NCBI GenBank assembly: GCA_021613535.1 | Contig: CP075496.1 | Location: 806,001 to 870,000 of the forward strand | Direction: 5' to 3' | Length of the DNA stretch: 64,000 bases | DNA from: Adineta vaga | Taxonomy: Eukaryota > Animalia > Rotifera | Translations under genes and position numbers: made by a program | The notes under the pieces: model-generated | The model's database searches: none | Seen by the model: only the letters and a program-made list of their open reading frames with translations | What the model was told of the DNA's origin: nothing | Shown here: positions 1-64,000 of the stretch, one piece after another | How the letters are laid out: each line of letters starts with the position of its first letter | How positions within the stretch are numbered: position 1 is the first letter of the stretch

Positions 1-180
1 TTTCTGCTTATGTGTCGTTTTTAATATTGATTCTTCTGTAAACTACGATAGGTTTCTTAGGATAAAATAGACATAAAATGATGGTAGAGAATACATGTAT
101 AGTTGTTGATTTTGAAAAACATTATATTGTCAACATTATCACAGTTCTTCCATTTATGAACTTTGGATATAGTGAGTCCT

Positions 181-1245
181 TTTTGTGTACTCAAAAAGTG
201 AGTACACTACTAGAATCGGTCAGTGTGTCCGGCCGGCCGTCTGTTTACACGATAACTCTTGAAAAATATAAGCCATTCGGTCAATTTTTTTTCTCACAAT
301 TGTCCCATCAATATCTCGGTCCACTTCGAAGATGAGGTCGATTGGTCAAGAAACGGCTGTGTTATCGTAAAAACATTAATAATTGATCAGGTCATCCCTC
401 AGGGGGACTAGAGGGATTTACAAAAGAATTTTTTTAACTATTATTTAATATTATATTAATATAATTTATTATTAATTTACTTACTACATATATCAGTATA
501 GTCAGTTTTATGAGGGCTACAGAGTCTTCAAGTCCCATAATATGGGGGTACTCTTGGGTCCTCATATGCTGTACTACGGCAACTGACTAAATAAGCGTCT
601 ATACCGATGTAGTTAGATGATAGAATGCGTTGAATTAATAAGGCGGTAACATCTACGCTATAGCAGAATGTTATGTTTACTTCCAAAAGTGAAACTGACT
701 GAGGATCGATTTTTATCGAATCGTCTGTAAAATTCATCCTCGAGCACACTAAGGAACCATCCTTTGAATCCTGCAAGTGCCGTTTTTTTGTCTCATAGGA
801 CGGGACAAGGAGTTAGCTCCTACGATTCTGTTTTTCTCTATGCGTAAAAATTAATTTATTGTTTAATTGACAAGCTTCAATTGAACAGTCAAAGTATCAC
901 CAACATGTTATTGACAACAGATATGAAATGTCGAACTTTTTCTAGTATATGGAAAAAGTGAGGGTTTTAGTAGAATCGATCAGTGTGTTCATCCATTCGT
1001 TCGTTTATATGACAACTCCTGAAAGACTAATTCAGTTGAGATGAAGTTTTCTGCAGAGTGTTGTCGCGTAAATATCTCGTTCGACTTCGATGATGAGTCT
1101 GATTGGGGGAGCTATTGTTGAGTTATTGAAAAAATACTGATATTTCTTTATGACTTGCCTATATTTTTTATCTCATACACTTTTTGCAGTACACATAACT
1201 TTCGGATAAAATCCGAAGTTTCCGCATTTATTTCTGTTTGTTTTA
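181..1245 (+). mobile_element. Non-autonomous Helentron-associated (HINE/DINE-1-like) element with duplicated core and ~500 bp internal filler
   Basis: 5' hairpin gtgtactc-aaaaagt-gagtacac followed by tactagaatcgg and a gtccggccggccgtctgt microsatellite-like core. A second core starts at ~950. The 3' end has subterminal agtacaca plus stem-loop aactttcggataaaatccgaagtt and a T-rich tail. The same ends recur inverted at 17693-18182. Architecture matches DINE-1/HINE elements. Confidence 0.6.
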
Positions 1246-1257
1246 GTTATCGATACA

Positions 1258-4200
1258 ATGATATTATTCAAGTTCTTCTGTATATTGGTCTGGTTATATC
1301 AGATTAATGGTATCGCTCTTGATGTGAAATCAGGACCAGAAAAGTTAAGTTTAAATAACAGTGTGTTTAACAAAGAAATATTGACACAATTCAATTATCA
1401 TGGTAATGAAGTTTATGTTTATGGTGCTGTGTCAAACAACATCAAGAATAGTGATGCGCCTGGGAAATGGACTTTCTATTATGTACCACTTATGATACCA
1501 ATAAATAATAATCGTTCAGAAGACAAATGGATATATACAGTAGAAAATGATGTTAGAATCAAATTAATGTTAGGTAACAATGAAATTAAAGAATTAGCAG
1601 AAAAAGAAATCATCAAGAAATATGATCCAAATATAACTAAATATTCACAATCATGGGTTATTGCTCCATTAATGATTGATTCTTTAACAGCTTATATTGT
1701 TCGAAAAATAAATTCACCTATTAAAAATGTTTATCCTTTCAAAATTGAAAATCCAGATGGATTGGAAATAGAATTTCGATTTCAATGTTCATCAGAAATA
1801 CTTGCAAAAAAAATTAAAAAAAAGATTATTAATGAGATTTATGGAATTGAAGTCATATTTTATTTTGCTGGTTCTCGACAAGTAACAATTAATGCAATTT
1901 CATTCACCGGTGAAATTTTGAAGGCTATAATAAGTCGAACAGTTGCCGATGGTGGTAAAAGCAATATTAAATATATACAACGTAATCAAAGAGCAGCATT
2001 TATCAATAAATACAAGGCTAATATAAAGACAATGAGTTATATAAAAAAACAGAATGTGCATAATCCATTAATGTTAATTACATTACGAAAACAATTTCAT
2101 GCATTGTTACAACAAGGTAATTAACAGATTTAATGCGATATATTTTAATTGAAATATAATCATTTTTTTCTTTCTAATTTTAGCATTGATTTCATCAACT
2201 GAAATAAAACTTGCTGTTAATTTCTACAATCAAATTTGGTCGACTTATGATTTAAATCCTGATCGTATCACACGTGAAATCAATAAATTATTTACTTACA
2301 ATAAAACTGCAACAGAGAATAGAAACCATTCGGATCAATATTTTGATTATCAAAAAGAAAATATAACATTAACGACCGGATCAGGAGGTGGTGGTCTCAT
2401 TTTTAAGATCTTTGCTTTAAATACTCGTGATGAAATATCCGAATTAAATTCAAGTAGTACCACAAACATTGCAAAATCCGTGTATTCACTAAGTGAAATT
2501 CAAGATTTGTTGAAACAAGAATCAATTGAAATAACATGGACAGATGAAAAGTTCATAGTAAAGTCATTTCTTGTTTATCGGTTGAGTGATATTACTGATC
2601 GTCTAGATCTTTACATTAATTCTCAACAATTACTTGCTGAGAAGAAAGCTGGTGGTTTTGCTCGTATGATTAATCTTCGAAGTCACCCGTTAACAGTATC
2701 ACAAGTACAATCAACCTCATTTTTAGGTGAAATAAAATTGTACTTGGGTAATATTTCATCTCTACCATCTCATTGGATGTTTTGTCATGGACAAAATCTT
2801 TCTCGAATTGAATATCATAAATTATTTTCTGTTGTTGGTGAATCATTTGGAGCTGGCGATGGACATACAACATTCAATTTACCTGATTTACGAGGTCGTG
2901 TTGTTATTGAACGAAATTCAAGTGAAAAAAATACAGATGCTACATTTCAAATGGGTGTTACAAGTGATCATGCGAAACATATTTTAACAAAAGAAGAAAA
3001 TTCATCTGTTTTACTTCATTCATATCAAACATTAGATTATATTATTTTTATTGGAGATCAATCTGTTACTAATATGAATCCAGATGGCAAAAAATCTATT
3101 ATTACTTCCACTTTTAACAGTAAGTATTTTTCCTAAATGATCGATAAAATCTACTCTTTCACAATAATGAATAATTAGATTAAAAATTAATTTTCAATCA
3201 TTAGCATTGTAATCTTTGTTATTGATCATTTATTTGTAAATAATAAGAAAAAGTATAATTCTCCACATTGAATGGTATTAGTTGACAAGATGAAATTCTT
3301 GTGAATATTGATAGAATTTCAAGAAAAATATTCAATAACAATAATTTTAACTTTTTTTCTATTTAATTCAAAAAATAGTTTTTAATTTATTTTAGTAACA
3401 TGTTCTCCTCAATGTTTGAACGATGGTTATTGTACTGCACCAAACGTGTGTACTGTAAGTTTCTAGGAAATCTCTATTCAAAAGAAAAATAAGATGTTAT
3501 CTATTTAGTGTACAGGATTATGGAAGGGATCCCAATGTGAAAAACGTATATATCTTTTTGCGACAATTTTAATTGTAAAATTTATCTAAAAGATAAAATT
3601 TGAGGAAATGAAATTAAGTGAAATTTAGAAAACTCTCAAAGTCATAAAATAGTTGATGCAATTTTAGAATAATCGGAAGAAATCTTGAGAATTCTAGAAC
3701 ATTGTCGACTTTCTCAAAATATGAAGAAAGTCTTGAAAATGACGATATTCGAATTTCGTTCTTTTTTGCTGTTGAATAGAATAGGACGATGATGAAAATA
3801 AATTATTTTGAGAGTGAAGCGTCGAGAATATTTTAAAGAAGACGTTTTTTTAAAGTAATATTTGTAGTTTTGTAAATTAATTTCAAAATATATCGAATGA
3901 AACAACAAAGTTTTCTTCTTTTCGAAAAATACAAAAAAAAACTTTTCATTTTGTCTCGTTTTAGAAATGAAATTTAACAAATGGAAACAAAATGGTACTA
4001 CTGTTGCTGGAGGAAATGGAGTTGGACATGAATTAAATCAACTTAATCATCCAACTGGAATCTTTGTTGATCAAAATAAAAATGTTTTTATTGCTGATCT
4101 TTCTAATGATCGTATTGTGAAATGGAAATTAGGTGAAAAACAAGGAACAATCGTTGCTGGTGGAAATGGATGGGGAAATACAACAAATCAATTGAAATAT

Positions 4201-4859
4201 CCAACAGATGTGATTGTTGATCGAAAAGATAATTCATTGATCATTGCTGATCAGTTAAATAGACGAGTGATTCAATGGTTTAATGAAAATCAACAAGAAA
4301 TTCTCATTGAAAATATCCATTGTTTGGGTTTAGCAATGGATAAATATGGATTTCTTTATGTTTCTGATTCGTCGAAACATGAAGTGAGAAGATGGAAAAT
4401 TGGAGAAAAAGCTGAAGGAACATTAGTTGCTGGTGGAAATGGAGCAGGAAATCAACTTAATCAATTGAATGGACCTATGTTTATTTTTGTTGATAATGAA
4501 CAATCTATTTATATTTCAGATCAATGGAGTCATCGTGTAATGAAATGGAGTAAAGATGCAAAGGAAGGTGTAATTGTAGCTGGAGGAAATGGTCCTGGAC
4601 AGAATCTTAATCAATTGTTTTTTCCCGAAGGATTATTTGTTGATGATTATGGTCGACTCTATGTCGATAGGTTTAATCATCGAATAATGCGTTGGAGTGA
4701 AGGAGCGAAAGAAGGTGAAATAATCGCCGGTGGAAATGGAGAAGGAAACAATTCAAATCAATTGTCTCCTACCATGATTTATCATTTGATTTAGAAGGAA
4801 ATCTTTATGTGGCTGAATACCCAAAAGATCGAATTCAAAGATTTGATTTAATTTCTTAA
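1258..4859 (+). CDS. Secreted multidomain protein: signal peptide + uncharacterised N-terminal domain + phage tail-collar domain + EGF-like + NHL-repeat beta-propeller (frameshift in last NHL blade)
   Basis: Phase-compatible exons 1258-2116, 2184-3119, 3396-3454, 3509-3545, 3965-~4859 with GT-AG introns. Collar motif GEIKLYLG..LPSHWMFCHGQNLSRIEYHKLFSVVGESFGAGDGHTTFNLPDLRGRVVI; EGF TCSPQCLNDGYCTAPNVCT|CTGLWKGSQCEK; NHL repeats VAGGNG.G..LNQL..P. After ~4770 the NHL consensus continues in another frame (HDLSFDLEGNLYVAEYPKDRIQRF..*). Confidence 0.8.
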
Positions 4860-4993
4860 TAAGACGTTCTTTCAAAAAGAAACTTTCATAAAAAAAGTTT
4901 CTTTTTTTTATCTTTTATTGATTTCCAAAAATTAAATCAGTTTCAAATCCGATCGAATTTCGTCTTATTCCTGAATTTGTTGACAATATTATA

Positions 4994-5934
4994 CAGTCAC
5001 TTTCCCGAATAACGACGCAAAACGAGTACAACATTTTGTTTTTGCTCGCGTTCATCTATTTTAAGACCGATTTCTAATAACCTTATATTTGGGCAATCTT
5101 TCGATGACGCTCTTTTTAATGAATGTGTTTTTTGTCCCATTTTGTTCATGTTTTCATAGAGAAATCAGCGGTCTACGGTGAGGAGCTCTGATCGTCGTTA
5201 TTTTGTATCACTTCCGTAATAACGACGGACCAGCAAAACTTATGCTAGAATGCGAAATTTTTTAGAAAATGTGTTTTTTCACAATTTATATAAAGAAAAT
5301 GACCCCAGGTTTCGCTGACAACTTTGAAGATCGTCTCAAATACTATCTATATCTAGCGGTTCATGATGATTTAATAGTGTATTAGAAGACTTTTATGATC
5401 ATCAAAGGTCATCACGAGTGATGCGAAAAAAAAAGTCTCCCAAATAACGACGTTCGATGGAGTTGATGTCAAAGACGTCTCCAGCTAATTTTCATCCCTA
5501 ATAACGACGGAAATAAGTTTTCATGCATACTAAACATTGAGGAGAAGTTTTCGGTTAGCATTTTCAATGTATCCAATGGCTACAGATACTTGTTTCAAGG
5601 GATGGGTGTCCCTAATTTTCACTTATATTCAGAGAAATGATTCCCATCCAAAGGGTTAAAACAGTTAATTATTATGTTTGAAATTGAAAAAACCTATTAC
5701 CGTCGTTATTACGGAAGTGACACAAAATAACGACGATCAGAGCTCCTCACCGTAGACCGCTGATTTCTCTATGAAAACATGAACAAAATGGGACAAAAAA
5801 CACATTCATTAAAAAGAGCGTCATCGAAAGATTGCCCAAATATAAAGTTATTAGAAATCGGCCTTAAAATAGATGAACGCGAGCAAAAACAAAATGTTGT
5901 ACTCGTTTTGCGTCGTTATAAGGGAAAGTGACTG
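4994..5934. mobile_element. Non-autonomous Tc1/mariner-type TIR element (MITE-like), 235-bp TIRs, TA target duplication
   Basis: 4994-5228 is a near-perfect inverted repeat of 5700-5934. Termini are CAGTCACTTTCCC...GGGAAAGTGACTG, flanked by TA on both sides. No ORF. Confidence 0.92.
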
Positions 5935-6583
5935 TATTCATTCTTGATGATTTTTTTTTCGGAATTTCTCATAAAACATCAAAATGTGGTTCAAGTTCTT
6001 GTCGATGAAGAGGAAAATGTTCGAAACAAAATCTTGCTGAACATCCATCATACTTTTCTTACAGTTATTATTAAATTAACATTGATTAATCGACACCATA
6101 GAAGATAAAATGACTTTTGATATCAAAATTAAAACCACATGATGAAGACAAAGAAATTCTTTTCAGATCGTCATAATACTGATGATTCAAAATGTCCAGG
6201 TCCTACAATCTCTTGACTCCTACTTTATCAACCGATGCAAAATAAAACTAGTTACTCTGCTACACTCGCACAATCTACTCGACTACTTTCTAAAAGAGAA
6301 AGAGAATGAATATCATCCAGGAGTACTTTACTTTTAAACTATTTTTGAATTGACGACTCTCTTTGAAAATACCGCAGAACTTAATTCTGTTCTTTTTTAC
6401 GTAGTTAATATTTACATTTATAGGCGAATTATAAATTGTTTTCCAGATCGAAGGTTCGAATATTAGAAAAGATTTCGATCAATGAAATACAAAATTCCAG
6501 CATAACATTTCATAATTTTGAAGAAAAATGCTCAGAATAGTTTATTTACCAGAAAACTTTCGGTTTCAATTGATAATAGGAAA

Positions 6584-7917
6584 TTATACGTGTCTTATTT
6601 GATTAGTTCGATATTTATAAATAGTTTCATTTGGTATTTGATTTGAATGACAATTAAATTGAAATCGATTCCAAAAACAAAAATAACGAAGAATTTTCTT
6701 AAAACTTTGTCGAAATTTTGAACAAAATATTGCATAAACAATCGGATTTGATGCTGAACTTATTGTTATTAAAAGCATTGTAAATGCAACAAAATAAGAT
6801 GTTTGAATAAATCTTGGAACTGTTTTAATTGCATTCGTTTGAAATAGAATAAAAACAAGAACTTGTGGACTAAATGAAATGAAATAAATGAGAACAACCA
6901 CAATTAACATTTTAATAACATTTCGACGAGATTTTAATGTATTCGAATAAATTTTCCAATGTTCATAATCACTACGTTTTCTTCCACTTTTTATTAAAGA
7001 TAATTGACAAGTATTCGAATTTGAAACGAATTTTGGTAGAAAATAACTTGCTTTTCGATTTGTTGAAGAATTTATATAAGAATCTGATATTGTTATTTTA
7101 CTTGGTAAATTATCTTCATCGTCAAAATCTTCCTGCAAAAGAAAACATAGATAAATAAAAAAGAAAAGGGTTATTTAATCCTTCATTTTTCTTCAACCTG
7201 TGTTCGATTGAAATGTTGAAGTTTGTTTAAAGAAAAAGATGATTGAAGTGTTTTATCTACATGAAATAATTTTGTTGCAATTCGACAATAACAATATAAT
7301 TGTAATAAAAGTGGAAGAAAATAGAAAATTGTTGATTCAATTGATTTATGTATTATATAAATTTGTTGATTTTCATTTCTATCTTTTTTAGAATATAAAA
7401 GTGAACATAAACGATGTGTTGGTGAATTCGATATAACATGTAAATAGATTAAATTAGGTAATGCACATAAGAAAGAAAATATCCAAACAAAACATGTGAT
7501 TTGAGCAAGATGTTTTTTCTCACGGAAAAATTCTGAACGTAATGGATAAACAATTCCAATAAATCTTTCAATTGTAACTGCACACATTGTTAATACAGAT
7601 GCATATTGAGCTAAAACAAGAATTGTTCGTATTAATTTACAGGATAATTCATTGAGAATCCAATTTCCATTGATTGATGAAACAAATTGAATTAAATCAG
7701 GAAGATTTAATAATAAAATTATCAAATCACAACAAGCAACATGAACAATTAAACGATTTGTTAATGAACGTTTCATACGAGAATCAAATTGAACAGAAAG
7801 AATAACTAAAATATTTCCAATGATACCAACAATTGCAATAATCAGAAATAAACATGTTAAAATATAATTAACTTTTAAATTTAATGATGAAGATAAATTT
7901 AATTCACTTCGATTCAT
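6584..7917 (-). CDS. Rhodopsin-class (class A) GPCR, neuropeptide-receptor-like
   Basis: Two exons joined by phase-0 intron 7133-7197. Seven hydrophobic segments, GN in TM1, CKL..ERF (DRY equivalent) in TM3, SNPIVY (NPxxY) in TM7. A possible extra 5' exon lies near 8490. Confidence 0.88.
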
Positions 7918-7949
7918 TGTATCTGAAATAAAGATATTCTTTTTCATTT

Positions 7950-8170
7950 ATGGGTGGGTGCGATTATAATTCAAAATTCTTCACATATATGACTAGGAGC
8001 GTATTTAGAAAATCGTTATTTATATTCGAAGTTAGGGGCGTGCGGAGGTGCCAAAGGCAGGAGGGGCGCAGCGATAAAAAACAAAAAATTTCCCGAAGCA
8101 AGATGGCATTACGCCGCACGCGACCTCTTCTCGGTACTCTCCTGTTTGAAGTCGAATTAGACAGCTACAC
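7950..8170 (-). repeat. Dispersed repeat family copy 1 (also 11780-12125, 20222-20495)
   Basis: The reverse complement shares cgctcctagtcat and atatgtgaagaattttgaattataatcgca with the other copies, and gtctaattcgacttcaaa with copy 3. It ends in cgcacccaccca. Confidence 0.6.
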
Positions 8171-9829
8171 ATATGAAGAAGATTGAGACTTAATCAGTAT
8201 ATTCTTTATTTCTTACTGATATAATCGAGTATTAATTCTTTCGCCTTTTCCGAACAAAAAATTAGATGAGACAATCCTATAAGAATGGTTGAATAGAAAG
8301 AAAACAAAGTATTAGAAAATAATCATTAAAACTGAATGAATAATTCTTCGTGATTTCGGAAAAGAAAAACACAAATCTCATTAATTTCTTTTGTTTTTCT
8401 ATGATTAATAGAATGAAAATAAATAAAAAGTTATTGACATGTTTTTTCCTTTAAGAAATATTTGTCAATTTCTTTTCTCTCAAAACTCACCATGATGATC
8501 ATTCTTCTTATTTATTCTCGTTAAGAAATAATTTCTAATTAAATCGATTCATTGAATATTTCAAAAACGATGATTATTCGAGAAAATCATCATTTTTTTC
8601 TCTTCATATATAAATAAGAGACTAACTTGATTTAGCCTCGACATGATATTCATGAAATATTATGCAGGCCACTCGGTATTTTTTTTCACTTAAAAATTAA
8701 TGAGCCATTTTTACTCTCACCTTTGAAAATATCGAAATAGTATTCTGATTTATTTTAATTAAATTTTTTTTCTAAATGACGTTCTTATTTAAAACCATTG
8801 CTCTACTAATCGATTTGATTATTTAGTCATAAAACTATATTGACATAGAAGAGAAGAGTTCTACATTGTCAAGATCTTTAGATTATTGATTATGTATTCA
8901 TTAAATAGATTTTCTCTATCAATCAAAAGATTTTCAGAACTTTCAGAGTTAACGAAAGAAAAATTCTTTTTTTTAAGAATATGTTAACATGATTATTCTG
9001 AGAGATTCATTAGTTAATCATATGTAAAAGGTATTAATCAAGAAAAAAAAAGACTAAGAAATAGATGATTATTGAATATACTTTACTTTGTATTGTTTTT
9101 CTCTTTGTTTCGATACATTAGTCATATCCAAGATTGATTTCGTAGCATGTTTTGTCCTTTATCTTATATCTTCACGATATGAAAGTAAATGACATCTTGA
9201 AAAAGTAATAATCATTATAGAAAAATATTTACCAAGGAAAGTATTAGCAGATGAGAAGAGAAAAATGATGTTAATCATCAATGTGATCGATAAGGATAGA
9301 ATGACATAAAAAACAGTAAAAGATCAAATTCTTAACTGATCTTATCGATAATGGAATCAACAAAATAGGAAAGTAACAATAGCTCGAAGATAAATATGGT
9401 CTCTTGCTCTCGTTTTTTTTTGTCAGTCATAATAAAAGAGAAAAGAAAAAGTAGGATATTCTCCGAACTATTCATTCATTAATAATAATTCATTTTCAAT
9501 TTTCTACTGACATATATTTTTTTCCAGGATATAAAACGTAAAAATATCATTTTCATTAACTTATGACGTCACTTGAAGAAACTGAGAAAGATTCATTGTT
9601 TTTATCCGAAGTGATTAACTTTGTTTAGAAAATTTATTAGTTTTGAAAGGAAATGTAACGATTTAAAAATAAGTTAAAACAGATTTGAGGATAATGCGAA
9701 TAATATTCTTTTCAAGTTTCCGATATATATATATATAAATGAAGAAGTCATTCGAAGTGTCAAATATAGTTTTCTTCTCTTTTGGATTAATTAGATAGAT
9801 AAGGAACAGACTCGTCACTACGTTATTGA

Positions 9830-10406
9830 TAGCCTCCAGATGGTTGAATGATTTAGAATATCGAACGTTTTGTCATTTGATAATTATAAAGATATTTAGA
9901 AAAATGGAATCAAATTTTCTTGATAGAATCAAATTCTTTCTTTTTCTTTAGAATTTTCAATATAATTTCGAATTAATTCATTTAAAATTTGTCGTTGTTG
10001 ATCATCTTGATCATTTGGTGAATAAAAACCATTTTCAATAATTGTCATTAAAGCTAAATGACTTTTTTTCTTATTATAATTAAGAATCATTTCATACATT
10101 AATTTTAAACCTTGATGAAAGATTTCTTCACCTCTTTTTCCATCAGCTAAATCATTTGTTCCACCTAAAATCAGAATCCAATCATATGAAAGTTGTTTTT
10201 CTTCTGAAAGAATCGTTTAACCATTGATGGAAGAACACATTCACCACTAATATCTTGTTCATTGATTTCAATTGAAATTTGTTTTGATAAAAATAAATTT
10301 CTTAATTCAATTGAATAAGAATGATAACATAAGAATAGCCTGAATTATAATAACCAGCTGTTAATGAATCACCAATCGCAAGAATACGAAGACATGATTT
10401 TATCAT
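9830..10406 (-). pseudogene. SGNH/GDSL hydrolase pseudogene (non-metazoan type)
   Basis: MIKSCLRILAIGDSLTAGYY (block I), ISGE (block II region) and ILGGTNDL (block III) lie in different frames. At least two frameshifts and a degraded block V. Confidence 0.75.
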
Positions 10407-11005
10407 TCTCTTCATTCTTCTCTTCTTTTCTGTATTCTTTATCTCGATATGTATATTATTTCATAGGACCATTTATATAGATGTCTTTTCATAACAATCA
10501 AAGAAGTTTATTATATAGTTGAATACGAGAATATTTTATCAATTACCGTTTATATAAAAGAAATCATTAATGATTAAAACTAAGGAAAAAGTTATACATA
10601 ATTATATCATATTAGTAAAATTACCTTACGCTGCTTGAGAATTGTTCGTCATTAGAGTGTGGATTTGGTCTTTAGTTTAACTTATGTTACAATACATGAC
10701 TCTTACTCATCTTTATCGACATATCTAATCAAATTGCTACCGACTGTATTTGTTCATAGGTTTGAATTGATAAACTATTTGAAAAGATTTGTAGGTAAAT
10801 ACATAAGTTCACATAAACCTCTGTGTCGAAAACTTTGACTATTGTTACGTTTTTACTCGTTATTTTCATCTGAAATAGTAATTAATGACGAAACATTATC
10901 GAAACTTGTGAAAATATTAATTTGTTCATTTTCTCACTTTTTATTGTTATACGGAAATAGAATATTCAAAGGATATAATTAATTGACCAGTGTGAAAATC
11001 ACTAT

Positions 11006-11550
11006 TTATAGAGGACGATTGACTTGGATCCAATTTTGATCAAATTGACCCTGTTCCTTGACATATCGAAGTGTGTTTTCTATGATCTTTACTTCGCCCA
11101 CTTTAATTATAAGCTCTACAGGCGATACTATTGGCACTGACAAGACTTCCACCTTTATAGGGAACATTGTTTTTCCAAGCGAGTGGATAAAAATCAGGAT
11201 CATTGTTGAATTGAGTACAGTGGATTTGCATTTGCTTTTCCAGCTCTCATAATCCTTATTATAGGATGTATTTCAATGACGAGCAAAACACTCGACAGCA
11301 GCTTTATCACAAAGACAGGTGATTAATAATAAAGATTATTACATTTTCTAAATGATCTTCTATCGTACCAACAACCATAGTCATTATAATCGAAAGCATG
11401 ACCCGCTGCATCCCATTTCAAATAACAAAACTGAATAGCACTACGATTATGAGCAATATTCTTTGAATGAACATCATTAAATGATACACCATAAGTTGAA
11501 GTGGACAATAAACAAAAAGTGACAGCAAATCGTACGACAATGAATTACAT
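11006..11550 (-). pseudogene. Secreted phospholipase A2 pseudogene with C-terminal CBM5/12 (ChtBD3)-like module
   Basis: ATG is immediately followed by TAA, then a signal-like FIVVRFAVTFCLLS, RSAIQF...DYNDYGCW (sPLA2 N-terminus/Ca loop start) and CLCDKAAVECFARH* (sPLA2 C-terminal helix). The catalytic CCxxHDxCY segment is absent. Downstream frameshifted AWKNNVPYKGGSLVSANSIACRAYN resembles CBM5/12. Confidence 0.65.
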
Positions 11551-11779
11551 TCTTATCGGTAATAGAATCAATAGTTGAAATGAAAAATATGTGTAAAATC
11601 AATTATCTTAAAATAACGAACAGCAATTTTCGATTGATCTTCATATTAAGTTACCGATTTTCCCCTCGAATAACAATAAGTGACAACCTTGAAAAAAGCT
11701 TCATGTCTTAAAAACGAATTAATTGATTGAAAACAAATCCAAGTCTATTTTCTGAAGAAAAACCAATCTCCATTTGTTA

Positions 11780-12125
11780 TTTTCAAAAAACGCTCCTAGT
11801 CATTATTTTTCATAGATAAACATTTAGATTATATATGTGAAGAATTATTGAATTATAATCGCATACAGATAAAGGAAAATCTATTCCTATTCTATGGAAA
11901 AACTTTAGGTCAAGTTTCGTAATTTATTTTCGTAGTGATATGAAATAGGTGAATGTGCATTTATATTCGAATTCGAATTAGACAGTATCGCATAATAATT
12001 TGATCATATCTTAGCCGATTAAATCTAACAGTTTCCAAAGTACAACACAAACACGACATTGGGCTAGTTTCTCTTGAATAAATGTTGTGAAAACCGATGT
12101 ATCATATATGCTCACCCACACCCTA
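11780..12125 (+). repeat. Dispersed repeat family copy 2
   Basis: Aligns by eye with 20255-20490 (aaactttaggtcaagtttcgt..atttattttcg..tgatatgaaataggt..aatgt.catttatat..gaattcgaattag). Ends in cacccacaccc. Confidence 0.7.
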
Positions 12126-12193
12126 AAGATAAAATATTGATAAAATTCTTTTTATTTTTATTATGAAGAAATCAATAATGATTAATAAATAAT

Positions 12194-13288
12194 TCATAAA
12201 AGAAAAGTTTTATTAATCGATGTTTTTCTAACACATTGATCTTGATGAATTGTACAAGGTATAACAGTCATTGTTTGATAAAAAGGAAATTGATTTCTTA
12301 ATTTTTGAAATTTCATATTCATTTGATTACTTGTTAATTGACAATAATAATCAATTGAACAAATTAATTTTTTTAATTGTAAAAATTTTTCTAAAAGAAT
12401 ATTTTGTAAAAAAGCATAATCTTGTATTTGAATTAAATTAATAAGAATTAAAGTAAATTGTTGAACATATGGAACAAAAGAAATGAGACAATTTAAAATA
12501 TTTAATTGAGCTAATTTTTCTGCAAATTCAATTTTTAATATTCGTAAATTTTCATGAGAAAATTTCGTTAAATTATGAGATGAGATGATTGAAACATCAC
12601 AAATACAAATATTTAATTCATTTAAATTGGGTAAAAATGATAAAAGTAAAATAAAATCTTTTGTTTGACAATTGGTTAAAATTAATTGACGAAGATTTGA
12701 ATAAGTTTGAAAACAATTTAATGTTTTATTGAAATTTAATTGAAAGAAATTACAAAAATAAAGTTGACGAAATTGATTTTCTCCAAATAATCTTTGACAA
12801 AGAATTTTTTCATCTTTTTCACCAACAATTCCAATCCATAAACGATGAAGATTAGGCATTTGATTTGGATTGATTGATAAGATTTGTTCACTTGTTGGAA
12901 GATAAATTGTTAATGAATGAAGATTAGGAAAGAGATTTAAATTTAATAATGAATAACGATCAACATGAATATATTGAATTTGTTTGGAAAAATATGAAAG
13001 AATATTAAGTAAATATTTATTATTTGAATCATTTTGATGAATAGTTATTCCTAAAGGAAGTGAACGTAAAAGAAGATTGAAACGAAAATTTAAATTAATA
13101 AAACTATGATATAAATCAATTAATGGAATATATTCAAAGATTTGTAAAAGAATTTCATCGGGTAATAATTCAAATCGACTTAAAAGAAAGAAATATTTTC
13201 TTTCAAATTTCATTTTTAATTTCACATTTTTTGATGATTGATTTGTTCGATGAACACAACTTGTTAATTTACTTAATAAATGTGGCAT
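12194..13288 (-). CDS. F-box / LRR-like protein (bdelloid-expanded family)
   Basis: 364-aa ORF with F-box SRFELLPDEILLQIFEYIPLIDLYHSFINLNFRFNLLL followed by leucine-rich repeats (FPNLHSLTI, MPNLHRLWI, LPNLNELNI). Confidence 0.85.
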   Translation of the reverse strand: MPHLLSKLTSCVHRTNQSSKNVKLKMKFERKYFFLLSRFELLPDEILLQIFEYIPLIDLYHSFINLNFRFNLLLRSLPLGITIHQNDSNNKYLLNILSYFSKQIQYIHVDRYSLLNLNLFPNLHSLTIYLPTSEQILSINPNQMPNLHRLWIGIVGEKDEKILCQRLFGENQFRQLYFCNFFQLNFNKTLNCFQTYSNLRQLILTNCQTKDFILLLSFLPNLNELNICICDVSIISSHNLTKFSHENLRILKIEFAEKLAQLNILNCLISFVPYVQQFTLILINLIQIQDYAFLQNILLEKFLQLKKLICSIDYYCQLTSNQMNMKFQKLRNQFPFYQTMTVIPCTIHQDQCVRKTSINKTFLL

Positions 13289-14583
13289 TGAAAGAATCTA
13301 AAATAAAAAAGAAATTCGTTTTTTTTTTCAAAATAACTTTTCTTTTTTGATATATCACATGATATATGAAGATTCTTTTTGTTCTTATCTAGTTGAATAG
13401 AGAGAGAAAAGAAAGATTCTTTTATCTTGATTAGTAACATTGTTTCATGTATACTTTCAATATAACAAATTGCATCAACATACCAATCGTTTTACATTTT
13501 TAAATACATTCATTAAGAAACAAAAAAAAGGAAAGAAAGAATGTAAAGCTTTTTAAAATAACTCACTGCACATATTTAATCTGACATTTATTTCAATTGA
13601 TGAAATAAAAAGAAATTTTTCTTTATTAGAAAAAGATGATTTCATAATAAATTGACGCTGTGTTACTATCAAGGCTGACAAAGTTCCTGATTTAAGCATT
13701 TTCTTAGTGGACAATCAATGATACCTTTAATGCATAGAAAGTTTACGAAAGGAGCAAAAGAATATAGTGAGTATCGCACAACCATCTTGAGAGTGAGGGT
13801 TGTGATGTCAACATGACAGCGAAGGCGAGGATTGACAATGTGAGATCAGAATGTCCGTAAAGAGCGAGAATTCGAGGGTGCGGAGAAGAAATGAAATTGT
13901 GACTTAGTTTTGACGTAATAGTTAGTAGACAGGAGCATATGAGAATATGACTACATGTGAGTACGATAACAGAAATGAAAAATAAAGGTATAGATGATGA
14001 GTGTTCGGGTCAGAGTATCACAATATGAAATTCAACTTGAGACTTATTCTCACATATTTTCTTATCCGTTACATTTGGTTCACAAAATAGAGTTTGTTGA
14101 ACTCCCCGGGTGCCGTCACTTCCTTTATCTTTTTTTAAAAAACTCAAGCTCCATTCAAACGTACCATTTGGATTTGGAAAGTCTGAGTTACATTAAAATA
14201 AGAATGAAAAATTCCTTTGATACATATCTTTTTATTCGATATATCACAAAATAAACCCATTTTCTTATCTATTAAAAATGAAGATTCTTTCATCATTACA
14301 TTGCTTTTCCTTTTAACATAATAAATTGTATTAACATACCAATATGAATCGATTTCACATCTTTTAAATATTCAATAATGAAACAAAAGAATTTTTCATA
14401 TACCCTCATCTATTTTCAATGTTTTTCTTACGAAATATTTTTCATAGTAAATCTTCAACTTTCAATGAATAAAAAACCTAAATAGTAAATTATTTCATTG
14501 ATTATTACTAAAATACTGACCAATAATATCATATTGAATTCCGTATAAAACATATTCAATTCCAATCATTAATTAATATAAAG

Positions 14584-15200
14584 ATGAATAAAGGTATTAA
14601 TATTCGAAATGCAAGTTTTCACTATATTTATACTCGAAATCATACTGAAAGTAGAACATTTCAAGGTATAATCGATGATTTACCACGGTTAGTTTACAAT
14701 TTTTCTTCAAAATTTCATTCATTTAATCATTCATTTAAATAGAATTGCTGGAATGGGAGTTGATTTCGTATGGTTACTTCCAATTCATCCAATTGGAAAA
14801 ACAAATCGTAAAGGAACACTTGGTTCACCCTATTCTATTGATAATTTTCGTGAAATAAATCCTGAACATGGAGATTTAAATGATTTTCTTCGTCTTATTT
14901 CTGAAGTTCATCGTTATGGAATGCGTTTAATGATTGATATTGTTTTTCGACATACAAGTCATGATTGTCTATGGGTTAAACAACATCCTGAATGGTATTT
15001 AAGAGATGAAACAACATTATGGATTGAATTGATTGATATTTTAAAATATTGGTGTCAATTAGATGTGGATGAATTTCGAATGGACGTTGCATCTGGTGTT
15101 ACAATGGATTTTTAGTTAATATTTCTTATTTAGAAAAAGCACGTCATCTCTAATTTATTTTAGACGTCAAGCGAGAAAAGAAGTATTAGCAACATATTCA
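14584..15200 (+). pseudogene. Truncated duplicate of the GH13 alpha-amylase-family gene
   Basis: Exon 1 and exon 2 match 18438-18864. It has a 126-bp internal deletion, GVDGFR->DVDEFR, TGG->TAG at the exon 3 end, and similarity ends ~15200. Confidence 0.88.
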
Positions 15201-16397
15201 AATAATACTTAAATAATTTTATATCAAGCATAACAGAACTTCAGATTGAAAACAAAAAGTGACTCAATCCATTAAATATCTCAATAACTGATTATACTCA
15301 GTTATCGACGCTGTTTCTTATGGAACTTGAAGTATTCAAGGGTTCAATTGGGCTAGTTTTTTAATCAACTCATCGAAAATAGTAAAAATTTAGATTTAGG
15401 CAAAGTTTTGAACATCAGCGATCAACATATTCATATCTGATCGAAAAGGTAAAATTTGGTCAATGTTTTGATTTCTAGATCAATCTATGAATCTTCTCTT
15501 CGATTCTTATGTTGACAAAAAAGTATTAAAAGAATTCATTGTAACGGTTCATATAAATTTATATGATCATATGTTGTATTTATTGACAAAAGAGAAAATC
15601 ACAATATTGAGATTCTACCATACAAGAATTTACATCGAATGAGGAAACAGAATAAACAATGTGTATACATCAAAGGAAAACTTATCAAGTTAAACAATAT
15701 TGACATGAGGAATATGATATGAGTTTGATTCTGTTTGTCATCGTATTTGAACATAATAGAACACCACTTGCTAATTTTGTCAATGTACGGTTTTACGAGC
15801 AGTCGGATTGAACATTTTTCAGAATGTGATACGGCCGAAGCAGATCTGTTGTTGCAATTGAATGTCAACTGTTGACCTTGAGTAATTTATATTGATCCTA
15901 GTTGATTTATAAAGTATCATGTCGAAGAAAGCTACTGCAAAGATAGTTGTCCTAATTACCTAAACAGAAAAAAATGTAAAAGACTATATAAAGTAAATGC
16001 AATTAATATACGCACTTTTTCATTCAATGTTAAAGCATAAAAATTCAATGTCGTGATGATTTCCGTAATGAAAACACGAAAATACCATTCCTATAATAAA
16101 AAAATCCGACAATCATACATCTGGATATATCTTACCAATTTACTATATAAATATCCATTAATTTCATTAACTTTCTTTCTTTTCAATTGATATAATCTAA
16201 TGAATTTAGTTGTTCCGATAATGACAGAATAAAGAAGGATGACAATGGAATAAACAATACTTATTATCCGAAACAATCTGGTCGTTGTCCAATTGAATTT
16301 CGATACATCAAACACTGTCCAATGAAATACATGAAAGAAAATTAATGTAATGTGGCAATAAGTGTCTGAATGATTCAGAAAAGTATAATAAAAACAA

Positions 16398-16674
16398 CCC
16401 AGGTCGAACGATGCGGTCCGTATACGGCCTTTACGATATAAAAACGGATACTATACTGGCCGTAACACTGACCGTATTATCGGGCGCAGTAATACGGTTC
16501 GTTCTGTATCCGTACATAGCCAAAAAGTAGCCGTTTCGGAGGAGAATACAGTGCGTTTACGATGCCGTAAATCTGTGCCCGTGATTACGGAACAAAACGG
16601 TTCACTTTCGGCCGTAAAGTCACCGTTTACATTCCGAAAACGCATTGTAAACGACTCCGTTTTCATTGACCTAG
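16398..16674. mobile_element. Short GC-richer MITE-like repeat with CCCAGGTC...TTGACCTAG ends and internal ACGG/CCGT subrepeats
   Basis: Abrupt GC island in AT-rich DNA, imperfect terminal inverted repeats, and many tacgg/ccgta motifs in both orientations. The overlapping ORF is probably spurious. Confidence 0.65.
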
Positions 16675-17539
16675 AAAATGACAATCAAAAAATGAACTTA
16701 CACTAGGTAAAACATATGATATAATATACGTAAGTTGTCATGACTCATGACAAATTTTTCTTCTTGTTCTCGACACATAAGTCACGATTTAAGTCAGTTA
16801 CTCGTTCTTTGTAGCTAATGATCATTTCATACAGAGAAAAGGATTGCTGAGATCATAAGACTATGTCGAATGCACATCTGAAATCCGTTTTTCGAAATTC
16901 GGTTTCATGCATGAGCTGTAAAGCTTTAAAAAATGATTATTAATAGCTAGTAGTTTACTTATATATTTATATACATGACTCAACATTCGAATGATCATTA
17001 ATATGATCTTTTGCGTATATGTACTTCAATTATTGATTCACAACTTAAATCCACGAACGAGTCTCGGATGTTTAGAAAAACTTTCCATGGCTTATAAGGA
17101 TAGAATACGAAGTGATAATAAACAGCTGAGAGCTTTCTTATATGGTGATACACTGATTCAGATTCATTATCTCTCACAACAAGTCGAGCAGGTATATCTA
17201 AACACAATTGAAATTCATCACCATATCTCCTCCACACAAGTGTTAAATTTAGATTTAATATACATAGCTCTTTTGAAATTTATATAAATGAACAGTTCAC
17301 AATATCTATGACAAAGAGTAGAGTGAGTTGTCAGATGATCAGAACTTGTGTCTTTAAATATTAGGTTAAATAATAAAAAATATGTTAAGATAATAACTAA
17401 ATAAATTCATATTGGATTTGTTTTGAAAAAAATGCAAAGGCATTGAATAAATCTTTATAATTTGAATCATTTTAATGAATATAAACACCTAATTGTATTG
17501 ATCGTATAATAAAATTCAAACAAAAAATTAAATTTCTAA

Positions 17540-17640
17540 AAGCATTATTTGACTCAATTAATAAAATATATTTGAAATATTTCAATAAGAATTTCATCAG
17601 ATAATAATTCAAATCGACTTAAAAGAAAAAAATGCTTTCA
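17540..17640 (-). pseudogene. Remnant of the F-box gene 5' region (degenerate copy of 13090-13205)
   Basis: The reverse complement reads FFLLSRFELLSDEILIEIFQ then degrades. agaatttcatc..taataattcaaatcgacttaaaagaaa is shared with 13149-13190. Confidence 0.7.
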
Positions 17641-17692
17641 TCAATAAATCATGCGATATATATGGACATCGTATATTCTTCTTCTTATATAT

Positions 17693-18182
17693 TCAAAATA
17701 AATGCGGAAACTTCGAACTTTATCCGAAAGTAATGTGTACTACAAAAAGTGTATGAGACCGAAGAAATAGGAAAATATCAGCATTCTTCGATAACTAAGG
17801 AATGACTCGTCCAATCATACTCATCTTCAAACTCGAGCGCGCTATTAATGTGACAATACTGTGTAGAAAATTTCATCACAATTCGATTAAGCTTTCAGAA
17901 GTTATCATCTACAAGAATGGATGAACGAACACACTGATCGATTCTGATAGCACACTTACTGGGGGCGTGCGTGAGGCTAAATGAAATAAACTCTCATAAT
18001 CATCGCACCCACACCATTGGCCTTTTTCTAGTGCAATCATAGTTGAAGTTTAGTGACATTAATTATCTTGTAACCACCTTGGGTGAGATTTCACCCAGAT
18101 CATCCTTATCCATCGCCTACTCGTGTGCCACCACACATTGACCGATTCTAGTAATGTACTCACTTTTTAAGTACACAAAAAG
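17693..18182 (-). mobile_element. Second HINE/DINE-1-like element copy with different internal filler
   Basis: The reverse complement begins ttttgtgtacttaaaaagtgagtacattactagaatcggtcaatgtg and ends ctcatacactttttgtagtacacattactttcggataaagttcgaagtttccgcatttatt, matching both ends of 181-1245. Confidence 0.7.
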
Positions 18183-18437
18183 AAAAACATACTTTCACAT
18201 AAGAAATTAGCGATTTAAATGGAAATATCTAAAATAATTTTTAAAATAATTTGTGTACATATATTTTACATTTTTATATTACAAAAATCTTCGTTTATCG
18301 GTGGACATTCATAGAAGACAGAGTCATCTATTTACAAAGTTTTTCTTATTCGATTATTTTAAACTTATCTCTAATTAACCAATAATATCATTCATTTAAC
18401 TTTCGAATACTTTTATAAATTATTTTTCTCAAGTAAA

Positions 18438-20120
18438 ATGAATCGAGAAAACGTTCGCAATGCAACTTTTTATTGCATTTATACACGAAATCATTCTGAA
18501 AGTGGAACATTTCAAGGTATAATCGATGATTTACCACGGTTAGTTTACAAATTTTCTTCAAAATTTCATTCATTCAATCATTCATTTAAATAGAATTGCT
18601 GGAATGGGAGTTGATTTCGTATGGTTACTTCCAATTCATCCAATTGGAAAAACAAATCGTAAAGGAACACTTGGTTCACCCTATTCTATTGATAATTTTC
18701 GTGAAATAAATCCTGAACATGGAGATTTAAATGATTTTCTTCGTCTTATTTCTGAAGTTCATCGTTATGGAATGCGTTTAATGATTGATATTGTTTTTCG
18801 ACATACAAGTCATGATTGTCTATGGGTTAAACAACATCCTGAATGGTATTTAAGAGATGAAACAGTTCGTTTAATCTTTTTTTTTATTTGAAATTTAATT
18901 TAAACATTTCTTTTGAAAAAGGGAAAACCAATTGCACTTGTACCTGAATGGTCTGATATCTTAGATTTACAATTCGAAGGAAATGAAACAACATTATGGA
19001 TTGAATTGATTGACATTTTAAAATATTGGTGTCAATTAGGTGTGGATGGATTTCGAATGGATGTGGCGTCTGGTGTTACAATGGACTTTTGGTTTGTATT
19101 TCTTATCTAAAAGAACATTTCATTTCTCATTTGTTTTAGGCGTCAAGCAAGAAAAGATGTATCAGTCAAATATCCAAATAATATTTGGTTAGCTGAATCA
19201 ACTCGATTACCATATATTGAAAGACATCGAGCTAAACGTGAAATAGTTAATACAGATTCTGAATTATATGAAGTATTTGATCTCTGTTATGATTATGATA
19301 TTTATGGACCATGGCGTGCAACAGTTGCAAATGCAATACCAATAAAATCTTATCTTGAAATGGTTCGATTACAATCAACAATTTATCCAAAAGATTTTAT
19401 TAAATTAAGATTTCTTGAAAATCATGATCAACAACGTGTTTCATATATTTTTCGAGATAATCGTTTAAAAACATTAGCATGGACAGGTGAGTCACAAGAT
19501 TTTCATATTGATTGTTAAAAAAAAAACAAGATAAACTTTGTTTATTTTTAGCATTTAGTTCATTTTCAAAAGGTTGTTTTCTAATTCATGCTGGTCAAGA
19601 AACTGAACAAATAAAAACTTCATCATTATTCGAAAAAGACTGGAATGATTGTAAAAATATTTATCCATTACAAGAATATTTTCATCGATTAATTCAAATA
19701 AAAAAGAATGACATTATTCAATCAGATAAATCAAAGTAAAATTTAAAGAAAACAAAAATTTATTTTCTATTCTCTTAGTTTATTTTCAATAGTTTTATAA
19801 TCACTGAACATAATCCATGTATTGTTATAATTTGGGAAAATGAATTTGATAAACAAGGTCTTATCGGAATATTTAATGTTTCACAAACGAATGAAGAAAA
19901 TATTCAAATTAAAAATTTACCTGATGGAAATTATGAAAATCTTTTATTTAATTCCGAACTAAAAGATTTAATTCAATGTAAATCTTCAACAATCAATGTA
20001 TCAAATGATGGTAGAATATCTATTCCATCCGTTGCATTAATTCTTCATTATTCGGGTTTTATTCTTCGACCACAAATGTTTTATAGTGAATTATTTGATT
20101 TTAATTATAAAGGAATGTAA
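18438..20120 (+). CDS. GH13 alpha-amylase-family glycosidase of bacterial type, six exons
   Basis: Exons 18438-18538, 18594-18864, 18922-19091, 19140-19486, 19552-19735, 19793-20120, all phase-compatible. Catalytic motifs GVDGFRMDVA (nucleophile D), WLAES (acid/base E), FLENHDQ (D). Bacterial-style WLLPIHPIG..RKG.LGSPYSI. No signal peptide. Confidence 0.9.
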
Positions 20121-20221
20121 TTCCATTCATTTATATTTATTATAGTCAAGCTAATTTTTTTTTATAAATTTCAAGTTATTTTCTTTTAAATCGAATATAT
20201 ACAGGAAAGATTAAAAGAATA

Positions 20222-20495
20222 GTTGTCTAATTCGACTTCAAATAGAACTGATGATTCTCAAAAATCGCTCCTGGTCATTAGTTTTCATGGATAAAGGTTT
20301 AGATTGTGTGACTGATAAATATAATTTGTAAGCAGAGTTATATATGTGAAGAATTTTGAATTATAATCAATGATAACCAAAATAAAACTATTCCTATACC
20401 ATAGAAAAACTTTAGGTCAAGTTTCGTGATTTATTTTCGAAATGATATGAAATAGGTCAATGTACATTTATATTTGAATTCGAATTAGGTAGCTC
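20222..20495 (+). repeat. Dispersed repeat family copy 3
   Basis: Shares long blocks with 11780-11985 and with the reverse complement of 7950-8170. Confidence 0.7.
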
Positions 20496-20608
20496 ATGTT
20501 TTTTTAGTCATCTGTAGGCCGACTGGATTGGATTGATTCTTACTGTGATTGTTGTAATAAAAATTTATTTGAAAGAATAATTTTATTTTACGAAAAAACA
20601 AATGTTGA

Positions 20609-21301
20609 TCAATTTGAATTGATTTTTCCTAGCATATCTTCTAATTGTTGAATTCTTTGATCTTTTTCTTTAATAATATCTTCACATCGATCTAATTTCG
20701 TTCGAAGAAGATCAATTTCTTTTTCTTTAATTTCTAAAACATGATTATCCGATGAGACATTCTCTTCTTTATCTTGATTTAAATCAATTTCAATTGATTT
20801 TCTTCCTTTTCTTCTTGGAATTCTTGGTGTTGTTAACATTATTTGAGGTAAATGTTCATGTTCAAGATTCAATGGAGAAAATCTTTCATTTGGTAAACGA
20901 ATTTTTTTTCCTTGTTCAATTAAATGTTCATCTAATTTTTCACGTAAATATAATAAAAATAATTCGACAACACGAATATCTCCATGAATTATTTCATGAA
21001 TAACAGTTCCTGGTGCATGTAAACCTAATTTAGGTAAAATATCACATTTTAATAAACGCCAATTTTTTGTTCGTTGTGACATATTTCTTGCAGAATAAAA
21101 TACATCTAAATCGATATATTCAGGAAAAAAGAATGAAATTATTTCAGCAATTAGAATTCCATCACAAAAATCTGTATCAAAATTACTGATAGAATGTGAT
21201 AAAGGAATTGAACGAAGCCATGTTAATAAATCACAATTACTTGCTTCATAAATTCGTCCAAGTTGATGTTCAGTGAGAGTTTCATCATATATATCAGCCA
21301 T
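20609..21301 (-). CDS. SPEF1: SPEF1/CLAMP-like calponin-homology (CH_2) protein with C-terminal coiled coil
   Basis: Intronless 230-aa ORF. LLTWLRSIPLS..ISNFDTDFCDGILIAEIISFFFPEYIDL....RNMSQRTKNWRLL matches the SPEF1 CH domain. Coiled-coil tail EIKEKEIDLLRTKLDRCEDIIKEKDQRIQQLE. May be a paralogue rather than the orthologue. Confidence 0.8.
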   Translation of the reverse strand: MADIYDETLTEHQLGRIYEASNCDLLTWLRSIPLSHSISNFDTDFCDGILIAEIISFFFPEYIDLDVFYSARNMSQRTKNWRLLKCDILPKLGLHAPGTVIHEIIHGDIRVVELFLLYLREKLDEHLIEQGKKIRLPNERFSPLNLEHEHLPQIMLTTPRIPRRKGRKSIEIDLNQDKEENVSSDNHVLEIKEKEIDLLRTKLDRCEDIIKEKDQRIQQLEDMLGKINSN

Positions 21302-22260
21302 ATCTTTTTTTTTCTATTACGAAATAAGTTTAATAACAATTATTTGAAACCTTTTGTATTCTATAGAGAAGAAAGAAATGTAAAGTTTATTTATATAAAT
21401 ACTGACACATATAATCTATAGGCACATGGTGAATTCAACCTATTTTTCCATAATTCTCAATAATGTTTACCATTGAAATCAGGAAGGAAAAAAAATTGAA
21501 AAGAAAGCAAAGAGAAGAAAAAAACGAGATTTTGTAATAAAATGATTGTTTTTCGTTGTCGATAAGCAACATACCTTTCGATTTCATACAGTAAGAATAA
21601 GTTATATAATTGAATCTTGTTTAAATCTGATTTCTTGAAATTAATCAATCTATTATCGAATATGTGAGTCATTCGATCACGTTGATTCTTTCTCAATCAA
21701 ATTGAAATTTTTTGTATTCGAAAACAATCGATTGTAACTAAGAATTTGTTTTTCAAGTAACATCAAAACAATGAGATGCATTATGAGAAAGAAAAAGAAA
21801 ACAAATATTTATCTAAACGATTAATTCGATGTTTAAACAGAAAAAAAAGAAACGTTTTTCGATCATAAATTATTTCAGTGATAATTATCTTTCATAATAT
21901 CTTTTTCTTTTCGAATGCATGATTAGATAAGAAAATAAGATGAAAATTCTTTCGATTTACAATACAATATGATAATTTATATGAATTAATGTTTCAATGC
22001 ATCTTTGTTTTTTATGAATGAATTTTATAGCGATTTAGGTTCACTTTGAGTTCATTTAAACGAAATCTCTATTATTTCGTGACAACAGATATTCAAATGA
22101 GAATGTCTCAATAATACCTTCAACTTATTATATCGTATCTCTGCTTTTGTTATTCAAAGGTATGTAGAAATATGTGTGCAATGAAGCACAACTTCGAAAT
22201 CATTGATGTGAATAAAATGAATTAGACACTTAACAATAATACATTATACGAAATAAAGTA

Positions 22261-23030
22261 ATGACTTCAATAGCTCCAGCTGCTCCAAGATTATCTACAA
22301 TAACTATTGAATCTGTACATAAACCACCGCCAGAATTGATCGAAGTTCCACCTGAAATTCTTTCACAAATCGTAAATGTTGAAGAAAATTCTGATGAACC
22401 GACAACAATATTCAAACGAATTTCGAGATGGATGAGAATTTTTTTGAGAAAATTTCATGGCTTACATGAAGAAAGACCAAAACGTTTACCATGGCATGAA
22501 TATGTATGGAGTTTTCTTGGTGCATTATTAGGTATTGCAGCTGTGTCATTTCTTCATTTTCGTTTATTAGATAAGTAAATATAAATTCATCTTCTTATCA
22601 ATACAAATAATTATAATGTTTATTTAGACATGAATTATTATTTTTAATTGGTTCATTTGGTGCATCGGCTGTTCTAATATTTGGTGCACCACGTTCTCCA
22701 CTAGCTCAACCTCGAAGTTTAATTGGTGGTCATGTTTTAAGTGCCATATGTGGTTGTACAGTACGTGTAGCGATTGATCAATTTGAACATTCGACTGCAT
22801 GTGCTTTAGCTGTTGCTATTGCGATTATAGTAATGCAATTGACTGAAACAGTTCATCCACCTGGTGGTGCAACTGCTCTACTAGCAGTTACAACACGACC
22901 TCTTCTTCCTGGAGCACATTTTCTATTTATAATTATGCCTGTTCTTACTGGTGCAACGACAATGTTATTAATTGCATTAATTGTGAATAATTTAGCACCT
23001 AAAAGAACTTATCCCAGTTTTTGGTGGTAA
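22261..23030 (+). CDS. HPP-family integral membrane protein
   Basis: Exons 22261-22574 and 22628-23030 (phase 2). Motifs LIGSFGASAVLIFGAPRSPLAQPRSLIGGH, TVHPPGGATALLAV and NNLAPKRTYPSFWW. Confidence 0.92.
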
Positions 23031-23160
23031 TTTTTCCTTCCAATAATTCAATTAGGATCTTCAAATTATCAATATGATTCAAGATGAATATGTTAATGAA
23101 ATTATTTTATTTCTAACAAAATAAAATATATGACGGATGAAGTTCAATGAGCAGATATAA

Positions 23161-23349
23161 AGTCCTAAAAACTGAACCCAACTTTCCGTGAGTCAAAATA
23201 TTTTCTTTTAAAATATAAACTCACGAAATGTAAAACGTATTTCTGAAGCAAGTTTTTGTAAAACTAGACTCTGTTGTAATGGTTTGTAGAGTAAACATTG
23301 AAACGAAAAAGCTTTGACTCACGAAAAGTTTGTTTCATTTCCTAGAACG
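23161..23349. mobile_element. Old MITE with ~37-bp imperfect terminal inverted repeats
   Basis: gtcctaaaaactgaacccaactttccgtgagtcaaa at the left vs tttgactcacgaaaagtttgtttcatttcctagaac at the right. Confidence 0.55.
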
Positions 23350-24634
23350 ATTAGATTTGTAATTATTTTTATTTTTTTTCCAAAATCAAACAGGTACAAC
23401 AAAGAGACAAAAGATTTATATTCATTGAGCGTGTATCATCGATGTCAATAGAGGAATGGTGGGTGATGTTGGAGCACAATCAAGACGTAATGTCTGTCTG
23501 GCATATAAGTAATGATTCTAAGACCGGTGAGTTTTCAGCTGACTCTTCTAGAATCAGTGCTGAACAATGTTCCAACATTATCTTACTTAGAATTAAAGAA
23601 TTTAACGATCGGAACAAAGCTGTGCTTGTCTGCCATTCGTTGGCACGATTAATAAAAGCATCGGAGGAAGTGGTGGTGTTTTGCTCAAATGTAATTCATT
23701 ATCTAATAACATACGTTCTAATTCTAATAAAACGAAAATAATATAAATACGCAATTAGAAAAAAAGGTCGTAGTTAAATTGAATATTCCTATTGACCTCG
23801 ATCGACAAAAGAGAAAGAGAGAGAAACGCACGGGATCACAAGAGAATGAATATAAAAGTCCACGGTAAAAGAAAAGAAACAAAGTGTCATTATATCACAA
23901 CAACGATACCATTTTGATCTGAATATTAATAACTATAAGCAGATGAATTGGTCAGAAAAATATCGTTATTCAATAGTAGTTTTAGTCCTCGTGTATATTG
24001 GTTTTGTTGAACATGAAAATGATTCTTTTTTCTATTAGAAGTCGATTGATGGGAATCATTTTGTTTATTCGTTTGATTATTATTAATACCGTTGATAAGA
24101 ATTCCTCTTTAAAATATCATATTTCTTTGAAAAGATTTGATTTCTCCTGATAATATTGTATTGAGATCAAACAAGAAGAAATCATTCTTATTCCCTAAAT
24201 CAGATAGATCTCTTTTCCTTGATTTACATATCTTCGGGTTATTTTTTGTTAATTGTCCTAATTAATAAAATATATAACTGATGAAATTCTAATCACTACA
24301 TAAGATATTTATAAATGAAGTTTACAAAGAATAGAAGTAAAAAAAAATGAACGACATCTATATCGATTTTAATAAGTGGACGAAATATTGTTTACCATAT
24401 GTTTTCTAATCAATTCTTAGAAAAATCCTTTCTTTCTTTCTTTTCCAATAATTTATTATCTTTTGATAAAATTTCTATTAGCAAAAGAAAAAAACCAATC
24501 AAAATATTATGTAATATTAAAATCTTAAGTTCATATTGCTCGTCGTCACAATTCAATCGTTTTTGTCTATTCGATAAAATTGTTCAATTAAAAAGAAAGT
24601 TATATAATTTCTTTCTTTCTTTTTTTTTCTATAG

Positions 24635-25776
24635 ATGAAATTAAGAAAACGATCATTAAATAAAGATTGTCAAAGTTATTCAAGAAAATCTCCATTAAAA
24701 AAATTAAAAAATGATTTCTTCCAACAAAAAAGTCATATAGAAGATTTATGCGGTGAAATTTGGTTTGAATTATTTGCTTATTTCGATGGTCATTCATTAA
24801 TTGAATCATTTTCTTCTTTAAATTCAACAATTGAATCTTTATTAAATGATTCTCGTCTTCCAATACATTTGAATATTTTCGATTCAAATTCAATTCTTCC
24901 ATCTCCAATAAATTCTAATCAAATTGTTTCACTTCATATCAATTATTCTTTAATTAAAAAGAATTATTTTATTGATCTCAATTCATTTACTCGTCTTCGT
25001 TCATTGAGTTTATTTTATATCAATGAAGAACAATTAGAAAATTTAAGTAAAATTTCATTGAAAAATCTTGAACAAATATCGATTGAATCAAAAATAACCA
25101 AATTTATTTTGAAATTTTTATTAATTTATTTTCCTCATGTTAAACGAATGAAACTTAATTCCATAGGAAGAGAATTTCTCTTAAAAACTTTTCATTATGA
25201 ACGTATTTCAAATCAAATTCAATGTTTAATACTTGATGGAAAAATAAAATTATCAAAACTCTTTCGTCTTTGGCCTTTTGTAAGATATTTTACTTTCTTT
25301 TCTCAACAGGATTTTGTTTTCTTTTTATTTAGCTTCCAAATCTACGTTCATTTTCCATTCTTAATGATGGAATTCATCAATGTGATTATTGGATCGATGA
25401 AAAGATTATTTCACGACAAAATTTCCCAGAAAATTTATCGTTTATGCATGTAACAATCTGTGATGATGATATGAGTTTTTGTAATTTCGAACGTTTAATT
25501 CCTAAAACACTTCGTTATTTAATTGTAAGTGGTTCAATAGCTGATGATGATTTTTCCGAATATTTATCATCAAATAATTGGCTTCGATTAATCTCAAATT
25601 GTTCATCTAAACTTCAACGTATACAACTTGATTTAACATCATATTTTGATCCGAATGATGCATCTGGTTTACAGAAAACTTTATCGAAATTTCGAAAGAA
25701 TCCTTTTTTTCGTCATACATCTATTCAAAGTAAAAACTTTTTCTTAACCGTCCAAGGATTTATTCAATCAGAATGA
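24635..25776 (+). CDS. F-box / LRR-like protein
   Basis: Exons 24635-25279 and 25333-25776 (phase 0). F-box-like HIEDLCGEIWFELFAYFDGHSLIESFSSLNSTIESLL, then LRR-like segments. Confidence 0.82.
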
Positions 25777-25885
25777 ATTTTGTATATTTTGTTTTAAATG
25801 TTGTCAGATAAACAAAACAAACGGAATATTTTTTGTTATTCTACTTGTTTACAAATACAGTATGAAATCATGTATTCTTTTCTAG

Positions 25886-27094
25886 ATGACGGAAGAAAAT
25901 TCTAATGAATTGATTTCAACTATATTAGATGAAACAAAGCCAATGAAACGTCCGTATATCAATAGATCAGATTCAACTGTAGCAAATAAACGAAATAAAC
26001 TAATGAATATGGTTTTTTATGATGGAAAACGTCATCCTGCTGCCGTTCTTCATGAACTTCATCCGGAAATTTCATTTAGTAAATATGTTTTTCAAGCAGA
26101 AGAAACTTCAATAAAACAACCACGTTTTCGTTGTTCATTAACAATCGATGCACATGTTGATGAACCAATACATGTCACAGGAGTAGGAAAATCAAAACAA
26201 TCAGCAAAAAATATGGCTGCACAGGTTTGATATGCATATTTTCTTTGTTTACACAAATCATCACACCTATCCTATCAGAGTAGATCTTCTCTCAGAGAGT
26301 TTGTTTAACTTGTACTCAAAGTAGTATGTTATATTTGCAGACTTTCTCTCATTCATTCGAATTACATTACTACCCATATTTTCCATATGAAGAAAAAGAA
26401 TATTCAATTTAAGCTTTTGATTGTTTTTTCTTTAGCAAGCTTTAATAAAATTATATCCAACTTATCGTCCACCTGAAGAACATATTCTCACTGAAGAAAT
26501 TGATACATATCAGCAAACGCGATTTGTAACAACACGTCCATTATCATTACAAAATGATCCGACAGTATTACTTGAATCTATTCGAAAACATTTAACAATT
26601 AAATCGATTGCAATTAAAACACCTTTACAATTATTTCATGAATTATTTATTAATAATCCACGTTTAAATTCTTCAACAGTCTCAAAAAATCGTGTTGAAT
26701 TCATCGAAAACGATGAAAAACTTGTACTTGTTCGTGCAACAGCTATGGATCAACAATTTTGGAGTGTAAGTGCAGCAAAAAATGTTGCACAAAATGATGC
26801 ATGTCAATTGGCTATTGAATCAATATGTAACGTTTCTTTTCGCCAAGCAAAAGGTATGATAATAAACAGTATTATATTGAATCTACGTGTATTTTTCTTC
26901 TTAATTCAGAAGAATTTATTCGTGCACTTCAATCAATGAATAAGATCATTTTACCGGCTGAAGTTCAGATGGATACTAACAATAACGATAATGATAACAA
27001 AAATCAAGCTGTAGAAGATTTACAACCTACAATAGAAATAACGAATCTTCCTGGCCTTTCGTCATCATTTTTGCTACCTCCGGATGAAAATTAA
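25886..27094 (+). CDS. Protein with two double-stranded RNA-binding motifs (dsRBM), no catalytic domain
   Basis: Exons 25886-26224, 26436-26853, 26910-27094. dsRBM1 HPAAVLHEL...PRFRCSLTI...GVGKSKQSAKNMAAQ|QALIKL; degenerate dsRBM2 KTPLQLFHEL...SAAKNVAQNDACQLAIESI. Confidence 0.8.
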
Positions 27095-27412
27095 ATTCAA
27101 AAACAAAATTCGAATCCAACAGAACTAAAGTTGTTGTTTTAAAATTTTAATATTTAAATTTTTTTCTCGTTCCGTATTCAATTGTATAGTAATAATACAG
27201 AATACAATATTTCAGTTGACATTTAATATCAATTTTTATTTCCATCATTCATAACGTAATATATTAAACACTAATCTATTTAGATCATGATAAACTAAGC
27301 TATTAGAATATTATAGACCGAATTGATGGTAGAAAATGTCAGTAGGAGGCTTTTACTATCAACCATCTTGAGGTGTCAGCAGTCTCATTGTCTCATACCC
27401 TTGCCTCAGACT

Positions 27413-27538
27413 CGCACCCACACCCTCAACCACACCCACACCCACACCCTCACCCTCACCCTCACCCTCACCCACACCCTCACCCACACCCACACCCACA
27501 CCCTCACCCTCACCCACACCCTCACTCACGCCCACACC
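27413..27538 (-). repeat. Interstitial telomere-like tract of mixed (TGTGGG)n/(TGAGGG)n hexamers
   Basis: About 20 tandem CCCACA/CCCTCA units on the + strand. These are the hexamers reported for bdelloid telomeres. Confidence 0.8.
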
Positions 27539-27649
27539 AAAACTAACTATTGCCATTGGTAAATTCACGGATTTATTCATCGATCCATCCATAAATACTT
27601 AATATCTAGCAATTTCTATGCTAAGGTACAGTGAAAAATCACTCATATA

Positions 27650-29400
27650 CTACTTTAAACCAGATTGTTCATAATTATTCGAGTTATATAAAAATGAATT
27701 GGTTTCTTCATAGTTTATATGCAATTGTACAAAGATGTTCCCATCTCTTACATATGGCGAATTGGGTTTCGTTAGCTTTTCAGTCGCACAAAAACGAGGA
27801 ATTTGATATGGTGGATTTGTAGCGTTTTGTGGCTTATCAAATATTGCAGATTGAGAGTCAGGAGCAATCCAATGAAATATATCATTTTTTTCGCCAGATA
27901 AATCCATAAGACTGATTTTAATCGAATAAGGAAATGGCCAAAACAGAATTGCGTCATAGTCTCCACGAAAAATCGCAAATGAAATTTGAATATATGGGAT
28001 GTTAGTATATTCATCCATTCTTGAACTGACAGTGAATCCAAACCTATACCCAAACTGCGTGGATTGAATTGGACCAGATTGTACGGTCGGTAACTCATCA
28101 TTTAATAGAACCATTAGAGCAACTTTTAGTAAAAATACGTCATTACTATCCATTACCTTAACACTGGTGTTATTTTTGTTTTGGATATCCTCGATTAGTT
28201 TATTCATTGCACTGAATATTTCCTCAATATTTTGCCTAAGCTTTATGATATTAGCATGTGGTTCATTATTTTTCCTCAATTCTTCCCATATTTTCGCGCA
28301 TACTGTTTCCATCATTTGTCGTTTGGAATTAACGTCATTACAATCATTACTTACCAGTAGAATTTCTTGTATTATAGACTCCACTCTTTGTTGATATTCC
28401 TCTAAATTATGTTGATTTTCTTCCTTGATGCGATTTTGCAATGCAAAAATCCCACTCTCATCATTCTCATCGATACACAATTGTTCAACACAAGACAAAA
28501 CAGAATTTTGATGTTCATTTGATAAACGATGTTGTTCACTTTTGGAATATGGGATCTAATAGTAAAAATCAATAGTAAGTGAACGATTCTATTAACGTGA
28601 CTTTGACGGTTTCGTGCGAAAGTGTTGACGTCACGAATTGGATATTAGTTTTTTAGACTGAAAGTTATTTAATATTTATCCTTGAGTCATGCGAGTGACT
28701 TTGTATCGTTCATATAATAGAATATCCAGAATCATTCAAATAGTTTTAAAGATATTATAAGTATGTCAAAGTTATAGGTACCTAAATTGATGGATTTAAA
28801 TACTGATAATTTACCTTATTGGAACATCCATAGTCCACTAGTGGACATGAAACGGTGCGATGTATACACCTATATTGTTCATGAAATTCTAGTTGAAATT
28901 TATTAACAAACGCTTTTTTACAATGTATACATTGTAATTCAGCGTGTGTTTCGAGATGTTTCTAAAAGATATTTATATTTTATAACAAAAGTTAGTTTTT
29001 CCTAGATAATTATACTCGTAAGTCTTTTAGGAGACCCTTCCAACTTGAACCACATTCAGAACAATTTATTTCTTCTTTTTCTATTTCACGCCTATAGCCT
29101 TGATCAAGGGTGGTCTAAATATTGATTATACCGTTAGATTTAATAGAATCAATGTATTATAATTATCCTACATCTGGTTTTACAAAAGAGCAAGATGGGC
29201 ACTTCCATTCAGTATCTCTAAAATAGTAAGTTGGATTGAATCTATTCAGATAGAATAATTGATCAATATTACTTGTCGAACTCTACGCATGCACCACATA
29301 TCCGCTCACCGCAGCAATTCAGTTGGTAGGGTGGATAAAGCTGCCAAAAGCATCGACGACATAACCACTTTTCATACTTCTTATCCGCTACATCTGACAT
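27650..29400 (-). CDS. TRAF-family protein (RING, TRAF zinc fingers, coiled coil, MATH domain)
   Basis: About five exons. RING WLCRRC..QLYPPYQLNCCGERICGAC...WKCPSC; LDQGYRREI....INCSEC..WKG; Zn finger CIHCKK...HEQYRCIHRTVSCPLVDYGC; MATH GYRF...ISFAIFRGDYDAILFWPFPYSIKISLMDL. Confidence 0.88.
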
Positions 29401-31034
29401 TCGGCTGGCTATGTATAAAGCAAAGGAGGCGTTGTCATGATTTATATAACGACGAAGAAAAACCAAAAATTTTCCAACATAAAACCGATAAGGGATGTGA
29501 AGTGGCGTCCGCTTCGTGTTTTTTCACACACTGAGAACGATAGAAAAGTTTCCTTTTAAAGAGCTTTGAGACTGGTGAAAGCAAAGGCTCAAAATTGTAT
29601 GAATGAGCTATGAAGTTCTCGTATCAGGTTATGTTTAGTATATGGCCCTCATCTATCAACAGATCAATCTCAATTCACTAACTTCACTTCCATGCCCATT
29701 TATAGATTCTTGTACTATAATATCTATATCTACACTAACCCAAACTCTAAAAATACTATAATACTTAAACTTTCGTTCACCCACACCCATTACATAATCA
29801 TTCTATGCGTTGCATAGTAATGTTAAATATATTCTTTTTCTCATTCGATGACTTAGTGCACAGCAAACATGTTTCGTTTCATGAGATGAATCATAGTTGG
29901 AAATAATAACAGTAACAAACAGCATTAGGATAAAGGTATGAAATAAACTATTGAGAAAAGCTTTATAAACTTACACAAGGTAGACGGTTGACGTTCTTTC
30001 CAAGTTTTCGAAAACAAAAAATGACTACATGGTATCCTTTAGGTTAATTTTTTCCAACTTATACTTACTTGGAAAATTCCAACTAAAATATTTATCCTAT
30101 TACTCATACATGCTTTGTATTTATGTTTTCTCATAACAACGCTATCGATACTTCAAAAAAAAACATAAGAGACCTACTTTTTATTAACTTTATTTCCAGT
30201 AATTTCATAATTACAAATTGACAAAATGAATTAACTTATTTACGTAGGCAACTCAATGAAGATTTTGTGAATGTTATGAAAAAGAGAAGTGCGAGACATT
30301 CCTTTGATTTTGAATACAAACAACTTGATCATATTCGATATAACAGATCCATTGTTGATTCTAATTAATTTTTATTATAATCAACATTTGATATCCTAAT
30401 TATTCATATATTTCTCAAGAAAAGGAGTCTATTTTTAGATAAAGTGTTATGAAAAATAAAACAATATTATTGTCCTTGTGCCCAGACGACATAAGTAAAT
30501 ATAAGATAAAATAAAAATGCAAAAAAACGAATACTTGATTATACATTACGATCAATGAAATCATCAAAAGAGTGACATAAGTTTTATTTAATATTAATTC
30601 TTCATTGATTTTCAAAGATTCTTATTCCTTAATGATCAAATTACAAAAATAAAACATTTCTTTTCGACATTCTATCAGCAAATAATATCTTAAGAAAAAG
30701 AAATTATGTAAATTTTATTTCCAACTTCTATATTCCTTGAAAAGAAATATTGTTTGATATATATTTATTTATTATTTTCTTTATTGCAATCATTTCGAGG
30801 AAAAAACAGCCAAGAAACATAATATTCGACGAAAAGTCTATTTACTATGGTTTGCCTTTTTCAGCGAAGAACCTGACATTCTCGCAAAAAACCGCTATCC
30901 TTTTAAAATGAAGCATTTTCATCATTGTTCTACGAGACTGTCGAGAAAATTTTCTTTGCTTCTTTCAAATTCTTTTAATACAAAAAGAACAATAGGAAAT
31001 AAATGAGCGCTTGACTTTTTCGAATCTATTAAAT

Positions 31035-32246
31035 ATGTTAACAACTTTTTTATCGATTGTAATTTATTTATTTTTCTTATATTATACAATTGAAAAATGG
31101 AAAATCATTTGTCGTCCATCAGTTAATGATACAAATGATAAATCATCTAATAATATTCAATATATTCCATTAGATAATTCACATGATGAATTAATCGATG
31201 ATCTTAGTGATTCTATTGATATTCATAATAATGATCAACAAATAACTTCTTGGTACGATAGTCATTTAGATAAATCATCTGACCAAGAGGTATCAGATTT
31301 AACACATGATACAAGTAAAGAGGATGCTTATGTACCGAAATCATTAGACTTAGAAGATTCGATATATGATGATTTTGAACCGATATCATCATTACACCAG
31401 AATAATGATGAAGAATTCGATTATTTTTCATTAGAAAAAGTTTCATCTAATCAACTTCCACCAGGTATTATTAAAAAGAATTATTCATATTCAGATCAAA
31501 TTAAATTAATTCAATTATATCAAAGTCATCACATACACGATACAAAACAATTATTTCAATATCTTGCACAACAAATTCATCATAGATTAACAAATTGTGT
31601 TTTTAATTTTGGTAAATGGTTAACTAATCCTCAATTAGATGAACCAATATTTTATCGAAATTGTGTTCCTTGTACAAATGCTGTTGATCTTAATCTACAA
31701 AGTTTATTTGATCATATTAATCAAAATAAAAAATTAGAACATTATTTTGTCAATACTTGTGATAAACAAAATCAATGGATTTCATATATTAGTGATATGA
31801 AATATTTATCAAATAATTTAAAAAATATTTCATCATTATATTTTACAGATATTATACGAAAAGATCTTCTTCCTAATCAAAGGTTCAAATTTCTCTATCA
31901 AAAAAAAAAAGATTCGTATTTGATAATATATCTATTTAGATATGTTTTTCAAGGTATTGTTAGATCTAATCATGGAAATAATCAGAAAGGTTTTTTTCAT
32001 GTTTGTAATTTAATAAATGATGAAAATGATCATACATGGATTATTGATGGACAAATTGAAAGAGTTTTTTATCTAAATAATACAGATGATGTTAATAAAC
32101 TTAATCAAAGATATCGTCCAGATTATATTGCACGTGCTCAAACTGGATCATTTCGACCTTCAACAATTGTCAAATCTCAAGAATCTTTTCAACATCAACT
32201 TGAATCTGAAGATGATTCAATTGATATATCTAGTTTGATATATTGA
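31035..32246 (+). CDS. N-terminally membrane-anchored papain-fold toxin-like protein (Tox-PL / glutamine-deamidase type)
   Basis: Hydrophobic N-terminus LTTFLSIVIYLFFLYYTI, acidic low-complexity linker, then RNCVPCTNAV ... GIVRS..GFFHVCNLI....TWIIDGQ. This is the NCxxC / HxxN / DxQ Cys-His-Asp pattern. One in-frame 57-bp intron at 31883-31939; ~384 aa. Confidence 0.7.
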   Translation: MLTTFLSIVIYLFFLYYTIEKWKIICRPSVNDTNDKSSNNIQYIPLDNSHDELIDDLSDSIDIHNNDQQITSWYDSHLDKSSDQEVSDLTHDTSKEDAYVPKSLDLEDSIYDDFEPISSLHQNNDEEFDYFSLEKVSSNQLPPGIIKKNYSYSDQIKLIQLYQSHHIHDTKQLFQYLAQQIHHRLTNCVFNFGKWLTNPQLDEPIFYRNCVPCTNAVDLNLQSLFDHINQNKKLEHYFVNTCDKQNQWISYISDMKYLSNNLKNISSLYFTDIIRKDLLPNQRFKFLYQKKKDSYLIIYLFRYVFQGIVRSNHGNNQKGFFHVCNLINDENDHTWIIDGQIERVFYLNNTDDVNKLNQRYRPDYIARAQTGSFRPSTIVKSQESFQHQLESEDDSIDISSLIY

Positions 32247-32621
32247 ATCGAATTCTAATGATTATCAGAAATGACTTCAACATATTCGATATTAATTTTA
32301 GTTGAAAACAATTGTAAATCATTTGTTATAATGTTTAGTTGTAGTGTGATGATCGATTATTCTTTCTTTGTCATTCTTTCATCGACGCATTTCCAGCTGT
32401 CCAACTCAAATAGATAATCGTCACATAAATGAGCGCCATCTCTTTATTTCTTCACTAACTGCATGATATCATACAATAATGGAACTAGTGTCGTCTTTCA
32501 ACTGACCACAACCACAATTAGACTAATTAGGCAGCATTATTCTTCTTTTCTCTAGACAAAAATCAGTCGAATAAATTCATTGAACAAGTTTTATTTCATT
32601 TTATTTCCATTTTTTTTCAAA

Positions 32622-33468
32622 ATGACGTGTTTATCTTTCACAGATATATTTTTGAATGCTATGCATTTCAACGACGATCAAGGGCTTTTACGACGAACAT
32701 GTAGTTTATTCTGCCCTCAATTTTATGATAATCAAATTCGATATTTTACAGTTGGTGGATATGCATTGATATTTCATCGATTCGTACGAAATACGATGGA
32801 TATTGACATAGTGGTGCACGAAGATGATTTCCAGAAAGCTACCGAAGTAAGTAAACTGAATTTTTATAATAAGTTCAAGGAAAAGAAAGTTTCCTAATTC
32901 AACTGATTGTTATCATTAATTATAAAGATTTGTCTGATATGTTTTAGATTATTATTGCCGCTGGTTTCGACAAAGTTCTTGGTGATGGATTGTGTGCAAG
33001 GTTTAATCACAAGTATTACTTGTCGGTCGATATTCTCACAGCACCAACATATGGTCCTATTCCAAATGAACAAAATCGAATTAATGATCGAGGAATATTT
33101 TTTTGTGATTTTCCAAGTGAGTATCTCAACACTATAATATTGTATACAATATTTGACATTTTTTTAGTATTGGTTTTGACTAAATTAAATGCATATGCTG
33201 GTAGGCCAAATACAAATAAAATGTTATATAAAAAATCACAAGGTAAGGTTCAGGTGTAATGAATAAATGTTCACTTCAGTTTTATTTTGATTTAGATCGT
33301 ACGGATTTGATTTATTTAATAGAAAATAATGATTTGGATGAAGATTATGCAAAGAATAATCAATTTGGTTCTTTTGCTGAATGTGTTTATGAGAAATTAC
33401 ATCGTGATATGTATAATGAAGTGAAGCCATCAAATAGTAAAAAGAAACAAAAATGCTTGTGTCAATAA
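32622..33468 (+). CDS. Pol-beta-superfamily nucleotidyltransferase of AbiEii/DUF6036-like type with C-terminal polybasic CaaX motif
   Basis: Exons 32622-32846, 32948-33116, 33168-33242, 33296-33468 (213 aa). Motifs VGGYALIFHRFVRNTMDIDIVV, VDIL, and KLNAYAGR...KSQDRTDL. Ends SKKKQKCLCQ*. Confidence 0.8.
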
Positions 33469-34198
33469 ATTGTGATTTCCTTTATATATCTTGTTTGTTT
33501 TTGTGTATTATGTCTGATATACAAGTTCTTTTTTTCTCTTCATCTCATCAGTCTTTCTTACTCTTGTCCATGTAGATAACTTTTCGATTTTCTATTTTAT
33601 TTATCTTTAATATTAGCTCAAATACTATTCTATAACTTATATTGTTTCATGTTGTGTTGTTTAAAAAAATGTGATATTATCAATAAACTAATGGATCAGT
33701 AGTTGTGGATTCGGATGTGAATGTATCTTTTTTGAGCCAATGCCCATATCTCATATTTCTTCTCTGCAGCTGGAAGGAAATCATTACTGTTGATAATGTT
33801 TTGTGTAGAAAAGAAATTTCAAAGTTTTATATATCCTAATTCATTTATATTCGGACTCATAGTTACAGTTTTAGCCTTGTAATTACATCATCATCATAAT
33901 TATTATTTGTAACTTCGTTATGAAAACGTGTATTCATATATCATTTATAACATTTTATGAATAATACAATAGAGATATGCAAAACAAAGATACTAAGGTA
34001 TTATCGATTAAAAAATCAAAGAAAAACAATGGATTTGATAGAAATAAGCATACGATCAGAATTTCTAGTATTCTAATTTATTCTTTTTGATGAGAAAAAA
34101 AGAGATTGTTAAAAGAATGACAAGCTGATAGATAAAATACGAATGTGTTCTTATGTATATTTTGCATAAGAATAATTAAAACATCTTCGACGAGTCTA

Positions 34199-34753
34199 TT
34201 AAGATTTCTTTACGAATTCGTGGATTGAATCATCACATGCACCCTTTATACCTTTGGGAAATAAAGTATCAACGACTTTATTTCGATGAGCTGTTTCTGT
34301 CTCCACTAGTTTTTCAATCTGTTCGATCTCTGAATCCTCTAACTTCATAGATCGACCTAATCGATAAACTGCATTTCGTTCTTCTTTATGTAAATCACCA
34401 TCAGCACTAGCTGCTTGAATTGCTTCAAATATAATTGCTCGAGATACTTCGTGAGCAAATGTTGGTCTTACATCCAATGTTGCATCAATTTCTGCTTTAC
34501 TTGGATTATAATTTTTGAAAAAAGTATACATATCATCAGAACCACCTTTGGCTAAGAAATTACCTAAAATCCATTTACGTTCTTCATCAGCTAAAACACC
34601 ATCAGCTGCAGCGACATTCATTAATATCTTTGTATATTCACAAACAAGCATATTACTTGGTCTCATATCACTGTGCCAAAAGTGTTTGAATATCCAATCA
34701 CCAACGACATCACGTAGAGTGACAGTACTTGCGGTTGTTAATTCCTTTGCCAT
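34199..34753 (-). CDS. TerB-like (tellurite-resistance/stress-family) protein
   Basis: Intronless 184 aa with two TerB-type helix-loop motifs: ILMNVAAADGVLADEERKWI and AIQAASADGDLHKEERNAVYRLGRSMKL. Confidence 0.8.
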   Translation of the reverse strand: MAKELTTASTVTLRDVVGDWIFKHFWHSDMRPSNMLVCEYTKILMNVAAADGVLADEERKWILGNFLAKGGSDDMYTFFKNYNPSKAEIDATLDVRPTFAHEVSRAIIFEAIQAASADGDLHKEERNAVYRLGRSMKLEDSEIEQIEKLVETETAHRNKVVDTLFPKGIKGACDDSIHEFVKKS

Positions 34754-35284
34754 TAATAATATGTAGTGAAAAGATGAATACCAATCACACGATTTATATA
34801 TAATAGCAAGATGAGAAAAATAAATAGAAAAATATGATCAGAATTTTCTGTCTTTTGTTTTAATTTCTTTGTATAAGAAATATTTAGTTATACTTCATTG
34901 CTTTTGTTTATGTTACACAAAGGTAGAATATATTATTCGATGACATTCAGTACAAAATCAAAAATTTGATTAGATATAATTTTATCGTTCTTTTATCATA
35001 TGTATTTATAAGCTGGATGAGGACATTTGATTTGACATGTATTATAAACATTCTTTCAATGAAAACAATATTTTTTGTTTTTCATGGCAAAAGGATATTT
35101 TTTCAAAAGGAAAAGGCCTATCAAAATAAATCAAATAGCAACATATCATAAGATTATACTTTCAAAATACATACCTTGAGTCGAAATGCGATAATTAATC
35201 TAATTCATATTCATCTAAAATGGCTTAAAGATGTAAAATGAAATGTTCTAGTGAATAAGCAATTGTTTTTGTTATATAGTTTTC

Positions 35285-35357
35285 GCCGCGGTGGCTCAGT
35301 CGGTAGAGCGTCAGTCTCATAATCTGAAGGCCGTGAGTTCGATCCTCACCCGGGGCA
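35285..35357 (+). tRNA. tRNA-Met (CAT), elongator type
   Basis: GCCGCGGTGGCTCAGTCGGTAGAGCGTCAGTCTCATAATCTGAAGGCCGTGAGTTCGATCCTCACCCGGGGCA folds as a cloverleaf with anticodon CAT and TTC in the T loop. An oligo-T terminator follows. One G4:G69 acceptor mismatch. Confidence 0.93.
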
Positions 35358-35438
35358 GATTCCTTTTTTTTTTCATTGATTTTGTTAATGATATAAGTAA
35401 CAGATGTTTCAATGATTATTTTTTTATTTTTCGAAATC

Positions 35439-35834
35439 ATGTCAAGTAAAACGAACGGACCAATTTTACAAATTGATCGTCTTATAATTGATCCGAAAAA
35501 TCCCATAAAACCTAAATCTGTTCGTTCGGGTAAATATTCTCTCATATTAATTTAATGACTGAAAAATCTTTTTGCCTTTTAGATGTTTCACCTTCATCAA
35601 CAATTCGAAGTTTTTTAAATCAATCATCTGAAGAATCTCATTTCTTTTTTCCATCAAATCAAATAAAAATAATTCGTCTAACACTTGAAGATTTACATAA
35701 CAATAAATCCGTATCTGTATGAAATCATTTTAACAAAAACTAAATTAGTTTTAATCGAAATATTTTATTCATAGAATTTAGTTCGTTCTCCAATTTATGA
35801 ATCAATTGATGAAAAACAAAGAAATATTAAATGA
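35439..35834 (+). CDS. Small three-exon hypothetical protein (~94 aa), absent from the ORF track
   Basis: Exons 35439-35529, 35583-35716, 35775-35834 with GT-AG introns and matching phases (1, 0), giving an open frame MSSKTNGPILQIDRLIIDPKNPIKPKSVRSDVSPSS...PIYESIDEKQRNIK*. Confidence 0.6.
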
Positions 35835-35983
35835 AAATATATTATAGATGGATTGAAATCGTTAGTTTTTTTTTTCTTATTTGTTCATTTGTCTTTACCA
35901 ATCAATTTTTTGTTTCTTTCGGTGCCTTGTTAAATAAATAATAATAAGAAGAAGAAGAAGAAAAAAAGTTGATCAAATAAGAA

Positions 35984-37819
35984 ATGGTAGATGATCGAAT
36001 CAGTCAATTAGAAGATTTTCCTGATGAATTATTACTTTTAATTTGTTCATATTTAAATCAAATTGAAATTTTAATTTCATTTTCTTTATTAAATCTTCGT
36101 TTAACGAAAACAATTCATGAATATTTCAAAGAAATTTATTTTAATCGAATACCATTAAAATTACTTTCTTATTTTCGAAACACAATCTTTCCTCAAATCA
36201 ATTCTTATATTCATTCAATCATTTTCCATGATGATCATCAATTAATTCCAATTAATTTACAATTATTTCCTAATCTTAAATCGATTCATTTTCGAAATTA
36301 TTTTTCTTCAGAATATCTTCTTAATATTCAACAAATTCAATTCGATTTAGTTCCTGTTAATATTCAAAATGAATTAATTGAAAAATTATTTTCATCAAAA
36401 GATTTTCTAAATTTAAAAAATTTATCTTTTATTTCTTATCATGGTTCAACATTTTCTAATATTCAACTAACAAATTTAAATTCAATTCAATATTTAACAA
36501 TAACATTAAAAAATAATCTTGATCTTTTCGAACTTCTTCATCTTTTATCATCAACAATTGAACAATTACATATTCATATACTTTACAATGGTCCATTTAA
36601 ATCCTTAACAACAAATCCATTGAAATTAACTAAGCTTCGTTCATTTCATTTGAAAACTACATTTGAACATGCAATTAAATTCAATCAATTAGAAAAATTA
36701 TTAAATGAATCAATGAATTCTTTAGAATATTTATCAATTGAAACATTAACACGTGATGAAGATTATATCAATGGTTATAAATGGGAGAAATGTTTTGAAA
36801 AATTAATTTATTTACAAAAATTTCTATGTTCAATTCGTTATCGTTGTCGAGTTAATGAAGATAATGATGATCAAGAAGAAATTGAAGAGAATTTATTTCA
36901 ATCATTTTCAACTGATTTTTGGATAAATCAACGGAAATGGTTTATTCATTTTTATTCAACTATTTCAATAACAAATGAAAATTTTTTAACAAATTCTTTT
37001 CGAATAAATGCATATAGAAAAATATTTTTATTTACAAATCCATATCCATATGAAAATATCGATATAACAATTGATATTAAGAAAATGAAATCAACTTATG
37101 ATCAATTAGTATCGAAGTATGATGAAGTTTTTCTTTTTTTTTCATTTTAAATAAATGATGTGTTTTTATTTAGAAATATTTATTCTAATGTTCGACATTT
37201 ATATTTTAATGGTGAAAATATTCCAATTGTAATTGAAGATTTAAAGAATCTTCTTTATCAATTTAAATTCATTACTGAATTAAAATTAGATCGTTTATTA
37301 ATCGATTCATCATCGTTAGTTAATCAAATCAAACTTCGTCATCTTGATAAATTAATAATTTATTATAATGAAAATGAAAAAAATCTATTAAATATTAATT
37401 TTCTTGATTTAACATCAATGTATAATCTTCGATATATTCGTATTCCACAAACTTTACTTCTTGATTCATCTCAAATGCCAAAACAACTTGAAACTTTAAT
37501 ATTAACTGATTGTCGTGATCATCATTTTGCTCATATATTGAAATATACGAATTTACGTTTATTGAAATTGTATTTAGATTATTTTGATCGATTATTAGAA
37601 AATTTAGGTGAATCAATTTTTCATTTAATTAAATTAATTTATAATGAAAATCAAACATTGGAATCACTTCAATTGATGTGTCCTGGTGTAAATCAAAGTA
37701 AAGTGAAAATATTTGAAAAACGATTTAATTCAAATCCTATTGATTATTTAACTGCACATTTCGATGGAAAATGTTTAAAAATTAAACGATCAGAAGACTT
37801 TTTTCGTCAATTTCAATAA
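35984..37819 (+). CDS. F-box / LRR-like protein
   Basis: Exons 35984-37116 and 37174-37819 (phase 2). F-box SQLEDFPDELLLLICSYLNQIEILISFSLLNLRL and bdelloid-family motifs INGYKWE..., SFSTDFW, LFTNPY. Confidence 0.87.
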
Positions 37820-38849
37820 TTATTAGTTAAATACTACATTATTCATATTTATCTTCTATTTGGAAAACTTGATAGATTATTTTGTTTTGGTCAGTAGAAA
37901 TGACCATGCTATATACATTTATTCATATAGTAAAACACACTGAATCATAGTAATAAACAAATGATTATAAATTAACACACTTCGTTTTTTGCTTTTTCTA
38001 TAAAGAAAACAGGAAATTAAAAATTTTCATCTAGTTTTCTTCCTTCGCTTGTTATAGAAATATGTTTCATTGAGATTTTGTAGAGAGTTTGAGAAGGAAT
38101 ATTTTGATTAAAACAATCTTTATTTAATGTCTAAAAATATACAAAATACTGAGAGATCCATTTAATTTCGCTCACCCGTTAAATCATTAGTTTTCTCCTA
38201 TAGGTTTATGTGTAGAAGAAAAAATCTAGACAAATCTATTCCAATGCTTGTCCCATGAATGAAAATATCACCATTCGATGCAGAATTAGATTGTGCATCG
38301 AATGGACTCATTTTCATAAATGGAACTTGTTTTTTATATAAAGTTTAATGTAATTCTTTGTTTCGTCGTGCTAGCTCTACTGTGGTAGCTTCACACCAAT
38401 GTGAAATCATCATTCCTGATAGTTGACAACATGTTTTCAATGAAAGGAAAGGTATTTATATAGAAAAGAAAGAGTTGTTTATGATGAAGTATACGTACAT
38501 TGCCTTTTTATATACATGTGAAACAATGGAGAAGACTTTCATTCAAATTCGTCTAGGTAAAACGGAAAATGAAATCTTCTACTTGAAAAACGTAATAGAT
38601 TATTTTATTCGATGATTAGAAATCATCATGCTATATTTATTAATAAGTAAAACAAATTGAATCACAGTAGTACAAATGATTATTCATTAGTCCACGCATC
38701 TCTTAGCGTGCTAAATACAAAACACATTCAGAAGTTTAAACCATGAAATTATTGGTCGGCTTTTCGTTTTTTTGTTGATTTTTCTAAAAATAAACCAAAA
38801 GAAATTTAAAAAGATCGTTTTTTAAACACACCAACTTACTATTCATCAT

Positions 38850-39416
38850 TTTTTCAATACCAGTCTCGTCGATATTTGTGTACAGATTAAATAAATCAAT
38901 ACTGTCCAAAACTATTCAAAAGGTATAATTCATATACTGTCATATTCCAGAAATTTGCTCACCTTTAGTTCCTAATTCTTCTTTCATTAAGTTTCGAATG
39001 GAACTCATGTGCACCTGAATTTTTGCCATCCTTACAAAGATTAATAAATGAGTACGGAATTTTATTAATACGCTAAAAAGGAATGAATGAACATACCACT
39101 CCATTTTTAATAGACCGTCGTCGACCGCTTGCAATGTTTTTAAATCGTCGATTTCTTTGATCACATCTGAAACACTTTTATGAATTACAATACAGTAAAG
39201 AGAATGATTTACCTTCCCATTTGTTCATAGTGAATAGCTGGGTAGCACGTTTGCGACGATGTTGAAGTTGTGTGGTCGCATCTGTTGTGCTTTGAATAAG
39301 TGTGTTCAATATCTAAAGAGTGGAAAAGAATGGTTTCGATTAATTAACAATATTATCTTACGTCTAATAATTTATCGTGAATGTCGGTAGAATTTTCATT
39401 AGTGGTGGGAAACATG
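38850..39416 (-). CDS. Small multi-exon hypothetical helical protein
   Basis: Phase-compatible short exons give MFPTTNENSTDIHDKLLD|ILNTLIQ...FTMNKWE|DVIKEIDDL...LLKMEW|MAKIQVHMSSIRNLMKEELGTK. The 3' end is uncertain and no family is recognised. Confidence 0.45.
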
Positions 39417-39869
39417 ATATTTAAATGTCGCGAACGGCCTAATCTATAGAAAGAAAAGGTTGGAAATGACGAAGAATATGTACATCATCGTTTTATATAC
39501 ACGTAGAACGATAGAAAAGAATTTACTTCAAGCACGTCTAGGCAAAATAAACAATGAAACGGTAGTTAGCTCTCAAATAGACAGAAAGGACAAAACATAA
39601 CTAACGAATGCGATCATGTTTTCTAAATTTGCTTCTCTCATGTCTAGGCCGGTTTGAAACGGTCGACTATTGTGTTATAACTGTATGCATTGACCAGTTA
39701 TAGAATAGAAAGTCACCTCATAGGTTGAAAATATCAGCTTTTATAATAACCATATCAGTGATAAAGAATGCACCTGTGTAATCATAAAATAAGAATTTCA
39801 TTTAAAAAAATATTCATTTGAACTTTACTTTTAACAAATATGAACTCAAATCTAATTTATATGTGATGA

Positions 39870-40133
39870 GAACTGAGTACGATTTCTTTATGAAAGATAT
39901 AGCAGAATTTGTTGAACTGAGTACGATTTCTTTATGAAAGATATAGCAGAATTTGTTGAACTGAGTACGATTTCTTTATGAAAGATATAGCAGAATTTGT
40001 TGAACTGAGTACGATTTCTTTATGAAAGATATAGCAGAATTTGTTGAACTGAGTACGATTTCTTTATGAAAGATATAGCAGAATTTGTTGAACTGAGTAC
40101 GATTTCTTTATGAAAGATATAGCAGAATTTGTT
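39870..40133. repeat. Perfect 44-bp minisatellite, six copies
   Basis: Unit gaactgagtacgatttctttatgaaagatatagcagaatttgtt starts at 39870, 39914, 39958, 40002, 40046 and 40090. No spacers. Confidence 0.95.
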
Positions 40134-40379
40134 GAATTGACGAAGAATAGAAATATTCTATTTATCTCTTTTCTTATTTATTATTATCTGCTTATGATTA
40201 GTCCACAAACGAGACAAGAAAGAAGAAGAAAAAGAGAAAAAAAGAAACGGTAAAAAAAACATCTTTTATCATCAGTTGAAGGAGTTTTAACGAAATAAAC
40301 ACAAACAAAAAAAACGTCATCGTAGATCGAGTTTATCTAATAGGATAAAGACAACAAAAAAAAATCGTTTTCTTGTCAC

Positions 40380-42452
40380 TTATTGCTGTTGATCAGATAC
40401 AACTGGACGACTTTGTTGTTCATTATTGTGTTGATATTGAGATGATCTTTGATATCCATTGCCATTGTAACCAGCATTGCCATTACCTCGATTACCACCA
40501 CGATAATTACCACCACCACCACCACGATTACCTAGACATAATTGTAAAGCTATTTATAAATATTGTTCAATTAAAATCTTTTACCACGATAGTTCGTATT
40601 TGATCCACCTCGTGATCCACCACGACCACCGTTATTGTTGTTTTCATTATATTGTCGTTGTCCACCGCCATAAGAAGCATCATGATGACCACCACCTGAA
40701 ATAAAATGAATAAAAAAGATTTTAAAAATGAATTTCAAACTAACGTGGTCCTCGCCATTGTTGTTGATTGTAATTATTTGGACCACCACGACTGTAATTT
40801 TTATTTCCATTTCCATTATATTGTCCGCCACGATAATTGTTACAATTATTACTACGACGATGTTGCCATTGTTCTTCTGATTGTTGTCCATCTGTTTGCA
40901 TATTATTTGAATGAACAACATTTGATGAATTATCCTAGAATGAAACAAACATAAAGGAAACATTCATAACAAAAAAATGATTTACTTGATCAAAATTAGT
41001 CATTCCTTGTTGTTGTTCTTGAGTTGATGTTTGCTAAAATAGAAGATAATTCTAAATATTATTGTTATGACAAAATTTTACTGTGTATTCTTGTGAAGAA
41101 GAATGAACATTAAATGATTGCATATAATGATTCGAATTATTTGATTGACTTTGAGTGTTATCTGGATTATTCAATGAATCTTGTTTAATTTGTTGATTAT
41201 TATTTGTATTTGATGGTTCAAGAGGAAGAAAGAAAGGACTATCTTGCATAAGTTGATGATATGAAACATTTTGATCACGTGTATCAAATTGTAATGGATG
41301 TTCATTTGGATTAGTTTGAACCAAATGAGTATGAGTTAATGATGATCCTAAAACTAAAAGAACAAAGAAAATATTTCTACTCAATGAAAAAAAAGAAACT
41401 TTTACCATCATTAGTATTGCCTGATTGTTGTGGTTTACTTGGTTCACGTTGTGGAAGAACAGAAGCAGGTGTTGATGGTGGAGCCTGAGGGACAAGTGGT
41501 GTTTGTTTAATTGTTTCAATGAATTGTGTTTGTGGTGGTGGTGTAGATTTTTCTTCTTTAATTACTTGAGATTGATTCATTAATTGTTCAAGTATATCTC
41601 GAACTTCTTGTGATGATCGATTAGTGAGAGTTTTAACGGTTGATGATAATGGTCCACCTTGATAAATTGCTAATACTATATCAACAGAACGAGTTATTGT
41701 ATTTAATGAAACATCTGATGGGACAATAACACGAGCAAGTTCATCTAATAATGATGATTCTTCAGATTTTAATGTCTACAAAAAGAAGAAGAAGAAGATA
41801 AACATTTGAGAAAGATTTGTTTTTGATTTACTGATGGTCGATGATCAAGTAAATATCGAAGTTGAGCATATTCACGAAGACGTTGACTTATTAACAAACG
41901 TTTTTCTTCAGCTGCTTGTTTAATAAGACGTTTCTGACTTTTGCTTGTCTAAAAATACAGATTTTCGTTCTACTAAATCATTGATAGAAGTCAAACTTCC
42001 TTACATCAACTTGAATTTTTTTGATTTGTTCATGAAGATCTTTAACACATTCAATTTGACTAAGAACTTCTCCATATTTGGCCAATGCTTCCTTTTAAAT
42101 CCAATAAAAATAAAAGATTTTATTTATTTTGATTTCTAAATTTTACTTGTTGATCTTTATTTAGTTCTTTTCCACTTTTTGCTTCTTGTTGATAACTTTC
42201 AAGTTTATCCTAATGCGAGACAAAAACTAATGATGTTTCTTTCTTAAAATAAAGATCATTTACTTTTCTTTTGCCTAAATTTCGTTGTTTTTTTTCCAAA
42301 GCAAGAATAATTTGTATGACAGGATCAGTACTGGTTGAATCGGTGGTCATTCCTGCTGCTGATGATGATGATGGCGGTGGTGGTGTTGATTTCCCATCAT
42401 TATTTAATGAGATTTTCGATGTTTGTTGTTGAATATCAGTTACTGATGGCAT
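40380..42452 (-). CDS. CAPRIN1: Caprin-family RNA-granule protein
   Basis: Multi-exon. HR1-type ILALEKKQRNLGKRK|DKLESYQQEAKSGKELNKDQQ|EALAKYGEVLSQIECVKDLHEQIKKI, a Q/N/P-rich middle, and a C-terminal RGG-rich tail (GGRGGSRGGSNTNYRG, NRGGGGNYRGGNRG). Confidence 0.82.
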
Positions 42453-43682
42453 TCTCCTTCAAATTTTCGTATTTTGTTTATCTTTATCTGTTGTATGTAG
42501 ATAATCAATATGAAAATCAAATAATCAAAAGATTACTCAATATGAAATGAACATCTAAAAGAATGATAGAAAAAAAAAGAATTTTCTAGTAACAAATATT
42601 GTCCTTCTTTTAATGGACTGAAGCATAACGTATAGGGTAGATTGGGGAGGCCAATCAATGAAAAGAGGAATATGGTTGTCTACTATCTCTAAAATAATAT
42701 TTCACTTAGAAATTATTTCTAGACTTTTCATTTTTGACGAAGATTTTTATTGCTCTAGTTATAATAGATTACTAATAAATTCAACAACTATTCAAGGTTT
42801 TACAATAGATGGCATTATGCATCAATTCGATCGAGAACTAAATAGTGAGAAATATTTACTAAAAAGGTATCTTTGAATAGTTTGCACTGAAAAACAAAGT
42901 TCTATTTGGAAGCAAAAGATTATGTATCATCGCAATACCCAGATCAATCATTATAATTTGTTTATTTAATTGACTATAAATGATTAGAGATCATAGAATT
43001 TCCTACACATATTTTAGTTTTTGGAGAGACAACATCTCCAGTGTATATTTTGATATTGATTTGTTTACAAAATTCGATTCGTCATCATTATCATCGTCAG
43101 ATAAAAAGATAGTACGATGAAAAATCTATTACATAAACTATACTACAATTAGAACGAATTATATTTTTTCTTTCTTTTTATTACACACCGATTTACGACA
43201 ATTCTTTACCGGTCTCGTGTGTTTTCATTTTAATCATAACTCACACATCGACGCAACTTTGCTATTAAAAAATATTACTTCATCAAAATCTATTGATGCT
43301 AGACCTTTTTTAGATCAAATGACATGATCATATATAACCATCGAAGTTTTAGGTGAACAGGTCGAAACAGAATGTGTCATTGAGAAATTCTTTTTATAAA
43401 ACCGCTTAGGAAAGATAAATTACGTATTAATCATATCATCTTAAATCATCAAAGATTATCATATATTGAAGTTAATTATTGAGACCTCTATATATACATA
43501 TTTCTGAATGATAGTGAAAGAACAATGTGCTTGAAACTTATAGAAATGAGTACTGAATATGAAATGATTTGGAAGAAAAATGTCTTGCCTTTTCTTCTTT
43601 ACTTAATATTCAAGTTATAATACTTGCATCTCATTGTATTTATTTTGTTTTTGTACAATAGTAGAATATACTAATCAATAGA

Positions 43683-45204
43683 TTAGAATCGACCAACTGT
43701 TTCAATGATCTTTTTCTTTGTTTCTTCAGCATTTTTACCTTGATCAACTTGTCTCGACATATCACATAATATACATTCTAAACTATAATTACGCATAGCT
43801 GAGAAATAATTTAACATTTTCTGAAAGTTTTCAGCAACTGGTTCATTTCTCCATTGATGATAACTTTCATATAATGTTCGATTCATTGCTACTTTCTTAA
43901 TAAACAATGCAGCATCTTTCGGTGTTGCAAACTTTCTTAAATCAATAATACAATCAGTTCGACAAGGTAACCAATCATCAACATTCGGTGCACCAAGATA
44001 AATCGGAACACTTCCAGCAACAAATGTATGCCAAAGTTTTTCAGTTATATAATCATGATTTATACTATTTTCAATGGCGATTGTAAATAAATAATCACTT
44101 GTTAAAGCTAATTTTCCAGCTTCCCAATCATAAGTTGCACGATTTTGTAGATTCTGATTAACTGATCGTTGAAGTTTCACAATATGATCGGGTAATGGTC
44201 GAATATTCTTTCCACATGTTCCGAAATTATCAACATCGATATATTGCATTAAATTTTGTACATATGGAGTTCGTTGTGATTTTGTATGACAATTACTATT
44301 CATCCAAAGAATTGGTGCTTTAACATAAGATTCTTTACTCGAATTCTACAAAATATTCATAAAAGATTTTTCTCCAAAATCAATGACTTACTGTTTGTAA
44401 ATTCATCCAATTTGAAGAAGAATTAATTGTTTTTTTCTTTTTCATAACTTCTTCTAAGGAAAGTCTTTTCGGTGTTTTAGTAATCGAATCGACATAATTA
44501 AAAAGCCATGGCCAAGGAATAAATTCATAAATCGATCGATCATAACCATAAGTAACATTGAATAATCTTAATTTATCTTTGTCAGCAGCTGTTGGATAAT
44601 TACTAATCGATTCAAAATTAAATATTAAACCCCACATACTATTTTGACTTCGATAGAGATTATTTAAAACATCAACATATAATTCATTCGAAATTGATGC
44701 ATATGAATCGGCAATAATCGATGGATATGATAAATCATTCGAATCCTTGTGAAATAAATCCAATGCATATCCAACTTTACAAGTAAAATCCGATTTATAC
44801 TCATTATTTCGTACAATTCTTCCACCATTTAAACATTTTATATCATCAAAAGATCCAGCAGATGAATAAATCATTAGACAAGGCAATCGTGAACAGGAAC
44901 GAATGTTATATAATCGACAAAGAGTTTTAGCTAAATGATTTAATTCTTCAGGAATGTCACACCATAATTGACGATCAATTTTCGATAAAATATCATCTCG
45001 TTTAACAAAGATATTCCATTGTGGAAGACTAAAGATATATTTAACTGTTTGATTATTTGTTTGTTTGAAAATTTCATGGGCATTTGTTTTAGGTTTATTA
45101 TCAAGAAAGAAAATTATTAAATAAATATGAATTAATAATAGAATTAGAATTATTAATGAAATGATTTTCCAAAACGATCGTTTTCGACAACAAGAATTTT
45201 TCAT
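43683..45204 (-). CDS. Alpha-1,3-fucosyltransferase (GT10), tandem copy 1
   Basis: Type II TM anchor, one intron at 44346-44391, motif FTIAIENSINHDYITEKLW..FVAGSVPIYLGAPN. Confidence 0.9.
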
Positions 45205-45448
45205 CTAAATAAAAATAAGAATGAAAATGACAAAAAAATATATCGTAAAATAAAAAAGAAGAACTGAAAGTATCTGATTGGTGTGTTCTTTCATTCATTT
45301 ATAATATAGATACATTTATCATTGATATGTCACGCAAATATTATAACGAACGTATGACATATGAAAAAAAAGAGAACAAAATGAAACAAAAATCTGTTTC
45401 GACATTTTTATAATCAAGTTTATTCAATATTAATTTTATATGAGAACA

Positions 45449-47022
45449 TTAAATTCGTCCAACAATTTCACTGATCTTTCTTTTTGTTTCCTTCGAACTT
45501 TGACCTCGATCAACTTCTCTCGACATATCACATAAAACACATTCTAAACTATAATTATGCATCGATGAAAAATAATTCAACATTTTCTGCAATTTTTCAC
45601 GAATTGGTTCATTTCTCCATTGATGATAACTTTCATATAATGTTCGATTCATCGCTACTTTCTTAATAAACAATGCCGCATCTTTTGCTGTTGCAAATTT
45701 TCTTAAATCAATAATACAATCAGTTCGACAAGGTAACCAATCTTCAATATTCGGTGCACCAAGATAAATCGGAACACTTCCAGCAACAAATGTATGCCAA
45801 AGTTTTTCAGTTATATAATCATGATTTATACTATTTTCAATTGCAATTGTAAATAAATAATCACTTGTTAAAGCTAATTTTCCAGCTTCCCAATTATATC
45901 GAGCACGATTTCGTAGATTTCTTTCCGTTGAACCTTCAAGTTTGATAATATGTTCAGGTAATGGTCGAGTATTTGTTCCACATATTCCGAAATTATCAAT
46001 ATCAATGAATTTCATCATCTTTGTTACATATTCAGTTCGTTTTGATAACGTTCGACAATTACTATTCATCCATAGAATTGGTGATTTAACATATGATGAT
46101 TCGCTTGATTTGTTTTCTCCAATAGAATTCTAAACATTTATTGGAATTTCTTTTTCAAAAAAACTCTTTCACTTACTGATGGTAAATTCGTCCAATAAAT
46201 CTCTTTGTTTGACGCAACGTTGATCGGTTGTTTATTTTTCATCACTTGTTCTAATGAAAGCCTCTTTGACGAATCAATGATTCGATCGACATAGTTCATT
46301 AACCATGGATCAGGAATAAAATCATAAACAGATCGATCATAACCAAAACTCACATCGAATAGTTTGAGTTTTTCTCGATCACCAGTCCAAGGATAATAAC
46401 TAAGCGATTCTTCTTTGAAATATACTCCCCACATACTATTACAACTTCGATATTGATTATTCAAAATTTTCACATATAAATCATTTGATATTGGTGAAAA
46501 TGGATCTGCAATAATCGATGGATAAGATTGAGTTTGTGAATCTTTAAGAAACAAATCTAATGAATAACCACGAATGCATTGAAAATCTGGTTGAATTTCT
46601 AAAGATTGATTTGTTCGGATTATTCGTCCATTTTTCAGACAATTCAACTTGATCAATGAATCGGTTGATGAATAAATCAAATGACAAGGTAATCGATTAC
46701 ATTGAAATTGAAATGAATTATATAATCGACAAATAGCATTTGCAATGATTTGTAATTCTTGTGGAACATCACACCATAATATTTGATGTTTATTCGAGTA
46801 AAGTTGATCTTTTGCTAAGAATTTTCTCCAAGATTGAAGATTAAAAATATATTTAATTGTTTCATTTCGTGTTTGATTATTGATAAAATCACATGGAATG
46901 ATTTTTGTTTGAATATAAATGAAATCTTTTTGAAAATAAATAATTTGACTTGAAATTATCAAACAAACACAAGAAATAAAAAGAAAAAAGATTTTCTTTT
47001 TATTATTTTTCATAATTTTCAT
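45449..47022 (-). CDS. Alpha-1,3-fucosyltransferase (GT10), tandem copy 2
   Basis: Type II TM anchor, one intron at 46130-46176, same ENS..DYITEK / GSVPIYLG motif. Confidence 0.9.
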
Positions 47023-47572
47023 AATCTAAAAAAACAAACTAGAATTTTATTCAATTGATTTGTTTTTCCTTCGATTCACAGCAACAATAGAATTCGATGT
47101 TTAGATGAATTCTTTTCATTCTATTAATATCATGACGTCATTGAATATTTACTTTCTCGTACATCTTCTTTCGTTCTCTCAGACGAATATTTGTGAAATA
47201 TCATTCTTATGTACGATTGAAATAAACGAGAATATCATGTAAAAATTCATATTTTCTAAATAGTATAGAACGTGATTTAAAGTACAAAATTTTATGCAAA
47301 CTAACAAAGAAAACATATGAAAAGTAAGTTTTTAACAAATCAAATCATTCATTTTTATTTAGATAGATAATTTGTTTCAATAACCATGAGTTTATTCTGA
47401 AAATTATCGTTTTAATCAAACAAGATCAAACTTCTTCTTCACTTTTAAACATTATACAGAATATCGGATAACATTAATTGAATATTCTTTTTCTTTCCAT
47501 ACGAAATCTTTAGCAATAACAATAACGTATATTTCTTTAAAGGCAGAAAAATCATCAATAATCACCACAACA

Positions 47573-49134
47573 TTAAATTCGTCCAACAATTTCAATTATT
47601 TTCTTCTTTGTTTCTTCCGAACTTTGACCTCGATCAACTTGTCTCGACATATCACATAAAACACATTCTAAATTATAATTACGCATCGATGAAAAATAAT
47701 TCAACATTTTCTGCAATTTTTCACGAATTGGTTCATTTCTCCATTGATGATAACTTTCATATAATGTTCGATTCGTCGCTACTTTCTTGATAAACAATGC
47801 AGCATCTTTCGGTGTTGCAAACTTTCTTAAATCAATAATACAATCAGTTCGACAAGGTAACCAATCATCAACATTCGGTGCACCAAGATAAATTGGAATA
47901 CTTCCGACCAGAAGTGGTTGCCAAAGTTTTTCAGTTATATAATCATAACTAACACTGTTTTCAATTGCGATTGTAAACAGATAATTGTTTGTCAATTCTA
48001 ATTTTCCCGCAACCCAATTATAACTTCCAATGTTCTTAAGACTTTGATTAACTGAACCTTGAATTTCAGCAATGTGTTGGGGTAATGGTCGAATATCCTT
48101 TCCACATGTACCGAAATTATCAATATCAATGAATTTCATCATCTTTGTTACATATTCAGTTCGTTTTGATAAAGTGCGACAATTACTATTCATCCATAGA
48201 ATTGGTGATTTAACATATGATGATTCGCTTGATTTGTTTTCTCCAATAGAATTCTAAACATTTATTGGAATTTCTTTTTCGAAAAAACTCTTTCACTTAC
48301 TGATGGTAAATTCGTCCAATAAATCTCTTTGTTTGACGCAACGTTGATCGGTTGTTTATTTTTCATTACTTGTTCTAATGAAAGTCTCCTCGACGCATCA
48401 ATGATTTGATCAATATAATTCATTAACCATGGATCAGGAATAAAATCATAAACAGATCGATCATAACCAAAACTCACATTAAACAGTTTGAGTTTTTCTC
48501 GATCACCAGTCCAAGGATAATAACTAAGTGATTCGTAATTAAAATAAACTCCCCACATACTATTACAACTTCGATATTGATTATTCAAAATTTTCACATA
48601 TAAATCATTTGATATTGGTGAAAATGGATCTGCAATAATTGATGGATAAGATTGATTTTGTGAATCTTTAAGAAATAAATCTAATGAATAACCAAGTTTA
48701 CATTGAAAATTAGATTGAATATTCTTAATCTTTGTCTTGATTATTTGATAGTTTGAAGTACATTGAACATTGCTTATTGAAGTTGGTGAAGAATAAATCA
48801 AATGACAGGGTAATCGAGTACAGTTAGATACTTCATAGAATCGACAAATAGCATTGGCAATGATTTGTAATTCTTGTGGAACATCACACCATGATGTTTG
48901 ATGTTTATTCGAGTAAAGTTGATCTTTTGCTAAAAAGTTTCTCCAACGTTCAATCTGAAAAATATACTTGATTGTTTCATTTCGTATCTGATCATTAAAA
49001 TCACATTGAATTGTTTTGGGTTGAACGTCATCCATATGAGTACCAGTTCGATGAAGTAAAACTAAGGACGCCAGACTAGATAAACAAATAAGTGTGAAAA
49101 GAAATCTTCTTTTTTTTCTTTTGCGATTTATCAT
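47573..49134 (-). CDS. Alpha-1,3-fucosyltransferase (GT10), tandem copy 3
   Basis: Likely start MINRKRKKRRFLFTLICLSSLASLVLL (basic tail + TM), one intron, motif FTIAIENSVSYDYITEKLWQPLLVGSIPIYLGAPN. Confidence 0.9.
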
Positions 49135-51022
49135 TTCGGCATTTGATCGAATTTTTGAACATAATTTTTGAATAATGATTGCATTTACATTTACAGATAA
49201 CGAATAATCTAGAGAGTTACATTGCAATATTTCGCTTTCTATTGATTTTAAAAACGTCAATGTCTTACTCATGAATGGTTGCATAGTAGATGTGATAAAA
49301 TCATAGATGCACACGACGCGCTTTCATTGATTTGTGACATTCACGTTTATCATACACAATATTCTAATGTAATATTGAGAATATTGTAAAAAAAAGAAAG
49401 ACAGGAAGGAAGATGCATTACAGACATAACCAATGGGAAAAAACTCACAGTTAATTTAGATATGCGTTGTAAAAAGGACATAGTTGAGTGATTTTATATT
49501 CTTGATAAATACGATCATGTTATTTTGTTGGAAGGAAAGTATGAAAATGTATATACAGATAAATGACGATATTTTTTGAACGAAATGATAAAATAAAATG
49601 TAATTTAATTATATAAGTTTTAAGAATTTGATATAAGATCAAAAAAATCATTGACTATTTTTTGATGAAGTTAAATAGAATTTCGCCTAGTTTCATTTCA
49701 CATCCTTTGGAAAGTTTCAAGGAAAAGTCCATAGGTTTCATTACAAAAGACAGATATATTTAAGGATATACTTTACAATTATTCAACAATGTGTCTTTTT
49801 AGACGATGTAATAGTGAATGAAATAATTTGCTCATTGATTCTGTATTACAGTTCTTTGTAATTTAACGATTTGATAAAATGATCGAGGGTTCGATACTAG
49901 TTGAAGTATTAAAATAATGTGATCGCTTTGTAAATGGTGTTCATTTGTCAGTTATATGAAAAAAATAATCTAAACGGACATTTTTTTGTTATTAAAAATT
50001 TCAATTAGTATGATTAGACTCTTTTTGTAGAAGAAAACTTTGGAAAGTAACGAGAATGATAAAGAAGACATGTAAAAAATCGAATTGTTTTTATTTCAAT
50101 GATAAAAAATCTGATTTGATATTCAAGAGAAAAAGAAAAGCAAAAATGTGTTAAATGTCGATTTTGGAATGATGTCAAAATCAATCATAATCAAAAGAAG
50201 AGGAGAAACGGATATAATTATTTACAGAGAGAAAGAGACAACGTAGCAAATAGAGATTTCCGTTGAGAATCTAAATGCTTTAAATAACACGAATCGATAA
50301 GTTTGATACAAAAAGAAAGAAAATATTTTCATCGAGATTTATTTGATTTTAATTAATTTGATGAAGATTTCGAAAGAAAAGAAGAAAACAATCTCGCTTT
50401 CTTCTTTTTCTTCTGATTTCGAGAATAAAAAGGAAAAAAGAGTTCTGCCGCACTTTTCTCGTCATTTATTCCCAACAGTCACCTCTTATTTCATTCATGC
50501 GAAGTGTAATATTCACTATAGGAGATTGTTGTTCACTAGTCTCAGAACTAGTAACGCTTGTCACTCTTCATTTAGTTGCTTTTGTTGTTATGTTCGTGTG
50601 TTCAATGACTACTAAAAACAAGCGGAAAAGGGCGGCAAAAAAAGAGTAAGAGAGAGCTTCTTAATCGACAGTGACATGATTGAATTGAAAGAGAGAAAAA
50701 AAAGAAGAACAAGACGACGGGAAATTCATTCAATGAAGGGACTACTATCGACAAATGAACACAATAGAGATTTCTTCAATATCCAGTTCACTTTTCTAAG
50801 TATATTCTTCTATTAAATCTTCGATCTTTTTTAGATTAGAGAATGAGAATCCAATTGAACATATCTTTTCTCTTCGTTTAATAGTTTCAAACGAAAAGTA
50901 AATTATCAATAAAAAATTCTTTATTTAATTAAACGTATCTATTCATAAACTAATTTCAAGTTATTCTTGAAATCTTCTAATAAAATAGACGAATTGATAA
51001 AGAAAGAATTGCGTGTGTATTT

Positions 51023-51047
<25 letters not shown>
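51023..51047. repeat. (TC)n microsatellite
   Basis: Run of tctctc... read directly. Similar (GA)n runs at ~51286 and ~52516. Confidence 0.85.
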
Positions 51048-51053
<6 letters not shown>

Positions 51054-51794
51054 TTCATCAAAAAGAAAGTTACAAAGTATTTGATATTGTTTTTTTAAAA
51101 GAAAAAGAAACAATCATAGATTTGATTCTCGTCTGTTTTCTAGTCGACTAGTTATGGTCTTTATCAATCGGTCTGTTTTCCGTATGTTTGCATGATTGAT
51201 TGATAGAGATACGGGACAAAATAGCTTTGTGCTCATTGGTGTATTTCATCGACTTGGTTTTTTTATCAGAAAAAATCCAACGAAAGAGAGAGAGAGAGAG
51301 AGAAATCCGCCTCGTTTCTCTTTCTCACCTAAAGCAGTGAATATTGTTTGACAATTTCCTGTAGAAGAGGAGATTTGAATATGAGCTTGGTTAAGTGTTA
51401 ATTACATCTATAGAGATCTCTCTATAAAGATTAACTTTTCTATCACCTGTTCTTACTTCTTGTCGTTTATTGATGATTTTCTTTTCTTTCTTTTTTTAGA
51501 GATCGTGCAACTTTAAGATTTTATTATTTATATCAACTCAAAGACGTGCACATACAGAAGTCACTCGACGAAATCAATTAGTTAGAAATTCCTTTCTCTC
51601 ATATAGAACTCGTCAACGACAACCGCTTTCCTCAGGCTGCATGAACACATTATTAAAAAAAAAACGTTACTTTCTCGTTCATCATTTACTTGTTTTCCCA
51701 TAATGTATATTAAACGAGACTAAAGAACACGCACGTGTGTATATGAAAGATGTATTAAATCACAGTGATTGATCATTATCAACGACAACTCACT

Positions 51795-54700
51795 ATGGAA
51801 TTGGCATCACAAGTATTAAGCGTTGTACGTGATACAACCGAAAATTTCACGAATAAAATAACTGGGTAAGATATTGTTAATCATGATTGAAATATCTCGG
51901 TTACATTTTGTGTTATATTCAAATAGAATTTGAGTAGACGATGAGATTTTCAACATTTAATTATTCTTCAAAGTATTTTCTGATTCATTAACTTCTCGTC
52001 TTTCTTTTTGCTCAACGTTTAAGTTTTTATTTGTTGTTGTAAAACAAAACTCTTTCGATCAATATTTGAGATTCATTTATTTATGATGATGAACACTTCT
52101 ATTTGATGTTTTAGATCGTTAGAAAAATTCATCAATAAGTTTTTATCGTTCTCGTCAAAATAGCCTTTTTAACTAGAAAAGAAAAAAAAAAAAGAATGTT
52201 TCAAAATAATATGAGTTCTCTTTTTTTTTCTACTTGTCTCGGATTACATTCCCGTTTTACTTGTTTCCGTCTTTTTCTATATGTTCAAAGAAGAAAAATA
52301 GTCATTCTACTCAAATTCCATGAATAAGGCCAACAGCAATAGTTAATTAGAATAGAGTTTCTTTTTTTGTTTTTATGAGAAGAAAAGATTTTCTTCGTTT
52401 TTTTTTCGAATTGATAGAACAATGAAAAGATTTTATCTCAAAGATTTTCTTTTTCTTTCGGATTTAATGGACAAATCATGTATGTGTTGTGATTGATAGT
52501 CAATATTAACTAATAGAGAGAGAGAGAGAGAAGGAAATGAAATACAAAGAAGGTGTTTTGAACTAGAAAATGAAAGAAAATTCAATAGATTTTCATATTT
52601 CCGTTTAGAAATGAATGATTTGATCTAAAAGAAATGCCTAAATTACAAAAACGAAGAAATATTTATTTCATAAGGGAAATCAACAAACATGAGATATTCA
52701 CATATACATAAATCTAACATGAAATTCTATATCTAGTTAAGAGAATAACAATCTTATCTCTTTGAGAAAATCGAAATCATTATTATTTCAAGCAGAATAT
52801 TCATTTTCTATTCTCTTCATAAAATTTGTCGATATAATTAAAACAAAGCAATCTATTAAAAACATTCCTCGAACATTAAGTATTATTGATTATGACAAGA
52901 AGTCATCATGTATCTTCAATATTGCAAAGAAAACTTGATCATACGTATTTCATTCTTTTCTTTCTTTCTTTTTTTTAACATTTTCTCAATCAAATAAGTA
53001 TCTTCAGATGATAAAATGAAATCGACATTTTTTCTCGTTTTTCTTTTTTTATTCTGTAAATCAATCGACGGTCATTGAGTATTTATCAAATAAAAGAATA
53101 CATAATAAAAGCAAAACAATCGTTCCATTTTGACAGTTCGAGACAATAAAAAATGAATAGATTCATTTATGTTTTGAAAAACTTCTCTCAAGAGATTTTC
53201 ATTGAGAAAATCATAATAGAAGAGACAACATGTGAATAATTATTTCATTTAGACTTTTTCAACGTACAACTCATAATCCTCAATCAGATTATACTGAATT
53301 AGATGAAGATGATGAAAGAAATCCTCAACGACGTATTAAAACCATTCCAGCAGCATCAGCTAATTATGGTTCCTATGGTTATTCTCGTATTCCATTTGTT
53401 AATAGAATTCGAACAATGCCTGTTCGATATCAAACAGCATTTCTTAGTTCCTTAGGTTTTCTTATTTCCTTTGGTATTCGTTGTAATATGGGAGTTAGTG
53501 TAGTCGCTATGACACATAATAAAACTGAAAAATATCCAAATGGAACGATAAAATCCGTCAAAGTAACTTGTTTGCACTTGATTGAAGAAAAACAAATCGA
53601 AATGTTTTCTTTTTCTATCTTTAGATTGCTCAATTTGATTGGACACCGGGAATAATTGGAATTGTTGATAGTTCATTTTTTTGGGGTTATCTTATTACTC
53701 AAGTGCCTGGAGGATATTTAGCAGCTAAATTTCCAGCAAATCAGTAAGACAAAATTGATTAAAGATGAAAAGAAAAGTTCTTTTTTTTAAATTTCTTTCA
53801 GTGTTTTTGGATTTGCACTTGGAATTTCTTCATTTCTCAATTTATTTATTCCATTTGCTGCTAAAATTCATTATGGATTCGTAATGGTTCTTCGAATTTT
53901 ACAGGGACTTGTCGAAGTAAATTCATTTCGATAATCATTTGTTTGTTATGTGAATATTTAAGGGTGTAACATATCCAGCTGCACATGGAATTTGGCGTTG
54001 GTGGGCACCACCTTTAGAAAGAAGTACATTAGCAACAATATCGTTTACAGGTTCATATGCAGGTGCCGTTCTTGGAATTCCTTTATCTGGTATTTTAACT
54101 GAATATTTCAATTGGCAAATTGCATTTTACTTTTATGGTAAATCTTCTTCTTGTTTTTTTTGGATGAACGAATTGATTTATTTGAATCATATTTGTAGGT
54201 ATTATTGGTATTATTTGGTCAATTGTTTGGTGGTATTTATCTTATGAACGTCCTGCAATACATCCGAAAATAAGTGAAAGTGAACGAATCTATATTGAAG
54301 AAAGTATTGGTGAAGCAAGTTCAATTTCAAATAAAGTAAAATAAAAAGATTCGTTTGTTTTTTTTTTCATAAGAAAAATTCCATTTTTAGACTTGGATAA
54401 AACCTCCATGGCGTTCATTTTTTACCTCATGGCCTGTATGGGCGATTATTGTTGCTAATTTTTGTCGTTCATGGTCGTTTTATCTATTAATTAATTCTCA
54501 AGCTGAATATTTTCAAGAAGCTTTAGATTATAATGTTGGAAAGGTTTGATTTCCTATTTTTATAATACAAAATTTTCATTTCTTTCTTTAGGATCCATTT
54601 TCAGCAGCATTACCTCATTTAACAATGTCATGTATTGTTCCATTTGCTGGTAAATTAGCAGATTATTTACGTGCGAATTATTTATCAACAACAACTGTTC

Positions 54701-55460
54701 GAAAAATAATGAATTGTGGAGGTTTTGGTATGGAAGCTGTATTTCTTCTTTTTGTCGCTTATGCAAAAAGTCCTCCATTAGCCATCGCTGCATTAACAAT
54801 CGCTGTTGGTTTTAGTGGATTTGCTATTTCAGGTTTGAAATGAATTGAAAAATTGTTTTTTTTAAATTAGTTTTTTAATTCTTTAGGATTTAATGTTAAT
54901 CATCTCGACATTGCTCCTCGTTATGCAAGTATTCTTATGGGAATTTCAAATGGAGTTGGAACATTAGCTGGAATGTTATGTCCTGTTGCTGTGGAATTTC
55001 TAACTCGGAAAGGCGTAAGAAATTTAATTATATTTTATGATAATCTTTTTTTGTTTCGTATAGACACGAGAAGAATGGGCACATGTATTTTTGATAGCAT
55101 CAATAATACATTTTGGTGGAGTAATTTTCTATGGAATGTTTGCATCAGGTGAAAAACAACCATGGGCTGAACCGGCAACTACAGATGAGAATAATTCATC
55201 ATGGACAACAAATAAAAGTAAAGATTCGTTGAATATTTTTTTCGCAATTTTCTTGTTTTTTGAAATAAATAGAACCGGGTGATGGTAATGATCAATCTGC
55301 ATCGTATGGATCAACGGGAACTGGTGGAGGTTATCAAGGAAGTGATCCATTTGCTGGAATGGCTAATGGAAATTATACCAATATACCTGGTCGAAATCTT
55401 GATCAATCAACACCAATTCCACTTACAATTGAAAATCCTACGTATCGTAATTATCGTTAA
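51795..55460 (+). CDS. VGLUT: Vesicular glutamate transporter (SLC17A6/7/8 / eat-4 orthologue)
   Basis: Multi-exon MFS gene. Motifs [129 protein letters not shown]-terminal SYGST. The putative first coding exon 51795-51865 splices in phase to 53253. Confidence 0.93.
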
Positions 55461-55757
55461 ATTTAATGATTAACAAAACTCTTTTTGACAATCATATAAA
55501 TAACCAAAAACCGGTCATTTAGTTTTTCTTCATTCTTTGCAAATCAATATGCATACATTCGATGTTTTGACTTTTCTTTGTTGTATTCAGATTTTGCCTG
55601 TTGATTAGTCAAATCTTTTTCATATGTTGTCTGTATTTGATGGTTTCGTTTTGATTGTTTTTTTTTCTCCCAGACTTTTATTCCAACAAAAATAATGCTT
55701 GACAATTTTTAACCTTGAAAACAAAAATTCCCGTGTTTTTTCCCATTCAAAAAATGT

Positions 55758-55897
55758 TCGCGCTGGGAGGAATCGAACCTCCTTGCCACCCTTATGAAGG
55801 AGAACAATGAATCATTGGACCGATAGATTATTTCATAATCTCAGTCATGTGATCGATTCATCGACTTAAGTGTGCATTACCATTATGCTACAGCGCG
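55758..55897 (-). tRNA. Atypical tRNA/tRNA-like Pol III gene; CAU anticodon if a 69-nt insertion (55801-55869) is removed from the anticodon stem
   Basis: Perfect acceptor (CGCGCTG/CAGCGCG), D (GCAT/ATGC) and T (GGAGG/CCTCC, loop TTCGATT) stems. A and B boxes present; TTTTTT terminator 3 nt downstream. Joining ...ATGCACAC to CCTTCATAAGGGTG gives stem CACCC/GGGTG with loop TTCATAA. Confidence 0.7.
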
Positions 55898-58167
55898 ATT
55901 ATCAAACAAAATGTATTTGATATTTCTTATGAAAACTGAAACATATGTTGTAATTACATAGCAAAGATCAACTTTCGAAATTACTTGTTCTCTTTTTTCT
56001 TCCGTAGGCGAATGATGTCGATGAAAATTTATAATCTTAATCTCACTAATGAGAATAGTAAATATAAAAATATCTTTTCAAGATGGTATAGTTAATTACT
56101 TCAAGTTCGATTTAGACAGCTTATGAAATAAACACAATGGTCGTTTTCTTCAGAATTATTTTATTGAATATTAAGATTATCGATTAATAAATCTGTTTAA
56201 TATTAACGAAAACGTGACGTGAACAGAAGTAATGAAGATTTATTATTAATTAATCAAATCTCGAAAGAAGAAATTAAATTTTGTTCTATTTCAATCAAAG
56301 AAAAGAATATACATAACGTTTCTAACAGTTGGATGACAAATGTATAAGATATTTACCTTTCTTTCGATGAATAATACAAGTTAAACTTTATGCATTATTA
56401 AAAAAGATTTGCCTTTGTATATGTGTGTGCTTGATGTTAGTTCGAATGTATATAACAACACAACATTACGATTACGAAATGAGACGATGACAAGCAAACA
56501 TTCCTGTTTGGATTGATTGGAAGAATTTCATGTTGTAAGTGGAAATTTGAGAAGAAGAAAAAGGTTTTTCAGTTCGTTATTTCGATGATTTAAATGTTAT
56601 TTATTCTTTTCTTTAAATTATCAAGGTCAATCGAAGGTTTTTTCTTTCTTAAAGAGATGTTTTTATATTTATGTAAAAGAAGAAAAGAACTGATATTTGA
56701 TTTGTTAAGAAAGATTATATTTAATTGAAAGAAAGGATAAAATTGTAAAGGATTCTTTTTCTTAAATGAAGGTCAAAAACTCTTATTTTTCATCAATCGA
56801 TAACAAACAGAACCTAATATCTTTGTTCTTAAAAGAGAATTCTTTTCTTCTTTTGTAATCAATGTATAAATTATTCAAATCGTTCTTCTTCTTCTTCTTC
56901 TTCTGTATATTCTCATTCACACATCTTCTGACATTTCCTATCGTCATCATTAATAGATAAAACGAGTAGGTGTTATCATTTGCTTCGTATTTCTTTTCTC
57001 TACATCTTGTCATTATCATCATTGAGGAAATAGACGAATCACATACACATTAACGTAAACATATACAAAGAAAAAAAACTTCTCCATTTGTCCTTCAATG
57101 TCTTTTATATTGCTACAAGATATATATAACTTGACATCGACAGGGAAGAAAGATCATTCAAATCAAGATGAAACAAAAAAAGAAGTTAACTTTTCAAGTT
57201 AAACATTTGTTAAATAAAAACAAAAGAAAAGTTTTATTCAGTCAATATTGTCTATGATCTGATCGATTGATAACATGAATTCTTTCGTTAATATTTGTCT
57301 ATTGTATATCAATAGAATAGAATATTTCGATTAGTAAAGAAGAAAAACAAGCATTTGATTTGAATGATCATAGAGAGAGAGAGACAGAAGACTTGTTTTT
57401 TATGTGTTAGAATGAATCTTTTCCTAATAAGAAGACAAAAGTGTTGATCCCTTGGGCACTATAGTCTGTTCTATTCTTTCCAATGATAAAGTGTTGTGTA
57501 GTTGATGATAGTAGAAGTTCGTTGTCATTGATTGTAAGGGTGAACAACAACTCTCCGTCTTTCTTGACTGGATGCTCTTTAGACCGGAGGCAAATACAGA
57601 CATACATTCTCTAATTCATGCACTTCTTTGTTTTCCGCACCTTTTTTCCTTCTTTACTGTCATTTTCCTGAAGCCATATGAAAACTCTTCTGCTTCTTCT
57701 TCTTCCTTCTCTGCTTCTCTTCGGCAAAACAGATACGCATTTGACAACAATCATTCGACAGGGAAAAGAACGGCGTTGCATTGATCTAATTGACTCTATC
57801 ATATTTTCACGATCTACTTGGCGGCGAAGCGAGGCGACGTTGAGGAGATGCACACACATACAGGAAAAACCACCGATGGCATATACATACACATACACAC
57901 ACACATATATATATATATATGTTTTTTATACATTGACGTCGTTTAGTGTAAGAGAAAAAGAGGTAAGTTGTGCACATAGCTTATACAGACAGAAAAATGA
58001 AAAATCAATCATGCTTGCAGGATGTATGTGCTGTGATATGCACTCATCTTTCCTATATATGTATATGCTCGTGTATATGCATCATTATATTGAAACATAC
58101 TTCTTTTCCTCCTATACAAAATACTACAGCCATCCATGTGTACATGTCCGCCTGTTCGTTTTATATA

Positions 58168-58198
<31 letters not shown>
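58168..58198. repeat. (GTC)n microsatellite
   Basis: About ten tandem gtc units. Confidence 0.9.
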
Positions 58199-61100
58199 AA
58201 CATATTGCCAAATGATACATTTATAGAGAAAATGTTTCTAGTTTGCCAGCTTGCTTATATTATTAGATAGACGCGTAAAAACGATGAATGGATTTACCAT
58301 CAGTTAGACGAACGAATATATAACCTTGTTTCTTGTCATCTTTGCATGTAGCTTATCATAGATCGTCATCTCATACAGTTACTATCATTAGTCGATTCAA
58401 TAGACGATGGGTAAGTGGTTTCTATCATCATATCTATCTGTACTCTCATTACGTTGTTAATATTAGGAGAATAAAAAAAGAATTAGAAATTTGTTTTCTC
58501 TTGAAAATACGTCAAAAATGTAATTCATTGTTTTTCGTTCACCTGTCGAGTGAGAGAACAAGGAATTTTTAACTTGAAGAAAGATTATTTCCTCAACGAT
58601 TCATTTGTTTTCAATGATACTCGATTTTTCCTTTTTTTTTTATTCTGAAGGAAGATTTCCTCTTCATTCTTGATAATGACAATAAGAAGTAGACATCAAA
58701 ATCATTCTTTCTTCTCTTGAGAGAAAACAGAAAAGAAAAATCAAGATGAGATAGAATCAAAGAGATTTTTTTTAGCTCTAATGTTTGTGATTCGAACCAC
58801 TTGAGAACTGTTTGATAGTCGAGCAATAGTTTCTCTTCCTTTTCTTTTCTAATGAACGAGAAAAACATATTCTTCTATACTTAGTTGAAGACTGTCGTTT
58901 CTCGATATATGTGTTCTTTCCAAATTGCTTTACACACACTGAGTATACTTGTCTTTATCACAAGTATTCATTGTCGTTGAAGTTCGATTTCTCCTTCCGA
59001 GTATTTTTTGGTAAACTAGAATAACATTTGAAGAAATTTCGATTATTTCTCACTTATAGATGATTCAATACGTATATATTTCGATTTCTTCTTCTTGATT
59101 ATTAATCTAGTAAGGTAACTACATTAATGTAACCTTTTCATAGAAGGAAAAGGTTATATTACATATTCTTTTCCATCTATCTGAATTTGACAATAAATCT
59201 TTGATTAATAGAGTATATCTTTCTAATTTATAATCATATAATCTCATTTCTTTTTTAATACAGATCGACTAAATATGATTTCAATTGAGAAACTAATAAC
59301 GAAAATTTTTCTCGTAGCAAAAGATGTCGTGTTATATCGCCATCTATCATTGAACTATTTCGATAAAAATTTCGAAAAATCGACTTCTTTTCAATTCATA
59401 TTTATCATTGTTTAAAATAAAAAAATCTTTGAGAAAGTATTCAAGTAAGTTTTTATCCAAAAAGAAAGTCAATCATTGGAGGTCTGTCAAAATATCTTTG
59501 GTAAGAAGAATGGTAGAATAATGTCGTCTCTTTTCATTTCTTCTCTTCTTATTTGGATGTCATCACATCGATGTTCAAAGTTCTAACTAATCGATAAATC
59601 GATACGTTTAATTTGGTCATTTAAATGTCTCGCACGATGGATTATCTTTTTCATTTAGAAACATTAATGTCATCACGATCAAGATCGAATCATTCCGAAT
59701 ATAAACACACGACTAACAACGATTGATCAAAAAGAATCATGATCAACCATTATCGAACATTCCCAAAAGAATCTTCTCTTTGAACAGATAAATCTCAACT
59801 TTGTTTTACATGTACACATTAGTTTGATCAAAGAGAGGAAGAAAAGTCCAATTTGATTTGTTTGGGAAATGAACGGTAAGGAGAAAAATGTCGTTATGAC
59901 GTCAATAAACATTGTCTATAATCATTTATTCTTTATTCGTCATCAGGTAAGGAAAAACTAATAACTTCCGCTTGAATATTTTCTTTTCTTTCGGGTTTTT
60001 TTTCTCTTCTTCTTCTTCTTCTTTGTCTTTTTTAGTACTGAAATTTTCATCGATAAAGAAAAGATAAGAAATAGAAAGAGAATCCAATCTTTCAAAAAGA
60101 TTTCTTTTCTTCTTCGTTCTTCTATTTTGATCTGATCGAGTAAGTCGAATTAGAAAACAATTCTATATTCGCTGTTTTTCTTTTTGTCATCTTATTAATG
60201 TTTGTGTTCGATACTCGAGAATATAATTTGTTCAATCAGGATGCGTTTTTATTTGGAAAGAGCTAATCACATAACAGAATGGAGTCTTATTTGATAAGTT
60301 AACGCTTCTCTGTCTCTCGATGATAATTGGCCTCAAGCCAAATTTATCTAGGACAAGAAAGAGAGAAAAAGACGCAAATTCTCGATTTTTTTCCTCTCTT
60401 CTTCGTCTTCAGCATCTCTCGTTCTCTATATATTGATGAGTTGCTTGATTGGCAGTTACTTATTTTACACTTGTCTATTTTTGACATTTAATGTTAGAAG
60501 AAAATTTCTTTCTAATGTTACATTCAATGAAGAATATATCTATAATCATAACTATTTGTTATGAGAGGGTGGGAATGCCATTATTTGTTGTCACAGGTGT
60601 TAGTCTCTATCACATACCAAATGACCCAGATATATCACGAATAGATTCATTTCAACACTAATGAAAAAGTAAGAAAAACAACGATTCAATGTGTTAGAAC
60701 AGATAGAATTCTACTGTTGGTCATTGTAACCTGACATTTATCGATTGTTAAGAAAATATTATTTTTCTGATTATTGTTAATCAATTGTTTGTTTAATTAG
60801 CGATATAAAGATAAAATCAAAATAACGAGAAGGAAAAGTAAACTGACTTGTTTCGTTTTTTTCCTATAGAATAAAGGCGTTCTTTTTTTCTTCTTCTTTA
60901 TGACGAAAGAAAGAATTGTTTACCTTAAAAAAAAGATGATGATGAATTCAATACGAATCATAATTGTAATTGCGGAAATCGAGCTCTTCTTTCTTATCGC
61001 TATCTGACTATCGTTTTGCTCGTCAAGAGACAGGATAGCAGGCATTTTCTTGTATATGTCTGAGCACGCATCTCTTCGTCATCTCGTTAGCGATATTCCC

Positions 61101-64000
61101 TTTCCGGCATCTCTTTTTTTTTCTTTCCATAATGGAAACATTCGCATGCAACTTCAAATGTATGTATATATTTATATTCACATTTGGGACAAGTCTAAAA
61201 CAAAATGTATACGAAGAGAAAAGGATGATTTGCGATTAGAACCTGTCGCCGTTTTTCTTCTTCTCTCTTTTTCATTCATAGATGTTGTCCAGTGGATCAA
61301 TGACCAGAAATGTTGTTGGATAGTCATGATCAACTGTTTTGTGATATAGAATAAACTAATGAGAAAGAGAGACACTATTTTTACCTCACTCTCTTTCCAT
61401 CTTTCTTCTCTTTTTTTTTATTTACGCAGAAAGAATCAAATAGAAATGAGGAAAAAAAGAGATGGATGCCTGCCGTGCTCTTGCCTCTGTCGAGAGATGA
61501 GATGAAACGAATGAATGAATAGATGAATGAATAAATAAAACGCGCACAGTGCTTATTAATAGTAAAAAAGTCTGACGTGTCTTTCAACATCATCAATACT
61601 TATATTATAGAGACATGAAGAGTAAAGAAAGGTAAAAATTCGTTTTCAAAACTCTTAGATCGAAAAACCAACGAAAGAAAACTAAAACTTTTCTTCTTCT
61701 TCTTCTTTATCTATATAGATCCTAATTAATCTTTCGATAATAGATAATACTATCCTAAAGTTCTTTAAGAATTTCTTTTAAAGGTCGGAAAAAGAAATAA
61801 AAATGCATATATATTTGAGTCGACTATATTTTAACTGGTCTATTCAAGTCACGTATTATCTATTATCTATCTCTCTTGACAAACGAAACACGTCGTGTCT
61901 TTTCTCCTTCATTTCAACTAGACCATCGATTTGATTAGGACGCACATAGAACAAGACAAAATGCAGGTGTCGAGTAAAATTTATTATAACGTCGTTTATT
62001 GTCGTGCTCAAGCCTTTCGTAAGTAAGCTTTTCTTTCTTTTTTTTTGGCTTTTTTCTCCTCTGAATGTGAAGACATATACATGTCGAACAAGGACGATTG
62101 TCACATAAATCAATTTCCGTTTTACACACACCCATTCATGTATGTATAAATCATGAGCGTAAACATAGTGAAATAATGGAAGTAGTTTGTACCTTAGTTT
62201 TGAAAAGTATAAGAAGAGAAAAATGAAAACTTGCAAGAGAAGAAACAAGTACATTAATATGCCTAATGTTAAGTGTTAATGTAAGTATGTTCGTTCAGTA
62301 AGAAAGAAAGAAAGCCTCTCAAACGTCTCATTTATCAATGATTTATTGACAAAAAAAAAACGAAGAAAAAAAATTTCTTTTCTGCTTTTTGAATAAATAA
62401 ATAACTGTTTTGTCATTAGAAATTCTTCTGTCAAGATAAACAAGTCATTTATTAACTCGAGCATATTCAACATCGACTTTTTTTTCTTCTTTTCATGACA
62501 AGAAGAAAACTTTCTTTCGGTTTTTTCTTCTTTTATTTCATAAGACGAGAAAAAAAACAACAAAAGGATTATTGAGAAGAATATTTTCTGTTTAAAACAT
62601 TCTCATTTGAGAATAGTTCAATTGTCAAGAGATTGAGTTTACTGTCTTTCGAAAGATGAATATTACACCTGTGTGTAAGGAGATGATCTATGTTTGTCTA
62701 ATAGATGATCCTTGTCGAGATTTTATTGACTTTAGCCCATTTATTCATTCGTTTCTTTTGCTTTTTTTCTTCTTCTCTTTAAACTGTCAAGTGTTCGTGT
62801 GTACGTTCTCTCTTTCTTTCTTATCTCAAGGTGTAGAAATTCAGTGCCTGGAGCTTTTTACTCGTTTTTCTCTAACGAAATTTCTGTAAAGATTGATATT
62901 TTTCATTTATTTATTTATAATTAAATCGTATGCATGCATGCATATAATTAAGTCAACAAATGAACGTGTGTCTCTAGAACATTATTATTATTGAAAAGAA
63001 AAATTAATATTATCATATAGACATTAATATCTTTTCTTTTTCTTTATTAAAAAAGAAAAAAAAAGGGCTTGTGAATAGAATTCTATTTTTATCTCTTCTC
63101 ATTTGACACGTTTTCAATCTTTTCTTTTTTCATAAATAACACAAAAAAAATGTATTTGTTACATAAAGAAAAAAAAGTCGTCCGACAAGAAAAAGATTCA
63201 TATTAACAATAATTCCATTTGCATAGGTAAAAAGAAACTAAATTAGAATGAATACAAGGTTAATATATTATCCTTTTTTTATCGGATTATTCTCGCTTAA
63301 ATAATTTTCTTCTTCTTCTTGAACAAAAAGAAATTCGTTTGATATTTTTATCTAATTTAATTTCTTTCTTTCTCTCATTTAGATATTATCGTATAACTAA
63401 AGAAAATCTAAAAAATATTTCATCAGGTTAAGTATTCAAATGAAAATGAGAAAGAAAAAAAAACGAGATTTTATTCACAAATCTAAATACTTGATTTCCT
63501 ACTTGACTTTATACGTAAAAGTACGCCATCTAGAAATCTGTCAAATAGTGGTATAATGAATGTATGTTTATTTGTGCTAGATGATATAAGATTGTTGTTA
63601 TTATTATTATTATTATTATATAGGAAAAAAAGAAACGCGAAGAAAAGATAATTAATGATGAAGTATAGATAGTTGACATCTGTTAGATTTGACACACTCA
63701 TTTCGAACTTTATTTATTTATTACCGAAAGAATCATGTTTTTTTTTCTTCTTCTCTTCTAGATGTTCTTTATATATTGATTGCTTTGTGTTGTTGTTGTT
63801 GTTTTTGTTGGTTTTTTTTTGTCCAATCGTTGACAAAAAAATCTAATCTGTGCATTCCATCCATCTACACAGAAGACAAACACACACATCGTTGTTTTAT
63901 TTATCAAATCCGGTGTTGCCCTTTGATTCTTTTTTCTTCTTCTTTTGTTTATTTCATTCATATTTGCAATATGATTATTTTCTTTAAACGTAAGTTCATT

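What the first reader, a model, noticed from the sequence alone, without database searches (positions are those of the whole stretch)
27650..34753. Candidate hybrid defence locus: TRAF adaptor next to three consecutive domesticated bacterial conflict-system genes
Seen: within 7 kb lie TRAF (-), divergently a TM-anchored papain-fold toxin-like gene (+), 375 bp later an AbiEii-like nucleotidyltransferase with CaaX (+), and a convergent TerB-like gene (-). All have open frames, and two have acquired introns and eukaryotic membrane-targeting signals. Known: Tox-PL domains are polymorphic-toxin effectors, and the papain-fold deamidase OspI blocks TRAF6 signalling by deamidating UBC13. AbiEii/MenT enzymes are abortive-infection/type IV TA toxins, and TerB domains occur in stress and anti-phage operons. 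Inference: a membrane-localised animal immunity or self-regulation module assembled from bacterial warfare parts around a TRAF ubiquitin ligase. Co-function is unproven, and chance clustering in an HGT-rich region is the null hypothesis.
Basis: partly seen in the sequence, partly recalled or inferred. Interest (0 to 1): 0.8.

Follow-up and report, generated by a model that had tools for sequence, protein, structure and literature searches.

The report
Rotifer gene from a bacterial effector
The four neighbouring rotifer genes are real but do not stay together in other rotifers; the notable one is a gene likely taken long ago from a bacterial toxin/effector family, kept intact across bdelloid rotifers and predicted to encode a protein-cutting or protein-modifying enzyme sent to the secretory pathway.

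Summary
The four-gene module is not supported. In 4 of 4 other bdelloid loci the nucleotidyltransferase and TerB genes are absent beside the papain-fold gene; in three of them tRNA-Met follows it by 102-146 nt, against 3,038 nt here. TRAF and the papain-fold gene are head-to-head in a distant bdelloid too, but as two of ten colinear genes. The three foreign genes point to different bacterial families.

The real find is the papain-fold gene. It is an intron-bearing bdelloid gene with an invariant NC-H-DxQ signature (13 of 13). A profile search of 1.84 billion proteins links it to a Tox-PL1/Gln_amidase clade (HH probability 99.5%). Its three named members are gammaproteobacterial, including the Shewanella SopD-Tox-PL1 protein. 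It gained a hydrophobic leader, likely a signal peptide. An acidic linker keeps a D/E-F-E-x-L motif resembling an ATG8-binding LIR, also enriched in the bacterial relatives (post-hoc test). The substrate is untested. NCBI's model fusing it to the nucleotidyltransferase is likely wrong.

The parts
27415..27538 (.). Interstitial telomere-like (CCCWCA)n tract just past the TRAF stop; L001 has three extra genes at this position
   Evidence: TGTGGG named as telomere motif in PMC11258130
27650..29400 (-). TRAF gene, 5 exons (29273-29400, 29172-29217, 29016-29114, 28815-28961, 27650-28555), 441 aa; RING-like domain lacks the usual His ligand
31035..31091 (+). Hydrophobic leader (residues 1-19) of the papain-fold protein: signal peptide or signal anchor, topology untested
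31368..31385 (+). DDFEPI, LIR-like motif in the acidic linker (F 32 of 34, E 30 of 34, L/I/V 34 of 34 orthologues)
31035..32246 (+). Papain-fold Tox-PL1/Gln_amidase-clade gene, 384 aa spliced; predicted triad C210 (31662), H303 (31998), D319 (32046), plus Q321
31883..31939 (+). 57-nt in-frame intron; an intron starts at the same codon position in 4 of 4 other loci
32622..33468 (+). AbiEii-clan nucleotidyltransferase gene, 4 exons (32622-32846, 32948-33116, 33168-33242, 33296-33468), 213 aa, polybasic CaaX-like tail
34199..34753 (-). Single-exon tandem TerB (COG3793-type) gene, 184 aa; polyA-like loose end at 34062 in one run
35285..35357 (+). tRNA-Met(CAT); follows the papain-fold gene by 102-146 nt in three other bdelloid loci

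Best explanation
This is an old bdelloid gene block in which TRAF sits head-to-head with a bacterially derived papain-fold gene, and into which the nucleotidyltransferase and TerB genes were likely inserted later and separately, so the four likely do not act as one module. Shown: gene structures, the invariant NC-H-DxQ residues, homology to a bacterial Tox-PL1 clade, and absence of the two downstream genes from four other loci. Inferred: a gammaproteobacterial effector-type gene entered the bdelloid ancestor before the Adineta-Rotaria split and gained a leader, an intron and an acidic linker. It likely works as a Cys-His-Asp hydrolase or glutamine deamidase routed through the ER, most likely secreted, with the linker as a pro-region or docking arm. 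It would then not meet cytosolic Ubc13 or TRAF. The nucleotidyltransferase is likely a prenylated, membrane-bound NMP-transferase without an antitoxin (substrate RNA ends or small molecules, untested). TerB is likely a stand-alone metal-binding stress protein.
For: Synteny: L001 keeps ten genes in the same order and strand, including TRAF(-)/papain(+), and has no nucleotidyltransferase or TerB match. L002-L004 have tRNA-Met 146, 129 and 102 nt after the papain stop, against 3,038 nt here. A. ricciae papain and TerB accessions are 11, 18 and 21 apart; R. socialis ones are at least 3,396 apart. Origin: of 30 profile hits, 16 are non-bdelloid-like with C/H/GQ aligned. Nine of these were looked up and three carry names: Vibrio pectenicida (UniRef 'Tox-PL domain'), Brenneria alni and Shewanella baltica. 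11 of 16 hit Pfam Gln_amidase at E<=0.05, 2 above cut-off, and the Shewanella protein is SopD plus Gln_amidase, the architecture that PMC3482391 places in a type III secretion operon. Profile-profile probability 99.5%, E 2e-22, 183 columns. Bdelloid copies form one group, 100/99, with Adineta and Rotaria subgroups. TerB points instead to COG3793 structure 2OU3 (E 4e-26) and Streptomyces and Nostoc plasmid genes. The nucleotidyltransferase's Atlas neighbours (0.96) are AbiEii-clan clusters of other phyla. Leader: 12-16-residue hydrophobic core in most orthologues, followed by a small-residue site such as IQG/IEG in 20 of 30 by a loose pattern.
Against: L001-L003 fall in one clade of the gene tree and L004 was not placed, so loss in that clade is not excluded. 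Rotaria and A. steineri neighbourhoods were seen only through accession numbers. The A. vaga and A. ricciae leaders lack the small-residue site and are followed by K-W-K, so an uncleaved anchor is possible; no signal-peptide predictor was available. The fold model is poor (pLDDT 53): Foldseek found nothing at E<=0.001, and SpvD Z 6.1 (rmsd 4.7, 141 aligned) and OspI Z 4.1 are middling. No bdelloid copy hits Pfam Gln_amidase directly. The tree has no root and 13 of the 16 relatives are unnamed or were not looked up, so the donor is not pinned. GC3 does not cleanly date the genes: TRAF (0.28) is as far from the neighbours (0.07-0.11) as the nucleotidyltransferase (0.23) and TerB (0.20) are.
Confidence: 0.72

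Rival explanations
1. The papain-fold protein is membrane-anchored with its catalytic domain in the cytosol, binds ATG8 through the D/E-F-E-x-L motif, and cleaves or deamidates ATG8 or another ubiquitin-like protein, keeping the ancestral effector's activity.
For: The motif is a conserved island in a variable linker. LIR-like motifs occur in the flanks of 12 of 16 non-bdelloid relatives: 16 motifs against a shuffle mean of 3.6, 0 of 1000 shuffles reaching it; C-terminal flanks alone 6 against 1.0. RavZ, a cysteine protease effector, uses three LIRs (PMC11475232 passages). SpvD has deconjugative activity (PMC5207060 passages).
Against: The pattern was chosen after seeing the sequences and the LIR rule is recalled. 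Other spacings are also somewhat enriched (x1: 8 against 2.8; reversed: 8 against 3.5). Bdelloid copies share one inherited motif. Most orthologue leaders look cleavable, and other linker motifs (DAxVPxS) are more conserved.
Confidence: 0.2
2. TRAF and the papain-fold gene form a functional two-gene pair sharing a bidirectional promoter; the enzyme tunes TRAF ubiquitin signalling as OspI does, and the other two genes are bystanders.
For: Head-to-head in two distant bdelloids, about 600 and 1,634 nt apart. OspI deamidates UBC13 (PMC10318531 passage) and is among the fold matches. TRAF is the fastest-diverging gene of the block (33% identity against 47% or more for most others).
Against: Eight other genes are equally colinear. 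No convincing conserved non-coding motif between the two starts (best E 0.01, A/T-rich). The leader points to the secretory pathway. The RING lacks its His ligand in both species, so ligase activity is unverified.
Confidence: 0.12
3. The reader's four-gene membrane-localised defence module, assembled recently in Adineta.
For: TerB is next to or near the papain gene in A. ricciae too. TRAF, nucleotidyltransferase and TerB all have spliced or covering contigs in the same runs. Foreign genes are enriched among pathogen-induced genes in bdelloids (PMC11258130 abstract).
Against: Absent from 4 of 4 other loci. No A. ricciae nucleotidyltransferase among the 2 hits (weak search, 10 candidates). Different bacterial relatives, no antitoxin, and other unrelated indels in the same block (HPP gene, three fucosyltransferases). 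Runs of three foreign genes are expected by chance.
Confidence: 0.06
4. The papain and nucleotidyltransferase parts are one 573-aa two-toxin fusion, as in NCBI model I4U23_017389.
For: The public model splices them together.
Against: All other full-length orthologues stop at 343-403 aa. The stand-alone homologue P0041 starts MTSLTFSDI, matching the window's own MTCLSFTDI start that the fused model skips.
Confidence: 0.04

Closest known systems
Tox-PL1 / Gln_amidase (PF15644) papain-fold toxins, including Shewanella SopD-Tox-PL1
   Same: NC-H-DxQ signature (PMC3482391 passage); colinear homology over about 180 columns
   Different: Animal gene with an intron, hydrophobic leader and acidic linker; no polymorphic-toxin carrier or immunity gene; the taxa listed for Tox-PL1 in that paper's table are bacterial only
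Salmonella SpvD and Shigella OspI
   Same: Top and sixth fold matches; triad spacing C-H 93 and H-D 16 against 89 and 20 in SpvD
   Different: 8-10% identity; those are injected into host cytosol; no shared substrate shown
AbiEii/MenT (DUF1814) nucleotidyltransferases
   Same: GG...RxTxDxD, KL/IxAxxGR and DxxD motifs; Atlas 0.96
   Different: Below all Pfam cut-offs, best to NTP_transf_5 and DUF6036; no antitoxin; three introns; polybasic Cys tail
COG3793 tandem TerB (PDB 2OU3)
   Same: Full-length profile match, E 4e-26; repeated ADG motif
   Different: No ter operon here or beside the Nostoc plasmid relative
Legionella RavZ and host ATG4 (works-like lead only)
   Same: Cysteine hydrolase with LIR-like motifs beside the catalytic domain
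   Different: Different protease family; ATG8 binding untested; the ATG4 comparison is recalled
Domesticated bacterial toxins in animals, such as tick Dae amidases and insect CdtB (recalled, no call)
   Same: Bacterial warfare gene that gained a signal peptide and intron in an animal
   Different: Different enzyme class; defensive role here is unshown

Membership tests
Tox-PL1/Gln_amidase papain fold | NC-H-DxQ signature | tested here: met
   N209, C210, H303, D319, Q321 invariant in 13 of 13 full-length rows; signature
Tox-PL1/Gln_amidase papain fold | Sequence homology to family members | tested here: met
   Indirect: profile hits E 1e-9 to 9e-4, 11 of 16 hit PF15644, HH 99.5%; no direct Pfam hit for bdelloid copies
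Tox-PL1/Gln_amidase papain fold | Papain-like 3D fold | tested here: inconclusive
   Poor model; SpvD Z 6.1, OspI Z 4.1; Atlas 0.88
Tox-PL1/Gln_amidase papain fold | Peptidase or deamidase activity | not testable with these tools
   needs assay
Polymorphic toxin system | Carrier domain and adjacent immunity gene | tested here: not met
   No such domains in the protein or its neighbours
AbiEii/MenT toxin | Four DUF1814 motifs | tested here: met
   Motif-like blocks conserved between window and P0041; four motifs described; exact patterns recalled
AbiEii/MenT toxin | Pfam AbiEii above cut-off | tested here: not met
   16.2 bits against 22.5 for P0041
Type IV toxin-antitoxin pair | Adjacent antitoxin gene | tested here: not met
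   Neighbours are the papain-fold gene and TerB
AbiEii/MenT toxin | tRNA 3' nucleotidylation, toxicity | not testable with these tools
   needs assay
TerB (COG3793 type) | TerB domain, tandem ADG motifs | tested here: met
ter operon or anti-phage TerB system | Partner ter genes or defence-model match | tested here: not met
   No partners; only weak PADLOC hits, E>=4e-4
TRAF E3 ligase | RING-Zn finger-coiled coil-MATH architecture | tested here: met
TRAF E3 ligase | Canonical C3HC4 ligands | tested here: not met
   CCGER here, CCGLR in L001; an adjacent Cys might substitute
Conserved multi-gene module | All four genes linked across species | tested here: not met
   0 of 4 other loci
Conserved multi-gene module | Co-induction | not testable with these tools
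   Only contigs could be laid; expression tables unreadable or cut
LIR-bearing ATG8 enzyme | Acidic [WFY]xx[LIV] motif that binds ATG8 | tested here: inconclusive
   Motif conserved and enriched; binding untested

The most novel reading that the evidence does not exclude
Bdelloid rotifers domesticated a bacterial injected effector that targets the autophagy protein ATG8, and keep it as a membrane-tethered regulator of their own autophagy or as a weapon against eukaryotic parasites; its bacterial relatives are an unrecognised family of LIR-bearing anti-autophagy effectors.
Probability: 0.2. Interest if true: 0.82.

Novelty: new variant of a known kind. Interest (0 to 1): 0.5.

Why it matters
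Most foreign genes studied in bdelloids are metabolic or biosynthetic. This one comes from a lineage of bacterial toxins and host-directed effectors and has been kept with its catalytic residues intact across Adineta, Rotaria and unnamed wild bdelloids. That suggests an animal turned an attacker's enzyme to its own use. It gives a direct test (enzyme assay, localisation, ATG8 binding) and points to an uncharacterised bacterial effector subfamily. The locus also shows how a run of foreign genes can arise by separate insertions and mimic a defence island. I found no paper on this gene in four full-text searches; subscription journals are not covered.

Tried and rejected
No whole genome is held, so TRAF copy number and the ohnologous region were not examined. 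RNA: no listed holder is on record as RNA. In the four runs laid, no contig covers the papain-fold gene apart from a 46-nt piece with loose ends on both sides, and none joins it to the nucleotidyltransferase; with contigs this shows neither silence nor absence of a fusion. Published expression: Nowell 2024 Supplementary Data 1 is too large to read and files 9, 11 and 13 were not searched; Moris 2024 additional file 2 is too large; the space-flight table is cut at 7,614 rows. These may bear on co-induction; matching FUN_ to I4U23_ numbers was my assumption. The single-sequence fold of the nucleotidyltransferase homologue failed (pLDDT 33). PDB sequence searches found nothing for the papain family or the nucleotidyltransferase. 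Donor hunts were empty: GTDB scans for TerB and nucleotidyltransferase, viral scans, plasmid and phage tblastn (one E 0.06 hit). The PF15644 search of one plasmid rang nowhere, controls included. No terminal repeats bound the insert. Earlier scan notes were empty. No complex prediction was run: adjacency was the only reason for TRAF, and no ATG8 or Ubc13 sequence was on hand. Rows dropped from counts: P0094 (match in a low-complexity region of an unrelated receptor-like protein); P0083-P0087 and P0101 were counted as bdelloid-like by score without viewing them; L004 and P0034 are not in the tree.
Full report
Setting. The window is bdelloid rotifer DNA; the top homologue is Adineta vaga model I4U23_017389. 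No whole genome was held, so comparison rests on proteins, four metagenome loci and four runs of assembled contigs.

Observation. All four genes are present as described. TRAF runs 29400 to 27650 in five exons (441 aa); two joints are seen in 4 of 4 runs and two in 3 of 4. Its MATH domain is nearest TRAF5/1/3/2 structures. Its RING-like domain lacks the usual His, here and in L001. The papain-fold gene (31035-32246) has one 57-nt in-frame intron, and an intron starts at the same position in 4 of 4 other loci. The nucleotidyltransferase (32622-33468, 213 aa) has three introns, each seen in 2 of 4 runs. TerB (34753-34199) is one exon with contigs in 4 of 4 runs.

The papain-fold gene. The search gave 34 homologues: nine named Adineta or Rotaria clusters and 25 unnamed environmental ones. 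N209, C210, C213, H303, D319 and Q321 are invariant in 13 of 13 full-length rows, matching the NC-H-DxQ signature of Tox-PL1 (PMC3482391, passages). Pfam does not detect it directly. The Atlas gives Gln_amidase, SpvD and OspI clusters at 0.83-0.88, a lead only. A poor model (pLDDT 53) gives no Foldseek hit, but SpvD ranks first by VIA (Z 6.1, rmsd 4.7, 141 aligned) and OspI sixth (Z 4.1). The decisive test was a profile search of 1.84 billion proteins: 30 hits, of which 13 are bdelloid-like, one is spurious and 16 are distant relatives at E 1e-9 to 9e-4. Three of nine looked up are named: Vibrio pectenicida, Brenneria alni, Shewanella baltica. Eleven of 16 hit Gln_amidase, two above cut-off; the Shewanella protein is SopD plus Gln_amidase, which the paper places in a type III secretion operon. 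The two alignments match at 99.5% over 183 columns with the triad in register. Bdelloid copies form one group on a long branch and split into Adineta and Rotaria subgroups. I infer one old transfer from an effector-type bacterial clade; the tree is unrooted and the donor is not fixed.

Leader and linker. Most orthologues start with a 12-16-residue hydrophobic core, and 20 of 30 match a loose small-residue cleavage pattern. A. vaga lacks that site, so an anchor is possible. Residues 46-135 are 22-34% acidic. They carry DAxVPxS and D/E-F-E-x-L islands (F 32, E 30, L/I/V 34 of 34). The second resembles an ATG8-binding LIR (rule recalled). Such motifs also flank the domain in 12 of 16 distant relatives: 16 against 3.6 in shuffles. 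Control spacings gave 8, 5, 9 and 8 against 2.8, 4.4, 4.9 and 3.5, so canonical spacing is the most enriched but not the only enriched one, and the test was post hoc. RavZ is the precedent for a LIR-bearing effector protease (PMC11475232, passages).

The other two foreign genes. The nucleotidyltransferase has one outside homologue among 10 candidates, P0041, which keeps the motif blocks and the tail NSKKKQKC[LI]CQ. The Atlas places P0041 at 0.96 with AbiEii-clan clusters; Pfam scores are below cut-off and include antibiotic-modifying transferases. DUF1814 proteins are not all linked to antitoxins (PMC7450476, passages), and none is here. TerB has five homologous clusters, including A. ricciae (70%) and Rotaria (44-52%). 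It matches COG3793 structure 2OU3 and Streptomyces and Nostoc plasmid genes at 25-31%.

Synteny. L001 (21 kb) shares ten genes with the window in order and strand, from the CH-domain gene to a transporter-like gene at 53-54.5 kb, including TRAF and the papain-fold gene head-to-head about 600 nt apart. It has no nucleotidyltransferase or TerB. In L002-L004 tRNA-Met lies 146, 129 and 102 nt after the papain stop; here the gap is 3,038 nt and holds both genes. A. ricciae papain and TerB proteins share longest-contig lengths (11,732 and 111,675) and have accessions 11-21 apart, while Rotaria pairs are thousands apart. So TerB likely moved here in the Adineta line, and the nucleotidyltransferase is seen here only in A. 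vaga. Caveat: L001-L003 belong to one clade. The block has other differences from L001: an HPP gene and three fucosyltransferases present only here, and three genes present only in L001 where the window has a telomere-like tract. About 16 runs of three foreign genes are expected by chance.

Mechanism and verdict. The best reading (0.72) is accretion rather than a module. The papain-fold protein is likely a Cys-His-Asp hydrolase or deamidase sent through the ER. The prenylated nucleotidyltransferase and TerB are likely independent. Rivals: cytosol-facing ATG8 enzyme (0.2), TRAF-papain functional pair (0.12), four-gene module (0.06), fusion protein (0.04); these overlap in part. Novelty: a new variant of a known kind, an animal-domesticated Tox-PL1 enzyme. 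Papers seen as passages or abstracts only: PMC3482391, PMC11258130 (plus supplement list and search), PMC10809525, PMC7450476, PMC10318531, PMC5207060, PMC11475232; PMC12220480 only through one supplement. Other papers were seen as search listings. Interest 0.5.

Noticed in passing
window 27415-27538: Interstitial telomere-like repeat where L001 carries three extra genes (RNA cap methyltransferase, unknown, LRR); possibly the scar of a healed chromosome break.
   Followed up: partly
window 31035-33468: Public model I4U23_017389 fuses two separate genes; likely an annotation error.
   Followed up: partly
window 29273-29400 and L001 9092-9265: TRAF RING-like domain has CCG[EL]R with no His ligand in both species; TRAF is only 33% identical between them and has GC3 0.28.
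   Followed up: partly
P0088-P0105: Uncharacterised bacterial Tox-PL1 subfamily with LIR-like motifs in N- and C-terminal flanks.
   Followed up: partly
window 43686-49323: Three tandem fucosyltransferase (GT10) genes with no match in L001.
   Followed up: no
window 22240-23027: HPP-family membrane protein gene, absent between the flanking orthologues in L001.
   Followed up: no
window 14693-20117: Two near-identical alpha-amylase-family gene starts (14693, 18544); looks like a local duplication.
   Followed up: no
window 1210-3133: Gene with a phage tail collar domain after a signal-like start.
   Followed up: no
window 30032, 32498, 25073, 25675: The same loose ends in three runs; likely repeated elements or structural variants.
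   Followed up: no
window 39870-40140: 44-nt tandem repeat, 6.2 copies, 99% identical.
   Followed up: no
window 35409-35816: Small conserved multi-exon gene of unknown function after tRNA-Met, also in L001 and L004.
   Followed up: no

What the first reader, a model, noticed from the sequence alone, without database searches (positions are those of the whole stretch)
55758..55897. tRNA-shaped Pol III gene with a 69-nt hairpin inserted inside the anticodon stem (non-canonical 29/30 intron or new tRNA-like RNA)
Seen: flawless acceptor, D and T stems, A/B boxes and terminator. A canonical 37/38 intron would force A32/A33 and a weak stem. Removing 55801-55869 between positions 29 and 30 instead yields a perfect 71-nt cloverleaf, CACCC-TT[CAT]AA-GGGTG. 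The insert itself folds into a long hairpin (CGATGAATCG/TGATTCATTG, GACTGA/TCGGTC, AGATTAT-GAA-ATAATCT). The body is unlike the ordinary tRNA-Met at 35285 (4-nt variable loop, A15/A48, C1-G72) and lacks initiator hallmarks. I could not find a strict bulge-helix-bulge. Known: animal tRNA introns sit at 37/38; non-canonical positions are known from archaea and some algae. Inference: either an unusual splicing substrate producing a CAU-reading tRNA of uncertain amino-acid identity, or a tRNA-scaffolded structured ncRNA / small-RNA precursor.
Basis: partly seen in the sequence, partly recalled or inferred. Interest (0 to 1): 0.8.

Follow-up and report, generated by a model that had tools for sequence, protein, structure and literature searches.

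The report
Orphan rotifer tRNA gene with misplaced insert
The rotifer Adineta vaga has one tRNA-shaped gene split by a 69-base insert at a place where animal cells are not known to splice tRNAs, and a close relative keeps the tRNA parts unchanged while the insert drifts, so the gene looks used, although nobody has yet seen its RNA.

Summary
The minus strand at 55897-55758 carries a complete tRNA body: Rfam tRNA scores 41 bits, and ARAGORN in intron mode calls tRNA-Met(CAU). It has A and B boxes and a T6 terminator, and 69 nt interrupt the anticodon arm.

The 29/30 junction is not unique. Five 69-nt deletions, from 28/29 to 32/33, all give a CAU tRNA. Only 29/30 gives an all-Watson-Crick stem. 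A canonical 37/38 intron is excluded.

The gene is single-copy and unlike any A. vaga tRNA I sampled (70% identity or less). The insert is not a repeat.

A contig from a relative (run X20) carries the gene with all 8 of its differences in the insert and none in the 71 exon bases (P=0.003). The gene is absent from the duplicated A. vaga locus and from four syntenic loci of other bdelloids, so it is young.

No bulge-helix-bulge or anticodon-intron pairing fits any junction. A. vaga's own tRNA-Tyr intron passes the same test. No RNA evidence could be obtained.

Best reading (0.42): a selectively maintained tRNA(CAU) gene whose non-canonical intron is removed by an unknown route. Rivals are an unspliced tRNA-like RNA and a young pseudogene.

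The parts
55870..55897 (-). 5' exon (28 nt): acceptor 5' strand, D arm, position 26 and the first 3 nt of the anticodon stem (CAC)
   Evidence: Rfam tRNA alignment; ARAGORN -i; 0 differences in the X20 contig
55801..55869 (-). 69-nt insert / candidate intron. The boundaries may shift by -1 to +3 nt and still give a CAU product.
   Evidence: 8 of 69 bases differ in the relative; unique in the genome
55758..55800 (-). 3' exon (43 nt): CC + anticodon loop TTCATAA + GGGTG, 4-nt variable loop GCAA, T arm, acceptor 3' strand and discriminator A73
   Evidence: 0 differences in the relative
55794..55796 (-). anticodon CAU (ATG on the + strand)
   Evidence: read; ARAGORN
55880..55890 (-). A box TAGCATAATGG (tRNA positions 8-19)
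   Evidence: read against the consensus TRGCNNANNGG (established knowledge)
55769..55779 (-). B box GGTTCGATTCC
   Evidence: read; the only B-box-like site in the 904-nt intergenic stretch
55749..55754 (-). T6 run, a Pol III terminator starting 4 nt after A73
   Evidence: read; unchanged in the X20 contig, which starts at 55749
55854..55863 (-). 5' strand of the insert's outer stem (RNA positions 35-44)
   Evidence: fold. The 9 nt at positions 36-44 are unchanged in the relative; position 35 changes C to U and still pairs with G93
55805..55814 (-). 3' strand of the insert's outer stem (RNA positions 84-93)
   Evidence: fold; unchanged in the relative
55818..55846 (-). inner hairpin of the insert (RNA positions 52-80)
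   Evidence: fold. In the relative, two G-to-A changes break G-C pairs, and the insert's folding energy falls from -17.3 to -10.9 kcal/mol

Best explanation
This is a young, single-copy, Pol III-type tRNA gene of the Adineta vaga lineage that selection still maintains. Its primary transcript carries a 69-nt intervening sequence somewhere between tRNA positions 28/29 and 32/33.

Removing that sequence gives a 71-nt class I tRNA with anticodon CAU. It would most likely be charged by MetRS, which reads the CAU anticodon and A73 (established knowledge, not tested here). It would be a third CAU species beside the normal initiator and elongator.

Shown here: the gene anatomy, its uniqueness in the genome, the constraint on the exons against drift in the insert, the exclusion of a 37/38 intron, and the absence of a BHB.

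Inferred: that the gene is transcribed, that the insert is excised, and that the product decodes. The excision route is unknown. It cannot be the ruler-plus-A-I-pair mode of animal TSEN or the BHB mode.
For: - The complete tRNA body scores 41.1 bits on Rfam's tRNA model despite the insert.
- ARAGORN calls tRNA-Met(cat) with a 69-nt intron, and calls tRNA-Met for every spliced variant.
- A box, B box and a T6 terminator are intact, and the 65% A+T insert holds no T4 run.
- In the only relative that holds the gene (X20 contig, 238 nt aligned), all 8 differences inside the gene lie in the insert and none in the 71 exon nt. The hypergeometric P is 0.0028, and Fisher against all aligned non-exon DNA gives P=0.005.
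- The 20 nt just upstream carry 6 differences.
- The insert is exactly 69 nt in both species. It drifts at 11.6%, with pair-breaking changes in its inner hairpin. That is what a discarded intron would do.
- The substitutions at RNA positions 32 and 35 would alter N33 and the anticodon under a 37/38 model, but are intronic under the CAU model.
- There is no parent family, the insert has no repeat copies and there is no second such gene. The gene is therefore not a dead copy of a multi-copy family.
Against: - No BHB, relaxed BHB or anticodon-intron pairing fits any of the five junctions or the canonical one. The two A. vaga tRNA-Tyr genes, with 16-17-nt introns at 37/38, pass the same scan.
- Eukaryotic TSEN is described as removing only 37/38 introns (PMC10485636).
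- A. vaga shows only the two expected endonuclease-domain loci.
- The genome already has at least 8 initiator and at least 5 elongator tRNA-Met genes, so the need for a third is unclear.
- The gene is absent from the ohnologous locus and from four syntenic bdelloid loci.
- The constraint rests on one contig of depth 2 from an unnamed relative.
- A15/A48 is non-standard.
- There is no RNA evidence. The RNA-like contigs stop at 55674 and 55703.
Confidence: 0.42

Rival explanations
1. The RNA is not spliced. The gene makes a roughly 140-nt Pol III transcript with tRNA-like ends, processed by RNase P and tRNase Z. In it a long composite arm replaces the anticodon arm, and the transcript itself, or a fragment cut from the arm, is the working product.
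For: - No known splice-site structure is present.
- The insert's outer stem and 3' tail (23 nt) show 0 of the 8 insert differences (P=0.03).
- The full 140 nt folds better than all 200 shuffles (z=-3.0).
- Earlier notes of this scan report tRNA-type A/B-box leaders driving about 30 snoRNA genes in this genome (s1-489523). I did not test that claim.
Against: - The core of the insert drifts at about the flank rate and loses two G-C pairs, going from -17.3 to -10.9 kcal/mol.
- No Rfam family, C/D or H/ACA boxes, or ribozyme core was found in the insert (and direct reading).
- The split anticodon-arm halves stay intact, although with only 17 nt this is weak evidence.
- The inner stem is too short for a Dicer substrate.
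Confidence: 0.25
2. It is a young tRNA pseudogene. A tRNA gene copy that arrived in the A. vaga lineage was hit by a 69-nt insertion, and its unchanged exons in the relative are chance or low-coverage noise. This is the default reading of non-canonical insertions in eukaryotic tRNA genes (PMC4090602).
For: - The gene is lineage-restricted and absent from five syntenic loci.
- It is redundant with 13 or more tRNA-Met genes.
- No splicing motif is present.
- No RNA contig covers it.
- Only one comparator exists, at depth 2.
- Other lone, odd tRNA genes exist in this genome (note s1-494491).
Against: - All 8 in-gene differences fall in the insert (P=0.0028), and 0 of 71 exon nt differ against 33 of 373 non-exon nt (P=0.005).
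- Every stem, both promoter boxes and the terminator are intact.
- No intact parent family exists to have copied it from.
Confidence: 0.2
3. The conserved feature is the DNA, not the RNA: a TFIIIC/Pol III-bound tDNA acting as a boundary or regulatory site downstream of the VGLUT-like gene.
For: Perfect A and B boxes. The site lies about 60-90 nt beyond where RNA-like contigs from the neighbouring gene region end.
Against: Such sites need the boxes only, yet the acceptor stem and the anticodon-arm halves are also unchanged. The syntenic loci of other bdelloids lack any B box.
Confidence: 0.05

Closest known systems
[quoted passage not shown]
   Same: A nuclear, Pol III-type tRNA gene interrupted outside 37/38, including in the anticodon stem-loop. 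Removing the insert restores a normal cloverleaf.
   Different: The algal introns are many per genome, mostly 3-24 nt in nucleomorphs, and in C. merolae depend on BHB motifs. Here there is one gene in an animal, with a 69-nt insert and no BHB.
Archaeal tRNA introns at 29/30 or 30/31 (Crenarchaeota, Nanoarchaeota; PMC4090602)
   Same: The same position class within the anticodon stem.
   Different: Archaeal introns are defined by a BHB that EndA cuts. None is present here, no extra EndA-like gene was seen, and no archaeal or bacterial donor was found.
Canonical animal intron-containing tRNAs, for example A. vaga tRNA-Tyr(GUA) at G000 C5:13395325 and C2:4062849
   Same: Pol III gene, intact body, and an intron length within the eukaryotic range of 6-133 nt (PMC4090602).
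   Different: The Tyr introns are 16-17 nt, sit at 37/38 and show the anticodon-intron helix plus the 5-bp anticodon stem. The candidate's insert is 69 nt, lies 5-9 nt further 5' and lacks that structure.
Insertion-bearing tRNA pseudogenes of eukaryotic genomes (PMC4090602, section on eukaryotes)
   Same: One gene, synonymous with many normal tRNA-Met genes, carrying an insertion at a non-canonical site.
   Different: Those are copies of a normal family. This body is an orphan (70% identity or less to sampled tRNAs), and its exons are unchanged in a relative while the insert drifts.

Membership tests
Eukaryotic TSEN-spliced intron-containing tRNA | Complete cloverleaf body with Pol III A/B boxes and a terminator | tested here: met
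   Rfam 41.1 bits; ARAGORN -i; boxes and T6 read
Eukaryotic TSEN-spliced intron-containing tRNA | Intron between positions 37 and 38 | tested here: not met
   A 37/38 model gives the loop AAGUCGA with A33. The relative changes N33 and the third anticodon base (GUC to GUU) under that model.
Eukaryotic TSEN-spliced intron-containing tRNA | Anticodon-intron pairing with a 3-nt bulge at the 3' splice site, next to the 5-bp anticodon stem | tested here: not met
   A scan of all junctions finds none for the candidate. Both A. vaga tRNA-Tyr genes pass at their true sites.
Eukaryotic TSEN-spliced intron-containing tRNA | A spliced mature RNA exists | not testable with these tools
   The single read-laying run showed no contig over the gene in the RNA-like runs. 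Poly(A)-type libraries and k=31 contigs would miss a tRNA anyway.
BHB-dependent non-canonical tRNA intron (archaea, C. merolae) | Intron outside 37/38 whose removal restores the tRNA | tested here: met
   Five 69-nt deletions, 28/29 to 32/33, each give a tRNA-Met(cat) call.
BHB-dependent non-canonical tRNA intron (archaea, C. merolae) | Bulge-helix-bulge (or relaxed hBH/HBh') spanning both splice sites | tested here: not met
   No strict BHB gives a 71-76-nt product. No relaxed form fits any CAU junction.
tRNA pseudogene disrupted by an insertion | Belongs to a multi-copy family with intact members | tested here: not met
   No other genomic match within 3 mismatches of either exon core that is a tRNA. 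Best identity to 36 distinct sampled A. vaga tRNAs is 50 of 71.
tRNA pseudogene disrupted by an insertion | Exons evolve as fast as the insert and flanks | tested here: not met
   0 of 71 against 8 of 69 (insert) and 33 of 373 (all non-exon); P=0.0028 and 0.005. There is only one comparator.
tRNA pseudogene disrupted by an insertion | The insert is a known or repeated mobile element with target-site duplication | tested here: not met
   The insert and both flanks are unique in the 100.8-Mb genome. No direct repeat is seen at the junctions (read).
Cytoplasmic elongator or initiator tRNA-Met | CAU anticodon in a U33/A37 loop | tested here: met
   The loop is UUCAUAA after removal of the insert.
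Cytoplasmic elongator or initiator tRNA-Met | Body like the genome's own elongator, or the initiator hallmarks A1:U72, A54 and A60 | tested here: not met
   46 of 71 identical to the elongator at 35285. The A. vaga initiator has A1:U72 and the T loop GATCGAAAC, whereas the candidate has C1:G72 and TTCGATT.
Cytoplasmic elongator or initiator tRNA-Met | Charged with methionine | not testable with these tools
   This needs an aminoacylation assay.

The most novel reading that the evidence does not exclude
An animal excises a 69-nt intron from the 5' side of the anticodon stem or loop (28/29 to 32/33) of a nuclear tRNA without a bulge-helix-bulge. That would mean a splice-site selection mode not described for metazoan TSEN, or a different enzyme, producing a third, lineage-specific CAU-reading tRNA whose amino-acid identity (C1:G72, A73, CAU) is open.
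Probability: 0.3. Interest if true: 0.8.

Novelty: new variant of a known kind. Interest (0 to 1): 0.55.

Why it matters
Animal tRNA splicing is thought to work only at 37/38, because TSEN measures from the tRNA body (PMC10485636), and standard eukaryotic tRNA annotation looks only for that. A selectively maintained animal tRNA gene with an intron elsewhere and no BHB would force one of two conclusions. Either it is a new substrate mode for tRNA splicing, or tRNA bodies are used in bdelloids as scaffolds for other Pol III RNAs.

It is also a dated case of the birth of an interrupted tRNA gene. The gene is present in A. vaga and one relative and absent in five syntenic loci. One northern blot or RT-PCR can test it.

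Tried and rejected
- **Mobile hairpin or SINE head:** the 140-nt gene, the insert and both flanks each match only themselves in the genome. Rejected.
- **Recent copy of a normal tRNA:** D-arm and T-arm/acceptor patterns with up to 3 mismatches find no related tRNA. Thirty-six distinct sampled A. vaga tRNAs are 70% identical or less.
- **Canonical 37/38 intron:** rejected.
- **BHB at any junction:** rejected, with tRNA-Tyr as positive control.
- **C/D-box guide, H/ACA pocket or hammerhead core in the insert:** the motifs were read by eye and are incomplete, the relative destroys the CUGA, and Rfam found nothing at E up to 10.
- **Retroelement primer:** no primer-binding-site-like complement of the 3' end plus CCA exists anywhere in the genome.
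- **Horizontal transfer:** no exact exon or anticodon-arm matches in viral or prokaryotic collections. The six metagenome hits to the 22-nt D-arm word are phage or bacterial tRNA-Asn-type genes and are unrelated.
- **Extra archaeal-type endonuclease:** only two PF01974 loci were found.
- **Reaching the A. ricciae and A. steineri orthologous spots:** this failed. The fucosyltransferase-anchored loci (L019, L022, L023) stop 2-7 kb short, and the neighbouring VGLUT-like protein could not be retrieved. One word search was wasted on an amphioxus VGLUT.
- **Exact-ORF cluster look-up:** nothing found.
- **tRNA-Ile(UAU):** a search with a vertebrate-like pattern found nothing. This is uninformative.

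Full report
**What is there**

The window is Adineta vaga chromosome piece G000:C4:806001-870000. The minus strand at 55897-55758 holds a 140-nt tRNA-shaped gene. Rfam's tRNA model aligns to it end to end at 41.1 bits (gathering score 29, E=2e-7), leaving 80 nt unaligned in the anticodon arm. The match appears only in the permissive local search, not in the whole-window gathering run. Default ARAGORN also misses it.

With introns allowed, ARAGORN calls tRNA-Met(cat) with a 69-nt intron. Read directly from the sequence:
- The 7-bp acceptor, 4-bp D stem and 5-bp T stem are all Watson-Crick.
- The T loop is TTCGATT.
- The A box (55880-55890) and B box (55769-55779) fit the consensus.
- A T6 run (55749-55754) starts 4 nt after A73.
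- The A+T-rich insert contains no T4 run.
- One blemish is A15/A48.

**Where the insert sits**

Deleting 69 nt after RNA position 27, 28, 29, 30 or 31 gives anticodon stems CAUCC, CACCC, CACUC, CACUU and CACUU. The fifth deletion starts the loop with A32 instead of U32. All pair with GGGUG and all keep the anticodon CAU, and every product is called tRNA-Met. Only 29/30 is all Watson-Crick. ARAGORN chooses 31/32.

A canonical 37/38 intron would give the loop AAGUCGA with A33. The relative described below differs at RNA positions 32 and 35. Under the 37/38 model those changes would alter N33 and turn the anticodon GUC into GUU. That model is therefore excluded, and the anticodon is robustly CAU.

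**Uniqueness**

- The whole gene, each exon core, and the flanks match only themselves in the 100.8-Mb assembly.
- A pattern for a TAGC-type A box followed 71-101 nt later by GGTTCGANTCC finds only this gene.
- The 41-70-nt version of that pattern finds only tRNA-Tyr and one chance overlap.
- Thirty-six distinct A. vaga tRNAs, including all those with the same AATGGT D loop, are at most 50 of 71 identical to the spliced form.
- The genome has a normal elongator tRNA-Met, with at least 5 loci at 65 bits and one at 35285 in the window.
- It also has a classical initiator with 8 loci, A1:U72 and A54/A60.

So this is a third, orphan CAU gene.

**Conservation**

Of the public runs that hold part of 55500-56150, one from another organism label (X20) gave a 340-nt contig aligned to 55749-55986, with 22 substitutions and one 10-nt insertion.

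- Eight substitutions lie in the gene, and all eight are in the 69-nt insert. None is in the 71 exon nt (hypergeometric P=0.0028).
- Against all aligned non-exon DNA (33 of 373), Fisher gives P=0.005.
- The insert is 69 nt in both species.
- The first 20 nt upstream of the gene carry 6 differences, while the exons carry none.
- Within the insert, the outer stem and 3' tail (23 nt) carry none of the 8 changes (P=0.03).
- The inner hairpin loses two G-C pairs, and the insert's folding energy drops from -17.3 to -10.9 kcal/mol.

Caveats: there is one comparator, at depth 2, from an unnamed organism. The run was also found through shared exact 31-mers, which mildly favours conserved stretches.

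**Age**

The gene lies about 60-90 nt beyond the end of RNA-like contigs that run through the 3' part of a VGLUT/SLC17-like gene on the + strand. I reached syntenic loci through neighbouring genes:
- the A. vaga ohnologue on C1 (L030);
- two long bdelloid contigs from an ENA metagenome, L027 and L031, which share the VGLUT gene, a conserved 56-81-nt element at window 56342-56418 and a downstream Cic gene;
- a third contig, L028;
- a JGI contig, L052, whose non-coding DNA aligns on both sides of the gene.

None has the gene or any B box in the corresponding interval. The gene therefore arose in, or survives only in, the A. vaga lineage. I could not reach the spot in A. ricciae or A. steineri.

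**How it might be processed**

I scanned every pair of cut sites for the bulge-helix-bulge geometry. No strict BHB gives a tRNA-sized product. A relaxed test (3 or more of 4 central pairs plus 3 or more exon pairs) recovers the true sites of both A. vaga tRNA-Tyr genes, which have 16-17-nt introns at 37/38, but none of the candidate's junctions.

Reviews state that eukaryotic TSEN removes only 37/38 introns, by a ruler from the tRNA body plus the A-I pair (PMC10485636). They also state that non-canonical insertions in eukaryotic tRNA genes are usually taken for pseudogenes. The exceptions are C. merolae and nucleomorphs, where excision was shown (PMC4090602). A. vaga shows only two endonuclease-domain loci.

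**Verdict**

- The evidence favours a gene under constraint over a pseudogene.
- The drifting insert and the intact split anticodon arm favour an intron over a functional insert RNA.
- The lack of any known splice-site structure, the redundancy with 13 or more tRNA-Met genes and the total lack of RNA data keep the spliced-tRNA reading at about 0.42.
- The rivals are an unspliced tRNA-like RNA (0.25), a young pseudogene (0.20) and a DNA-level tDNA site (0.05).

The 71-nt spliced RNA forms were built only inside scripts.

Noticed in passing
window 56342-56418: A 56-81-nt non-coding element is 91-93% identical in bdelloid contigs L027 and L031, whose coding DNA is only 70-76% identical to the window. 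It is also present in L052. On the minus strand it ends in AAAG|GTAAAT, like an exon with a splice donor. It lies about 450 nt upstream of the tRNA-like gene and, in L027, about 1.1 kb before a Cic (capicua) gene.
   Followed up: partly
window 35285-35357; L019:19888-19960; L027:2799-2871; L028:6121-6195; G000:C1:10744892-10744964: The elongator tRNA-Met gene keeps its place next to the TRAF / fucosyltransferase / VGLUT neighbourhood in A. ricciae, in unnamed bdelloid contigs and on the A. vaga ohnologous chromosome. The fucosyltransferase cluster between it and VGLUT is absent in L027 and L028.
   Followed up: partly
G000:C5:2491386-2491429 (L080); G000:C6:12096847-12096889 (L089); G000:C1:16743659-16743701 (L066): Other lone, odd-bodied tRNA genes: an intron-less tRNA-Tyr(GTA) on an unusual body, although the normal Tyr genes have introns; an A+T-rich tRNA-Pro(CGG)-like gene; and a 71-nt tRNA-Arg(TCG) on a Gln/Glu-like scaffold.
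   Followed up: no
L013, L014, L016-L018 (metagenome contigs): The exact 22-nt D-arm word of the candidate also occurs in tRNA-Asn(GTT)-type genes that sit in tRNA clusters of phage- or bacteria-like metagenome contigs. The rest of those tRNAs differs, so this looks like convergence of a constrained arm.
   Followed up: partly
window 43683-49314 (minus strand): Three tandem two-exon alpha-fucosyltransferase (PF00852) genes. A. ricciae and A. steineri have similar tandem sets at the syntenic place.
   Followed up: no
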